Below, one piece after another: positions 1 through 47,508 of a stretch of 47,508 bases of DNA; the first letter of the stretch is position 1; each line of letters starts with the position of its first letter. This DNA comes from Candidatus Microgenomatus sp. (GTDB taxonomy: Bacteria > Patescibacteriota > Microgenomatia > UBA8517), in the NCBI GenBank assembly GCA_020724585.1, contig DYGS01000001.1:625027-672534 (forward strand), read 5' to 3'. The translations under genes were made by a program, and so were the position numbers. The notes beneath the pieces were generated by a model that did no database searches, was not told where the DNA came from, and saw nothing but the letters and a program-made list of their open reading frames with translations.

Positions 1-1
1 T

Positions 2-466
2 AAAACAAAATATATTGCCGTTGCTGAAGATGACACCCTTTACCCCAAAGAGCATTTTGCCTACCGCCCACCCGAAGATGCCTTTGCTTATAATCAAAAT
101 AGGTTTGGGCTTTTTACATGGGGAAAGCCAACATATTTTTGGAAAGATAGAATCAGCAACTCAACACTTATAGCTTCAAGAAAACTTGTGATTGAAGCCT
201 TGGAAGAAAGATTTGCAAAATACCCAAACGGGACACCGACAGGGTTTACAGGAGAAATGGGAAGAAATAATGTTGAAGACAAGTTGGGAATTACTAGAAG
301 AAAGGCAATTTGGTTTGCAACCGAAGCATCAGTTGTAAGAATTGATCACGAAAAAGGAGTTGATAAACTATCCCAATCCCACAGAAAAGGTATGGGAATA
401 TTAAGAGCTTATGATATCCCCTACTGGGGAAGGGCTGATGATATCGTTAAAATTTTTAAAAGCTAA
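2..466 (+). CDS. 3' part of a glycosyltransferase-like protein (5' end outside window); paralog of 467..1135 and 3707..4453
   Basis: Frame is open from the window edge (hand translation KTKYIAVAEDDTLYPKEHFAY...) into listed ORF 188..466. Shares the (E/D)D(C/T)LYP..HF and C-terminal IPYWG motifs with the two paralogs. Confidence 0.6.
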   Translation, partial: KTKYIAVAEDDTLYPKEHFAYRPPEDAFAYNQNRFGLFTWGKPTYFWKDRISNSTLIASRKLVIEALEERFAKYPNGTPTGFTGEMGRNNVEDKLGITRRKAIWFATEASVVRIDHEKGVDKLSQSHRKGMGILRAYDIPYWGRADDIVKIFKS

Positions 467-1135
467 ATGAAAGCAAACAAAACCATAATCTACTACACCA
501 GCAATCGCGAAGACGAAGTGTTTGAAAACAGAGTTCGCGAGAATATTTTAAAAGTTACCAAAAATAAATATCCAATTATAAGCGTTTCCCACAAACCCAT
601 TGATTTTGGCAAAAACATTTGCGTCGGAGATGTTGGCGTATCCGGATTTAATATGTTCAGGCAAGTTGAAATTGCCTGCAGAGAAGCAAAGACTGACTTT
701 GTGATATCAGCAGAGGCTGATTGCCTTTATCCTCCTGACTATTTTGAATTTACACCAAAAGAGCTTGATAAATGTTATAGAAACAATAACCTCTATGTTA
801 TGCCAGACAAGAGAGATTTCTTTTTTTATAAAAAGGAGGGCGCAACACACGCACAAATTGTAGGCAGAATTTATTATCTTGAAACTCTTGAAAAATTATT
901 TAAAGGCGCCCCACAGTGGTCAGTTGAGGAAAAAAATTTTCCAAAAGAAAGACTAAAACAAGAAGATGTTTTTACTGAAATTAAATACTGGAGCAGTAAA
1001 AACCCTGTTTTTCAGATAAAAACACATCGAGGTATGAGGTATTATACAAGAAGTGACAGAACGCCAATTTTATCTCTTCCCTACTGGGGCGAAGGTAAAA
1101 AGGTAAGGAAGTACTATTTATATGGACTTAGTTGA
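467..1135 (+). CDS. glycosyltransferase-like protein, IIYYT...DCLYPP...LPYWG family (function unverified)
   Basis: 222-aa ORF abutting the previous stop. N-terminal IIYYTSN, SAEADCLYPPDYFEF and LSLPYWG motifs are shared with 3707..4453. Confidence 0.55.
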   Translation: MKANKTIIYYTSNREDEVFENRVRENILKVTKNKYPIISVSHKPIDFGKNICVGDVGVSGFNMFRQVEIACREAKTDFVISAEADCLYPPDYFEFTPKELDKCYRNNNLYVMPDKRDFFFYKKEGATHAQIVGRIYYLETLEKLFKGAPQWSVEEKNFPKERLKQEDVFTEIKYWSSKNPVFQIKTHRGMRYYTRSDRTPILSLPYWGEGKKVRKYYLYGLS

Positions 1136-1742
1136 AGCTATAAAAAAACATAGTGGTTTTCCTTTTGAAATACCCGATACTTCTCGGGATGATTTGCCCG
1201 ATTTTTTTGCTGATTTAGGTTTTAAAATTGGAGCTGAGATAGGTGTTTATAAAGCAGAGTTTACTGAAAAATTAGCCAAAACAGGTTTAAAAATTTATGG
1301 TATTGACCCTTGGATAATATATAAATACTTTGATAATCCAAGAGGCCAAAAAAGAATGGATTTTTTGTATGAACACAGTCTTCGGGTTTTAAAACCATAC
1401 CCCAATGCAACTTTAATTAGAAAAACATCAATGGAAGCTGTCAAAGATTTTCCCGATAATAGCCTAGACTTTGTCTATATTGATGCTAATCATGAATTTA
1501 AATATATTGCAGAAGATTTATATGAATGGACCAAAAAAATTAAACGGGGGGGTATTGTTTCAGGCCATGATTATTTTTATTTAAAATCAGGAACAGGAAA
1601 AGAGCATTGGCATGTTGCTTATGTTTTAGATGCTTATTTAAAAGCCTTTGGAATTAAAAATTTCTATGTTTTAGGATCAAAAAACCCAAAAGAAGGAGAG
1701 AGAAGAGACAAATGGCGAAGCTGGATGTTTCTAAAACCCTGA
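1122..1742 (+). CDS. class I SAM-dependent methyltransferase (Methyltransf_24/CmcI-like)
   Basis: 206-aa ORF. GAEIGVY...YGIDPW...LDFVYIDANHEFKYIAEDL..W.K.IKRGGIVSGHDY pattern. Tandem paralog at 1780..2352. Confidence 0.75.
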   Translation: MDLVEAIKKHSGFPFEIPDTSRDDLPDFFADLGFKIGAEIGVYKAEFTEKLAKTGLKIYGIDPWIIYKYFDNPRGQKRMDFLYEHSLRVLKPYPNATLIRKTSMEAVKDFPDNSLDFVYIDANHEFKYIAEDLYEWTKKIKRGGIVSGHDYFYLKSGTGKEHWHVAYVLDAYLKAFGIKNFYVLGSKNPKEGERRDKWRSWMFLKP

Positions 1743-1764
1743 CCTTTAAGGGTGTAACCCTTAA
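1738..1764 (+). repeat. REP-like palindromic element, copy 1 (CCTGACCTTTAAGGGTGTAACCCTTAA)
   Basis: 8-bp stem TTAAGGGT / ACCCTTAA with GTA loop (1746..1764). 1738..1762 is a 25/25 reverse-complement match to 14532..14556. Starts on the TGA stop of the methyltransferase. Confidence 0.8.
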
Positions 1765-1779
1765 CATATACTAACACAA

Positions 1780-2352
1780 ATGAAATTAATTGATGTCGTC
1801 AAAAAATTAAACAGTAGAGATGAATTGCCCGCCTTGTTCGCTAGTCTTGGATACAAAGCCGGGGCTGAAATTGGTGTATATCATGGTGAATTTACAAAAA
1901 AATTTTGTGAAGTAGGTTTAAAAATGTATGCAATTGATCCTTGGGTAGCCTATTTAGGAGCAGGCAGATCTGAAAACAAAACCGACAAGCAAGATTTAAA
2001 CTATGATATGGCTCAAAAAAATCTATCTCCCTACCCTAACTGTATATTAATTAGAAAGTCATCGATGGATGCATTAGATGATTTTAAAGATAACAGTTTA
2101 GACTTTGTATATATTGATGGAGACCACAGATTTAGGTATATAGCAGAAGACCTAACTGAATGGTACAAAAAAATAAGAGGTGGAGGTGTAATCTCAGGCC
2201 ACGACTATTTCTGCACAGCCCCAAATGCCAATAATGTTCTATGCCATGTTAAACCTGTAGTTGATGCCTTTGTTAAAATATACGAACTTAAGAGTTTTTA
2301 TGTAATAGGTCAAAATGACAAAACTCCAAGCTGGGTTATAATCAAGCCGTAA
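1780..2352 (+). CDS. class I SAM-dependent methyltransferase, paralog of 1122..1742
   Basis: 190-aa ORF. GAEIGVYHGEF, YAIDPW, LDFVYIDGDHRFRYIAEDL, GGGVISGHDY align with the upstream paralog. Confidence 0.75.
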   Translation: MKLIDVVKKLNSRDELPALFASLGYKAGAEIGVYHGEFTKKFCEVGLKMYAIDPWVAYLGAGRSENKTDKQDLNYDMAQKNLSPYPNCILIRKSSMDALDDFKDNSLDFVYIDGDHRFRYIAEDLTEWYKKIRGGGVISGHDYFCTAPNANNVLCHVKPVVDAFVKIYELKSFYVIGQNDKTPSWVIIKP

Positions 2353-2357
2353 ACTCA

Positions 2358-3086
2358 CTAAAGAAGCTTTAAAATTTCCTCTATCAATAGTGGTATTATA
2401 TTCTTTTGCCCTTTAGGTAAAAATACAGCTAAATCCGACTCAATCTTTTTTTCAGGAAATTTCTTTAGATTGTCAATTGCAATTTTACTGAATTCACGAT
2501 GATTGACTCCTTTCATTAGCAAAAACCATATATCAAAAATGTCTCTACCTTTGTTTCTCGTCTCAAGTGCTTTAATTTTTTCTTCTAGTATAGCATCAAT
2601 AGACAAATGTGATATTTGAGGAAAAACCAAAACCGGAAAGTTGGTTTTTAATGTTGATATTTGAAAATCACCTATCACTTTTGTTTGATGAAAATCCAAC
2701 CTTAAATTCAGCGGAAATTTTAAATCTAATCCTGAAAAATGTATTCGATATCTGATCCCATCTTTACCCTGCCAAATTTTAACAATTTCTATACCTTTGA
2801 ACTCAGATTTCATCCTCAACTCCACTTTTTTTAGCAACTCATCTATTTCTAAACTGTCAGCTTTAGTTGAGAAATCCAAATCTTCTGAAAATCTAGGCGA
2901 GGCGTACAAAAGCCTCAAAGCAGTGCCACCTTTAAAATAAAATTTGTTTGCGTTCTTTTCTTGATACAAAAAACTTAAGAAAATAAGCTGCAAATACTCT
3001 CTAATTATAGTGAACCTATCTATTTGATAAGTTTTAGATAAATTTAAAATTTGATCGTTTGATATCATATTTTTTTGACCAATCAT
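2358..3086 (-). CDS. abiEii: AbiEii/DUF1814-type nucleotidyltransferase toxin (pair 1)
   Basis: 242-aa ORF with FKGGTALRLLYASPRFSEDLDFS and C-terminal RDIFDIWFLL motifs. Overlaps the upstream AbiEi-like gene. Confidence 0.85.
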   Translation of the reverse strand: MIGQKNMISNDQILNLSKTYQIDRFTIIREYLQLIFLSFLYQEKNANKFYFKGGTALRLLYASPRFSEDLDFSTKADSLEIDELLKKVELRMKSEFKGIEIVKIWQGKDGIRYRIHFSGLDLKFPLNLRLDFHQTKVIGDFQISTLKTNFPVLVFPQISHLSIDAILEEKIKALETRNKGRDIFDIWFLLMKGVNHREFSKIAIDNLKKFPEKKIESDLAVFLPKGQKNIIPLLIEEILKLL

Positions 3087-3612
3087 TAAACAAATCTCTA
3101 TCTATTTTACTGATATCAATTTCGTCTGTGTCAATTGATAATATTCCTTTTGAACCTAAATACAAATAATCTAGAAGAGCTTTTTCTGGCCGTGCTATCA
3201 AGAAATCTCCAACCTTTTCCCAACCAAAAAACAATTTTTGATCAAGATGTGAGTATGAATATCTCTTATCATCTATCTCAAACTTATTTGTTTTTTTGGC
3301 AGTAACAGATGTAATTTCATATGTAAAACCAGTCATAACCGAATGAAACGACAAAGCAGACTGCAGTGAAACATAACTAGGTTGATATAAAAAATTAGCT
3401 ATTTGAAAGTCATCTACATCTTTTAATAAATATTGATACCCACCTTTAGTTAGTTTTTTTAATATCCCATTTTTTTCTAACCGTTGAACTCTCTTATATA
3501 AATTTTGATCATTATCAATAGCAAGAATTCTGCTCAATTCACTCAAGGTAAACAGTGGTAAATTTTTAGCGTTTAATTTTTTAACAATTTCAGTCAATTT
3601 AGTTGATCCCAT
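3034..3612 (-). CDS. abiEi: AbiEi-like antitoxin / transcriptional regulator (pair 1)
   Basis: Listed ORF 3034..3663. I prefer the ATG at 3612 (MGSTKLTEIV...) because a consensus promoter lies inside the longer 5' extension. PSYVSLQSALSFH and PEKALLDYLYL motifs are shared with 20665..21240. Confidence 0.75.
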   Translation of the reverse strand: MGSTKLTEIVKKLNAKNLPLFTLSELSRILAIDNDQNLYKRVQRLEKNGILKKLTKGGYQYLLKDVDDFQIANFLYQPSYVSLQSALSFHSVMTGFTYEITSVTAKKTNKFEIDDKRYSYSHLDQKLFFGWEKVGDFLIARPEKALLDYLYLGSKGILSIDTDEIDISKIDRDLFNDWSKKYDIKRSNFKFI

Positions 3613-3634
3613 ATACAATTCTACAAACAAGACA

Positions 3635-3663
3635 ATTATATACCAATTGAATAACTGTGTCAA
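3635..3663 (-). promoter_or_regulatory. sigma70-type promoter of AbiE pair 1
   Basis: Minus strand reads TTGACA (3663..3658), 17 nt, TATAAT (3640..3635). The spacer contains CAATTG. Confidence 0.6.
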
Positions 3664-3706
3664 GTTTAAAGTGGGAAATATTATAAAACTGTGATATCTT
3701 CAAATA

Positions 3707-4453
3707 ATGAAATCGAATCGTGATGCAAGCAAGGGAATAATTTACTACACCGACAACAAATTAAGTGAACCAATTTTTGGTATAGTCCAAAACCAAATAA
3801 AATCTGCCATTGCAGGGTTGCACCCTGCTATAACAATCACTACTGTCTCACTTTTCCCTATTAATTTTGGTGCAAATTTTGTTTTACCTTTAAAAAGAGG
3901 TTATGTAACAATGGTTAAACAAATTACCAAAGCCCTTGAAGAATCAACCTCAAATTATGTATTTTTCTGTGAACATGACTGTTTATATCCCCCATCCCAT
4001 TTTGAATTTACCCCAACTAAGGATGATATTTTTTACTACAATGCAAATGTCTTAAGGTGGGACTATCCAAAAGACAGATTAATAAAATATGATAGATTAA
4101 TTTCCCTTTCAGGTCTCTGTGTAAACAGAAAATTTGCCCTAGATCATTATCAAAAGCGCTTATCAAAAATTGAGGAATTAAATTTAGAGGCTGAAGGCAG
4201 ACGCGAGCCATCATGGGCAAGGACATGGGGTTATGAACCAGGAACAAAAAAAATTAAAAGGGGTGGTTTTAGTGATGATGATTTTGAAACTTGGAATTCA
4301 AAAGAACCTGTTATCGATATAAGACACAAAAAAACATTCTCCCCTCCTAAAGTGACACTTGATAGTTTTATACATAAACCAAATAACTGGCAGGAAGTTA
4401 CGCTTGCTAATCTACCCTTCTGGGATTTAAAATCCCTGTTTAGACTTAAATAA
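3707..4453 (+). CDS. glycosyltransferase-like protein, third member of the IIYYT...DCLYPP...LPFW family
   Basis: 248-aa ORF. Motifs IIYYTDN, FCEHDCLYPPSHFEF and LANLPFWD. Confidence 0.55.
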   Translation: MKSNRDASKGIIYYTDNKLSEPIFGIVQNQIKSAIAGLHPAITITTVSLFPINFGANFVLPLKRGYVTMVKQITKALEESTSNYVFFCEHDCLYPPSHFEFTPTKDDIFYYNANVLRWDYPKDRLIKYDRLISLSGLCVNRKFALDHYQKRLSKIEELNLEAEGRREPSWARTWGYEPGTKKIKRGGFSDDDFETWNSKEPVIDIRHKKTFSPPKVTLDSFIHKPNNWQEVTLANLPFWDLKSLFRLK

Positions 4454-4454
4454 T

Positions 4455-5585
4455 ATGCAAGCCAATGACCTTACTATCTTAATTCCTGCTAGAAATGAGA
4501 TGTTTTTGGCTAAAACCATTCAAAATATTTTGGAAAATATTGAAGCTGATACTGAAGTTATTGCAGTTTTAGATGGCCTTCCCAGTGACCCACCAATTAC
4601 GCCCCATGAAAGAGTAAACATAATTGAACTTAAAAAATCAATTGGCCAGCGAGCTTCGATAAACTTGGCCTGTAAAATGAGTAAAGCAAAATATGTAATG
4701 AAAGTTGATGCTCACTGCGCATTTGACAAAGGTTTTGACAGAAAGATGATTGAAGCTTTCGAAAAACTTGAAGCAGACGGAGAAACAAAAGTAACCATGG
4801 TTCCTATTATGAGAAACTTATGGGCTTTTGACTGGAAATGTTTAGAGTGTGGTAAAAAATGGTATCAAGGGCCTACACCTACAAAATGTCAGGAAGAAAA
4901 TTATAAAAATAGTGGTAAACCTTGCGATTCAAACAAATTTGAAAGAAAAATGATGTGGGTTGGAAAAAATAACCCCCAAAGCACATCTTATTGTTTTGAC
5001 CCAACCCCCCATTTTCAATACTTTGAGGATTGGAAACACAGAGAACCTTATATCTCCGATAAAAAGAATAAAGGTCTGACTGAAACAATGTCCTTGCAAG
5101 GAAGCTGTTTTATGACAACAAGAAAAATGTATTGGGAATTAAACTTTTGCGATGAAAACTTTGGCAGTTGGGGTAGCCAGGGAATTGAAGTTGCTTGTAA
5201 AACATGGCTTTCGGGTGGCAGGGTCTTAGTCAATCACTCAACATGGTATGCACATATGTTTAGGACTCAAGGTGGAGATTTTAGTTTTCCATATAGGATT
5301 GCGCACAAAGATCAAGAATTTGCCAAATCAACTGCTAGAAAACTGTTTTTTGAGAATACTTGGGAAAAATCTATTCATCCCCTTTCGTGGCTTGTTGAAA
5401 AATTCTGGCCAGTTAAAGGCTGGAGTGAATTAGATTTAAAAAATTTAAAAGAAAGTGAAAACAAAAATCAAACTAACGATGTCGACATTGCAATATCACA
5501 GCCAATAGAAGAAGATGTTTCAGTATCTAAAACAACTCCTGTTTTGATTAACAAATTTGGTGTTATATACTTTTCTGACAAATAA
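4455..5585 (+). CDS. family 2 glycosyltransferase with Cys-rich insert
   Basis: 376-aa ORF. LTILIPARNE...IAVLDG...KVDAHC GT-A-like N-terminus, followed by a CLECGKKW...C...C segment. Confidence 0.8.
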   Translation: MQANDLTILIPARNEMFLAKTIQNILENIEADTEVIAVLDGLPSDPPITPHERVNIIELKKSIGQRASINLACKMSKAKYVMKVDAHCAFDKGFDRKMIEAFEKLEADGETKVTMVPIMRNLWAFDWKCLECGKKWYQGPTPTKCQEENYKNSGKPCDSNKFERKMMWVGKNNPQSTSYCFDPTPHFQYFEDWKHREPYISDKKNKGLTETMSLQGSCFMTTRKMYWELNFCDENFGSWGSQGIEVACKTWLSGGRVLVNHSTWYAHMFRTQGGDFSFPYRIAHKDQEFAKSTARKLFFENTWEKSIHPLSWLVEKFWPVKGWSELDLKNLKESENKNQTNDVDIAISQPIEEDVSVSKTTPVLINKFGVIYFSDK

Positions 5586-6306
5586 GCAAGAAGTGAGGAG
5601 TAAATTCCTCATAAATTATTTTAAAACCATGTGAATATAAAATACCTCTTAGTACACTCGGTTCAAAATGATAAAGATGAGCAAATCTTAAAGGCCCACC
5701 AGGACTTTTCCATGTAGGAATCTCAACCATAAAATGTCCATTTATTTTTAGGAGATGTTTTGTTTTTTTAATTAACTGAATGGGATTTGAGACATGTTCA
5801 AGAGTATGAATTACTGTTATTAAATCAAATTTTTCCAATCTAACATCTTCTATTTTGGGAAACACCTTTATTTTTTTCTCCCTCGAATATCTCACATTTG
5901 GCTCAATTCCATATTTTTTAACGGCATTTACATATGATAATAAATATCCCCTACTGCTACCGATATCCAAATGTCTGCCAACCTTTCCTATTATTTTCCT
6001 TATAATTTTGGAGTCATTTTGCGCTCTTATTTTCTCGTCATAATCCATTTCCTTATCAGTCAAATTTATGATATTTCTATAATAACCGTCACGGTAAAAA
6101 ATATCTAATTCCTCCTCCGAAAGCCTGGGGTTTTGAAATATCAAGCCACAATTATGACAGATAAAATAATTGGTAATAATTAATGCTCTGATAAAAGTTT
6201 TTGGTATGACTTCATAGTCAACTTCTGGTGCCAAACCAACCTTTTCATATCTTGTAATTCTTGGAGACAAGCATGAGGGACAATATTTTATGCTTACCAT
6301 TAACAA
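5563..6306 (-). CDS. SAM-dependent methyltransferase with N-terminal zinc-ribbon
   Basis: 247-aa ORF. CPSC...CHNC, then HLDIGSSRGYLL (SAM motif I-like) and VIHTLEHV. Its 3' end overlaps the convergent GT2 gene by 23 nt. Confidence 0.7.
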   Translation of the reverse strand: MLMVSIKYCPSCLSPRITRYEKVGLAPEVDYEVIPKTFIRALIITNYFICHNCGLIFQNPRLSEEELDIFYRDGYYRNIINLTDKEMDYDEKIRAQNDSKIIRKIIGKVGRHLDIGSSRGYLLSYVNAVKKYGIEPNVRYSREKKIKVFPKIEDVRLEKFDLITVIHTLEHVSNPIQLIKKTKHLLKINGHFMVEIPTWKSPGGPLRFAHLYHFEPSVLRGILYSHGFKIIYEEFTPHFLLICQKSI

Positions 6307-6397
6307 ATTATATCAGTTTTTATAAATTTTAACCTTTCAAATTAGGCTTATTGCGTGTATAAATAAAGTAACTGTTTCAAAAACGGGTTATATTTGT

Positions 6398-7564
6398 ATG
6401 ATTAAAAATAAAACGCTCGTTATAATGGGCACACACTGGAAGGGTCTAAAATTCTTTGATTGGAAAAGACGGGATTGTGAGATATGGATGTTTAATGAAG
6501 CTCCAAATGTTAAAGTTAACGGAAAACCATTATATCCAGCACCGGATGCGCTTTTTCAATTACACCATGAGGCAATTTGGAAAAACCCGAAAAACAGAAG
6601 TGACGAAAAACACTATGAGTGGTTAGCTTCGGGAGATACCCCGCCAGTATATATGCAAAAAAAATACAAAGATGTCCCAAAATCTGTTGCGTACCCATTG
6701 GCAGAAGCATTAAAACTGACAAAAAACTTAAAAGTTTTGATCGATGGTCAATATAAGGAGTTTAAGTATTTTAGTTCAAGCCCCGAATATGCGCTAGCCC
6801 TCGCCGCTCTTGAATTTAAAAAACACAAAAAATACACGAGAATTGAGGTGTGGGGAATAGAATTAGAGCATGAAGCTGAATATGTTTATCAAAGAACAGG
6901 ATTTGCGTTTTGGGTAGGTTATCTTGCAGGTTTAGGTGTAGAGGTAATTCTAGCCAACTCTATTTTTAATTCCCCAATATATGGCTACGAGGGCGATGTC
7001 GCAATCGATTCTGATTATTTGAAAAAAAGAATTGAAATGCTAACTACGCAGTTGGGAACGGATAAAGAGCGTTATAATCTCGAGGCTCAAGAATTTTTGG
7101 CAAGTTTTGACAATTTATTACAAGCTGATGTCAGTAAAAAACTTGAATCAGATTTAAACGATCTGGTAAAACGAAATGAATCTGCCGGCATATTAAATGG
7201 GCAAATTAAGGAATGTACCTCGTATTATGAAAAAGCTCTCGCTATGGAAAAAGCAGCAAAAACTTCTGTTTTTTCAATGGGTGAATTTGACTCCATTAGA
7301 CATCTGTATAACAACCAATATGCTCAAATTAAGATGGAGACGATAAACCTGAATAGCCAAATTGCTATGCATCTTAAAAACCTTCTCAATTTTAAGAAAA
7401 ACTCAAATAAAAGAAGAAATTCCCTTGATAAATTAAAACAACTTATTGTAGAGATGATGAACAAAAATATGGCTCTTTTGCACATAGTCGGAGCTATAAA
7501 AGAGAATCAATTTTTAATAGACCTAGCTAAAATTAGTATTAAATCTGTGAAAGGAGAAAAATAA
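6398..7564 (+). CDS. hypothetical protein; N-terminal alpha/beta-like domain plus C-terminal coiled coil
   Basis: 388-aa ORF ending 1 nt before the giant repeat-protein gene. No motif I can name with confidence. Confidence 0.55.
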   Translation: MIKNKTLVIMGTHWKGLKFFDWKRRDCEIWMFNEAPNVKVNGKPLYPAPDALFQLHHEAIWKNPKNRSDEKHYEWLASGDTPPVYMQKKYKDVPKSVAYPLAEALKLTKNLKVLIDGQYKEFKYFSSSPEYALALAALEFKKHKKYTRIEVWGIELEHEAEYVYQRTGFAFWVGYLAGLGVEVILANSIFNSPIYGYEGDVAIDSDYLKKRIEMLTTQLGTDKERYNLEAQEFLASFDNLLQADVSKKLESDLNDLVKRNESAGILNGQIKECTSYYEKALAMEKAAKTSVFSMGEFDSIRHLYNNQYAQIKMETINLNSQIAMHLKNLLNFKKNSNKRRNSLDKLKQLIVEMMNKNMALLHIVGAIKENQFLIDLAKISIKSVKGEK

Positions 7565-10500
7565 ATGGCTATATCTTTAGTAGGCTCAACTTCCCTAACA
7601 GCCACCTCAACAGCCACAAATCCGTCATTAACTTTTTCTCTAAACGGTACTGAGGATATGGTTGTTGCCTTCGGAACGGGCCTAAATGCACCTACTGATA
7701 TAACTTTCAATGGATCGACGATGGCGCTGGCTATTTCTCAAAACAATGGCATAAATACCGGTGGGGTTGCCCTATTTTATCTTTTGCCTCCAAATATTCC
7801 CGGATCTGGAGACTATACGGTCCAAGGTACATGGGCATCGTCTGATCAAAATGCAATGCTTGGTGTTGTTGGATATGCAGGCACAAAAGGGCAGGCCCCA
7901 GTTGACTCAAACTCAACATTTATTACTGGAAATACAAATACCACAACTTTTACCCTTCCCCTGACAACTTCAACAGCAAATTCATGGGTTATCGGGCTTG
8001 CTTATGCCAATGGTACCGCAAGTACATTGCTTAATATAACACTTGGAAACATCAGAGAAAATAGAGAAGCCACTACATCTGAGACAATGTTCTCAGATAG
8101 AGAAATTTCAGCCGCTGAATCAACTGGAGTCGTTTGGACATTTAGTTCTCAAACTGCTGCTTTAACTTTTGCGGGTATGGTAATTGAACCTGCGATATCA
8201 TCTGTTTCCCCTTCAGTATCAGCAAGTCCATCTCTTAGCCCATCTGTCTCAGTTTCACCAAGTGTATCTATTTCCCCTTCTGTTAGTGCTTCACCATCAG
8301 TATCACCATCAGTATCCGAGAGCCCAAGTGTTTCCCCAAGTATATCAGCTAGCCCATCTATTTCTCCAAGCGAACCGCCGCCAAACACACCCATAAATAG
8401 AAGTACGAACAGCGGTGTACAGGGAACAAATGCAACATCTCACACTGTTAATTTACCTGCAACGGTAACTTCAGGTGATCTACTTTTAGTTTGGATGTCG
8501 TTTGATGGTACTCCTGTTGTTACTTGGGATAACACAACTCATGGCACATGGACTCAATTTGTTGACACCAATAACGGATCCAATACTTTAACAATTTACG
8601 GAAAAGTAGCAACAGGATCGGAAGCAGGTGGAACTTTAACAATTACGACAGATGCTAGTGAGCAAAGTGTCCATAGATCAGCTTCAATTTATCAATGGCA
8701 AGGATCAATTGCGGGTGGAGTAAATTATCCTGCGGCAACATCTGGAACTGACACAAATCCTGACTCACCTATTGCAACCGACTCGTGGGGAACCACTGGG
8801 AGGAGAACTATCTCAATTGTCTCAATCGATGGAACAGCAACCGTTTCATCTTATCCTGCAGGTTATTCGCAGAATCAATTCTTTGACCAGTCTGGTGGCG
8901 GAGCAGGATGTGGACTTGGAAGTGCTGCTTATAATGATATCGTTGGTTCACAAAACCCATCAAGCTATACAATAGACATAAGTTCTGCTTGGATTGGAGC
9001 AACCATTTCAATTAAAGGTGGCGGTGGGTCATCGACATCACCATCTGTATCTGTTTCTCCTAGTGCATCTGCTAGTCCATCGGTGTCACCGAGTGTTTCT
9101 GTTTCACCATCTGTATCAGAGTCACCCAGCGTTTCACCATCAGTTTCTGTTAGTCCTTCTGTATCTGAATCGCCTTCAGTTTCCCCTTCAGTTTCGGCAA
9201 GCCCATCTGTGAGTCCTAGTGCATCGGTTTCGCCGTCAGTATCAGTTAGTCCATCTGTATCAGTCTCCCCATCAGTAAGCATATCACCATCTGTTAGCCC
9301 ATCGGTTTCTGCAAGTCCATCTGTATCACCATCAGTTTCTGTCTCCCCGTCAGCTTCAGTAAGCCCATCGGTGTCTGTATCCCCATCAGTTTCCGTAAGT
9401 CCTTCCGTTTCGGAATCTCCATCTATTAGCCCGTCAGTATCAGCATCACCTTCCGTTTCTCCCTCAGTTTCCATATCCCCAAGTGCTTCGGTTAGTCCAT
9501 CAGTATCAGTTTCACCTTCAGTAAGTGCCTCTCCTTCTGTTAGTCCCTCTGTTTCCGCAAGCCCCAGTGTCTCACCATCAGTTTCGGTGTCACCATCTGT
9601 GTCAGTTTCCCCATCAGTCTCAGAGTCGCCATCAGTTTCCCCCTCGGTTTCCGAAAGTCCATCTGTATCACCATCAGTTTCTGTTTCGCCAAGTGCATCG
9701 GTTTCGCCGTCAGTATCAGTTAGTCCATCAGTGTCAGTTTCTCCTTCTGTAAGTGCCTCTCCTTCTGTTAGTCCCTCTGTTTCTGAAAGTCCATCTGTTA
9801 GCCCATCGGTGTCAGTCTCACCATCTGTTTCTGTTAGTCCTTCTGTTTCGGAATCTCCATCTGTAAGTCCATCGGTTTCTGCAAGTCCTTCAGTGTCACC
9901 ATCTGTTTCAGTATCACCATCTGCGTCAATTTCACCATCTATATCTGTATCACCTTCGGTTTCAGTTAGTCCAAGCGTCTCGGTATCACCAAGTGTATCT
10001 GAATCACCGTCTGTTAGTCCTTCTATTAGTTTAAGTCCATCAATCAGCCCATCAATTTCTGTATCTCCAAGTGCTTCGGTTAGTCCATCAGTTTCTGCAA
10101 GTCCTTCAGTGTCACCATCAGTTAGTGCTTCACCATCAGTCAGTCCATCGGTGTCTGTAAGTCCAAGCGTATCCATAAGTCCATCGGTGTCGGTCTCCCC
10201 GTCAGCTTCAGTAAGCCCATCGGTGTCAGTCTCACCATCTGTTTCTGTTAGTCCTTCTGTTTCGGAATCTCCATCTGTAAGTCCATCGGTTTCTGCAAGT
10301 CCTAGCGTTTCACCATCTGTTTCAGTATCACCATCTGTGTCAGTTTCCCCATCAGTCTCAGAGTCGCCATCAGTTTCCCCTTCTGTTTCCGCAAGTCCAT
10401 CTATTAGTCCATCTGTATCAGTATCCCCTAGCGCATCTATTTCGCCATCGGTGTCCGTTAGTCCTAGTGTTTCTATTTCACCATCAGTTTCTGCAAGTCC

Positions 10501-12205
10501 TAGTATTAGTCCTAGTGTTTCCGCAAGTCCATCTCTTTCACCATCTGTTAGTATTTCACCTTCGGTGTCAGTCAGTCCATCTGTTTCCGCAAGTCCATCA
10601 CTAAGTCCATCGATATCAGCCAGCCCATCATTATCACCATCCGTCTCCATTTCACCAAGTGTATCCGTCTCTCCATCAGTATCAGAATCGCCATCAATAT
10701 CACCAAGTGCCAGTCAATCACCATCTGTTTCACCAAGTGTATCTATATCTCCATCTGTATCTATTTCACCATCAGTTTCTATCAGCCCTTCAGTTTCAGA
10801 ATCTCCATCTATTTCCCCTTCAGTTTCAGCAAGCCCATCTGTATCGCCTTCTGTTTCCGTCAGTCCATCGGTGTCTGTAAGTCCAAGCGTTTCGCCATCT
10901 GTTTCAGTATCCCCATCCGTCAGCCCGTCGGTATCGGTTTCTCCAAGTGCATCTGTCTCCCCATCCGTATCTATTTCACCATCTGTTAGCCCGTCAGTAT
11001 CAGCATCGCCTTCCGTTTCTCCCTCAGTTTCCATATCTCCAAGTGCTTCAGTTAGTCCATCAGTATCAGTTTCACCTTCAATAAGTGCCTCTCCTTCTGT
11101 TAGCCCTTCGGTTTCTGCAAGTCCATCTGTTAGCCCGTCCGTGTCAGTTTCACCATCCGTATCAGAATCACCATCTGTTTCTCCAAGTGTGTCAGTCAGT
11201 CCATCTGTATCTCCTTCTGTTTCAATATCACCAAGCGTAAGTATCAGCCCTTCGGTTAGTCCAAGTGTTAGTGTCAGTCCTTCTGTTTCACCAAGTGTTT
11301 CAATAAGTCCCAGTGCTTCTGTTTCCCCATCAATATCCCCTTCTATATCAACTAGTCCTAGTTTAAGCCCTTCTGTATCAATCTCTCCCTCATCCTCCGT
11401 TTCACCAAGCGAAGTTATCTCACCAAGCGTAAGCGTCTCACCATCAGTTTCGCCTTCGGTTTCAATCTCTCCATCAACTTCACCAAGTGTTTCAATTTCA
11501 CCATCTGTCTCACCATCTGTTTCAATCTCTCCTTCTGCATCCATATCTCCATCGGTTTCCGTAAGCCCGTCTGTGTCGATTAGCCCATCAGTCTCCCCAT
11601 CAGTCTCTGTCTCACCATCTGTTTCAATCTCTCCTTCTGCGTCTATTTCGCCTTCCCAGTCTGTATCCCCCAGTGTTTCAGAAAGTCCTTCTGTTTCACC
11701 GTCAGTTTCTGTTTCCCCTTCTGCTTCTACATCCCCATCTCCGTCACCATCTGAATCGCCATCACAATCACCTTCCATTAGTCCTTCTCAATCGGAATCA
11801 TCATCAGCTTCTCCATCCATTCCGGGTATATCAAGCTCGCCGTCTGCATCAATCTCACCATCTTCTAGCCCCTCAGGTTCTATTTCCCCATCTGTTTCAC
11901 CATCGGGAATAATATATTCGGCAAGTGCCAGCGTTAGTGCATCTAAATCACCATCCATAAGTCCTTCATTATCACCGTCAACTCCGCCGATTCCTATTCT
12001 AATCAGAGAATCAGCTATATTTAACAGGGAATCAACAGCGGGTCAAGGATCAACAGTATCGGGACTGCAAAATATTCCTGCCTGGAATACAGTCGGTAGG
12101 CCAAAAACTGCAAGAGTCGGGACCATCGGATTTAATATTCAAACAAGATCGCTTGAATTTTTTAGTGGTAAAAAGTGGTTCAGATTGCCGATGAGTAGAA
12201 TTTAA
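7565..12205 (+). CDS. giant Ser-Pro-Val hexapeptide-repeat protein (1546 aa), probable surface fibre / glycosylation scaffold
   Basis: Single uninterrupted ORF: globular module (aa 1-211), SPSVSx tract (212-269), second globular module (270-488), 984-aa SPSVSx tract (489-1472), 74-aa C-terminal module. No signal peptide or TM helix seen. Confidence 0.8.
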   Translation: MAISLVGSTSLTATSTATNPSLTFSLNGTEDMVVAFGTGLNAPTDITFNGSTMALAISQNNGINTGGVALFYLLPPNIPGSGDYTVQGTWASSDQNAMLGVVGYAGTKGQAPVDSNSTFITGNTNTTTFTLPLTTSTANSWVIGLAYANGTASTLLNITLGNIRENREATTSETMFSDREISAAESTGVVWTFSSQTAALTFAGMVIEPAISSVSPSVSASPSLSPSVSVSPSVSISPSVSASPSVSPSVSESPSVSPSISASPSISPSEPPPNTPINRSTNSGVQGTNATSHTVNLPATVTSGDLLLVWMSFDGTPVVTWDNTTHGTWTQFVDTNNGSNTLTIYGKVATGSEAGGTLTITTDASEQSVHRSASIYQWQGSIAGGVNYPAATSGTDTNPDSPIATDSWGTTGRRTISIVSIDGTATVSSYPAGYSQNQFFDQSGGGAGCGLGSAAYNDIVGSQNPSSYTIDISSAWIGATISIKGGGGSSTSPSVSVSPSASASPSVSPSVSVSPSVSESPSVSPSVSVSPSVSESPSVSPSVSASPSVSPSASVSPSVSVSPSVSVSPSVSISPSVSPSVSASPSVSPSVSVSPSASVSPSVSVSPSVSVSPSVSESPSISPSVSASPSVSPSVSISPSASVSPSVSVSPSVSASPSVSPSVSASPSVSPSVSVSPSVSVSPSVSESPSVSPSVSESPSVSPSVSVSPSASVSPSVSVSPSVSVSPSVSASPSVSPSVSESPSVSPSVSVSPSVSVSPSVSESPSVSPSVSASPSVSPSVSVSPSASISPSISVSPSVSVSPSVSVSPSVSESPSVSPSISLSPSISPSISVSPSASVSPSVSASPSVSPSVSASPSVSPSVSVSPSVSISPSVSVSPSASVSPSVSVSPSVSVSPSVSESPSVSPSVSASPSVSPSVSVSPSVSVSPSVSESPSVSPSVSASPSISPSVSVSPSASISPSVSVSPSVSISPSVSASPSISPSVSASPSLSPSVSISPSVSVSPSVSASPSLSPSISASPSLSPSVSISPSVSVSPSVSESPSISPSASQSPSVSPSVSISPSVSISPSVSISPSVSESPSISPSVSASPSVSPSVSVSPSVSVSPSVSPSVSVSPSVSPSVSVSPSASVSPSVSISPSVSPSVSASPSVSPSVSISPSASVSPSVSVSPSISASPSVSPSVSASPSVSPSVSVSPSVSESPSVSPSVSVSPSVSPSVSISPSVSISPSVSPSVSVSPSVSPSVSISPSASVSPSISPSISTSPSLSPSVSISPSSSVSPSEVISPSVSVSPSVSPSVSISPSTSPSVSISPSVSPSVSISPSASISPSVSVSPSVSISPSVSPSVSVSPSVSISPSASISPSQSVSPSVSESPSVSPSVSVSPSASTSPSPSPSESPSQSPSISPSQSESSSASPSIPGISSSPSASISPSSSPSGSISPSVSPSGIIYSASASVSASKSPSISPSLSPSTPPIPILIRESAIFNRESTAGQGSTVSGLQNIPAWNTVGRPKTARVGTIGFNIQTRSLEFFSGKKWFRLPMSRI
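8198..8371 (+). repeat. short (SPSVSx)n coding tract, 18-nt period
   Basis: Translates as SSVSPSVSASPSLSPSVSVSPSVSISPSVSASPSVSPSVSESPSVSPSISASPSISPS. Confidence 0.9.
9029..11980 (+). repeat. long (SPSVSx)n coding tract, ~2.95 kb, 18-nt period; x mostly V/A/E/I/P
   Basis: Read directly from the translation. The reverse strand yields (TDGETD)n-type shadow ORFs. Confidence 0.9.
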
Positions 12206-12220
12206 GTATAATTAAGTAAT

Positions 12221-12427
12221 ATGGCCAGAAACCAACCAATTTTAATAGACATAGGCCAAGGCTTATCAATGATGGTCGGGTTTCCAACGATTGCAACTTG
12301 GAAATCAAAAGAGAGGCCCAAAAATGCCAAAAGGGGAACTTTTGGATTCAATACCCAAACGCAAAATTTGGAATATTACGACGGCAAAGATTGGCTTGCT
12401 GCAGGAATGCAGGAAGAAACGGCTTAA
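12221..12427 (+). CDS. small protein that is a stand-alone copy of the C-terminal module of the giant repeat protein
   Basis: 68 aa. TWKSKERPKNAKRGTFGFNTQTQNLEYYDGKDW aligns with AWNTVGRPKTARVGTIGFNIQTRSLEFFSGKKW at the end of 7565..12205. Confidence 0.6.
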   Translation: MARNQPILIDIGQGLSMMVGFPTIATWKSKERPKNAKRGTFGFNTQTQNLEYYDGKDWLAAGMQEETA

Positions 12428-12483
12428 AAAATTGCTACTTGTTTTTTGAAAGGCGTGCAATTATAGTGCATATATAGAAGTTT

Positions 12484-12672
12484 ATGTTTGATTTTTTAAG
12501 AAATATCAGCCCAACCGAATGGATAGTTGTTGGTCTTATAGTCGTGATCCTTTTTGGGGGAAAAATTGCAAAAATGCTTGGAAGAACAAGTGGTGAAACT
12601 TTTAGAGAAATAAAAAACATCAAGAAAAGTTTTAGCGAAGCACTTGACGAAAAGGAGGATGAGAAAAAGTAG
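12484..12672 (+). CDS. tatA: twin-arginine translocase subunit TatA/E (copy 1)
   Basis: 62 aa. N-terminal TM helix followed by [22 protein letters not shown] (the TatA hinge/amphipathic helix pattern). Confidence 0.85.
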
Positions 12673-12674
12673 AT

Positions 12675-12827
12675 ATGTTTAGATCAATTGGGACGACAGA
12701 ATGGATTGTTATTGCTGTTATTTTGTTGGTTCTTTTTGGCGGAAAGAAAATCCCCGAATTTTTCAAGGGTCTAGGTGAGTCGATTAGAGAATTTAAGAAA
12801 GCCGCAAAAGACAGTGGAAAAGAGTAA
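12675..12827 (+). CDS. tatA: twin-arginine translocase subunit TatA/E (copy 2, absent from the ORF track because it is under 60 aa)
   Basis: Hand translation from the ATG at 12675: [50 protein letters not shown], stop TAA at 12825..12827. Confidence 0.8.
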
Positions 12828-13509
12828 GTTTTTTGAGAAATATTCTCCATTTTTAAAAGAAGCCAAAAGGAGACTTTTGTTTGTACTTTATGCCTTTTTA
12901 ATTTCAACCATACTTGGTTTTGTTTTTTATGAAGATATTATCAGATTTTTGGTTAATATTTTAAGCCTTGAAGGCGTCAACATTGTATTCACATCCCCTT
13001 TTCAATTTATAAATTTAGCCATAAGCTGTGGGGTGGCCGTAGGATTAATTACCGTTTTTCCGCTAATTCTTTACCAGCTTCTGATGTTTCTAAAACCCGC
13101 CCTAGCCAAAAAAGAATTTAAAATAATAACAAAATATATCCCTTTTTCAATTATTTTATTTTTAATAGGTTTTGTATTTGGAAGTCTAATTATGAAATGG
13201 CAAATTGAAATATTCTTGAGCCAATCATTAAGTTTAGGTATTGGAAATATATTGGATATTTCAAAATTATTAAGTACTGTACTTTTAACCTCCTCAATTA
13301 TGGGCTTAGGGTTCCAATTCCCGATCGTTTTAATCGTCATAACAAGATTTGGTTTAATTGACAAAACGATCTTACGACAGAAAAGGAAATGGGTTTATCT
13401 AGGGGCATTTTTATTTGCCCTTCTTCTTCCATTGGACTCTGTCTTACTTGATGTGATCTTGGCTCTGCCTTTAATTATCCTATACGAAGTAACTCTTTGG
13501 ATGATATAA
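12775..13509 (+). CDS. tatC: twin-arginine translocase subunit TatC
   Basis: 244-aa multi-[18 protein letters not shown] start region and 6-TM layout are typical of TatC. The listed GTG start overlaps tatA copy 2 by 53 nt; an in-frame GTG at 12814 is an alternative. Confidence 0.85.
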
Positions 13510-13513
13510 TATC

Positions 13514-13732
13514 TTAGTCTTTTGAGGTCATCCCCAAAAGCCACAAAACTGCCTCTTTTTTGTATCTTCTATCCCCCCTTGAATTGATTCTAATTGCAGG
13601 GAGCTTTCCCCTTTTCCCCCATCTTTTGATAGTTAAAGGGGAAACACGAAGAACCTCAGAAACCTCTCTAACTGTCAGTAAATCAGGTAAATCTTCAAGT
13701 CTTACTTTTTTCCGTGGCTGTTTTGTATCCAT
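13514..13732 (-). CDS. excisionase/MerR-family helix-turn-helix DNA-binding protein
   Basis: 72 aa. LLTVREVSEVLRVSPLTIKRWGKRGKLPAIRI matches the HTH_17-type pattern. Confidence 0.7.
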   Translation of the reverse strand: MDTKQPRKKVRLEDLPDLLTVREVSEVLRVSPLTIKRWGKRGKLPAIRINSRGDRRYKKEAVLWLLGMTSKD

Positions 13733-13825
13733 ATGTTTTACTTAATATTTTAATTACTTTAATATCTCAGACTATAAATAACCAGTACAAACTTGTCAAC
13801 GGGCAAAAAGTAAAAGCACTCTTGC

Positions 13826-13841
13826 AGGGTGTAACCCTTAA
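13826..13841 (+). repeat. REP-like element, partial copy (AGGGTGTAACCCTTAA) just upstream of the RayT-like gene
   Basis: 16-nt match to the core of 1746..1764, in + orientation. Overlaps the listed ATG at 13841. Confidence 0.65.
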
Positions 13842-14548
13842 TGGTATTGTTAATCATGCCTGCAAAAAACATTGTCAAATTTTATCTCTCAAATGGTATC
13901 TATCATATATACAATCGAGGAGTCGAAAAAAGAATAATTTTTGGAGACGATCAAGATTATAAAGTTTTTTTAAATTATTTAAAAGAGTACTTATCGCCCA
14001 CTCCAGACAAAGAATCACTCAAAAAAGATATTACCTTTAAGGGTGTAACCTTTAAAGGTGTCGCTAAACAGATTTCTAACTACTCAGATCAAATTAGCCT
14101 TCTTGCATTCTGCTTAATGCCAAATCATGTTCATCTTTTAATTAAGCAGAAGGATAAAAATTCAATTAAGAAGTTTACACAATCGCTTTTTACTAGGTAT
14201 TCTATGTATTTTAATAAAAGATATGCAAGAACCGGTTCACTATTCCAAGGAACATACAAAGCAACTAATGTAATAAATAAAGATTATTTGCTAGATATAA
14301 CCCGTTATATTCACAGAAATCCGCTAAAAATTACTAAAAAATTATCTAAAGCCTACTCCTCATACTCCCATTATTTGAACTTATTTAAACTACCATGGCT
14401 TAAAAATGAAGAGGTGATCAATTATTTTAATGTAAGCACTTTTATAAAACATAACAAAATTGATAGTTATAAACATTTTGTTGAAAAATTTAAATATCAA
14501 AACGAAGAGTTAGATTTGGCAAACGACCATGAAGGGTTACACCCTTAA
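13841..14548 (+). CDS. IS200/IS605-type HUH Y1 transposase-like protein, REP-associated (RayT-like)
   Basis: YHIYNRGVEKRIIF, HUH motif in CLMPNHVHLLIKQ, GSLFQGTYKA, catalytic-Tyr region RYIHRNPL. The start may be the ATG at 13856 (MPAKNIV...). The last codons read into the downstream REP copy. Confidence 0.8.
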   Translation: MVLLIMPAKNIVKFYLSNGIYHIYNRGVEKRIIFGDDQDYKVFLNYLKEYLSPTPDKESLKKDITFKGVTFKGVAKQISNYSDQISLLAFCLMPNHVHLLIKQKDKNSIKKFTQSLFTRYSMYFNKRYARTGSLFQGTYKATNVINKDYLLDITRYIHRNPLKITKKLSKAYSSYSHYLNLFKLPWLKNEEVINYFNVSTFIKHNKIDSYKHFVEKFKYQNEELDLANDHEGLHP

Positions 14549-14556
14549 AGGTCAGG
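14532..14556 (-). repeat. REP-like palindromic element, inverted copy downstream of the RayT-like gene
   Basis: The reverse complement equals CCTGACCTTTAAGGGTGTAACCCTT, identical to 1738..1762. Contains the TGA stop of uppS (14552..14554, minus strand). Confidence 0.8.
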
Positions 14557-15784
14557 CTATGCGTTCCTTCAGCGCATTGTAGTATTTTTCTAAATAATCC
14601 TCTGCGCTTCGCCAATCTCCTTTATTTCTTGCAATATTGGCCAAAACTCGAAGGTGTGCAGCTTTTGCAGCTTGGAAAAGACTAATTCTATAGACTTCTG
14701 CCAAATGCTCTTTTTCTAAGTCTTCATCCTCACCTTTCTTTTTTCTCATTTCAACTTCTAAAGACGCCACAATTTCAGGTTCAAATGCAAGTTTCAGTTC
14801 AGATTTCAATAATTTGTAAAATTTCTTTAAAGAATTCTTTGCTTTTTCAAATTTGTTTTTATCCTGATAGCGTATGGCATAAAGCATGTAGCCGGCTGCT
14901 TCTTTTGCAAGTTCTTTTGAAAGTCCAAACTGCTTTCTCAAATGTTCTACCGCATACTGCATAATACTTACCCCATATGGCAAGTTATCAAGGCGCCACC
15001 ACTTGAGTTCCAAACTTGCAACTAATTTTGGATCAAAAGTAAAGTGCTCCATAGCATCATTCCCCCCAAATCTTCTTCTCCTTCTTGAAAAATCAAGTAT
15101 TGCATCTTTTAAATGCTCTGGAGAAAAATCCGGCAGATGAACATCGCTAAAGAGGTATTCCGCATAGACCATTTGCCATGGTAATAATCCCGATGTTCTT
15201 TGTTCTCCTGATGTTCTAATAAAAAGATCTGGGTTTGGATAAGGTTGGCCATAAGTATCTAAAAATATTTCAAATTTCTTTTCATCTAAGTCTTGTGGTT
15301 TAATTCCTGATTCAATTGCTTTTTGACAAGCCCTAACTATTTCACTTCTTCCACCATAATCAACAGCTAAGTTGTATATATGATTGTTTTTGTATTTTGC
15401 AGTTTCTGATTCAATTTTGATTAACATTTTTCTGATATCTTCAGGAAGTCTATCTTTACGACCAAGATGAACTAATGCTACTTTATCTTTATGGAATTCA
15501 TTTTCTTTTTCTTTCAATGCTTTACGGAATAAACTCATAATTGCGTCAATTTCTTCATTTGGTCTATCCCAATTTTCTGTAGAAAATGCAAAAACAGTAA
15601 AAGTATGTATTCCAAGTGTTCTAACTGCCCGAGCTAATTTTTCAACTGCCAAATAGCCATTGTAATGCCCTTCCCATGGCTTTAAACCTTTTGACCTGGC
15701 CCATCTCCTATTCCCATCCAAGATCATAGCTATATGATTTGGAATTACAGTGCCTTTTGGAAGTTTGATAGTAGTTTCAGACAT
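14552..15784 (-). CDS. uppS: undecaprenyl-diphosphate synthase (cis-prenyltransferase) with ~169-aa C-terminal extension
   Basis: HIAMILDGNRRWA, FSTENW, IRTSGEQRTSGLLPWQ, DFSRRRRRFGG define the UppS core (aa 1-241). Residues 242-410 are extra helical sequence. Confidence 0.85.
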   Translation of the reverse strand: MSETTIKLPKGTVIPNHIAMILDGNRRWARSKGLKPWEGHYNGYLAVEKLARAVRTLGIHTFTVFAFSTENWDRPNEEIDAIMSLFRKALKEKENEFHKDKVALVHLGRKDRLPEDIRKMLIKIESETAKYKNNHIYNLAVDYGGRSEIVRACQKAIESGIKPQDLDEKKFEIFLDTYGQPYPNPDLFIRTSGEQRTSGLLPWQMVYAEYLFSDVHLPDFSPEHLKDAILDFSRRRRRFGGNDAMEHFTFDPKLVASLELKWWRLDNLPYGVSIMQYAVEHLRKQFGLSKELAKEAAGYMLYAIRYQDKNKFEKAKNSLKKFYKLLKSELKLAFEPEIVASLEVEMRKKKGEDEDLEKEHLAEVYRISLFQAAKAAHLRVLANIARNKGDWRSAEDYLEKYYNALKERIA

Positions 15785-15794
15785 GTGGAAATTA

Positions 15795-16496
15795 TTATAT
15801 CACTAAATCAATTTGTCGATTGACCAAACCTTCAATTTCCAATAATAATTTAGCTTTCGCCCAGTCTTTTTGAGAATCTGTTAAAACTTCACCAAGGCCA
15901 TCTAGAATATTTTTAGGATCAATCTTTTTTACATTCTCAAGCAAAAATAAGTAAAAATCTTTTGGATTCCTACCTGTTCTTGCCTTAATAATTTCATAAT
16001 TTATATCACCTGCATACTCTGTACCTAAAAAATAATGAATATCAAACAAATCTCTATTTGCAAGTGTCGGTCTTTCAGTAAACGCCACCATTTTATGTGC
16101 AATGACATCTTTGATATCTAATACTTTTACATTTGTACCGTAAAAATTTTTAATATCATAATGATTTAGGCTCATGTCCCTAGTTGAAACTTCTATTTTT
16201 ATATTATGTTCTCCCTTTTGATAACTAACTAGCCAAAAAAGTGTATTGTGTTTAGTGCTTTGATCTTTTATTTCATATTTTCCACTAAGTAGATCTGTCA
16301 TTTTTTCAATTATAAGATTAATTTCATTGTTTCCGCCAATATAGTCAAAGTCCAAATCAACACTAAAACGAGGCAGGTTATAAAAAAGTAAGGCCGCAGT
16401 ACCACCCTTAAACCCTAAACTTTTTGAGAGTAAATCATCTTTGTAAATATCGATTAAGATATTTGTTAGATTTAGCTTGTGTTTTGTAATATCCAT
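15795..16496 (-). CDS. abiEii: AbiEii-type nucleotidyltransferase toxin (pair 2)
   Basis: LGFKGGTAALLFYNLPRFSVDLDFD and RDLFDIHYFL motifs. Overlaps its AbiEi partner. Confidence 0.85.
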   Translation of the reverse strand: MDITKHKLNLTNILIDIYKDDLLSKSLGFKGGTAALLFYNLPRFSVDLDFDYIGGNNEINLIIEKMTDLLSGKYEIKDQSTKHNTLFWLVSYQKGEHNIKIEVSTRDMSLNHYDIKNFYGTNVKVLDIKDVIAHKMVAFTERPTLANRDLFDIHYFLGTEYAGDINYEIIKARTGRNPKDFYLFLLENVKKIDPKNILDGLGEVLTDSQKDWAKAKLLLEIEGLVNRQIDLVI

Positions 16497-17047
16497 TTTG
16501 ATATATCTTTGTTGTTTGAATAAACTTGCTTATTTAATTTGTCTAATTTGTCAAAATTTACACCTCTTAAATTGTCAAAATATTCAGGGCCACCTAAATA
16601 AATCTTATCACAAATAGCCCTTTCAACACTTGCCTTATAAACTCCATCAACACTTTCAATTCCTAATGGGTTTAAAAGTATTTCATCTTTAATTTTTTTA
16701 TATATTATATTTTTTCCATTAATTAATTTAGTTTCAGACCTTTTAGAGATAACATAAATAGATTCATATGGCTGAAAAACAACACCCTTTTCGAATAAAA
16801 CCGTGTATAGACTAATATATGATGGTATTCGAAATTTATTAGCAAATTCTTGTATTGAATAACTTTTGTCTAGTGCATATAAACCCTTTGAAATCCGTAT
16901 TAAATCACCGTTTTTAACCAAGTATTTAAGTGCAGAATTTAATTTGTTACCAGAATATTTAGAGTTAACAGATAGAAGATCCCTCAAACTAAAAACTGTT
17001 TGACCAGATTTTGAAAATTGATATAGGTCTTTAATGAAGCTCATCAC
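16472..17047 (-). CDS. abiEi: AbiEi-like antitoxin (pair 2)
   Basis: 191 aa. LIRISKGLYAL, PSYISLYTVL and ERAICDKIYL resemble the other AbiEi-like genes. Starts GTG 17047 / ATG 17044. Confidence 0.75.
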   Translation of the reverse strand: MMSFIKDLYQFSKSGQTVFSLRDLLSVNSKYSGNKLNSALKYLVKNGDLIRISKGLYALDKSYSIQEFANKFRIPSYISLYTVLFEKGVVFQPYESIYVISKRSETKLINGKNIIYKKIKDEILLNPLGIESVDGVYKASVERAICDKIYLGGPEYFDNLRGVNFDKLDKLNKQVYSNNKDISKWILQNTS

Positions 17048-17052
17048 CTGTA

Positions 17053-17081
17053 AGTGTAAATTATTTACACTCCCATGTCAA
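17053..17081 (-). promoter_or_regulatory. promoter plus operator-like palindrome of AbiE pair 2
   Basis: Minus strand reads TTGACA (17081..17076), 17 nt, TACACT (17058..17053). Perfect inverted repeat AGTGTAAA-TTA-TTTACACT (17053..17071) covers the spacer and -10. The start codon is only ~6-9 nt away (near-leaderless). Confidence 0.6.
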
Positions 17082-17096
17082 GAGGGGGAAACCAAC

Positions 17097-17125
17097 TTGA
17101 CAACAAAGAATATTCTTTGTAAGCT
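17097..17125 (+). promoter_or_regulatory. promoter plus operator-like palindrome of AbiE pair 3
   Basis: TTGACA (17097..17102), 17 nt, TAAGCT (17120..17125). 17103..17120 is the perfect 18-nt palindrome ACAAAGAATATTCTTTGT. The ATG at 17133 is 7 nt after the -10. Confidence 0.6.
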
Positions 17126-17132
17126 AAAGGTA

Positions 17133-17723
17133 ATGAAAAGTATTACCTACAGTCTTTATTCACCAAAAAACACTGTTTTTACGGCTAGTGAAATTGCTAT
17201 CCTAATTGGTGAGACAAACATGGACAATTTAAAATCCAAAATAAATCGCCTTGTCAAAAACGGTACTTTAATAAGTTTGAGAAAAGGCTTATATGCTAAA
17301 GGTGATGATTTTAACATCCTTGAGGCTGCTAATAAAATTTTTACTCCATCCTACATTAGCCTTGAAACTGTTTTGCAAAAGAATGGTGTAACTTTTCAAG
17401 ATTATAGCCACACTATTTTTGTAATAAGTTATCAAACAAGAAGCGTCAAGCTTGGAGATTTTACAATTGAATTTAGAAAAGTTAAGAATGATATTTTAAA
17501 TAATCAAGCAGGAATAATAAATGAAAATGGCTATTCAATTGCCACAACCGAAAGAGCTTTTTTAGATAGAATTTATTTATCAGGAAATTATCATTTTGAC
17601 AACTTAGGGCAAATTGACTGGGAAAAAGCCGGAGAACTGGTTAAAATATATGGTAGTAAAATAATGGGAAGGAGGTTAAAAGAGTATGCTTCAGATTACC
17701 ACTCACAATTTGATAATGAATGA
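17133..17723 (+). CDS. abiEi: AbiEi-like antitoxin (pair 3)
   Basis: Listed ORF starts at 17034, but that extension contains the promoter. The ATG at 17133 gives MKSITYSLYS.... LISLRKGLYA, PSYISLETVL and ERAFLDRIYL motifs. Confidence 0.75.
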   Translation: MKSITYSLYSPKNTVFTASEIAILIGETNMDNLKSKINRLVKNGTLISLRKGLYAKGDDFNILEAANKIFTPSYISLETVLQKNGVTFQDYSHTIFVISYQTRSVKLGDFTIEFRKVKNDILNNQAGIINENGYSIATTERAFLDRIYLSGNYHFDNLGQIDWEKAGELVKIYGSKIMGRRLKEYASDYHSQFDNE

Positions 17724-18372
17724 GATTGTCAAAAAAATTTATAGCAATACAAAAATTGCTCCTCTACTTGGTTTTAAGGGTGGAACTGCACTTTATATGT
17801 TTTACAACCTTCCTAGATTTAGTGTGGATTTAGATTTTGACCTTCTTAATCAAAGCAAAAAAGATATTGTGTTTACTGAGGTTACCAAAATAGTCAGTAA
17901 ACTTGGAGTACTTACTGAGCATAAAGAAAAACATTTTAATCTTTATTGGTTATTAAGTTATAAAAAGGGAGAAAAACATTTAAAAGTTGAAATAACCAAA
18001 AGAAGCTTTGGAAGTAGCTACGAATTAAAAAATTCACTTGGAATCCCTGCCCTAGTTATGAAAAAGGAAGATATGTTTGCAAATAAATTAACAGCACTTT
18101 TAGAAAGAAGGAAACTTGCCAATAGAGATATATTTGATATTTGGTTTATGCTTAAAAATGGCTGGAGCATAAACGACGCCTTACTAAAAGAAAGAACAAA
18201 AATGGATGCAAAAAAATATTTAAAAAAATGTCTTAAACTTCTTGAAGAAAATCCACCCAAATACCCTTTAGAAAACTTGGGAGATCTTGTTGATAACAAG
18301 ACTAAGGATTTTATAAAAAGAGATTTGATAAAAGACACCATCTTCTACCTCAAAGCAAACTTTTTAAACTAA
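17686..18372 (+). CDS. abiEii: AbiEii-type nucleotidyltransferase toxin (pair 3)
   Basis: LGFKGGTALYMFYNLPRFSVDLDFD and RDIFDIWFML. An alternative ATG at 17716 would give an ATGA-type overlap with the antitoxin stop. Confidence 0.85.
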   Translation: MLQITTHNLIMNEIVKKIYSNTKIAPLLGFKGGTALYMFYNLPRFSVDLDFDLLNQSKKDIVFTEVTKIVSKLGVLTEHKEKHFNLYWLLSYKKGEKHLKVEITKRSFGSSYELKNSLGIPALVMKKEDMFANKLTALLERRKLANRDIFDIWFMLKNGWSINDALLKERTKMDAKKYLKKCLKLLEENPPKYPLENLGDLVDNKTKDFIKRDLIKDTIFYLKANFLN

Positions 18373-18401
18373 AAACTTACTTGGAGTTAAGAATTGATGT
18401 A

Positions 18402-18746
18402 TTATTTTAATTTTGAGCCCTTACCTTTAACAAATGCCCAAAAATAACCGAGTATATTTGCTTTATAAGCCTCACCGTCTATATAAAAATATTTTCCATC
18501 TTCGCTAAATTCCAGCAAACCTGTTTCCTTGAATTTTTTAGCAGCATGTTCAGCGTCTTCTTTTTGTCTTTCAAGCCTATTACTTAATCTATCTAAAAAC
18601 GCACCCCCAGTATCACCCCCCCCATGTCGACCTGCATTTATAAATGTACCCTTACCAGAAGTTGAGCGAAGAGTGTCTGCTGTATTTACTTTACCTTTTC
18701 TTTGATCATCGCTATTGTGATTAGATTCCATATTGAATATTAACAA
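18402..18746 (-). CDS. hypothetical protein
   Basis: 114-aa ORF (possibly starting at MESNHNS). No recognisable motif. Confidence 0.4.
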   Translation of the reverse strand: MLIFNMESNHNSDDQRKGKVNTADTLRSTSGKGTFINAGRHGGGDTGGAFLDRLSNRLERQKEDAEHAAKKFKETGLLEFSEDGKYFYIDGEAYKANILGYFWAFVKGKGSKLK

Positions 18747-18763
18747 AAAAAAATATTAAAAAA

Positions 18764-19003
18764 TCAATTCTTAATATTGTTCGCGCACATTGACGCTGCC
18801 TCAAGATGTTTCATCTTCATACGATATATTGTTAGTTCATTTCCGATTGAACGGATTATACTATTTACAACATGCTCAAAACTTAGATCGCTATCATTTG
18901 CAACTTCAGCTGTTACAACTAAGTTATCAAAAAAGTTAGGACATTTCTCACCACAGTAACTACTTTCATTAAACGGGCACGGAACTAATAATTCGCCTGC
19001 CAT
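18764..19003 (-). CDS. hypothetical small Cys-containing protein
   Basis: 79-aa ORF with CPFNESSYCGEKCPNFF near the N-terminus. No family recognised. Confidence 0.4.
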   Translation of the reverse strand: MAGELLVPCPFNESSYCGEKCPNFFDNLVVTAEVANDSDLSFEHVVNSIIRSIGNELTIYRMKMKHLEAASMCANNIKN

Positions 19004-19042
19004 ATCAATGGGGATTATATCATTTTTCTTACTTGGAGTTGA

Positions 19043-19114
19043 GAACTGGTATTTCGAAATTTAAACATTTGCGCGCGCAATTGCAAAGCTTTAATGTTTA
19101 AACCTCACCAGTTC
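19043..19114. other. long composite hairpin between two minus-strand genes
   Basis: Outer arms GAACTGGT (19043..19050) / ACCAGTTC (19107..19114). Inner arms TTTAAACATT (19060..19069) / AATGTTTAAA (19093..19102). The loop carries GCGCGCGC, CAATTG and AAGCTT. Confidence 0.6.
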
Positions 19115-19129
19115 CCAACCCTTTTGATC

Positions 19130-19384
19130 TTAACGACCCTTCTTTTTAGCCCCCTTTACAGAATGAGCAAACGGCTTCGGATACTTGCTGGTGACAGGTA
19201 CCCAACCAGAAAGTTTGGGGGGTAAAAACGATCCTGCTTGCCACTGATAGGTGTTGCCGTTGGAGTCGTACCCATATTCTCCAACGATTTGGATCATTCT
19301 GCCGTTTAGAGCCACGGTGTCAAATTTCTTGGCTTCATCAGCGGCGATCTCTGCATCAATTCTCTTTCTCAATGAAAGTGCCAT
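19130..19384 (-). CDS. hypothetical small basic-tailed protein
   Basis: 84-aa ORF preceded by a strong SD (minus strand: AGGAGGTCGAAATG). Visibly more G+C-rich than its neighbours. Confidence 0.55.
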   Translation of the reverse strand: MALSLRKRIDAEIAADEAKKFDTVALNGRMIQIVGEYGYDSNGNTYQWQAGSFLPPKLSGWVPVTSKYPKPFAHSVKGAKKKGR

Positions 19385-19452
19385 TTCGACCTCCTAGTCG
19401 AATTTGAAAATTTCCGCGATCAACGATCACAGATTAGTGTATTATAGGATAG

Positions 19453-19710
19453 TTGTATCTTGATTTGCAAGTTTACTTAATATATACTGCCCGTGTGGCA
19501 GAAAAGAAAACTGAAGAACATCGGGGATTTAGCGTAAATTATGGAGCTGATCCGAAAGATGCTAATTTTGCAAAAATTGGAGAATTTGAATTTAAAGGAA
19601 CTGATAGGTACCAATGGCAAGTTATAGATGGAAAAATAATTTTGATTAGAGTTGTTAAGAATGAAGTTTTATCTCCAAAACCTTTGTTTAGACACAAAAG
19701 TGCATTATAA
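19453..19710 (+). CDS. hypothetical small protein, distant paralog of 19130..19384
   Basis: Listed TTG start at 19453; an in-frame GTG at 19495 is more plausible. Shares GE(F/Y)x(F/Y)...YQWQ with the divergent neighbour. Confidence 0.45.
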   Translation: MYLDLQVYLIYTARVAEKKTEEHRGFSVNYGADPKDANFAKIGEFEFKGTDRYQWQVIDGKIILIRVVKNEVLSPKPLFRHKSAL

Positions 19711-19718
19711 TCCTTCTT

Positions 19719-20594
19719 GTGATTACTAAAACTTTAGAAAAAACAAAGAAACTTGTTTTTCCTGTTATAACTTCCTATTTAGTTGATCCAATATACCCCA
19801 AACAATTTAAAACTTATTCTAAATTTAAAAATGAAGTTAATTTATATTGGGAAATAAACAAAGAATACCCTAACCGTTTAGGTAAATACTTACGCCCTAC
19901 CCTAGTTCGTTTAATTGCAGAAAGTTTAGGAGTAACTGGAAAAAAAGTTATTCAAACAGCTTCTGCAATGCAGATGTCTGAAGAGTGGATTTTAATATCT
20001 GACGACATTGAAGATAATTCTGACGCAAGAAGAGGAAAGCCAACACTTCATAAAATGCACGGTATTGAACTTGCAATTAATGCTAGTGACGCCCTTGAAA
20101 CTATTATGTGGAAAATGATTATTGATATTAACGACCCAAAAATTACAGATGAATTTTACAAAATTCTAATGAGAACAATACTTGGCCAAGCAGTAGAACA
20201 AATCTGGACAAACAAAAAAGAAAAAATAACACCTGAAAAATACTTTTTTGTTGCAGACAGTAAATCTGCATACTATTCCATTGCAGGACCAATAAGGCTA
20301 GGGGCAATTTTAGGTGGATCAACAAAGTCTCAAATTGATAAACTAACTGATTTTGGACTACATCTAGGTCGTTGTTTTCAATTAGTTGATGACATAATTG
20401 ATATTGAACAAGACAAAAAAGAAGGTAAAACTACACTTGTTACAACATTAGGTGTAGAAAAAGTAAAAGAATTGGCAAAACAAGAAAAAGAAAAGGCAGA
20501 AAAAATATTTTCCACTCTTAAATTTTTGAAGCAAAACAAAGCACGCAAAGAATTAAAAGAATTAACAGATTTCGTTTTAAACAGAACAAATTAA
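19719..20594 (+). CDS. trans-polyprenyl diphosphate synthase (GGPP/short-chain type)
   Basis: 291 aa with a GTG start. First Asp-rich motif ISDDIEDNSDARRGKPTLH and second motif FQLVDDIIDIEQD. Confidence 0.85.
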   Translation: MITKTLEKTKKLVFPVITSYLVDPIYPKQFKTYSKFKNEVNLYWEINKEYPNRLGKYLRPTLVRLIAESLGVTGKKVIQTASAMQMSEEWILISDDIEDNSDARRGKPTLHKMHGIELAINASDALETIMWKMIIDINDPKITDEFYKILMRTILGQAVEQIWTNKKEKITPEKYFFVADSKSAYYSIAGPIRLGAILGGSTKSQIDKLTDFGLHLGRCFQLVDDIIDIEQDKKEGKTTLVTTLGVEKVKELAKQEKEKAEKIFSTLKFLKQNKARKELKELTDFVLNRTN

Positions 20595-20617
20595 TCTGTC
20601 TCCAAATCATTTATGCC

Positions 20618-20653
20618 TTGACAGATGCATGTTTTGGTACTAAGATGTACCAA
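20618..20653 (+). promoter_or_regulatory. promoter plus operator-like inverted repeat of AbiE pair 4
   Basis: TTGACA (20618..20623), 17 nt, TAAGAT (20641..20646). TTGGTAC-TAAGAT-GTACCAA (20634..20653) straddles the -10. Confidence 0.6.
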
Positions 20654-20664
20654 ATACTACATCT

Positions 20665-21240
20665 ATGCCAACTCTGAAGTTAATTAAATATTTAAAAGAC
20701 TTAGGTATTAAATTTTTAACTCCGGACATATTATCTTCAATTCTTCAAACAAACAACAGAAACAGTATCTACAAAACAGCTAATAGGCTTTTAAAGCATG
20801 GTCTTTTGCAAAAGATAGACAAGGGTAAGTTTATTTTAACAGAAGCAAATGTTGGTGATTTTGAGATAGCCAATTTTATAATTAGACCTTCTTATATTAG
20901 CCTTGAATCAGCCCTTTCTTTTTATGGCATTTTACCTCAGTTCCCCTATTCAATCACCTCAGTCACAACACTCAGACCAAGGTCGGTTGGAAAATATGAA
21001 TACTCAAGAATATCAAGCAATTTGTTTTGGGGTTACATCAAAAAGGACAACTTTTTAATTGCTACACCTGAAAAAGCACTACTTGATTATACATATCTAG
21101 CTTCTAAAAAGTTGAGAAATTTTGACACTTCTGAATGGGATTTATCAGCTGTAGATATTGACACTTTTAAATCTATCTGTAGTAAGATTAAATTTGCACC
21201 TTTTAGAAAACTTGTTAAAAAATTAAATATTTATGATTAA
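20665..21240 (+). CDS. abiEi: AbiEi-like antitoxin (pair 4)
   Basis: 191 aa. PSYISLESALSFYGIL and PEKALLDYTYL; closest to pair 1. Confidence 0.75.
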   Translation: MPTLKLIKYLKDLGIKFLTPDILSSILQTNNRNSIYKTANRLLKHGLLQKIDKGKFILTEANVGDFEIANFIIRPSYISLESALSFYGILPQFPYSITSVTTLRPRSVGKYEYSRISSNLFWGYIKKDNFLIATPEKALLDYTYLASKKLRNFDTSEWDLSAVDIDTFKSICSKIKFAPFRKLVKKLNIYD

Positions 21241-21982
21241 TTCTTTAGATTTACAAAAATTATCAACAAATTTAGGCATTGATGTCTATACAATACTTAG
21301 AGAATATGTTCAAATAACATTTTTAAATAGTTTATATTTCTATCCTAAAGCTAAAAACCTAGTTTTTAAAGGAGGAACAGCCTTAAGATTTTTTGCCAAC
21401 TCCCCTAGATTTTCAGAAGATTTAGACTTTACTTCTAGTTTAAGCCACAATGATATTGTTACCATAACAGATGAGGCAATAAAGGATTTAAAATCTGAAT
21501 TTAATGATATTGAGATTAAAAATATGAAATCAATATCAGGCCTGAGCCGAAAGATATATATAGATAATGATATTTCATCACAAAAACTAACAATCAAGCT
21601 TGATTTTTCAGAAAGAGAGAAAGTGATAAATTCAAAAATTGGGATAATCAGAACAAATTTGCCTATCATATCAACTACTCCAGTCACATTTCTTGATCTA
21701 AACGAGATCTTGGCAGAAAAAATAAGAGCAATAACTACTAGAAATAAAGGGCGTGACCTTTTTGACTTATGGTTTTTACTTCAAAACAACCATAAACTTG
21801 ATCTAAAACTAATTCAGACTAAATTAGATTATTATAATGAAAAATTTGATAGAGATAATCTTATTAAAACAATAAAAGACTGGGATGAAAAACAACTATC
21901 CAACGATCTTAATAAATTTCTACCAATTAAAGATAGAAAGATAATTCCAGAATTAAAAAGTCTATTGTTGAGTTTAATTTAA
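21233..21982 (+). CDS. abiEii: AbiEii-type nucleotidyltransferase toxin (pair 4)
   Basis: LVFKGGTALRFFANSPRFSEDLDFT and RDLFDLWFLL. 8-nt overlap with its antitoxin. Confidence 0.85.
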   Translation: MINSLDLQKLSTNLGIDVYTILREYVQITFLNSLYFYPKAKNLVFKGGTALRFFANSPRFSEDLDFTSSLSHNDIVTITDEAIKDLKSEFNDIEIKNMKSISGLSRKIYIDNDISSQKLTIKLDFSEREKVINSKIGIIRTNLPIISTTPVTFLDLNEILAEKIRAITTRNKGRDLFDLWFLLQNNHKLDLKLIQTKLDYYNEKFDRDNLIKTIKDWDEKQLSNDLNKFLPIKDRKIIPELKSLLLSLI

Positions 21983-22899
21983 CTCTCCACTACACCAAAA
22001 CTTGTATTATATTTTTTGCGCAGGAGTTTTGATGTAAAAACAACCCAAGGGAACTTTGGAAAGGCATTAAATATCCTTCTTGCCCTACTCCAGAAGTTAA
22101 ATGGCTCTGAAAATAGCCTGTAGACCCACTCAAGTCCATTCTTAGCCATCCACTTCGGGGGCAGACTGGCATTACCGCTTATAAAATTAAAAGTCCCCCC
22201 GACAGCCATCGCACCAGTTGCTCTTAACCTAAAAAAGTTTCTAAATATCCATTTTTCTTGCTTGCCTGGAAGAAGCGCAACAAAAACCAAATCAGGCTCA
22301 AATAACCTAATATCTCCAATTATTTTTTTATGAAGTTTCAAATCATCTTCTGAAACCGGCTGGCAATTTTTGTCATAGATTGGAAATTTATTGTTTGTTT
22401 TAAACTTGACTCTTTTATATTTTTCGCTTAAAACAGCCATTGCAGATTCAGCCTCGCCGTGCTCGCCGCCGTAAAGATAAACCTTCAATTTCTTTTCATC
22501 GGCAATTTTAATTATGTCTAAAAATATTTCTCTACCTTTAATTATTTGCAATCTATTTAATAGATACTCAGGATCTGTAAATGTTGATAAACCTACTTTT
22601 AAACCCTGATAAAAAAGTATAAAGGGTCTAAATATGCCTTTTGGATCGTCCAAATCCATATATTTGTAGGCTTGAGCCAAACCTATTCCATCTGGAAGAG
22701 ATAGATCAGATTTATATATAGCTTTTTTAAGTAGCCAATCTTTCATGGCCATTAAAACAATCTCGGGATTAGGAGTTACTATGTAAAATTTTTCTCTAGA
22801 AGAAAGTCTTTCGCGCACAAAATTTAGCACTTGTTCTCTTGAAGTGCTACTAATCTTGATTCCTAGCAAAGATCCGTGTTTTGGGCCACTTTTCGCCAT
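21979..22899 (-). CDS. WecB/TagA/CpsF-family (GT26) glycosyltransferase
   Basis: 306 aa. IVTPNPEIV, YLYGG, and C-terminal PKWMAKNGLEWVYRLFSEP are typical of the family. Confidence 0.8.
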   Translation of the reverse strand: MAKSGPKHGSLLGIKISSTSREQVLNFVRERLSSREKFYIVTPNPEIVLMAMKDWLLKKAIYKSDLSLPDGIGLAQAYKYMDLDDPKGIFRPFILFYQGLKVGLSTFTDPEYLLNRLQIIKGREIFLDIIKIADEKKLKVYLYGGEHGEAESAMAVLSEKYKRVKFKTNNKFPIYDKNCQPVSEDDLKLHKKIIGDIRLFEPDLVFVALLPGKQEKWIFRNFFRLRATGAMAVGGTFNFISGNASLPPKWMAKNGLEWVYRLFSEPFNFWSRARRIFNAFPKFPWVVFTSKLLRKKYNTSFGVVES

Positions 22900-23004
22900 A
22901 ATTTATACAATTTTTACCGACTTTTCTTGTTTTAAAATCATTTTTTGGTTATTTTTTCCGTCTTTTTTTAAAAAAAATTGTTTTTATTTTCTCCGCAATC
23001 ATAG

Positions 23005-23064
23005 TTTATAATTTATAATTTATAATTTAAAATTCCCTATATACTATATACTACATACTATATA
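23005..23064. repeat. heptanucleotide tandem repeats: (TTTATAA)3 then (CTATATA)4
   Basis: 23005..23025 is TTTATAA x3 (plus a variant to 23032). 23037..23064 is CTATATA CTATATA CTACATA CTATATA, followed by CTTATA CTTATG. Confidence 0.85.
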
Positions 23065-23211
23065 CTTATACTTATGTTTTTCGCTACTTTTGTACAATTT
23101 TTTACTTCAAAAACTAGCCTTATTTTAAGCTACTTACCCACAACATATTAACAATTATTTGTAAATAATCAGAACTTACTATCGGACTATATATTTTCAC
23201 TTTTGTCCTCC

Positions 23212-23246
23212 CTATATACTATATACGATATACTATATACTAATTT
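23212..23246. repeat. second (CTATATA)n heptanucleotide block
   Basis: CTATATA CTATATA CGATATA CTATATA CTAATTT. Shares CCCTATATACTATATAC with 23035..23051. Confidence 0.85.
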
Positions 23247-23256
23247 ATTTTCCGCA

Positions 23257-24264
23257 TCACCCTTTAGTAGTAACACTTCTTTTCCAGAGTTCTATATTTT
23301 CCAAGACAAGTCCTGTCCCTCTAACAACACAGTACAGCGGCTCATCGGCCAAATGAGCGGGAACTCCAGTTTCCTCTGTTATCAGTCTATTTAAATTGCG
23401 CAATGAAGATGTTCCTCCGCTCATAACTATGCCTTTGTCAATAATATCAGCCGCAAGCTCAGGCGGTGTATCTTCCAAGACAGCTTTAATCGCCCCTATA
23501 ATTTGTAAAAGAACGGGTTTTATAGCTTCGGTAACTTCTGTTGATGAGATTGTAACCGTTCTTGGCAAACCAAAGACCAAATCCCGCCCGCTTATTTCCA
23601 GTTTTTCTTCTTTGGAAAGAGGCGTGGCTGATCCAATTTTTATCTTTATATCCTCGGCAGTTGTGTCCCCAACTATCAAATTGTGTTTCTTTTTTAAATA
23701 ATTTTGTATTGCTTCATCAATTTTATTACCTGCAACTCTTGCTGATCGATGAACAACCACTCCGCCAAGAGATAAAACAGCCGCTTCGGTTGATCCTCCG
23801 CCGCTATCGACTATCATATGCCCCGAAGGGGCGGAAACAGGAATTCCGGCTCCAATTGCCGCAGCCAGAGGTTCGTCAATTAAATAGGCATGAGCAGCGC
23901 CAGCCGAGAGAGTCGCATCCAAGGCCGCCCTTCTTTCAACTTGGGTACAGCCCGCAGGAACACAAACCATAACATTGGGCTTAAAAATTTTGCTGCCCCC
24001 AGCTTTTCCAATAAAATACCTAAGCATTGCCTCCGTTGCATGATAATCGGCAATTACGCCATCTTTCATCGGCCTATTAGCAACCAAACTTTCAGGTGTT
24101 CTGCCAAGCATTTTCTTGGCCTCTTCCCCCACTGCCACAATTTTATTGTCATCAACGGTTGTAGCTACGACCGTAGGTTCATTAACAATAAGTCCTTTCC
24201 CGGCAATCCAAACCAAGGTATTTGCAGTCCCCAAATCTATTGCAATATTTATCCTGTTAAACAT
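23257..24264 (-). CDS. mreB: rod-shape-determining actin homolog MreB
   Basis: 335 aa. IAIDLGTANTLV, MKDGVIAD, DEPLAAAIGAG, VDSGGGSTE and IVMSGGTSSLRNL are classic MreB motifs. Confidence 0.95.
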   Translation of the reverse strand: MFNRINIAIDLGTANTLVWIAGKGLIVNEPTVVATTVDDNKIVAVGEEAKKMLGRTPESLVANRPMKDGVIADYHATEAMLRYFIGKAGGSKIFKPNVMVCVPAGCTQVERRAALDATLSAGAAHAYLIDEPLAAAIGAGIPVSAPSGHMIVDSGGGSTEAAVLSLGGVVVHRSARVAGNKIDEAIQNYLKKKHNLIVGDTTAEDIKIKIGSATPLSKEEKLEISGRDLVFGLPRTVTISSTEVTEAIKPVLLQIIGAIKAVLEDTPPELAADIIDKGIVMSGGTSSLRNLNRLITEETGVPAHLADEPLYCVVRGTGLVLENIELWKRSVTTKG

Positions 24265-24295
24265 CTTTAGCTAATTATATAGTATAATTTGGGAT

Positions 24296-25438
24296 ATGGC
24301 TAAAGTTCGAGTTGCCTTGATTTTGTTAACAATGGTCGTTGTTGGAACATTGGGGTATTTTGTATCACTTGTTGCTAGAGGGTATCAGTTTGATAGGGCT
24401 AATTTGAGATTTTTACCAAACGGAATCCTGGCCATAAAATCTGATCCTGATGGTGCCTCCATATTTATAGACGGCAAGCTGACAGGAGCAACAAATTCAA
24501 ACTTGAGGCTTGCACCTAAAACTTACGATCTAAGAGTAGAAAAAGAAGGATTTCTCCCTTGGAGTAAACGAATTACTATTAAAAAAGAGGAAGTTACGCA
24601 GGTAACGGCAGAATTATTTAGAACAGCCCCGTCGCTATCGCCTATTACCTTTGACGGAGCAGCAAACCCCGTTTTATCTCCTGATTTTACAAGAGTTGCC
24701 TATATAAACGATAATATCCTTTGGCTTCTGACAGTATCTAACCTGCCAATTGGATTTAATAATTCACCAAAAAAAATAACTGACGGTGTCGAAGAAAGCG
24801 CCAAATATATTTTTTCACCTGATGGAAGGCAGATACTTTTGACTCAAGGCAGTGCCCATTTTTTACTCGAAACCAATGAGTTTGTCTCCCAATCTCAAAG
24901 AATTAATGTCACGAATAAACTAGCTGAAATTCAGAAAAATTGGGAAGAAGAAAGTAAAACTATTCTGCAATCAAAAATGAGAGGGCTTCCTAATGAATTA
25001 ACTGATATTTTAATCAAAAAAACTTCCAATTTAACATTTTCTCCCGATGAAAAAATGATACTTTATACCGCATCAGGCGAAGCAACGCTAAAAGAAGGCT
25101 TGATACCGCCAATTCCAGGCTCATCTACACAAAAAGAAAGCAGGGATATCAAACCATATCAAACATATGTTTATGATATCAAAGAAGACAAAAATTTCTT
25201 AATATTAGATAAGCAAACTCCTCTTTATTGGCTCCCATCATCAAGGCACTTGATCATACCTGAAGAAAATAAAATTATAATTTCAGATTATGACGGTACA
25301 AACAAACAAGCGGTTTTTAACGGTTCCTATATCTCCCCCCATGCCTATCCTTTTCTGAATAACAGTAAACTTTTAATACTTACAAATTTCGGGTCCAATG
25401 AAAATGCTCCTAACTTATATTCATTAAGTATTAAATAA
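24296..25438 (+). CDS. membrane-anchored PEGA-domain protein with C-terminal beta-propeller-like region
   Basis: N-terminal TM helix. IKSDPDGASIFIDGKLTG...YDLRVEKEGFLPW is a PEGA pattern. TolB-like repeats (FSPDGRQILL, FSPDEKMILY) follow. Confidence 0.7.
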   Translation: MAKVRVALILLTMVVVGTLGYFVSLVARGYQFDRANLRFLPNGILAIKSDPDGASIFIDGKLTGATNSNLRLAPKTYDLRVEKEGFLPWSKRITIKKEEVTQVTAELFRTAPSLSPITFDGAANPVLSPDFTRVAYINDNILWLLTVSNLPIGFNNSPKKITDGVEESAKYIFSPDGRQILLTQGSAHFLLETNEFVSQSQRINVTNKLAEIQKNWEEESKTILQSKMRGLPNELTDILIKKTSNLTFSPDEKMILYTASGEATLKEGLIPPIPGSSTQKESRDIKPYQTYVYDIKEDKNFLILDKQTPLYWLPSSRHLIIPEENKIIISDYDGTNKQAVFNGSYISPHAYPFLNNSKLLILTNFGSNENAPNLYSLSIK

Positions 25439-25441
25439 AGT

Positions 25442-25513
25442 GTCCCCGGGAAGAATTGAACTCCCATCTAAGGATTAGGATTCCTCTGTTCTATCCGTTG
25501 AACTACGGGGACA
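25442..25513 (-). tRNA. tRNA-Arg (anticodon CCU), 72 nt, no encoded CCA
   Basis: Hand-folded cloverleaf on the minus strand. Acceptor GTCCCCG/CGGGGAC, D stem GTTC/GAAC, anticodon stem GAGGA/TCCTT with loop ATCCTAA, T stem GGGAG/CTTCC with loop TTCAATT. Confidence 0.85.
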
Positions 25514-25547
25514 TAAAGTATACTTTAGTGTATTATACAAGAAATAC

Positions 25548-25619
25548 GGAGAGTAGGTCATCGGTAGACCGCCGCGTTCGGGACGCGGAAGCAGAGGGTT
25601 CAATTCCCTCCTCTCCGAC
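25548..25619 (+). tRNA. tRNA-Pro (anticodon CGG), 72 nt, no encoded CCA
   Basis: Acceptor CGGAGAG/CTCTCCG, D stem GGTC/GACC, anticodon stem CCGCG/CGCGG with loop TTCGGGA (G37), T stem GAGGG/CCCTC with loop TTCAATT. Confidence 0.85.
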
Positions 25620-25667
25620 AGCAGTAAGTAACCAGTTTTTCAAACTGTCAACTCCCATTCCGACAAA

Positions 25668-26426
25668 TTAAATCAAATTTCTTAAATAAAGAAGTGTGTC
25701 TTGTTTTAATGTTTTTCTAATTTTACTAAATTTTTCTGGTGGTAAAAGTGTACTTAAATCTTGATTAATATCATCTTCAGTTACATTTTTTTTTATAAAA
25801 GCAATTAGTTTTTTGATGTATTCTTTTGTTTCCAGTCCTGTTCTTTCTTTTATTATTTCTTCCCTAAATCCATACCCTTTTAAGAAAAAATAGTTGACAT
25901 CGTATAAATCTCTACCTGCAACTTTCTTGTGTCTATTATATCTATCCATTATACCAACAAGCTTATTTGCATACATTGATTCAATTGTTTGACATGTCAA
26001 AAATCTATCAATTTCTGTTATTTTAACTTTTTCATATTCATTTTCTTCCACCACTTCATCAAAAACACTAATCATTAATGTATTTCTATCATTTGGCGCA
26101 GCCTCGTATTTAAGTGTAAAAAATAGCGAACTATCATTCTCTCTACCAACTCTGTTGGCCAAGCTTTGCTTATCTATTTTAAAATCCAACTTTTCAAAAA
26201 CTTGTTTTAGATTTGTTCTGATGTCTAAAAAATCAGTCTCATCAAGTTTTTTATACGGATCAAAATCCAAATCTACTGAAAACCTATCCAAATGGCCAAG
26301 CATGGCGGCACATGTTCCTCCTTTAAAATAAATTTTATGGGATAAAACAGGATTATCCGCAATCTCAACCAAAAGCTTTTGCATTTGGCTTCTATGAACT
26401 ATGTTTTGTTTGCTTAAATCTGTCAT
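25668..26426 (-). CDS. abiEii: AbiEii-type nucleotidyltransferase toxin (pair 5)
   Basis: IYFKGGTCAAMLGHLDRFSVDLDFD and RDLYDVNYFF. 4-nt overlap with its antitoxin. Confidence 0.85.
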   Translation of the reverse strand: MTDLSKQNIVHRSQMQKLLVEIADNPVLSHKIYFKGGTCAAMLGHLDRFSVDLDFDPYKKLDETDFLDIRTNLKQVFEKLDFKIDKQSLANRVGRENDSSLFFTLKYEAAPNDRNTLMISVFDEVVEENEYEKVKITEIDRFLTCQTIESMYANKLVGIMDRYNRHKKVAGRDLYDVNYFFLKGYGFREEIIKERTGLETKEYIKKLIAFIKKNVTEDDINQDLSTLLPPEKFSKIRKTLKQDTLLYLRNLI

Positions 26427-26929
26427 TTTTCTAAAGTATCAAAATAATATTTAGGTTTAAAATAAGTCATATCTGATATCGCTCTTTCCTTTGTTGCCAT
26501 GAAATATCCCCTTTTTTGTATAACTCCATTGGGATTAAACAGTAATTCTTTCTTTGCCTGTCTATATATATAAGTTATACCATTAAATTCAATTTTTTTG
26601 GAAATTGATGACACAAAAGTTATTGGATAAACAACTTGGTTTATAACACCCTCTAAAAACAACACGGTTTCACAACTTACATAACAATATCTATGAATAA
26701 GTGCCGTTCCTAATTCAAATTTATCAATTTCTTTAATTGGAATAGTTGAATAAAGTCCTTTAATTATTTTGATTAAAATTCCTTTTTTAATATAACGCTT
26801 GATAGTTGTTCTTAATGTATTTCTATTTTCAATACCCCACAAAAGAGCTAGGTCTTGAGTATGGAACAATCTTTCATTAGATTTAAGAAGCGCACTTAGT
26901 TTATCCATAGCAAAGTAAAATTCTGACAT
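26423..26929 (-). CDS. abiEi: AbiEi-like antitoxin (pair 5)
   Basis: 168 aa. ILIKIIKGLYS, YVSCETVLF and ERAISDMTYF resemble pairs 2 and 3. Confidence 0.7.
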   Translation of the reverse strand: MSEFYFAMDKLSALLKSNERLFHTQDLALLWGIENRNTLRTTIKRYIKKGILIKIIKGLYSTIPIKEIDKFELGTALIHRYCYVSCETVLFLEGVINQVVYPITFVSSISKKIEFNGITYIYRQAKKELLFNPNGVIQKRGYFMATKERAISDMTYFKPKYYFDTLEK

Positions 26930-26969
26930 ATGAGAATCTTATGTTCTCATATAGGGTACATTTTTGTAT

Positions 26970-26998
26970 ATTATAAACAAACTATATTTGTTTGTCAA
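26970..26998 (-). promoter_or_regulatory. consensus promoter plus operator-like repeats of AbiE pair 5
   Basis: Minus strand reads TTGACA (26998..26993), 17 nt, TATAAT (26975..26970). The spacer reads AACAAA-TATAG-TTTGTT. A second inverted repeat ATGAGAA-N7-TTCTCAT (26930..26950) abuts the start codon. Confidence 0.65.
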
Positions 26999-27055
26999 AT
27001 TAATGGAAACAGAAGTTTCGTTGTAATGACATATTAAATGCAAACTTGTGGAAAA

Positions 27056-27562
27056 TTAATTATTGGCACAAACAATACTCTCGGAGTTAACACCTGGAAC
27101 ATTAGACCATTCAGGCGTCTTTGAGCGCTCAAAATACCCAATTATTCTCCCATCTGATGAGTGAATTGTCCCACCCTCTATATCTACATAGATTTTACTA
27201 TCCGGTCCAACTACAACAGATGCTCCAAACAAAGTGTGTGGGTCGTCGGGAGTATACTTGCCTATTTCTACACAGTCTCTTCCTTCCCCCATCGGATCAG
27301 GAACCGATTCATAATAAACGGTCTCACCAGGAATGAGTGTATATGCTTTATAACCAGGTGGGGCAGATTCCACAGTCAAATTTCCCCGCCCAGATTCTGG
27401 CTGTTGATATCCTGGGCTCCATGTTGGCGTTGGATCTAATGCATTTTTCCCCTCTGCCTCGCCAGTTATAGCCTCAACTGCACTTCTAGTTCCTTGCCAA
27501 AGCATCAAACCCATAAAAGCAGCAACACCCGCTCTAGCCAGCCACTCGCCTCTATCTATCAT
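27056..27562 (-). CDS. hypothetical membrane-anchored/secreted protein
   Basis: 168-aa ORF with one N-terminal hydrophobic helix. Visibly higher G+C than flanking genes. Confidence 0.5.
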   Translation of the reverse strand: MIDRGEWLARAGVAAFMGLMLWQGTRSAVEAITGEAEGKNALDPTPTWSPGYQQPESGRGNLTVESAPPGYKAYTLIPGETVYYESVPDPMGEGRDCVEIGKYTPDDPHTLFGASVVVGPDSKIYVDIEGGTIHSSDGRIIGYFERSKTPEWSNVPGVNSESIVCANN

Positions 27563-27605
27563 TTGGCCAAAGTTTAATCCTAAACTCTTTTAAAATCAAA
27601 TCAAA

Positions 27606-28076
27606 CTAATTTTTAATTTCATCCAAACCGTATATCAAGCATTCCGTGGCACTTTGGTATTCAAAAATTTCATCACCATTAAAAATAAGCCCCATTTCTT
27701 TTTGTGCTGACTCTTCAGAGTCAGATGCATGGATTATATTTTGCGAACCACTCATTCCAAAATCGCCTCTAATTGACCCTGCTTCTGCTTCTCTTGCTTT
27801 TGTAATACCTACAATCTTTCTAACTGCTGCAATTGCGTCAAGACCTTCCCAAACCATGGCAACAACAGGCGTCCACTCCATGAAACTTTTGAGATCTTTA
27901 AAAAAAGCCTTGTCTTTGTGATGAACATACCAATTCTCAAGTATTTCATCTGTTAGCCTAATCATTTTAATACCAATAAGTTTTAATCCCTTTCTTTCAA
28001 ACCTATGCATTATTTCACCAACCAATCCCCTTTGAAGCCCATCTGGTTTAATTAGTACTACTGTTCTCTGCATCAT
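27606..28076 (-). CDS. ndk: nucleoside-diphosphate kinase
   Basis: ERTVVLIKPDGLQRGLVGEI..RFE.KGLKL, IRGDFG and NIIHASDS (active-site His). Confidence 0.95.
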   Translation of the reverse strand: MMQRTVVLIKPDGLQRGLVGEIMHRFERKGLKLIGIKMIRLTDEILENWYVHHKDKAFFKDLKSFMEWTPVVAMVWEGLDAIAAVRKIVGITKAREAEAGSIRGDFGMSGSQNIIHASDSEESAQKEMGLIFNGDEIFEYQSATECLIYGLDEIKN

Positions 28077-28081
28077 ATTAT

Positions 28082-29356
28082 TTATTTTAGGATTGTAGCA
28101 AAATCCTTTTCATTTTCATATGGGCCGATTATGGCAAGGTTAAGTCTTTCAGGTACAAAAAGCCTTTTTGCTTCAAATAAAACTTCTTCAATTTTCACTT
28201 GATCAATTTTTTTAAACACTTCACTTGGTGTCATAATTTCGGGACTAAATAATGCTTGATCTGTGAAAAATGATGTTACATCTCGCGTATCTTCTAGTGC
28301 TAGTGCTAAATGCCCTTTTAAAAACTCTTTCGCCTTTTGTAGCTCACTATTTGATATTCGCTTTTCGCTATTCGCTAATTTGTAATGTTCATCAAGTATT
28401 ATTTTTACGGCATCGCTTGCCTTTTTGACATCCAGCCCTGCATATGTACCTATATAGCCTATATCTTCATATCTATCCATTGATGTTTTAACTGAATAAG
28501 CCAAGCCTCTTCTTTCCCTAACTTCCAAAAATAGTCTTGAACTCATTCCCCCACCCAAAACAGTTGCTAAAAGTGTTTGCGCATATTTATTTTTGTAATT
28601 TTTACCATCTGCTAGGTAACCTAAAATAATATGTGTCTGTTCCTTTTTCTTACTATGTAATTTTATTTGTGGTTTTGCTTGTGATGTTTTAAATTCTAAT
28701 TTAGCATTTACTTTTTTGCCATTTGGCATTTGAGAAAAGTATTTTTCCGATAAAATCATTGCCTTTTTTTCATCAAAACCCCCTACAACTGATATTGTGA
28801 TATTTTCTCTAAAGTAATACATCTTTTTATAACTTAAGAAATCATTTTTTGACATATTTGAAACACTTTTTTCTGTTCCTGCAATGTCAAGAGCTAAACT
28901 GGATCCTTTATAAATCAGCTCCTCAAAAACATCGCCGATTTTCATCATAGGCGTATCTTCATACATTCTAATTTCTTCAATTATTGTTCCTTTTTCTCTC
29001 TCTATTTCTTCAATTTTTAAAATTGGATTAATAACCATATCAGAAAGTACATCAAATGCAGTTTCTAAATCTTCACTCCTACATTTAATATAGAAGTTTG
29101 TATAGTCTTTAGAAGTTGACGCATTAAACTCCCCACCAATGCCGTCTACAACCTCGCTGATGGCTTTGGCCGTTGGCCTTTTTTTGCTTCCTTTAAAAAC
29201 CATGTGTTCCAAAAAATGGCTGATTCCATTATTTTTTTCATTTTCATTTCTTGAACCTGTTTTAACCCAAACAGTTAAGGTAACTGAGGATAAATTAGAC
29301 ATAGGAACAGTCAGAAGTGTAAGACCATTTTCCAAAACCTTCTTGCTATATTGCAT
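28082..29356 (-). CDS. M16-family (pitrilysin-like) zinc peptidase
   Basis: 424 aa. GISHFLEHMVFKGS carries the inverted HxxEH zinc motif. Two-domain length is typical of M16B. Confidence 0.9.
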   Translation of the reverse strand: MQYSKKVLENGLTLLTVPMSNLSSVTLTVWVKTGSRNENEKNNGISHFLEHMVFKGSKKRPTAKAISEVVDGIGGEFNASTSKDYTNFYIKCRSEDLETAFDVLSDMVINPILKIEEIEREKGTIIEEIRMYEDTPMMKIGDVFEELIYKGSSLALDIAGTEKSVSNMSKNDFLSYKKMYYFRENITISVVGGFDEKKAMILSEKYFSQMPNGKKVNAKLEFKTSQAKPQIKLHSKKKEQTHIILGYLADGKNYKNKYAQTLLATVLGGGMSSRLFLEVRERRGLAYSVKTSMDRYEDIGYIGTYAGLDVKKASDAVKIILDEHYKLANSEKRISNSELQKAKEFLKGHLALALEDTRDVTSFFTDQALFSPEIMTPSEVFKKIDQVKIEEVLFEAKRLFVPERLNLAIIGPYENEKDFATILK

Positions 29357-29378
29357 GGATTTATTCTAACATATTGTT

Positions 29379-29903
29379 ATGTCATCTTTAATACAATCAT
29401 TTGAGGCGAAGGAATTAAAAAAAAGGCCTTTTATCATTAAAATTGCAGATAGATTGACTTCATTTTTTGGTAGCTTTTGGTTTTTGGGTTTTAATGTCAG
29501 CTTGTTTATCTTTTGGATTGTTGCAAATCAAGGACTAATTCCAAATATCCCTATTTTTGATCCATTTCCCTACTTCTTTTTGACAACAGGAGTTTCTTTG
29601 GAGGCAATTATTTTAACCATCGTAGTTCTAGTATCCCAACAAAGGCAATCTCAAATAACAAAAATTAGGGAAGAGCTTGATATGCATGTCAATAAAATAT
29701 CTGAAAGAGAGATATCAAAAGCTCTTTATATACTTAAATTGCTTGCTAAAAAGCAAGGAATCGGCTTGGATGGAGATAAAGAACTTGATGATATGCTTAA
29801 AGACATTAATGAAAGCTATATTGAGAAAAAACTTGAAGAACAATTATCAGACAAGCCTAAGAATATATTCACTGAAGTAGTGGAAAAGTTGAAAAAGAAT
29901 TAA
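29379..29903 (+). CDS. DUF1003-family membrane protein
   Basis: ADRLTSFFGSFWF...FDPFPYFFLTTGVSLEAIILTIVVLVSQQRQ pattern plus a C-terminal coiled coil. Confidence 0.7.
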   Translation: MSSLIQSFEAKELKKRPFIIKIADRLTSFFGSFWFLGFNVSLFIFWIVANQGLIPNIPIFDPFPYFFLTTGVSLEAIILTIVVLVSQQRQSQITKIREELDMHVNKISEREISKALYILKLLAKKQGIGLDGDKELDDMLKDINESYIEKKLEEQLSDKPKNIFTEVVEKLKKN

Positions 29904-29916
29904 AATATTACAAGCT

Positions 29917-32214
29917 TTACATCCTTTCAGGGGCTTCTATTCCAAGAAGTTTGAGGCCGGATTTTAATACTATTCCCGTCTTTTGAGTCAACATAAGTCT
30001 AAAAGACCCATCACTCGTATCTTCCAACCCTACTATCCTGTGTTTAGCATAAAAAGTGTTAAATTTACTGGCTAAATCATATAAATAATTGCAAATTAAA
30101 TTGGGAGAGAAATTTTCAGCCGCGTTTTTTACAACCTCGCTAAAGATAAACAGCTTGCGAAGTATAGCAATCTCTTCCTCCTTTAAAGCTAGACCTTGAA
30201 AGCTTATATCTTGCAGGCTGAGACCTTTCAAGTTGGCCTTATTAACAACACTGTTTATTCTGGCAATCGTATATTGGATATAAACTGATGAATTACCATC
30301 CATTGCAAACATCTTGTCCCAATCAAAGTTAATATTTGTAGATGGATGGTGAGAAAGATCAAAGTATTTTATAGCCCCGATCCCGACCTGCCTCGCCGTA
30401 GACTTATCACTCTTATCTTCGTTTCCCAGTTTCCTTGCCCTTTCAATCGCCTCATTTAATACTTCTTCAAGTTTTACTGTTTTTCCCGCCCTTGTTGACA
30501 TTTTTTTACCATCCATCAAAAATAGTCCATGTCCCACATGCACCCTTTGTCCGTCTTTATACCAACCCAGCATTTTTTCAATTTCAAAAATTTGTTTGAA
30601 ATAGAGACTCTGTTCACTTCCAACTTCATTAATAATTAAATCCGGATTATATTTTTCCTTTCTATACTTATCTGTTGCCAAGTCCCTTGTTGAATAAAGC
30701 GTTGTTCCATCTTTTTTAAGTATCATTAGAGGGCTTAAGTTAGTATCTTTATCAAAAAAGACTAGTTTTGCCCCATCCTCCCCTACTTTTAAAAGTTTTC
30801 TTTCTTCAAGCTCTTTAATAACAATCGCCATTTTGCTTTCAAAAAATGATTCGCCCAACCCCCTACCACTATTAAAATCTCTATCAAATTTGATATTTAA
30901 AAGTTTGTAAATTTTGTCAAACTCCCTGAAACTTATCTCTACACACTTTTCCCATACCCACTTTGCTTCGTCATCGCCATCCTCCAACTTTTTAAACCAA
31001 TCCCTAGCTTTTTGTTTCATATTAAGATTTTCTTGAGCTTTTTTATGAAACTCGACATATAGTATTAGCAGATCCTCAACAGACCAATTTGGCATTTGTA
31101 ATTTGTAATTTGGAATTTCGGTGATTTGCGAGAGCAAAGCACCAAACTGTGTTCCCCAATCTCCTAAATGATTATCTCGCATTACTTTATAACCAACTGC
31201 TTCCATTAAGTTTGCGATACTATCCCCTATTACCGTTGATCTTAAATGCCCCACACCAAAAGGCTTGGCTATATTAGGACTGCTATATTCAACTATGGCA
31301 AGTTTGCCTTTATTTTTATTTGATTTACCATAGTTTTCATCTATAGTAATTAAATTATCACTTAAGACCTCATCTTTTAATTTAAAATTTACAAATCCCT
31401 CAACAGCATTAGCCTTAACAAGTAATTTTTCATTAAAATTATTAAATTTTTCAGCAATTTCTTTAGCAAGCTCAACTGGATTTCTTTTTATTTCATAATT
31501 GAGGCTGAAGTCTTGACTTTTTGCCTCCAATTTGTTATAAAATAGTTGGCTTTCTTGTAGACCGGAGAATGACGCGCCGGCGGCCCGCAAGGGTGATTGT
31601 AGGGAAGGGATGCGGTACTTCCCAAGAAGACCATTTTTTAGTCTTTTCGGATTTACAAAAAACATAGTAACTATCTCATTTCCGTCTTTTCCTTCTAAAA
31701 TCTCTATTACAATTACTCCAAAGTTTCCATTATTAAAAGCAAATAAATTTCTTTTGTCATTATTTTTATCTTCATAAACATCAATTGGATAAAAAGTAAT
31801 ATACGGAATTTGCCATAAAACATTTGGTAAAACTTCATTATGGCCTACTCTATGCCCCAACCAACCACATATCTTCGCATAGACAAAACCATTCAAATAA
31901 ACCATATCGGATTTGGCGTTAATTATTTTGACAATCTCAGAATTTAATCTTCCTACAGGTAAACTAAATTTATTATCCTTCCAAGACTTCTTGTTTATAT
32001 TTTTACTAATCCATTCAATATTTTCCAAAAAATTCCCTTTTTCGTTTGCCATTTGCAATGCAACATTACTTGAATAGTCTCCAAAGGCCTCGTTTGATGC
32101 AAACTCTACTTGAGGATTTTTAACACCAGCTACACTCTCTAAAACTTTTGCTATTTGCTGTTTAATATCTTGCACTATACAAATGATTATATCTAGCGCA
32201 AAACAAAATGTCAC
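29917..32214 (-). CDS. argS: arginine--tRNA ligase with ~183-aa insertion in the N-terminal domain
   Basis: SSPNIAKPFGVGHLRSTVIGD (HIGH region), MSTRAGK (KMSKS-like), and a C-terminal anticodon-binding domain ending in M. The likely true start is the GTG at 32175 (MQDIKQQI...), since a TATAAT-like box lies in the listed 5' extension. Confidence 0.9.
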   Translation of the reverse strand: MTFCFALDIIICIVQDIKQQIAKVLESVAGVKNPQVEFASNEAFGDYSSNVALQMANEKGNFLENIEWISKNINKKSWKDNKFSLPVGRLNSEIVKIINAKSDMVYLNGFVYAKICGWLGHRVGHNEVLPNVLWQIPYITFYPIDVYEDKNNDKRNLFAFNNGNFGVIVIEILEGKDGNEIVTMFFVNPKRLKNGLLGKYRIPSLQSPLRAAGASFSGLQESQLFYNKLEAKSQDFSLNYEIKRNPVELAKEIAEKFNNFNEKLLVKANAVEGFVNFKLKDEVLSDNLITIDENYGKSNKNKGKLAIVEYSSPNIAKPFGVGHLRSTVIGDSIANLMEAVGYKVMRDNHLGDWGTQFGALLSQITEIPNYKLQMPNWSVEDLLILYVEFHKKAQENLNMKQKARDWFKKLEDGDDEAKWVWEKCVEISFREFDKIYKLLNIKFDRDFNSGRGLGESFFESKMAIVIKELEERKLLKVGEDGAKLVFFDKDTNLSPLMILKKDGTTLYSTRDLATDKYRKEKYNPDLIINEVGSEQSLYFKQIFEIEKMLGWYKDGQRVHVGHGLFLMDGKKMSTRAGKTVKLEEVLNEAIERARKLGNEDKSDKSTARQVGIGAIKYFDLSHHPSTNINFDWDKMFAMDGNSSVYIQYTIARINSVVNKANLKGLSLQDISFQGLALKEEEIAILRKLFIFSEVVKNAAENFSPNLICNYLYDLASKFNTFYAKHRIVGLEDTSDGSFRLMLTQKTGIVLKSGLKLLGIEAPERM
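31561..31625. repeat. GC-rich patch in frame inside argS (possible third member of the leuS insert family)
   Basis: ACCGGAGAATGACGCGCCGGCGGCCCGCAAGGGTGATTGTAGGGAAGGGATGCGGTACTTCCC encodes (minus strand) YRIPSLQSPLRAAGASFSG. Internal hairpin GGGAAG (31602..31607) / CTTCCC (31618..31623). Confidence 0.45.
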
Positions 32215-32307
32215 TTTTTGTTTTGAAATGACTATATATCAACATTTATCTATTTATGATAATATATCCCAAAATTTCATAATCCTAATTGCAAAAAGGA
32301 GGCAAAA

Positions 32308-32403
32308 ATGAAGTTTTTATTTCAACTTATAGAAAAAGCAATCACTGGTCTTTTAATAGTGATTGCGATACTCTTAATCTTAATTTCTTATCTTTTAAAA
32401 TAG
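32308..32403 (+). CDS. 31-aa hydrophobic peptide (not in the ORF track)
   Basis: AAGGAGG SD 6 nt upstream of the ATG at 32308. MKFLFQLIEKAITGLLIVIAILLILISYLLK, stop TAG at 32401..32403, followed by a hairpin plus T-run. Confidence 0.4.
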   Translation: MKFLFQLIEKAITGLLIVIAILLILISYLLK

Positions 32404-32449
32404 CTCTGATGTGATACACACAAACATACCACACAGAGCTATTTTTTTA
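32402..32449 (+). terminator. candidate intrinsic terminator
   Basis: AGCTCTG (32402..32408) / CAGAGCT (32434..32440) followed by ATTTTTTTA. The loop is long (25 nt). Confidence 0.45.
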
Positions 32450-32458
32450 TAAAAAAAG

Positions 32459-32488
32459 TTGAAATATTATAGGATATTTGATATCCTA
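32459..32488 (+). promoter_or_regulatory. promoter with overlapping palindrome upstream of 32578..32922
   Basis: TTGAAA (32459..32464), 17 nt, TATCCT (32482..32487). Inverted repeat TAGGATAT-TTG-ATATCCTA at 32470..32488. Confidence 0.5.
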
Positions 32489-32577
32489 CCATTACCTAAG
32501 TAATTTTGCTAGGTTGAGGCGATAGCCAAGAGACACAGATCTCAAAAAATCTCGCACATCAAAAAAAAGGAGACAAT

Positions 32578-32922
32578 ATGTTTGAGTATTTGGCAGGGCT
32601 GGTAGTTGCGTTAATTTTTGCGGCTGGATGGGTGCTTTTCAGGTCTGGAAAGGACCTGCCGACAGCAAAAGAATGGGCTTCCAAATTGATTATGATGGCA
32701 GTTTTCACCGCCATCATAAGTCTTGCGTCGAGGGAAATTTATACAATATTTCCCCGGGATGCGGCAATATACCTTGACATAGCGCTGGGTATAGCATTCC
32801 TGTCCATCCCGACAAGCTTTCTTCTCGGGCGGCGACATCCCTTTTTGGCATTTGGTATAATCATCATCTGCTTTTGTTACATAACGATGATGATTGGCAA
32901 TGCTTTTATCAGATTGCCATAA
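32578..32922 (+). CDS. hypothetical 4-TM membrane protein
   Basis: 114-aa ORF with an AAGGAG SD upstream. Visibly G+C-richer than its surroundings. Confidence 0.55.
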   Translation: MFEYLAGLVVALIFAAGWVLFRSGKDLPTAKEWASKLIMMAVFTAIISLASREIYTIFPRDAAIYLDIALGIAFLSIPTSFLLGRRHPFLAFGIIIICFCYITMMIGNAFIRLP

Positions 32923-32929
32923 ATAAACC

Positions 32930-32970
32930 AAAACTGACTAGTGTCGCCACAAACTTCACTAGTCAGTTTT
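32930..32970. terminator. bidirectional hairpin between convergent genes
   Basis: Perfect 14-bp stem AAAACTGACTAGTG (32930..32943) / CACTAGTCAGTTTT (32957..32970) with a 13-nt loop. A/T runs on both sides. The right arm overlaps the last codons of 32959..33786. Confidence 0.7.
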
Positions 32971-33786
32971 AACTTTGTAAACAACATCTCCCATTTGGTC
33001 TGTCCTTAAAATTTTTACCTTTTTAGCATTTAGCATTTGTATAATTTCTTTATGTGGGTGGCCGTAGCGATTATTTTTCCCGGCACTTATTACAGCAATT
33101 TCAGGCATCAGTTTATTTAGTAGTTTTTCTGATAATCCATTCTTAGAACCATGATGAGGTATTTTGATATAGTTAACCTGTCCTATTTTTTTATTTTCGG
33201 ACAAATCATCGCTCACTCCTGTTTCGATATCTCCTGTAAAAATAGCCTTAAAATTCTGATATTTTAGATTGATAACTATCGAATAGTTGTTTGTTTTATT
33301 TGAACTGTAATCTTTATTTGGATGAACTATATCTAAATATATCATCCCCACCCTAATATTGGGCAGATCATAAGGGTATATGATCACTGCCCCACTACCC
33401 CCTACCACGTTTTCTAGCACTCTAGTATAATCACTGCTAAAGACTTCCTTTTTAAAATCGTTGGTCAAAATATTTTTAACATTATAACTTTTAAAAACAT
33501 CCGCAAGTCCCCCGCTGTGATCTTTATCAGTATGTGTCAAAATAAAAAGTTCCAAATCCCTATCCCAAAACGGCATATATTTTCCAAGGCAATCCAAGAC
33601 CTGTCTGTCCGGTCCGCTGTCAATTAAAATTTGTGTAGTATTTTTAGAAAGTAAAATTACATCCCCTTGCCCCACATCGCAAGCAATTATTGACAAGTTA
33701 TTACTTACACTAAAAACAGCTAGCCAAATCGAAATAGCTACAAGTGTTAAAAAAATAAAAAGTGAGGACCTGCTATTTAAATTCAT
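32959..33786 (-). CDS. comEC: ComEC C-terminal metallo-beta-lactamase-fold domain as a separate ORF with its own N-terminal anchor
   Basis: 275 aa. CDVGQGDVILL, LTHTDKDHSGG, IPHHGS, and NRYGHPH. ATGA overlap with the upstream competence-domain ORF. Confidence 0.85.
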   Translation of the reverse strand: MNLNSRSSLFIFLTLVAISIWLAVFSVSNNLSIIACDVGQGDVILLSKNTTQILIDSGPDRQVLDCLGKYMPFWDRDLELFILTHTDKDHSGGLADVFKSYNVKNILTNDFKKEVFSSDYTRVLENVVGGSGAVIIYPYDLPNIRVGMIYLDIVHPNKDYSSNKTNNYSIVINLKYQNFKAIFTGDIETGVSDDLSENKKIGQVNYIKIPHHGSKNGLSEKLLNKLMPEIAVISAGKNNRYGHPHKEIIQMLNAKKVKILRTDQMGDVVYKVKTD

Positions 33787-34855
33787 CTTAAAATAGTAAC
33801 TATTTTTGTAAAATAAAATAACATTGGAAATATTACAAACAATATCAATCTACCTACTAATGGTACAATTATTCCTGCAATTCCTGCAATCATCCCTAAA
33901 CTCATAATATAGGGAACTGTCCAAAGTACTAAAGCATTTGTAATTGGAGATAAAATATTAAACTGACCAAAAGTAGCATAAATGATTGGTGCTACTCCAA
34001 CTTGGGCCGCTAAAGAGGTTGTCAGACCCTCTCTAAATAGACTTGGAATTCTACTTAAATAACTATCAATTTTCTTTTGGAAAAGCATTAATGAAGTAGT
34101 GGCGGTAAAAGATAATATAAAGCCTAAATCGGTTATCCAAACTGGTTTAACAAGAAGCATTATTATAGTAGTATACAGTAAGATACTCCAAGATATAGTC
34201 ACCCTGCCAGTTAATTGACCAAACATTACTATTATTCCCATTATTGCAGCCCTAACAATAGGCGCATCAAATCCCGAAAGAATAACATAAACGATTATTC
34301 CCGCAATACTCATGAAAACCGCATACCTGCGTTTAAAATATTGTGTTAGAATGCCAATTAGAAAAGAAGCTAACATGGTCACATTTGTGCCTGATGCTAC
34401 AACTACATGTGCAGTACCGGTATCGCGAAGCAGCTTCCAAAAACTTTCAGGCATTTGTTTTGATCCAATCGTAATTCCTGCAACAAGCGATGAATATGGT
34501 TCAGGAAGCGATGATTTGTAAAAAGATATTATTCTTTCTCTAATTTTAAATAAGAAGTTTTTATTTTCTGTATCTAATAATTTGTAATTTAGAATTTGTA
34601 ATTTAGAATTTGTAATTTAGAATTGGAAATTACTCCTGTAATTTCTACCCTATCTCCATAACTTATTTCAGGATATCTCGGCAAGTAAATTTTGAGTCCG
34701 TAAATTTTGAAATATTGTTTATCTCCAAAAACTATTGGCTCTGTTAATACTTGAGTCGTAATTCTTATCGTGTCCCCGTCCCTAAAACTTGGAAGTGATA
34801 AGTAATAGCGAATAGTTATTAGAAGAATTATTAATAACAAAAATACATACCTCAT
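33783..34855 (-). pseudogene. comEC: ComEC N-terminal (OB/DUF4131-like) plus competence channel domain, interrupted by a frameshift inside a 14-nt tandem repeat
   Basis: ORF 34589..34855 stops inside the repeat. The frame of ORF 33783..34454 (TGTAHVVVASGTNV, multi-TM) is open up to 34616. Removing one 14-nt unit fuses them into a 352-aa ORF (hand check). Confidence 0.75.
34579..34620. repeat. perfect 3-copy tandem repeat of 14-nt unit AATTTGTAATTTAG (two heptamers)
   Basis: Read directly: 34579..34592, 34593..34606 and 34607..34620 are identical. A degenerate fourth unit AATTGGAAATT follows. Confidence 0.95.
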
Positions 34856-34860
34856 GATTC

Positions 34861-35496
34861 TTAATACGAAATATTACTTTTTATTTTGTCATAAGTTTTT
34901 TGGGGAATAATTTTTTTAGAAACCAATTCTTCTAAAGATGAGTAAGGTCTTTGTTCAATGATCTTTTGGGCGTAAACAGGGCCAATTCCGTTTAGTGATT
35001 CTAGTTCTTTTTGACTTGCAGTATTAATATTTACCAAACCACTACCACTCACTCCTAAAATCGCTTGATCTATTTTGTTATACTCACTTTTTTTAGCAGT
35101 CTCAACTTCTGACTGCGAAGGAATATATAATTTTTGTCCATCTGCAAGTTTTGCTGCTCTATTTATATTTTTACCCACCCATTCCCTATCAGCACTGGCA
35201 TTTATTCCTCCAGCAGAAATTAAAAGATCGTCAATTCTATCCCCTACTTTTAACTTATAAACTCCCGGTTTTTCAACAGCTCCTGCAATTTCAACTGTGA
35301 TATTCTCATCTTTTAATTCTTCATTTTTATTTATTATTTCTATTTGATTCTGACTTTCAAACAAACCGCTTTTGAATAAAAACACACCAAATCCTATTAA
35401 AATCAAGCCCAAAAGAAGAAAGATCAGAAGTTTTTGATTAGACGACGAAGTTAACAAGTCTGCCAGGAATAAATACCTCTTTTTTGATTCTTCCAC
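34861..35496 (-). CDS. comEA: ComEA-type DNA receptor (SLBB plus helix-hairpin-helix)
   Basis: N-terminal TM helix. VNINTASQKELESLNGIGPVYAQKIIEQRPYSSLEEL HhH motif. The listed GTG start overlaps leuS by 59 nt, so the start is uncertain. Confidence 0.85.
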   Translation of the reverse strand: MEESKKRYLFLADLLTSSSNQKLLIFLLLGLILIGFGVFLFKSGLFESQNQIEIINKNEELKDENITVEIAGAVEKPGVYKLKVGDRIDDLLISAGGINASADREWVGKNINRAAKLADGQKLYIPSQSEVETAKKSEYNKIDQAILGVSGSGLVNINTASQKELESLNGIGPVYAQKIIEQRPYSSLEELVSKKIIPQKTYDKIKSNISY

Positions 35497-37849
35497 TTAC
35501 TAACCATTTTGCTACTTTTTCGTCTTGTTTTGCAAGTTGTATTATTTTATTTTTATTTTTCGATTCTTCATTTTTAACTATTAATTGGCTTCTTAGTTTT
35601 CCATTTATCTGTACTACTATTTCTACCTGCTCTGCATGTAAATACTTTTCATCATATGTTGGCCAGGTTGATGTGTGAACTGAACCTTTTTGTTTTAAAA
35701 TTTCTCTCCAAACTTCCTCTGAAAGGTGTGGTGTAAAGGGGGCCAGTAGTTGTGCCAGCACAACTAAGTACTTTGTACTTAGTACTTCGTATTTAGCAAG
35801 CTCGTTAACAAATTCCATTATCTTAGCTATGGCTGTGTTATATTTAAACAATTTGATATCCTCAGTCACACCTTTTATTGTTTTATTTAAAATAAAACGA
35901 AGATCGGCGGAAGCCGAACGACTGGTCTGCGAAGCAACCCGAAGGAGTGAGGACCCGCTGATCGAGTTTTGGGTAAACAATTTATATACTCTTTTCAAAA
36001 ATCTACTCATTCCCTCAATTCCACTATCTCTAAAATCTGGATAGCCATCCATTTGACCTAAAAACATGACATATAACCTCAGTGTATCTGCTCCATATTT
36101 TTCAATGTAGATATCAGGGTTAACTACATTACCCCTACTTTTACTCATTTTGGCACCATCTTTAATCATCAAACCATGAGCAAAGAACTTTGGAAATGGC
36201 TCTTCATGGTCAATTAATCCTAAATCATACATAACCATGTTTACAAATCTGGCATACATTAAATGTAAAACTGCATGTTCAGCCCCACCAAAATATAAAT
36301 CGACGGGTAACCAGTTTTTATTAATATCGTTATCCCATGGCAGGCGAGAGATACCAGCAGCCTCGCGACTGGCTGACGCATTCTTCGAACGCGGCCCTCC
36401 AAGGAGCGTGGAACTGGTATCCGAGCCGACACTCGGATAACGTAAAAAGTACCAACTACTGTCGACGAATGTGTCCATAACATCAGTTTCTCTTCTTGCT
36501 TCTCCATTACAATTAGGGCACTTAACTTTCCAAAATTCTTCATGATTAGCTAGTGGTCCTCTACCATTTCCTTCTGGCTTAAAATCTTTAATATCAGGCA
36601 AGGTTACTGGTAAATCTTTTTCAGGAACACTAACCCAACCGCATTTATCACAATCGATCATTGGAATTGGAGCTCCCCAATATCTCTGGCGACTAACAAG
36701 CCAATCACGCAAATGATAATTTGTGTGTTTAACACCCCACTTTTTCTTTGGAATTTCATCCCAAAGCTTGTCATTTAGACTATTACTTAATATATCTAAA
36801 GAATACTTTTTAGCAAACTCCATATCATGTTCATCATATGCAGGTACTCCCATTACAAAACCAGTTCCATAATTTTTCTCTACATAATTTGTTTCCCAAA
36901 TTGGAAGTTCTCTACCATCAACAGGAGATATTGCATATTTACCTGTAAACTTACCCAGCTTCTCTTTTGATTTTTCTGGTTTCTCCAATTCATCAGAAAA
37001 TGTTGCAATGAATGTTACTGACTCTAAAGTATCAGGCCTTGTTGTAAAAACTGTAATTATTTCATCTGAATCTTTAATTTTAAAGTCAATTTTCATTCCC
37101 TCAGACTTTCCAATCCACTCTCTTTGTGCCGTTACTACTCTTTGACTCCAGTTAATAGTATCAAGTCCATTAAGTAGTCTGTCTGCATAGTCTGTGATTT
37201 TGAAAAACCATTGGTCTAAATTTTTCCTTTCTACAACCGTTCCGCACCGTTCGCAAACTCTTAAATCTTCATTATTAACTATTAATTCCCCATTCGCAGA
37301 ACGGGGTTCTTTACCTGCTTGTTTTGGTGTCATTACTTGCTCATCTGCAAGAACTGTTTTACAACTAGGGCAAAAGTTAACTTCTGCAGTCTTTCGGTAG
37401 GCCAAACCTTTCTCCCACATTTTTAAAAATAGCCACTGTGTCCATTTGTAATAATCTTCACTTGAGGTTGTAACTGTTCTTGTCCAATCATATCCATGAC
37501 CTAGACTTCTCATTTGTTCCTCGTAGTGTTTTGTTGTTCTTTTAACTACTTCTTTTGGATTTTCATTTATTTTGATTGCATAGTTTTCAGAATGTATTCC
37601 GAATGAATCATAGCCAATTGGCTGAAATACAGTTTTACCATTCATCCTCATAAATCTTCCAATAACATCACTTCCAGTTGAAGCAAATGCATGGCCGGCA
37701 TGTAGACCTTCAGCGCTGGGGTATGGAAACATCCACAAGTTGTAGAATTTATCTTTTTTCTTTAAATTTTTGATATCAGGAGAATACAATTTCTCCTTTT
37801 CCCACACCTTTTGCCATTTTGCCTCTATTTTTTTGTGATTATATTCCAT
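35438..37849 (-). CDS. leuS: leucine--tRNA ligase
   Basis: 803 aa. PYPSAEGLHAGH (HIGH), CP1 editing domain with Zn-type CxxC pairs, DTFVDSSWYFLRY, KMSKSRGN. Confidence 0.95.
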   Translation of the reverse strand: MEYNHKKIEAKWQKVWEKEKLYSPDIKNLKKKDKFYNLWMFPYPSAEGLHAGHAFASTGSDVIGRFMRMNGKTVFQPIGYDSFGIHSENYAIKINENPKEVVKRTTKHYEEQMRSLGHGYDWTRTVTTSSEDYYKWTQWLFLKMWEKGLAYRKTAEVNFCPSCKTVLADEQVMTPKQAGKEPRSANGELIVNNEDLRVCERCGTVVERKNLDQWFFKITDYADRLLNGLDTINWSQRVVTAQREWIGKSEGMKIDFKIKDSDEIITVFTTRPDTLESVTFIATFSDELEKPEKSKEKLGKFTGKYAISPVDGRELPIWETNYVEKNYGTGFVMGVPAYDEHDMEFAKKYSLDILSNSLNDKLWDEIPKKKWGVKHTNYHLRDWLVSRQRYWGAPIPMIDCDKCGWVSVPEKDLPVTLPDIKDFKPEGNGRGPLANHEEFWKVKCPNCNGEARRETDVMDTFVDSSWYFLRYPSVGSDTSSTLLGGPRSKNASASREAAGISRLPWDNDINKNWLPVDLYFGGAEHAVLHLMYARFVNMVMYDLGLIDHEEPFPKFFAHGLMIKDGAKMSKSRGNVVNPDIYIEKYGADTLRLYVMFLGQMDGYPDFRDSGIEGMSRFLKRVYKLFTQNSISGSSLLRVASQTSRSASADLRFILNKTIKGVTEDIKLFKYNTAIAKIMEFVNELAKYEVLSTKYLVVLAQLLAPFTPHLSEEVWREILKQKGSVHTSTWPTYDEKYLHAEQVEIVVQINGKLRSQLIVKNEESKNKNKIIQLAKQDEKVAKWLVSGRIKKEVFIPGRLVNFVV
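35902..35963. repeat. GC-rich palindromic in-frame insert B in leuS
   Basis: Terminal inverted repeat GATCGGCGG (35902..35910) / CCGCTGATC (35955..35963, one G-T pair). Encodes SGSSLLRVASQTSRSASADL. Shares CGACTGG and CCxAAGGAGxG blocks with insert A. Confidence 0.6.
36350..36440. repeat. GC-rich palindromic in-frame insert A in leuS
   Basis: GATACCAG (36350..36357) / CTGGTATC (36414..36421), plus the adjacent hairpin TATCCGAG (36418..36425) / CTCGGATA (36432..36439). Encodes SDTSSTLLGGPRSKNASASREAAGIS between the conserved WYFLRY and NWLPVD blocks. Confidence 0.6.
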
Positions 37850-37886
37850 GTTTGATATTCTACTCCATTTTGATTAAACTGAAAAT

Positions 37887-38222
37887 ATGTTATATATCTT
37901 AGCTCTTATCATTATTTTATATACTGGCGCTCATTTTTTGTTTAAAAAAAATGAAGTTTTTCTTAAAGTTAGAAAATATATAGACATCGCAGCCATTGTT
38001 GTTACAACTGTTTTAGTTATTACTTGGATCGAAATTTTTAATTATTCTTTCTTATTTTTTATCTATTTTATTGTTTCTCTAATTATTTTTGCTTATTTGA
38101 TCTTTAGATTAAGAATGCTCGAAGAGAAAAAGACAAAAGCGGAAAATGTAATCAAAGAACTTAAAATCGAAGAGAAAGTTTTAGAAAGTCAAATTAGTAA
38201 CATAGAAAATGCAAAAAATTAA
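37887..38222 (+). CDS. small membrane protein with C-terminal coiled coil
   Basis: 111 aa, three hydrophobic helices, then LEEKKTKAENVIKELKIEEKVLESQISNIE. Confidence 0.5.
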   Translation: MLYILALIIILYTGAHFLFKKNEVFLKVRKYIDIAAIVVTTVLVITWIEIFNYSFLFFIYFIVSLIIFAYLIFRLRMLEEKKTKAENVIKELKIEEKVLESQISNIENAKN

Positions 38223-38940
38223 GTTTTTGTTGTTTTTTTTAGTTTCCCTATTCGCTATTACATATTCGCTATCAATCGTTTTTGCCCAGGAAAGAGTCGA
38301 ATCATCAAATTACAGAATAATTTTTCCCAACCTAAATTCAGGAGCCGGAATCCCCTCATCTGCAAATTATGAACTTAACTCAACTCTTGGCCAAACTGCG
38401 CCAGGACTTTACTCATCAACCGGTTATAGGGTTAAAGCCGGTTTTCAATATATTCATTCCATAATCCCCTTTTCCTTCTCCATATCCGATATTCAAATTA
38501 ACTTTGGTACCCTTGTTCCTCAAACACCCTCAACTGACACATCAACCCTAACGGTCTCCGCAGGCGGCGCGGGAGGTTATTCTGTCAAAGCCTATGAGAG
38601 CAGTACATTAAAAACCTTTAACGGAGCTGATGAAATTATCGATACACTTTGTGATTCAACATGTAGTGAAACTGCCGCAGGAGTTTGGACCTCCTCAACT
38701 CGCTACGGGTTTGGATTTAATATGACAGGCAATGACATACCAGCAGACTTTACCAACTCAACTTATTTTAGACAATTTGCAAATAGAGCTCTTGGAGAAA
38801 ACCCCCAAATTATAATGTCCAGTTCAAATGTGGGAAGATCAAGAACCGCAACTATAACTTACAAGGTCAATGTTTCAGGGGTTCAGCCCGCAGGCGTCTA
38901 TCGAAATGTTATAACATTTATAGCAACACCAAGTTTTTAA
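38209..38940 (+). CDS. secreted surface protein, small member with shared C-terminal QPAGxY...TPSF motif
   Basis: Signal peptide MQKIKFLLFFLVSLFAITYSLSIVFAQE. The C-terminus VSGVQPAGVYRNVITFIATPSF matches the C-terminus of 39867..41360. Confidence 0.6.
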   Translation: MQKIKFLLFFLVSLFAITYSLSIVFAQERVESSNYRIIFPNLNSGAGIPSSANYELNSTLGQTAPGLYSSTGYRVKAGFQYIHSIIPFSFSISDIQINFGTLVPQTPSTDTSTLTVSAGGAGGYSVKAYESSTLKTFNGADEIIDTLCDSTCSETAAGVWTSSTRYGFGFNMTGNDIPADFTNSTYFRQFANRALGENPQIIMSSSNVGRSRTATITYKVNVSGVQPAGVYRNVITFIATPSF

Positions 38941-38946
38941 TAACCA

Positions 38947-39885
38947 ATGAACAATCATCAATTACTAATCAATACTAAAATTATAAATTTTAATTTAATC
39001 ATTAAAATTTGTTTGATCATTGGAGTTTGGTTATTAATTACCCCAAGTGCGGTGCAAGCGCAAGCGATAAGCCTTTCAATCACTCCTCCTCTTTTGGAAA
39101 TCACTATAAAACCAGGAAAAGAATATAGACAGGTCTATGGCATCATAAATTCAGGGAGCGATGTAGTATTAACTCCAAAAATTTTGTATTTTACCCCAAG
39201 TGATGATTTTGGAAATGTTGACATAACAACCGTAGAGGCACCAGAATGGATAAAGTACAACAAAGAAAAATTTAGCCTTAAAAGCGGATCCCGACGCGAT
39301 TTTTACATTTTAATTGATGTTCCCGAAGATGCCCAAGAAACAGATCATTATCTATCGCTTGTTTTTGAATCGGAAGCTCCTACTAATACAACCAATCAAA
39401 TAGGCACACAATACCAAACCCAAATTGCATCAAATATACTACTTACTATATCAAAAGATGGCAATCCTAAAAAGTCAGCTGAAATAATTAATTTTGATAC
39501 TCCACAAATTTCGGATTCATTTCTATTCCCTATCACCTATTCAATAACCCTTGCCAATACCGGCAATTCCTTTTGGAAACCGATAGGCAAAATTATTGCC
39601 AACGATCAAACCTTAAAACTAGCTGAACAAAATGTAATATCGGGACACAAAAGACAAATTAAATGTGTCGAAAATGAAGAATTGGTAGATTGCAAACTTT
39701 CCAAAAAGCCAATTTTGGGCGTTTTATCCTCGACTCTTGAATTTTCGATAGATGATGATCCTAAAATTTACACCAAAGAAGTAAAAACTTATATTTTGCC
39801 GATTACTCCCGCCTTTTTTATAATTCTAATATTGACTTTAATGAGGCAAAAGTTCATATTTAAATTATGGCGAAGAAAAAAATAA
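38947..39885 (+). CDS. membrane-anchored Ig-like (DUF916/PapD-like by pattern) surface protein
   Basis: Signal peptide ending AVQAQA. ISLSITPPLLEITIKPGKEYRQVYGIINSG beta-sandwich-like start. C-terminal TM plus basic tail (FFIILILTLMRQKFIFKLWRRKK). Confidence 0.55.
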   Translation: MNNHQLLINTKIINFNLIIKICLIIGVWLLITPSAVQAQAISLSITPPLLEITIKPGKEYRQVYGIINSGSDVVLTPKILYFTPSDDFGNVDITTVEAPEWIKYNKEKFSLKSGSRRDFYILIDVPEDAQETDHYLSLVFESEAPTNTTNQIGTQYQTQIASNILLTISKDGNPKKSAEIINFDTPQISDSFLFPITYSITLANTGNSFWKPIGKIIANDQTLKLAEQNVISGHKRQIKCVENEELVDCKLSKKPILGVLSSTLEFSIDDDPKIYTKEVKTYILPITPAFFIILILTLMRQKFIFKLWRRKK

Positions 39886-41360
39886 TACTCTTGGCTTTTA
39901 TTTTTGTGCTGTTGGGCTTAATTCATGTGTTTTTAAAACCAACCCAAAAAACACATTCAGCAAATTTTACATCGGCTTCAGCAACACTTTCAAATGCAAG
40001 ATTTTCATACAAAGCAGGTGTGGCATCAGGCACATCAGGATCATCAACGGTTACAATTGACGCCTCAGGAAATGCAGATAACAATACCAATCACTTATTT
40101 CCTAAAGATGTTGTTTGCTTTGCGGGAAGTTTGGAAACAGGCTGTCTTGGTAATGTGAGTTATACTGTTGCTAACATTGTTGACTCAACAACTTTTAATG
40201 TTACCACTCCTTTAACCACTACGCTTGAATCAACTGCTTATGTAGTTGCTACACAATCAGGAAGTTTAACGCTCTCGTTTACAACCGCAACTGAAATCCC
40301 ATCAAATGGAGATATATATATTACTATACCTGCCGTCAATACAACAGGCAGAACAAATGACGGAATACCTGACACCGCCTCAACAACAGCTACAAACGGA
40401 TTTGATATCCAGACGATAGCTACAACCGATATCTCAATTACAGGCTGTACCGATGTCAACTGGACAGTGGCCTCAATCACCGCCGGTGACGCTTCAAACG
40501 ACCATAGAATCCTTATCAACAGATCAACATCATCCTGTCCTGCAAGTACCGCCATAACAGTTACGATAGACAGCAGTCCGGGAATTATAAATCCTGCACC
40601 CTTAACAACACATACACAAGGGCAAGCTGATTCGTATCAAATAAATATCAAATCAAGAGATGGAGCAGACAACACTCTGGATCAATCAGATGTCGCCGTT
40701 GCCCCCATTGAAGGAGTCTTAATCTCAGCAACTGTTGATGAAGCAATATCTTTAACAATAGCAGGGATCACTACCGACTCAGGATCATACTGCGGGATAA
40801 CCAGGACGGCATCAAGCCCCGACACTACAGCAACTTCAGTCCCTTGGGGCACCCTATCTCCCACTTATGCCGCGGCAACTCACAATACCCAACATCAAGT
40901 CACAGTCTCGACTAATGCTACCGATGGCTACAGTTTGTATGTCGAAGAAAACGATCAAATGGGCAAAGATGGCAAAGTTTGTACTGGCGCATCAGCGGGT
41001 GAATCAGTTGACTGTATCCAAGATACAGTTTGCGACGGCACTGGCTGTACTCACCAAACATACAGAGACTGGGGGTCAAACCCGTCTTCCTATCCAGGAC
41101 TCGGGTATTCTCTGCAAAATGTAACAAATACCGACGCTACCTTTGAATACAATACCTCAAGTGCAACATTTAACGCTAAACAATTTGCAGACCAGGAAGC
41201 CAGCGAATCAAGAAGCGCAGCTAATGCGCGAATTATGAATAATTCAGGTCCTGTTGATTCATCAAGTGTTTATGTCTGCTACAGGATAGATATTACATCA
41301 ACACAGCCAGCAGGATACTACTATAACAAGGTCAAGTATACGGCAGTACCCACCTTCTGA
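39867..41360 (+). CDS. secreted surface protein, large member with shared C-terminal QPAGxY...VPTF motif
   Basis: 497 aa, signal/anchor MAKKKIILLAFIFVLLGLIHVF, Thr/Ser-rich body, C-terminus ITSTQPAGYYYNKVKYTAVPTF. Confidence 0.6.
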   Translation: MAKKKIILLAFIFVLLGLIHVFLKPTQKTHSANFTSASATLSNARFSYKAGVASGTSGSSTVTIDASGNADNNTNHLFPKDVVCFAGSLETGCLGNVSYTVANIVDSTTFNVTTPLTTTLESTAYVVATQSGSLTLSFTTATEIPSNGDIYITIPAVNTTGRTNDGIPDTASTTATNGFDIQTIATTDISITGCTDVNWTVASITAGDASNDHRILINRSTSSCPASTAITVTIDSSPGIINPAPLTTHTQGQADSYQINIKSRDGADNTLDQSDVAVAPIEGVLISATVDEAISLTIAGITTDSGSYCGITRTASSPDTTATSVPWGTLSPTYAAATHNTQHQVTVSTNATDGYSLYVEENDQMGKDGKVCTGASAGESVDCIQDTVCDGTGCTHQTYRDWGSNPSSYPGLGYSLQNVTNTDATFEYNTSSATFNAKQFADQEASESRSAANARIMNNSGPVDSSSVYVCYRIDITSTQPAGYYYNKVKYTAVPTF

Positions 41361-41401
41361 AAGAAGGTAAATTAAAAATTAAAAATGAAAAATTAAAAAT
41401 T

Positions 41402-42406
41402 ATGAATAAAAACTTTTTAACAAAAATTGATTATATTGTTTTTTTTGCGTTATCACTCTTCACTTTCCATTCTTCCTTCTTCACTAAAGCGGTTAGCGCG
41501 CAAGCGCGCATACCGCTTGTTGTTGCTCCTTCCCGTCAAACAGTGGCGCTTGACCCGGGTGGTTCCCAAAATTTACAGATTAGATTTTTTAATTATTCAG
41601 ACTCTCCAATGGCAGGAACTATAAAAGCAGTTAATTTTTATGTCGCAGGCAAAGACGGCGCCCCAATTCTGCTGGAGGATATGCCAAATGAGATGATTAA
41701 ACTTTCAATCGATAGAGCTGTTATTCCAGTAGGTGATGTCTTAAGGGTTAATTTTAAAGTAGAGGTGCCGGAAAATGCCAAGCCGGGTGGAAGTTATGCC
41801 GCAATTATTTTTGAGCAAACAGGCCAAATCCCCCAGTCTGTGACGGGGACAGAATCAGTTTCTTCTGTTTCTCCAAGAGTTGTTGGGCTTGTCTCAATCA
41901 GAATTAACGGCCCAGTTGTGGAATCCGCATTTATTGACGCTTTCAAAGTACCCGTCTTTTTGGAATTCGGCAAGATCCCTGTTTATTTTGAAATATTGAA
42001 TAAAGGCGGATATCACATTAACCCGGCGGGACAAGTAACTTTAACCAACTGGATGGGAAATGAAATTGACAGAGTAACAATTGATGATAAAAACATTTTT
42101 CCTGAAGCAAGAAGAACATATGAACATGAACTAGGAAAAAAATGGATGTTTGGCAGATACAAGGTTGATTTAACTGCTTCGTATGGCGAATCGGGTAAGG
42201 TATTAACAAGATCAACCCTTGTCTGGGTTATCCCAATAACCCTGATTCTCGTAACTTTACTTGCAGGCATAATTATCTCTCTAACAGTTTATATAATTTA
42301 CAAAAAGGTAAAACAAAAACAAGAGAAACTGGAAGAAAAACTTGAAGAAGAAATTTCAGAGCTTGAAGCGCTCAAAAATAAATTCAAAGACAAACTGCCT
42401 AAATAA
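41402..42406 (+). CDS. second membrane-anchored Ig-like (DUF916/PapD-like by pattern) surface protein
   Basis: Signal peptide ending AVSAQA. IPLVVAPSRQTVALDPGGSQNLQIRFFNYS. C-terminal TM helix then a KKVKQKQEKLEEKLEEE coiled-coil tail. Same layout as 38947..39885. Confidence 0.55.
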   Translation: MNKNFLTKIDYIVFFALSLFTFHSSFFTKAVSAQARIPLVVAPSRQTVALDPGGSQNLQIRFFNYSDSPMAGTIKAVNFYVAGKDGAPILLEDMPNEMIKLSIDRAVIPVGDVLRVNFKVEVPENAKPGGSYAAIIFEQTGQIPQSVTGTESVSSVSPRVVGLVSIRINGPVVESAFIDAFKVPVFLEFGKIPVYFEILNKGGYHINPAGQVTLTNWMGNEIDRVTIDDKNIFPEARRTYEHELGKKWMFGRYKVDLTASYGESGKVLTRSTLVWVIPITLILVTLLAGIIISLTVYIIYKKVKQKQEKLEEKLEEEISELEALKNKFKDKLPK

Positions 42407-42419
42407 TATGTCATTGCAA

Positions 42420-42434
42420 TCCCGCAATGCGGGA
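42420..42434. terminator. short GC hairpin between convergent genes
   Basis: TCCCGC-AAT-GCGGGA. No strong T-run, so the terminator role is tentative. Confidence 0.35.
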
Positions 42435-42451
42435 GAAGCAAACTAAAAAAT

Positions 42452-43357
42452 TCAGGTTTTGCTAAGCCAGAGCAGATAATCTTTTTCAGTGTGTTTCTGG
42501 GGCTTCTTGGTCAATTTTAAAGCGTATAAAAGAAGTAAAATGGCAGTTACAAGCTCTAAAAAAATAAGTGCCAGTATTTTATTTTTGCCAAAAAAGTCTA
42601 TTATTTTTTGCCAAAATGATTTAAATTCTCCTAAAACAGAAAACTTTAGTGTATTGCTTTTAGCAGATAAATCTTTGCCGTATAAACTTGAGGCATATAT
42701 TTTATAATTACTTTCCTCTGTCGTTGGCAAAACCAAACTAAATCTGCCTTGTTTGTCTGATTTGGTTTTTAAAATAGGAAAAGAGTATGCAGATACTTCT
42801 TTGACTAAGCTTAGATATCTTTTGTTATCTTTTGATACATATATATTAACTTCTGTCTCAGGACTGGTAAGACCGTCGATAAAGACAAAGTCCTCAGTTA
42901 CGACATTATTATCGCTTAAAGAAATCGTCGGCGACAATAAAACTGGGCCCACCTCAAGCGGTGTTTTTCTATCAACAGGAAGCGCAGGAATGCAGGATGG
43001 CTGTGTGGTTCTGTTTTGAGCATCCCTTGCTTGCAGGCACAGTTCAGGATAATTTTTGCTTAGACTATAAATTGAACTAAATCTGAAAAAGCCTGTGTCA
43101 TCAGCCGTAGTTTCTTCAGACACGCCAAAACCCTTAAGTGCAACTATTGCACCTTTTGGACCATAACCATATATCGACATCGGTATCGGTTTATAGCGCC
43201 TTTCAAATGGTTGTGGAGTCGCAGTAACTGTAGGAAAAGGAGAAGTGGGAGTGGGTGTTGCAGAAGCTGTTGGAGTTGCGGTTGCCGCAACCACCACTTG
43301 GCCCACAGTTGCATCGTTTATAATCTGTGGGCTTTCAGTAAACATTATTCTAATCAA
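42452..43357 (-). CDS. C-terminally anchored surface protein with Thr/Pro linker and Ig/carboxypeptidase-regulatory-like repeats
   Basis: 301 aa. ATATPTASATPTPTSPFPTVTATP linker, GFFRFS and GRFSLVL beta-sandwich-type motifs, C-terminal TM plus basic tail. The start (TTG 43357 or ATG 43345) is uncertain. Confidence 0.55.
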   Translation of the reverse strand: MIRIMFTESPQIINDATVGQVVVAATATPTASATPTPTSPFPTVTATPQPFERRYKPIPMSIYGYGPKGAIVALKGFGVSEETTADDTGFFRFSSIYSLSKNYPELCLQARDAQNRTTQPSCIPALPVDRKTPLEVGPVLLSPTISLSDNNVVTEDFVFIDGLTSPETEVNIYVSKDNKRYLSLVKEVSAYSFPILKTKSDKQGRFSLVLPTTEESNYKIYASSLYGKDLSAKSNTLKFSVLGEFKSFWQKIIDFFGKNKILALIFLELVTAILLLLYALKLTKKPQKHTEKDYLLWLSKT

Positions 43358-43769
43358 AAACTAGACGAAAATTTTTAGAAACTGGAAATTCATCCACAAA
43401 AACAGATATATAGTACTCCCCGGAGATATCGGAAGATAGATCAAACAATGCCTTGCCGGTTTCATCAGTTAAAACCTGGACATCTTTAATAACTAAATTC
43501 TGGCTATTGCTTTCTATCTTAATTTTTCTATCAAAAATTGGGTTCCCCTCGTCATCTAGCAAAAATACAGTAACTCTAATCAAATCGCCACCGGCTTTAG
43601 CTCTCACGGGCGACGCAAAAACATACGAGTTGGCACTTGAAGGCAGACTTAAGCTTCCGCTATACTTAGCACTGCTAGTCAAATTAGTCTGCAGACGGAC
43701 TAAATAAACAGTTAAAACCAGCGCTAGTCCAAGCAGTAAAATTACAACAATTAAAAATAAACTCCTCAT
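43350..43769 (-). CDS. signal-anchored Ig-like domain protein
   Basis: 139 aa. N-terminal anchor MRSLFLIVVILLLGLALVLTVYLV, then a single beta-sandwich-like domain (IRVTVFLLDDEGNPI...TDETGKALFDLSS...GEYYISV). Confidence 0.55.
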   Translation of the reverse strand: MRSLFLIVVILLLGLALVLTVYLVRLQTNLTSSAKYSGSLSLPSSANSYVFASPVRAKAGGDLIRVTVFLLDDEGNPIFDRKIKIESNSQNLVIKDVQVLTDETGKALFDLSSDISGEYYISVFVDEFPVSKNFRLVFD

Positions 43770-44185
43770 AAATTAAATATAGCGATATTTTTGAGCCAAA
43801 ACAACACTCATTTTGCATTAGCAATAGCAAAAAAATTCTGCTAAATTTAATCCTATATTTTATACCCCAAGTTCATAAAAATTACCAATTTTTTAATAAA
43901 AAAATAGCTTTTTTCTAATTCTTTCGTAAGACGAAAATCTTGATTAACGCAAAAATTGAGGTTTTTAATACGGCTAAAATATTTACCGCAAATAACCGCA
44001 AACATGCAGAATTTTTAAAATACGCACGCGCATTTTAACCCTATAATAACATTTTTTCATTCTATACTCACCTATCATTATACTGTTTGATATATTTAGG
44101 TAATTAGAAATCTATGCGGAAAATATATTATATCTTATGTGAAATTCGTAATTCTTAATTTTCAATTTTTAATTGTTTTAGGCTC

Positions 44186-44213
44186 TTGACAGCCTTGCTA
44201 ATAGTATTAATAT
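44186..44213 (+). promoter_or_regulatory. candidate promoter of the open-ended giant ORF
   Basis: TTGACA (44186..44191), 16 nt, TAATAT (44208..44213). TATAAT boxes also occur at 44227 and 44235. Confidence 0.4.
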
Positions 44214-44259
44214 TAGTATAGCCTTGTATAATGCGTATAATTTGAGGCTAATCAGAAAT

Positions 44260-47200
44260 ATGCGGAAATTAATTAATAATTACCTAAATCACCTAATTAA
44301 GCAGGGAGTCTCAAAAAACTCTCTAAAATTCTACAAATCTGACATCTCTCAGTTTTTGAATTGGACAAGAAATAGGAAAATTACTAAAAGATTGGTCTTG
44401 GAATATATATCTTCCATTAGATTTGTAACTCCTGTTTCAACCATCAATAGAAAATTATCAACCTTAAGAAGCTTTGCTAATTTTTTAAACCAAAACTTTA
44501 TGGACGGCGTTGCCAATGTCTCAGAGACAAGAAAAATATTTAAAAATTGGCAGGATAAAATTCTCTACAAATTTGAACACCGACCTAAAATTAAACACCT
44601 ATTAAGCAGAGTTTTTTACAGCAGGCCAAACTGGTATAGAAAGTATCATTCCTATTCACTTTCAACCTATATTCACATTGCCATTTTGGTTTTATTCACG
44701 GCTACGGCAGGTTACGCGCTTTATGATCAAGCATTTAAAGAACCGGGCGGCCTTTTTGCTTTCCCACCAAATTTGACAAGACCAAACAGGTATTTATCAT
44801 TTCAAGGAAGATTAACAGATAACTTAGGTAACCCAAAGACAACAGCGACTAATTTTGTATTCAAGCTGTATGATGCATCATCTGGTGGAAGCACTTTATG
44901 GAACTCTGGAACTTGTTCCATAACGCCTGATCAGGATGGTATTTTTTCAACTCTACTTGGATCATCATGTGGATCAGAAATTGCATCATCTGTATTTAGC
45001 GAAAATGCAAGTGTCTGGTTGGGTGTTACCGTTGGGGCGGATGCTGAAGCAACACCCAGAATACAGATTGCAACCGTTGCCTACGCCTTAAATGCAGAAA
45101 CCCTACAAGGGTTTCCTGCAGGAACAGGGACATCAACTATCCCTTATATAAATTCCGCTGGGACTGTCGTTTTGGCCAATGCTTCTCCAAAAATTCAATC
45201 AACCTCGGGCACTTTTGCAGTTGAAGGACAAGCATTAACAATAACAACTCCAAATACAACAAACGGTGTCATAACTATCAATCCTGATGGCACGGGAACA
45301 CTTGATCTAACTTTTGAAGGAACATCTCCCGGACTTTCTGCAAACGGTTTTGTCAATGCAACTAATGCCAACATCACAAGCGGATCGCTTTATGCTGGGA
45401 CAGTTGCAAGTAATGCGACTGGTTACAATTTCATTAATTTTCTTTCCGGCGCATCCCCCACTTCTAAATTTTCTGTTGAAAATGATGGCGATATAAATAC
45501 ATCTGGAGACCTAACTTTATCTGGTGGGAATTTGAATACAGGCAATATTGCCTTAACTATTGGTGATGCAACAACTGACTCAATAACTTTACAGACAGAC
45601 GGTACAGGAAATGGCGAGGTGGTACTTCCAAATGATTCAATCAGTCCAAATGAAATATTTACAACAGGACAAACTGATGAGTATTGTCTCACATATGAAG
45701 CAACTGGAGCCACATGGGAATGGCAAACTTGCGGCGCAGGGGGCTCATCTATTTGGAGTGATTTAACTGCACCAATTGCTGATTTAACACTTTCAATGGC
45801 CGCATATAACACAACTTTTAACTGGGACCCGGGAACTGCTGCTGAAACTAACTTTTCTTTAACTACCCAAGGAGAAGACACAGGTGCAGTTGACCAAGTT
45901 TTAATGGCGCTTTCTCAAACTTCAAATGGAGTGGACACCACACAAGCCGCTGACGCACTACTTACTTTTACCAATAATGATCCAAACGACCCTGTTATAA
46001 ATGCCATCAGATTTGATGCAGGAGCAGCAGGAACAGACTTTACATATGGAATTAACTTTAGCGGTTCTTCGTTTGGAACATCAGAACTTCTTCTTTCAAA
46101 CTCAGCAACAATACAAAATATAGTTAACGGTACACTTGCACTAACAGAACCAACCATACAACTAATAGGTTCTACATCAGTTGATTTTGATACTCCCCTT
46201 TTAGACCTTGGAACACAAACAGTTGCTGTTACACTAAACAACTCAGCCAATGCCCTAAATTTTGACTCCAATACCCTCTCAATTGACGCTCTAAATGATC
46301 GTATTGGCATAGGAACAACTGGACCTGATGCAAAACTTGATTCTTTGGCAACTAGTGGTGAACAATTAAGACTTACATATACTGATGGCTCCGTGTATTC
46401 AGGTTTTACAACAGATTCAAATGGTTATTTGATAATTGATCCAACAGGAGCAAGAATTTCACTTGATGGAGCACTTCAAGTCGGTTCGACTTCTCCACTT
46501 GCTTATTCAAGATTTGGGACTGCAACAACTGGGCATAGCGGCAATATCAGTGCTTCAAATGATCTCTTGATATCAGGGGATCTGGAGCTTGATGGTACAT
46601 TTTTCTTGGATGGCGGGACAATTGCAAACTCTGCGGGAACCGCAACTGTTGTCTTTTCATCCGATCCCATAACAACAGCAAACACACTGTCTGCAAGTAA
46701 TTGGTTGGTCGAAAATACTGCCAATGTCGGCCAAGCTGCATTAATGGTCAACAACACAAAATCAGGTCCGCTTTTTACAGCCTCTGCCTCAGGAACAACC
46801 AAATTTACAATTCACAATGACGGGGCGATAACTTTAGCAACCATCGACTCAACTACAAATACGCTTGAGGGAACTATTTATTATGACTCAAATTCTATTG
46901 GCTCCTCATCAACCGACCATTTGTTTATGAGGGGCAGCGATAACGCTTGGCATAGAATTGCTCTTGATATGACCAAATATAGTGCAACTAATGCGACGGT
47001 TGCCAACCAAAACTACCTTCAAGTCACTCACAACCAAGGAACCAACGACCTAGCAATTACCGCCTGGATCAAAGACAAAATCACCAATCTTTGGAGAAAG
47101 ATTTCTGATTTCTCTCATACAATTAAGCATGCCTTACAAAATGAGTTTAATGATGCATCTGCAAAACAATTTAGCATTAATACCAATAACACCCTTCAAA

Positions 47201-47508
47201 ACAATCTTGTAGCCTATTGGTCAATGGATGAGACAAGCAGTGGCACTTCAGCTGTTACTAGAAATGATAGTTATGGGAGCAACAATTTAACGGATAATAA
47301 CACAACCACATCGGGAACAGGAAAGATAAATAACGCCGCTGATTTTGAATCAAGCAATTCTGAATTTCTAGAGATTGCTGACAATCTACCTCTCTCCACT
47401 GGCGACATAGATTTTACTATTACAGCCTGGATTAATCTAGAAAGCGAAACTGCAGGTACTAATAGAATGACAATTGTGAGTAAACACGAAAGCGCATCTG
47501 TGCGCGAA
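44260..47508 (+). CDS. giant surface protein, 5' part (over 1083 codons, continues past the window): N-terminal integrase-SAM-like domain, TM helix, long Thr/Gly/Asn-rich ectodomain, LamG-like module
   Basis: Not in the ORF track (no stop in the window). I translated every line from the ATG at 44260 to 47508 in frame 1 and found no stop. In-frame stops lie upstream at 44170 and 44179. Listed minus-strand ORFs 45195..46802 are shadows of it. Confidence 0.8.
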   Translation, partial: MRKLINNYLNHLIKQGVSKNSLKFYKSDISQFLNWTRNRKITKRLVLEYISSIRFVTPVSTINRKLSTLRSFANFLNQNFMDGVANVSETRKIFKNWQDKILYKFEHRPKIKHLLSRVFYSRPNWYRKYHSYSLSTYIHIAILVLFTATAGYALYDQAFKEPGGLFAFPPNLTRPNRYLSFQGRLTDNLGNPKTTATNFVFKLYDASSGGSTLWNSGTCSITPDQDGIFSTLLGSSCGSEIASSVFSENASVWLGVTVGADAEATPRIQIATVAYALNAETLQGFPAGTGTSTIPYINSAGTVVLANASPKIQSTSGTFAVEGQALTITTPNTTNGVITINPDGTGTLDLTFEGTSPGLSANGFVNATNANITSGSLYAGTVASNATGYNFINFLSGASPTSKFSVENDGDINTSGDLTLSGGNLNTGNIALTIGDATTDSITLQTDGTGNGEVVLPNDSISPNEIFTTGQTDEYCLTYEATGATWEWQTCGAGGSSIWSDLTAPIADLTLSMAAYNTTFNWDPGTAAETNFSLTTQGEDTGAVDQVLMALSQTSNGVDTTQAADALLTFTNNDPNDPVINAIRFDAGAAGTDFTYGINFSGSSFGTSELLLSNSATIQNIVNGTLALTEPTIQLIGSTSVDFDTPLLDLGTQTVAVTLNNSANALNFDSNTLSIDALNDRIGIGTTGPDAKLDSLATSGEQLRLTYTDGSVYSGFTTDSNGYLIIDPTGARISLDGALQVGSTSPLAYSRFGTATTGHSGNISASNDLLISGDLELDGTFFLDGGTIANSAGTATVVFSSDPITTANTLSASNWLVENTANVGQAALMVNNTKSGPLFTASASGTTKFTIHNDGAITLATIDSTTNTLEGTIYYDSNSIGSSSTDHLFMRGSDNAWHRIALDMTKYSATNATVANQNYLQVTHNQGTNDLAITAWIKDKITNLWRKISDFSHTIKHALQNEFNDASAKQFSINTNNTLQNNLVAYWSMDETSSGTSAVTRNDSYGSNNLTDNNTTTSGTGKINNAADFESSNSEFLEIADNLPLSTGDIDFTITAWINLESETAGTNRMTIVSKHESASVRE

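Follow-up and report, generated by a model that had tools for sequence, protein, structure and literature searches.

A third 14-nt repeat unit frameshifts comEC in an uncultured Woesebacteria-type bacterium

The simple sequence repeat contingency loci of Haemophilus, Neisseria, and Campylobacter consist of many units of 1–7 nt, the number of which varies between strains. In these loci the gene returns to the ON state every three units, and the repeats are conserved. In lacI of E. coli, a tract of three CTGG units, described by Farabaugh et al. in 1978, reportedly frameshifts the gene when slippage adds a unit and restores it when a unit is lost; it is said to be a hotspot and not an evolved regulator. 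In M. tuberculosis, low-copy tandem repeats can change at rates between 1e-2 and 1e-3 per chromosome (PMC12817950). For comEC, the point of reference is the only genetically tractable Patescibacterium, a member of the Saccharibacteria, in which growth does not depend on the gene and only transformation requires it (PMC10633639). A comEC deletion strain of Southlakia epibionticum was viable and not transformable, and the com genes made no contribution to fitness in a Tn-seq experiment on this organism (PMC10633639).

We analyzed a 47.5-kb window (the whole stretch of 47,508 nt presented above) for which a preliminary description had suggested that the copy number of a 14-nt repeat switches comEC on and off. 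The comEC gene of the window is a frameshifted allele of a ComEC/Rec2 family member.

Repeat array and reading frames of comEC

Within the minus-strand gene comEC, TRF detected a period-14 array of 3.3 copies with 100% matches and a score of 92; exact 14-nt units start at 34579, 34593, and 34607 (Table 1). The perfect 14-nt repeat named in the preliminary description was thus recovered. Between the flanks GGAGTAATTTCCAATT and ATTAGATACAGAAAAT, a spacer of 14, 28, 42, or 56 nt corresponds to one, two, three, or four units. At lag 14, the array contained 32 consecutive self-matches, whereas the longest run in any of 200 Markov-1 simulations of the window was 14; it is therefore a duplication and not a product of chance. 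As in a contingency locus, the repeat is perfect, lies in an ORF, and has a unit that is not divisible by three. Barring a short intergenic heptamer run, it was the sole perfect array in the window with at least three copies and a period that is not a multiple of three.

The N-terminal comEC piece ends, and the frame of the downstream piece opens, inside the repeat, as had been described. A TAA (34591..34589) within unit 3 terminates the 88-aa ORF, and the 223-aa ORF lies in a frame that opens at 34616, directly after a TAA in unit 1. The internal Met from which the second piece would start is residue 130 of the reconstructed protein, a minor correction to the preliminary description; with three copies, residues 89–129 are left untranslated. 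An inserted 14-nt unit shifts the frame, its length not being divisible by three, and with one unit removed the 88-aa and 223-aa pieces became a single ORF of 352 aa. Both this length and the junction peptide of the rebuilt ORF agree precisely with those given before. The junction peptide of the ON (or recoded) product is ILNYKLLDTENK, whereas the OFF product ends in ILNYKF.

Table 1. Features of the comEC region, in window coordinates
Feature	Position	Strand	Details
ComEC MBL-domain ORF, 275 aa	32959..33786	(-)	own N-terminal TM helix; intact
comEC Competence-domain piece, 223 aa from internal Met130	33783..34454	(-)	PF03772, E=2e-42
41 codons, residues 89–129 of the reconstruction	34455..34577	(-)	intact, untranslated at 3 copies; two helices
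Perfect tandem repeat	34579..34624	(-)	coding-strand unit CTAAATTACAAATT; 3 full units + 4 nt
comEC N-terminal piece, 88 aa	34589..34855	(-)	TM helix 2–20 + six-strand OB-like barrel
comEA (SLBB + HHH_3)	34861..35496	(-)	intact, directly upstream of comEC
LeuRS	35438..37849	(-)	

We computed the product lengths for arrays of zero to seven units, obtaining 79, 88, 352, 88, 88, 88, 88, and 88 aa, respectively. Arrays of zero and one units are out of frame. All arrays of at least three units stop in unit 3, because the unit CTAAATTACAAATT has a TAA in one of its three frames. The ON state consequently does not recur every third unit: two units alone gave the full ORF in this series, and the earlier expectation of an ON state at two or five copies has to be narrowed to two.

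Repeats of other kinds were observed elsewhere in the window. The intergenic stretch 23001..23242, between the minus-strand genes 21979..22899 and 23257..24264, held heptamer arrays (ATAATTT x4.9, CTATATA x5.3, and CTATATA x4.4) that may be promoter-region repeats. A 1546-aa ORF without a Pfam match (7565..12205) contained dense coding repeats of 18, 30, 36, and 96 nt in its 8–12 kb part, where the GC content was 0.45–0.46 versus ~0.33. Two long antisense ORFs in this region (8965..10650 and 10714..11778) are probably by-products of its composition. At the right end of the window, a plus-strand open frame of more than 1109 codons (~44180..47508) ran past the window boundary, and the minus-strand ORFs inside it (45423..45881 and 45915..46310) are likely spurious.

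The two-unit form and its relatives

The two-unit form is a colinear, full-length ComEC and represents the real gene. The reconstruction matched PF03772 with an E-value of 3.8e-43 (cut-off 23 bits) and TIGR00360 with 78.7 bits (cut-off 36.5 bits). TIGR00361 aligned to its residues 80–335, that is, into the untranslated stretch upstream of the first ATG, and the same stretch was reached by PDB chain 9vc9_A, which covered residues 96–251. The family profile matched solved ComEC/Rec2 chains, with matches starting at positions 96–106 (E-value of 1.5e-19 for 30bt_A). Among the best 120 of 1335 homologues, 117 were 345–366 aa long; the remaining three were two proteins of ~330 aa and the window's own 223-aa piece, which was also the sole match with full identity in this set. 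ComEC homologues from Woesebacteria measured 350–357 aa. In an alignment of 22 sequences, the reconstruction passed the junction without a gap, so the colinearity that the preliminary description had made a point of comparison was borne out. The junction peptides of the closest relatives were SKLQITNFKLL, SKLQVLNFKQ, and SKLRITDYKLL.

An AlphaFold (AF2) model of the reconstruction (pLDDT 78, pTM 0.72) consisted of a TM helix (residues 2–20), a barrel (29–89), and a helical channel domain. Read with two copies, the array corresponds to the final beta-strand (S79–L88) of the OB-like barrel at the N-terminus. The 88-aa piece had no Pfam match, and the six-strand barrel is a feature of the AF2 model (pLDDT 78). 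A Foldseek search against the PDB yielded no significant match, the weak top matches being OB folds. Residues 89–129 contain 11 family-invariant positions (R101, Y108, K109, E114, P115, S118, L119, G122, G126, S127, and K128), and this stretch matches the core region of ComEC structures that have been solved. In the window, no single frame runs through the OB and Competence domains, since the three-copy repeat stops translation at residue 88. The frameshift is the single lesion, and the reconstruction keeps all family-invariant residues, including the 11 in the untranslated stretch; unlike a decayed pseudogene, the gene shows neither several disabling lesions nor a loss of conserved residues.

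The gene order around comEC was compared with that in relatives. The MBL ORF matched PF00753 with 28.6 bits (cut-off 22.7 bits), aligned to positions 425–663 of TIGR00361, and overlapped the Competence ORF by 4 nt (ATGA). All of the loci L074–L078 had LeuRS or ComEA, followed by a ComEC of 350–353 aa and then a separate MBL ORF. The ComEC and MBL ORFs of relatives were 17–22 nt apart or overlapped by 34 nt. Judging from this gene order, a separate MBL ORF is normal for this Woesebacteria clade, and ComEC is naturally a two-gene system there.

A single tblastn match ran uninterrupted across the junction in 60 of 66 species-level relatives (GTDB genomes), and a frameshift at the junction was found in none of the 66. 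The other six were L063, whose ComEC has no in-frame OB domain, and five whose N-terminal regions were too divergent for an alignment. The 28-nt tract of the five closest relatives was a degenerate heptamer array (~ACAAATT x4) whose 14-nt halves were identical at 8–12 of 14 positions, compared to 14 of 14 in the window strain only; none of the five kept it as a perfect repeat. The comparison of this junction between related genomes, suggested earlier, thus returned reading through in most and a degenerate tract in the closest.

Two relatives initially appeared to be interrupted at the junction. The first, L007 (CAZONS010000095.1, a MAG named "uncultured Thiobacillus sp."), carried 751 bp of comEC (33806..34556 of the window) at its positions 2516–3266 with 100% identity, between flanks of ~70% GC. 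This sequence of a public MAG is almost certainly a chimera produced by co-assembly, joining comEC to Thiobacillus-like DNA, and it was discarded as a 98%-identical relative; the left breakpoint of the chimera lies 23 nt from the repeat. The second, L063 (JALHYA010000010.1, ~2410–2520; 54% identity), was not frameshifted: the whole OB-like barrel is missing in frame, and the TM helix is joined directly to ...KEKISSFYKKTLPEP....

A motif of the NCAAATT family, to which the comEC repeat also belongs, was observed in the ArgRS gene of the window (31086..31120, minus strand), where CGAAATT CCAAATT ACAAATT ACAAATG CCAAATT encodes EIPNYKLQMPN in frame inside an essential gene. Such in-frame runs mark the motif as a general tendency of the genome, which is rich in AT. 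The ArgRS itself (29917..32214, 765 aa) has ~225 residues without a Pfam match between its N-terminal domain (16–63) and its catalytic domain (290–632), which looks like a large lineage-specific insertion.

Copy numbers on record and explanations of the third unit

The third unit is real. JGI contig 3300029893 (644 kb) has three units, as in the window. In the Logan assemblies of SRR5011273 and SRR5011275, the repeat interrupts the sequence: the left contig ends in ...CCAATTCTAAATTACAAATTCTAAATTACAAA, and the right contigs begin with TTCTAAATTACAAATTCTAAATTACAAATTATTAG. A literature search on the sample accessions returned nothing. A de Bruijn simulation with k = 31 reproduced these ends exactly for at least three units; with two units, it gave one unbroken unitig. 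It is most improbable that the third unit is an assembly or sequencing artefact and that the true genome has two. Assemblers classically make errors at tandem repeats, and the Logan contigs do break at this one, but the 46-nt array is shorter than any Illumina read, two full assemblies, taken as independent, have three units, and the breaks in two separate runs fall at k-mers that exist only with at least three units. In the simulation, all 31-mers of the two-copy allele also occurred in the three-copy allele, and for that reason a mixture of two and three copies would leave no trace in the Logan graphs.

The copy numbers on record are three in two full assemblies and at least three as implied by two k = 31 assemblies, all of them from one clone and at the assembly level; no polymorphism in copy number was seen among them. 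All of the organism's loci, one from SRR28264341 among them, were 100% identical to the window, with 0 SNPs over 2.7–8.8 kb; since all assemblies represent one clone, the word "fixed" applies to one sampled population only. The exact two-, one-, and zero-copy products were absent from a collection of ~15 billion proteins, which had only the three-copy pieces on record. A search of JGI metagenome contigs for 28–58 nt between the exact flanks gave 0 matches in a collection that lacks this population and missed even the known JGI contig.

We consider it quite likely that the window carries a plain, potentially revertible loss-of-function comEC allele that arose by a recent slipped-strand duplication in one clonal population. 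In the proposed course of events, the tract would have become a perfect 2 x 14-nt repeat in the window strain, and a recent replication slippage (tandem duplication) would have added the third 14-nt unit. With the frame shifted, translation from the comEC start would end at the TAA in unit 3, after 88 residues, giving a product that would keep the TM helix and the OB-like barrel and lack the channel domain. The next 41 codons, with their invariant ComEC residues, would go untranslated. Slippage loss of one unit would restore the gene exactly, so that reversion should be possible in principle. From the conserved residues affected, we infer a loss of function, or at best a severely crippled comEC. 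A Patescibacterium can tolerate the loss of comEC, given that the gene is dispensable in Southlakia epibionticum. The preliminary description had assumed that DNA import by ComEC matters for a scavenging-dependent organism, a premise weakened by this dispensability for growth (PMC10633639). With comEA and the MBL ORF intact, the locus has only one disabling lesion. This absence of decay fits a very recent mutation, and equally a gene that is periodically ON; a minority two-copy subpopulation may lie behind these assemblies, which counts against the reading as a plain slippage allele. The array is best read as an indel hotspot and not as an evolved contingency locus.

A working reversible switch, in which two units are ON and three OFF by slipped-strand mispairing and subpopulations differ in competence, appears unlikely. 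Such a switch would be in keeping with a perfect repeat of a unit that is not a multiple of three, with a single slippage step restoring a conserved full-length protein, and with the lack of other decay in comEC. In M. tuberculosis, phase variation occurs at low-copy repeats of tens of bp (PMC12817950), an instability that makes reversion in comEC mechanistically plausible. The identical ancestral units of the window strain, compared to 8–12 of 14 positions in relatives, could be explained by a past cycle of expansion and contraction, but synonymous GC-to-AT drift explains them about equally well. Relative to L074 and L075, the changes are mostly synonymous GC-to-AT transitions plus F-to-Y, with Y also found in other homologues, and we did not accept the identity of the units as proof of such a cycle. 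Several observations speak against a switch. The array has three units only and a single ON copy number, the in-unit stop turning all arrays of at least three units OFF. No relative is frameshifted at the junction, and the five closest lack the perfect repeat. The ON product is absent from the protein collection (~15 billion), three copies are the consensus in both full assemblies, and both Logan runs contain alleles of at least three copies. Finally, this is the only such array in the window, barring the heptamer run mentioned above. The preliminary description was right that the repeat breaks the comEC frame; its phase switch found no support, given the one ON state, the intact relatives without a perfect repeat, the single clone whose assemblies either have three copies or break as expected for at least three, and the missing ON product.

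It is very unlikely that the gene still works at three copies, either because separate 88-aa and 223-aa pieces assemble after initiation at Met130 or because recoding (a -1 shift or a 14-nt hop) joins the frames. The ComEC of L063 naturally lacks the OB domain, which indicates that this domain can be dispensable. However, L063 keeps the 41-residue segment, which contains 11 family-invariant positions, aligns to the solved ComEC core, and is untranslated in the window, and the split organization was seen in none of the 66 species-level relatives. A protein starting at Met130 would lack an invariant part of the ComEC core. The missing Shine–Dalgarno motif before Met130 is no counter-argument and was set aside as uninformative, because just five of the 45 ORFs in the window have such a motif upstream; the organism appears to initiate translation largely without SD motifs. 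For recoding, the identical units would provide matched take-off and landing codons. An X XXY YYZ slippery heptamer was found nowhere in the N-terminal ORF, and searching for a stimulatory RNA structure around the repeat returned folding no better than that of shuffled sequences (z = -0.96).

Comparison with known systems

With the third unit read as a slippage-derived allele, the comEC of this genome is to be annotated as one frameshifted allele and not as two genes. A natural population would then carry a competence-null (or crippled) allele, which fits ComEC being non-essential for growth in Patescibacteria. If reads were to show heterogeneity between two and three copies, the locus would be a rare case in which an ultra-small, host-dependent bacterium controls its DNA uptake stochastically; a true switch would have no described precedent as a contingency locus in the CPR/Patescibacteria, and it would act on the DNA-import channel.

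The closest analogue of the comEC array is the CTGG tract of lacI. Both consist of a few perfect units inside an ORF, where the gain of a unit frameshifts the gene and its loss restores it exactly. The comEC unit differs in being 14 nt and not 4 nt long, and it belongs to an uncultured Woesebacteria-type bacterium in which the allele is known from sequence alone. With the contingency loci of Haemophilus, Neisseria, and Campylobacter, the array shares an intragenic repeat that sets the reading frame through a unit that is not a multiple of three. Unlike those loci, comEC has three units and a single ON length, and its relatives hold a degenerate tract that does not slip.

The arrays of M. tuberculosis show that low-copy arrays can switch, as two or three units of tens of bp vary there in isogenic populations (PMC12817950). 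They are promoter repeats that tune transcription, and their heterogeneity was shown with reads (PMC12817950), whereas the comEC array causes a frameshift in a coding sequence and is known from assemblies. ComEC/Rec2 of the Saccharibacteria belongs to the same protein family, and the competence genes comEA and comEC are conserved throughout the radiation (PMC10633639). In contrast to the Saccharibacteria gene, the Woesebacteria clade has a ~352-aa protein with the OB and Competence domains plus a TM-anchored MBL protein, and in the window strain, the first of these two ComEC genes is frameshifted.

Follow-up and report, generated by a model that had tools for sequence, protein, structure and literature searches.

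An apparently low-copy family of in-frame hairpin elements in leuS of a Patescibacteria genome, resembling the palindromic elements of Rickettsia

Introduction

Two short, GC-rich, palindromic patches lie in frame within an essential gene, leuS, in a 47.5-kb stretch of DNA (the window) from a Woesebacteria/Microgenomates-like (CPR) bacterium. What are they, and how did they come to be there? The original prediction, made from the sequence, treated them as two related elements behaving like the palindromic elements of Rickettsia, with a possible third copy in argS. Those elements, RPE-1 to RPE-10 (Ogata et al. 2000, 2002), are also found in Wolbachia (described in PMC10969869 and PMC2229807). 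Until now, selfish DNA of this palindromic, in-frame kind has been seen as peculiar to Rickettsia and a few other genomes, and our literature search found no description of such in-frame palindromic elements for CPR/Patescibacteria.

Results

Two GC-Rich Insertions in leuS

The host gene encodes a bacterial-type leucyl-tRNA synthetase (LeuRS) whose product has the Pfam domains tRNA-synt_1, tRNA-synt_1_2 and Anticodon_1, and matches the T. thermophilus LeuRS 1h3n at E=4e-173. In a 50-nt scan of GC content, two regions within leuS stood out (35896-35973 and 36326-36443), each at 59% GC. The patches are real when set against the window mean of 35.6% GC, and were delimited with the family model R1 (described below) as follows:

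35438..37849, (-) strand: leuS, bacterial-type leucyl-tRNA synthetase, 803 aa, carrying inserts A and B (open reading frame and translation)
36344..36427, (-) strand: insert A, family-1 hairpin element, peptide GSDTSSTLLGGPRSKNASASREAAGISR, LeuRS residues ~475-502 (model R1 match)
35897..35968, (-) strand: insert B, family-1 hairpin element, peptide NSISGSSLLRVASQTSRSASADLR, LeuRS residues ~628-651 (model R1 match)

Comparison with 120 Woesebacteria/Microgenomates orthologs, most of them ~758-780 aa long, showed that the majority carry no insert at all and that the leuS inserts are lineage-specific. The closest ortholog lacking them (P0002/L004, 80% identical) has neither A nor B, and that of P0001/L001 (82% identical) has insert A only. 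At site A, the linker between the WYFLRY and LPVD blocks proved to be as long as had been suspected, with 52 residues here vs. 28-31 in empty orthologs. Filled alleles have 50-57 residues at this site, and 26 residues of the window protein correspond to just 2 in the T. thermophilus enzyme. At site B the window protein is 10 residues longer than close orthologs, and none of the 120 orthologs has a further family-1 copy there. Judged from these alignments, inserts A and B are insertions relative to close orthologs.

Both LeuRS loops are hypervariable in sequence and length. In the AlphaFold2 model of LeuRS, pLDDT falls below 50 at residues 477-500 and 628-642, both modelled as coil, with confident helices flanking both regions. 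Mapping the inserts on this predicted structure, as had been proposed, placed both in disordered surface loops, and the model predicts that such positions are compatible with the LeuRS fold. An intein or mini-intein was excluded, as the inserts have only 21-28 residues (>~130 aa would be expected) and have no splicing motifs (N-terminal Cys/Ser, or C-terminal His-Asn followed by Cys/Ser/Thr).

A Conserved Core within a Variable Hairpin

Both inserts have the paired arms originally described for them, and each contains two blocks of a common core:

36414..36421, (-) strand: insert A, outer stem 5' arm, coding strand GATACCAG (exact 8-bp inverted repeat)
36350..36357, (-) strand: insert A, outer stem 3' arm, coding strand CTGGTATC (exact 8-bp inverted repeat)
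36395..36406, (-) strand: insert A, core block 1, CTCCTTGGAGGG (columns 22-33, invariant or nearly so in an 11-copy alignment)
36366..36375, (-) strand: insert A, core block 2, CAGCCAGTCG (alignment columns 56-61, invariant)
35902..35963, (-) strand: insert B, outer stem, coding strand GATCAGCGG / CCGCCGATC (8/9 paired with one A.C mismatch; sequence and fold)
35938..35947, (-) strand: insert B, core block 1, CTCCTTCGGG (sequence and alignment)
35919..35929, (-) strand: insert B, core block 2, CAGACCAGTCG (sequence and alignment)

The insert B arms, GATCGGCGG (35902-35910) and CCGCTGATC (35955-35963), are 8/9 complementary when read from the sequence. The ordered blocks that the two inserts had been said to share, CxCxCTCCTTxGxG and CAGxCAGTCGxxxGGCTxC, are present and turned out to be the most conserved columns of a wider family, here called family 1. 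Its core, CTCCTT[C/G]G[A/G]GG followed by CAG[C/A]CAGTCG, lies within a rod-like hairpin.

The claimed likeness of A and B was not recovered by direct alignment, which scored no better than dinucleotide shuffles (z=0.08-0.1), and was upheld through other copies. The direct comparison had too little power, and the family model later resolved the relatedness of A and B. Pairwise comparisons against shuffles gave z=19 for insert B and its nearest relative, the site-A copy of L091, z=19 for insert A and the L095 copy, and z=6.7 for insert B and the L095 copy. Insert B and the L091 site-A copy also have 21 consecutive identical bases, outer stem included. A covariance model, R1, was built from eight copies, none of them from the window, and was used to search the 47.5-kb window. 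It matched only insert A (52.8 bits, E=8e-13) and insert B (39.8 bits, E=5e-9); the next match had E=0.8.

The stems vary among copies with pairing retained, and every copy is predicted to fold as a rod. Paired cells made up 74.7% of the alignment vs. 63% in shuffles (reached by 0/500), and 16/25 pairs were changed on both sides (reached by 2/500 shuffles). The covariation score was 0.361, compared to 0.192 for shuffled alignments and 0.05-0.25 for slid controls. A compensated change can be seen in the outer stem of insert A and that of the L095 copy, GATACCAG/CTGGTATC vs. GAAACCAG/CTGGTTT. Outer stems of 8-12 bp, forming terminal inverted repeats, occur in every family-1 copy, and a conserved yTCk tag (CTCG in most) adjoins the hairpin foot in all of them. 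Collectively, the comparisons show inserts A and B to belong to one family, with a conserved core, a rod hairpin and co-varying stems.

Two structural alternatives were dropped. A three-way-junction (cloverleaf-like) fold predicted for L095 and L091 gave way to the rod, as its helices are not conserved elsewhere. A view of the 5' outer-stem arm as host sequence older than the insertion was also abandoned because whole elements, stems included, are common to different sites and genes.

Folding of the inserts, which had been suggested as a check, gave a divided result. Insert A with its flanks formed a single long hairpin (RNA MFE -54.6 kcal/mol, z=-3.9). Insert B, folded alone, gave little signal on the coding strand (z=-0.35 to -0.44) and a stronger one on the complementary strand (z=-2.0 to -2.85). 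Counted by independent lineage, folding energy was better for the sense strand in 3 and for the antisense strand in 5, indicating no strand preference. Searching the window with Rfam 15 returned two tRNAs only; no family matched the elements at its gathering threshold, matches at E<=10 did not rise above noise, and the best local score was 16.9 bits against a gathering score of 42.

Conservation of Nucleic Acid Rather than Peptide

From the reading frames, the element is translated in 10/10 distinct copies analysed, always in the same orientation, and its total length keeps the host frame in every copy. The usual peptide is (S)LLRG..ASRS. In the L098 copy, however, the 3' half is in another frame, so that CAGCCAGTCG is read as SQPV instead of ASR. 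As this copy reads the same DNA differently, the comparison shows the conserved object to be the nucleic acid and not the peptide. A second forward frame is open in 9/10 copies. Detection of the family by a peptide profile was rejected, as held-out copies scored only 11-21 bits. A protein search with concatenated insert peptides was uninformative, giving 0 matches at E<=10 and missing known positives (phmmer E=1e-4 to 1e-6).

Copies in Other Genes, and Their Number

Near-identical copies of insert A were found in the leuS alleles L001, L008 and L096; phage records searched by blastn with insert A returned nothing. Outside leuS, the copies in L092 and L103 lie in a GT39/PMT mannosyltransferase (an identical protein, P0121, has Pfam PF02366 and PF13231). 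The L095 copy forms a ~37-aa insertion in the ortholog of window ORF 32959-33786, an MBL-fold protein whose gene belongs to a conserved leuS-comEA-comEC-MBL cluster, 2-3 kb from leuS. Empty orthologs exist for LeuRS sites A and B and for the GT39 and MBL-fold hosts. Sequence comparison therefore shows the family to occupy two loops of LeuRS as well as two or more other proteins, and a 20-40-nt core is common to four unrelated insertion contexts in several organisms.

A strict pattern scan of 241 million metagenome records yielded six real loci, representing four distinct insertions. No family-1 copies outside leuS were found in 442-589 kb of related loci, and nhmmer searches of 1.45 Mb of loci with profiles of family 1 and family 2 returned leuS copies only. 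A loose pattern scan of viral contigs gave only chance matches among the 80 loci listed, none of them passing the model at E<=0.1. With leuS strongly over-represented among known copies, family 1 looks low-copy and concentrated in and near leuS, at least in the sequences searched.

The patch in argS (31561-31625) did not hold up as a third copy. There was no signal over shuffles in alignments of A or B with it, and its fold was unremarkable (z=-0.3). We do not count it as a family member because it had no model match at E<=10 and is instead a protein motif of an unrelated inserted domain, conserved in all homologues of this 185-aa ArgRS insertion domain (modelled by AlphaFold2 with low confidence, pLDDT 50).

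Exchange of Insert A between leuS Alleles

Comparison of leuS alleles revealed that insert A is located within a longer exchanged segment:

36233..36461 (gene nt 1389-1617), (-) strand: recombination tract with insert A, ~35 nt upstream and 120 nt downstream (allele comparison)

The L001 allele is window-like at 121 consecutive informative sites in the tract and L004-like on either side. Identity of the window and L008 at third codon positions is 0.85-1.0 in the tract vs. 0.52 in the whole gene. More generally, the elements are 90-95% identical where third codon positions of leuS are ~45-50% identical. Since the high identity reaches flanking synonymous sites, it is attributed to recombination rather than to selection on structure. 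The allele comparison shows that insert A, with a tract of ~230 nt, has been exchanged between diverged leuS alleles by homologous recombination.

Discussion

A Probable Selfish Element

We regard family 1 as an RPE-like selfish element in Patescibacteria that is apparently low-copy. The patches are probably, though far from certainly, small (~65-85 nt) non-autonomous hairpin-forming selfish DNA, analogous to RPEs, intragenic REPs and MITEs. The original RPE-like reading stands as regards in-frame palindromes in an essential gene, their membership in one family, their occurrence in other genes and their position in predicted loops. Dispersal across the genome like that in Rickettsia was not seen in the sequences searched, where copies are few.

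How might such elements have moved? Rare jumps to new sites would probably be short-range, given that sites A and B are 450 nt apart and the MBL gene is 2-3 kb away. The hairpin would be needed for these jumps, probably with the element in single-stranded form and a transposase acting on it in trans, the best candidate being an HUH/Y1 (IS200/RAYT-type) enzyme. Such a mechanism would also account for the fixed orientation of the copies with respect to the host gene. Selection would then spare only in-frame copies in tolerant loops, most likely with no effect on LeuRS or a slightly harmful one. After its insertion, insert A spreads among diverged leuS alleles by homologous recombination of the ~230-nt tract. 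The window does encode one enzyme of the general kind, ~22 kb from the leuS inserts:

13841-14548: RAYT-like Y1 transposase (Pfam Y1_Tnp, 50 bits vs. a cut-off of 23)

Its product has an HVH motif and YIHRNP, and scores below the NCBIfam REP_Tyr_transpos cut-off (44 vs. 80 bits). No family-1 elements lie beside the gene; inverted AGGGTGTAACCCTT palindromes flank it instead. No consistent target-site duplication was found at the insert ends, CTCG standing on either side of certain copies only, and hypervariability of the host loops makes the exact points of insertion hard to place. No parent autonomous element with matching ends was noticed in the window or related loci.

Could the inserts instead be a module selected by the host for a benefit to LeuRS or its expression? 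S/R/K-rich loops might help in tRNA binding, or the hairpin in the mRNA might control the translation or stability of leuS, for instance by being recognised by an RNase or by LeuRS. In different lineages, at least three families have turned up at these two loops of LeuRS, leuS holds far more than its share of the known copies, compensatory change maintains the stems in orthologs only 65-70% identical, and the elements are far more alike (90-95%) than the third codon positions of the gene (~45-50%). We nevertheless consider this explanation unlikely. Most orthologs carry no insert, including the closest (80% identical), the peptide is not conserved given the frame of L098, and the inserts are predicted to be disordered. 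In addition, the element also occurs in a membrane glycosyltransferase and an MBL-fold protein, the mRNA strand is not consistently the better folding one, and the identity extends to flanking synonymous sites, which points to recombination. Slightly less likely still is that a functional structured RNA (such as an antisense sRNA, ribozyme or retro-mobile RNA), either an RNA gene or an element mobile at the RNA level, happens to be embedded in the coding sequence. Functional RNAs typically combine conserved internal-loop cores with co-varying stems, as seen here, and the antisense strand folds better in 7/10 copies (z -2.2 to -4.2). Against this are the absence of Rfam matches, whether at gathering scores or, noise apart, at E<=10, a G.U-type asymmetry that is inconsistent across lineages, and the host frame, which is always preserved and need not be for an excised or independent RNA.

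That there is no mobile element at all, and that GC-rich low-complexity linkers or hairpins arising de novo by template switching resemble each other through composition, we consider highly improbable. This would agree with the failure of direct alignment of A and B to exceed shuffles, with loops hypervariable in length and sequence, and with the many unrelated short GC-rich hairpins in the same genes. It does not account for an independent covariance model finding exactly A and B (E=8e-13 and 5e-9), for the 20-40-nt core in four unrelated insertion contexts in several organisms, or for the 21 identical consecutive bases, outer stem included, of insert B and the L091 site-A copy.

Relation to Known Elements

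The selfish-element reading invites comparison with known systems. Family 1 and RPEs both form long stem-loop palindromes that keep the reading frame of the conserved housekeeping genes they interrupt, in genomes that are small and AT-rich; both are translated, occupy positions tolerated by the protein and have no transposase of their own. However, family-1 elements are shorter (~65-85 nt vs. 105-150 bp) and sharply GC-rich against the host background. They are apparently low-copy and clustered in or near one gene, unlike the dozens of dispersed RPEs, and what is conserved in them is an internal-loop core, with stems that co-vary. Spread by recombination from allele to allele is documented for family 1. 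Finally, the host belongs to Patescibacteria and is not rickettsial, and no sequence relationship was found in Rfam, nor is one expected.

REPs and REPINs are likewise GC-rich hairpins with a short conserved tag at the stem foot, and the window contains a RAYT-like gene. Certain REPs form in-frame parts of genes and encode 20-30 residues (PMC3733652), and different REPs occupy approximately the same recB site in two Xanthomonas species (Di Nocera et al. 2013, PMC3733652). Family 1 resembles them in both its in-frame intragenic copies and the presence of different elements at about the same site of one gene. REPs differ in being 20-40 bp long, with GTAG/CGTC tags, mostly extragenic, high-copy and with near-identical stems within a genome. 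Family-1 elements measure 65-85 nt, are tagged by yTCk and fold into long rods with bulges, and their stems vary. Genomes with RPEs or REPs usually also hold far more copies. Furthermore, cognate RAYTs are flanked by their own repeat, and the RAYT-like gene in the window is flanked by AGGGTGTAACCCTT and not by family 1.

Bacterial MITEs, such as Correia, ERIC, RUP and BOX (PMC10969869, PMC2229807), are also short and non-autonomous, with terminal inverted repeats, long stem-loops and occasional in-frame ORF fusion. For family 1, neither a target-site duplication nor a parent insertion sequence with matching ends was found in the window and related loci, and an in-frame intragenic position is apparently the rule, whereas in MITEs it is the exception. 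Sequence-unrelated organellar elements offer a further parallel, by analogy only, to family 1. Yeast mitochondrial GC clusters are GC-rich palindromic mobile elements in an AT-rich compact genome, some of them in frame in var1, and spread by gene conversion; hairpin elements are also present in the mitochondria of fungi, sponges and placozoans.

An unrelated, structurally defined family in CPR/Patescibacteria would show that in-frame palindromic selfish DNA has arisen independently in small AT-rich genomes. It would also explain part of the odd length variation, and of the low-complexity S/A/R/G-rich loops, of CPR housekeeping proteins. For annotation and phylogenomics, the inserts plus the surrounding recombination tracts would create mosaic marker genes. 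Because filled and empty alleles exist at 80-85% identity, family 1 is a tractable test case, in which both the movement of hairpin elements and the tolerance of essential enzymes to insertions can be studied.

Other Structured Inserts

Family 1 is not the only type of insert at these loops. At least three families (LLRG..ASRS, LSTAKAGSSEPITKD and SSTF..PAKA..KKSAS) each occur at both LeuRS loops, in different lineages. The SSTF-type inserts (L229, L230) were considered as members of family 1 and rejected by the covariance model; they form a separate, similarly built family. It is conceivable, though we hold it doubtful, that several GC-rich structured families colonise coding sequence in the Woesebacteria group by a targeted or very local mechanism, at least three of them at the same LeuRS loops; for one of these, a close relative is found in another gene of the leuS cluster. 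If true, this would imply either hairpin-guided, strand-specific, short-range insertion, possibly by a RAYT-like Y1 transposase, or host use in leuS, and would provide, in ultra-small bacteria, a natural system for in-frame insertion into loops of essential genes. The same genes also contain numerous short GC-rich hairpins unrelated to one another. The hairpin reported beside insert A in the original prediction was confirmed:

36418..36439, (-) strand: competing local hairpin TATCCGAG-6 nt-CTCGGATA (8-bp arms 36418-36425 / 36432-36439, exact inverted repeat)

It consists of the host codons YPSVGSD, overlaps the 5' arm of insert A and is confined to the Q/L001/L008 allele type.

Two GC-Rich Inserts in LeuRS Loops

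The window has a GC content of 35.6%, and a 50-nt scan revealed two GC-rich patches in leuS (35896-35973 and 36326-36443, both ~59% GC). The gene occupies the G-rich strand of a region in which GC skew is monotonic. The best relatives of the window LeuRS are in Candidatus Woesebacteria/Microgenomates assemblies (60-82% identity), and the conserved cluster leuS-comEA-comEC-MBL ... argS is also present in related loci L004, L006, L089, L090 and L229. The gene and its inserts, with scores from a covariance model built from copies outside the window, are as follows:

35438-37849, minus strand: leuS, 803-aa ORF
36344-36427, minus strand: insert A (52.8 bits, E=8e-13)
35897-35968, minus strand: insert B (39.8 bits, E=5e-9)

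The arms predicted for insert A are present as exact 8-bp inverted repeats (GATACCAG/CTGGTATC and TATCCGAG/CTCGGATA), and those predicted for insert B are complementary at 8/9 positions. Folded together with its flanks, insert A forms a single extended hairpin (-54.6 kcal/mol, z=-3.9). The fold of insert B was marginal on the coding strand (z ~-0.4) but better on the opposite strand (z=-2.0 to -2.85); no consistent strand preference in folding energy was found among copies of this element family (family 1).

Alignment of 120 LeuRS orthologs indicated a base length of ~760 aa, with insertions clustered at a few hot spots. At site A, the loop between WYFLRY and LPVD, empty alleles have 28-31 residues and filled alleles 50-57; the linker had been expected to be longer than usual, and in the pairwise match to T. 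thermophilus LeuRS a stretch of 26 residues in the window protein faces 2 residues. One close relative (P0002/L004, 80% identical) lacks both inserts, and another (P0001/L001, 82% identical) carries insert A only. No other family-1 copy was seen at site B, the second loop, among the 120 orthologs. AlphaFold2 modeled the window LeuRS with a mean pLDDT of 80; residues 477-500 and 628-642 are predicted coil with pLDDT <50, flanked by confident helices.

The inserted peptides are of recurring types, each found at both sites in different genomes, and the DNA of twelve such genes confirmed that each type corresponds to one DNA family. Families 2 and 3 are two more hairpin families in the same two loops of relatives.

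Peptide types at the two LeuRS sites (P-numbers, related proteins; L-numbers, fetched DNA loci)
LLRG..ASRS (family 1). Site A: window, P0001, P0005, P0012, P0017, P0022, P0023, P0025, P0046, P0089. Site B: window
LSTAKAGSSEPITKD (family 2, CTTTCTACTGCCAAGGCCGGC...GCCTATTACGAAAGAT). Site A: P0006, P0011, P0032; L006:11409-11494. Site B: P0020, P0046; L003:3354-3431, L007:2543-2626
SSTF..PAKA..KKSAS (family 3, CTCCACTTTT...AAAGAGTGCGTCT). Site A: P0026; L230:3293. Site B: P0064, P0074, P0120; L229:11930

LeuRS has a third hot spot within the zinc-binding CxxC region, at position ~403 in window numbering (e.g., L008:11116, L229:11216). Its (S/A)LKG..(T/S)LQG-type repeats, present in 8/120 orthologs, lack GC enrichment and seem to represent another kind of insert. 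The element-free site A of L017 (WYYLRYPSVNVNSNFELPW) retains TCGAATTTCGAG...CTTCCG; its peptide, SNFE-LPW, corresponds to the 3' end of the type of element seen in L003/L089 (RSNFEISRLPW), and the site looks like the deletion footprint of a former copy.

Sequence and Structure of Family 1

The original prediction held that inserts A and B are related. In direct alignments, their similarity did not exceed that of dinucleotide-shuffled sequences (z=0.08 and 0.1), so that on the window alone the claim would fail; the family covariance model, however, matches both. A strict core pattern scanned across 241 million metagenome records returned 17 loci, 6 of them real, including two leuS site-A copies (L096, L098), L092/L103 and L095; the other 11 were rejected as chance matches in GC-rich contigs. 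The family alignment comprised eleven sequences, that is, ten distinct copies plus a near-identical one in L008. Common to all is the core TCCnnnCTCCTT[C/G]G[A/G]GG - variable apical hairpin - CAG[C/A]CAGTCG. The 5' foot bears a yTCk tag, and the outer stems vary in sequence among copies.

The covariance model built from eight copies, with the window sequences left out, matched the 47.5 kb at exactly two places, inserts A and B; the next-best match had E=0.8. In pairwise tests, insert B matched the site-A copy of L091 with z=19 (outer stem included, 21 consecutive identical bases) and the L095 copy with z=6.7, and insert A matched the L095 copy with z=19. Judged from these comparisons, the other copies show inserts A and B to be homologous transitively. 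Covariation in a plain MAFFT alignment supports the predicted rod structure: pairing covers 74.7% of cells versus 63% in shuffles (0/500 reach 74.7%), both sides change in 16/25 pairs (2/500 shuffles), and the covariation score is 0.361 versus 0.192 in shuffles and 0.05-0.25 in slid controls. The elements matched no Rfam family.

Copies in Other Genes and Spread between Alleles

The identical L092 and L103 copies lie within an 839-aa GT39/PMT mannosyltransferase (Pfam assignment on the identical protein P0121). The GT39 orthologs P0129 and P0131 have related peptides at the same linker, and other GT39 orthologs are empty. The L095 copy accounts for a ~37-residue loop insertion in an MBL-fold protein orthologous (43-53% identity) to window ORF 32959-33786, the MBL gene of the conserved cluster, 2-3 kb from leuS.

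All family-1 copies run in the sense direction and preserve the reading frame of the host gene, usually encoding (S)LLRG..ASRS. The L098 copy has a shorter apical hairpin, which puts the 3' half in another frame, such that CAGCCAGTCG is read as SQPV, and 9/10 copies have a second open forward frame. These two features indicate that the conserved object of family 1 is the nucleic acid; selection for a harmless hydrophilic peptide probably accounts for its constant frame.

Between the window and L008, identity at third codon positions is 0.52 for the whole gene and 0.85-1.0 for residues 457-505. L001 resembles L004 on both sides and is window-like at 121 consecutive informative sites between, a tract (gene nt 1389-1617, window 36233-36461) spanning insert A with ~35 nt upstream and ~120 nt downstream. 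This mosaic and the L008 identity peak indicate that insert A has been transferred between diverged leuS alleles via homologous recombination. No further copies were found in 589 kb and 442 kb of related loci with the non-window model and a later family model, nor in 1.45 Mb of fetched loci with nhmmer. Among the loci scanned, family 1 thus appears to be low in copy number and to cluster in and near leuS.

Much shorter GC-rich hairpins (~20-40 nt, up to 83% GC) also recur in frame in unrelated proteins (L009:10111, L013:14843, L003:4271, L090:10965; proteins P0047, P0199, P0210, P0219). Their peptides include (P/S)xQGGPASG in LeuRS and GT39, and LPAGGQ/LPAGEA in GT39, the MBL protein and ComEA. 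At LeuRS site B, L090 carries a near-perfect hairpin of 17 bp.

Proposed Mechanism and Known Elements

Family 1 best fits a selfish, non-autonomous hairpin element. Such an element would persist solely where it lies in frame within a loop that tolerates it; between alleles it spreads by recombination. The closeness of the known sites (A and B 450 nt apart, the neighboring MBL gene 2-3 kb off) suggests short-range movement. A strand-specific single-stranded-DNA mechanism of HUH/Y1 type may be involved, as it would account for all copies pointing the same way as their host genes. A RAYT-like transposase is indeed encoded in the window, located with further copies of its flanking palindrome as follows:

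13841-14548: RAYT-like Y1 transposase, 235 aa (HVH motif, YIHRNP; Pfam Y1_Tnp, 50 bits)
1749-1762: AGGGTGTAACCCTT, intergenic
14040-14053: AGGGTGTAACCCTT, one mismatch, inside the transposase gene
3813-3826: AGGGTGTAACCCTT, two mismatches, inside ORF 3707-4453

The protein scored 44 bits against NCBIfam REP_Tyr_transpos, under its cut-off. Inverted copies of AGGGTGTAACCCTT flank the gene (region 13826-14548), and with ≤3 mismatches the pattern has 14 matches versus 3.3 expected. Transposase and palindromes form a REPtron-like arrangement in this CPR genome. The flanking palindrome is a different one from family 1, to which nothing links the transposase directly.

Rickettsia palindromic elements (RPEs; PMC10969869, PMC2229807) and intragenic REPs show the nearest known behavior; different REPs occupy about the same recB site in two Xanthomonas species (PMC3733652). 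In-frame insertion in an essential gene supports the proposed RPE-like behavior; dispersal across the genome is not apparent in the loci scanned, which yielded no further copy. Family 1 falls outside RPEs and REPs in that no sequence relationship to them was found, and it differs in size and tag, has variable stems and an apparently low copy number, and occurs in a different phylum. Its seemingly low copy number and concentration in or near leuS set it apart most from Rickettsia RPEs. The literature searched yielded no account of elements of this sort in CPR/Patescibacteria.

The argS Patch and Other Features of the Window

A GC-rich patch in argS (31561-31625) had been put forward as a possible third member. 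The model has no match there and there is no fold signal; the patch was rejected as a palindromic insert, as it aligns to a conserved domain motif, AG(A/S)xFSxLQES, and is ordinary coding sequence. The window ArgRS is 765 aa, versus 549-585 aa in relatives including syntenic orthologs, because a ~185-190-aa domain is inserted in its N-terminal domain:

31468-32046, minus strand: ArgRS insertion domain, within argS (29917-32214), no Pfam family

A search of 1.84 billion representative proteins recovered homologues of the domain elsewhere: within further ArgRS proteins, where their position varies, within an Eco57I-like enzyme, and as a separate protein of 196 aa. Its AlphaFold2 model is of low confidence (pLDDT 50). 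One domain-bearing ArgRS also has an N-terminal B3_4 domain, another has the domain after its DALR domain, and inside the Eco57I-like methylase it overlaps a weak PBECR3 nuclease match.

The comEC (Competence) gene, 352-363 aa in relatives, is split in the window (33783-34873, minus strand) into two overlapping ORFs, 33786-34616 and 34592-34873, which is a frameshift, pseudogene or assembly error. The 47.5 kb contain five toxin genes of the AbiEii nucleotidyltransferase family (type IV toxin-antitoxin), at least one adjoined by an AbiEi antitoxin gene (16472-17047):

2358-3086, 15795-16496, 17686-18372, 21233-21982 and 25668-26426: AbiEii-family toxin genes

A 1546-aa ORF (7565-12205) with no Pfam match contains long 18-nt-period arrays, especially at 9300-11750, that read SPSVSV... 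in one plus-strand frame (GC 46-48%, GC skew strongly negative). The opposite strand also has long ORFs, at 8965-10650 and 10714-11778, so either strand may be the coding one. Divergent tRNA-Arg(CCT) and tRNA-Pro(CGG) genes (25440-25619) explain the GC-rich patch at 25538-25628.
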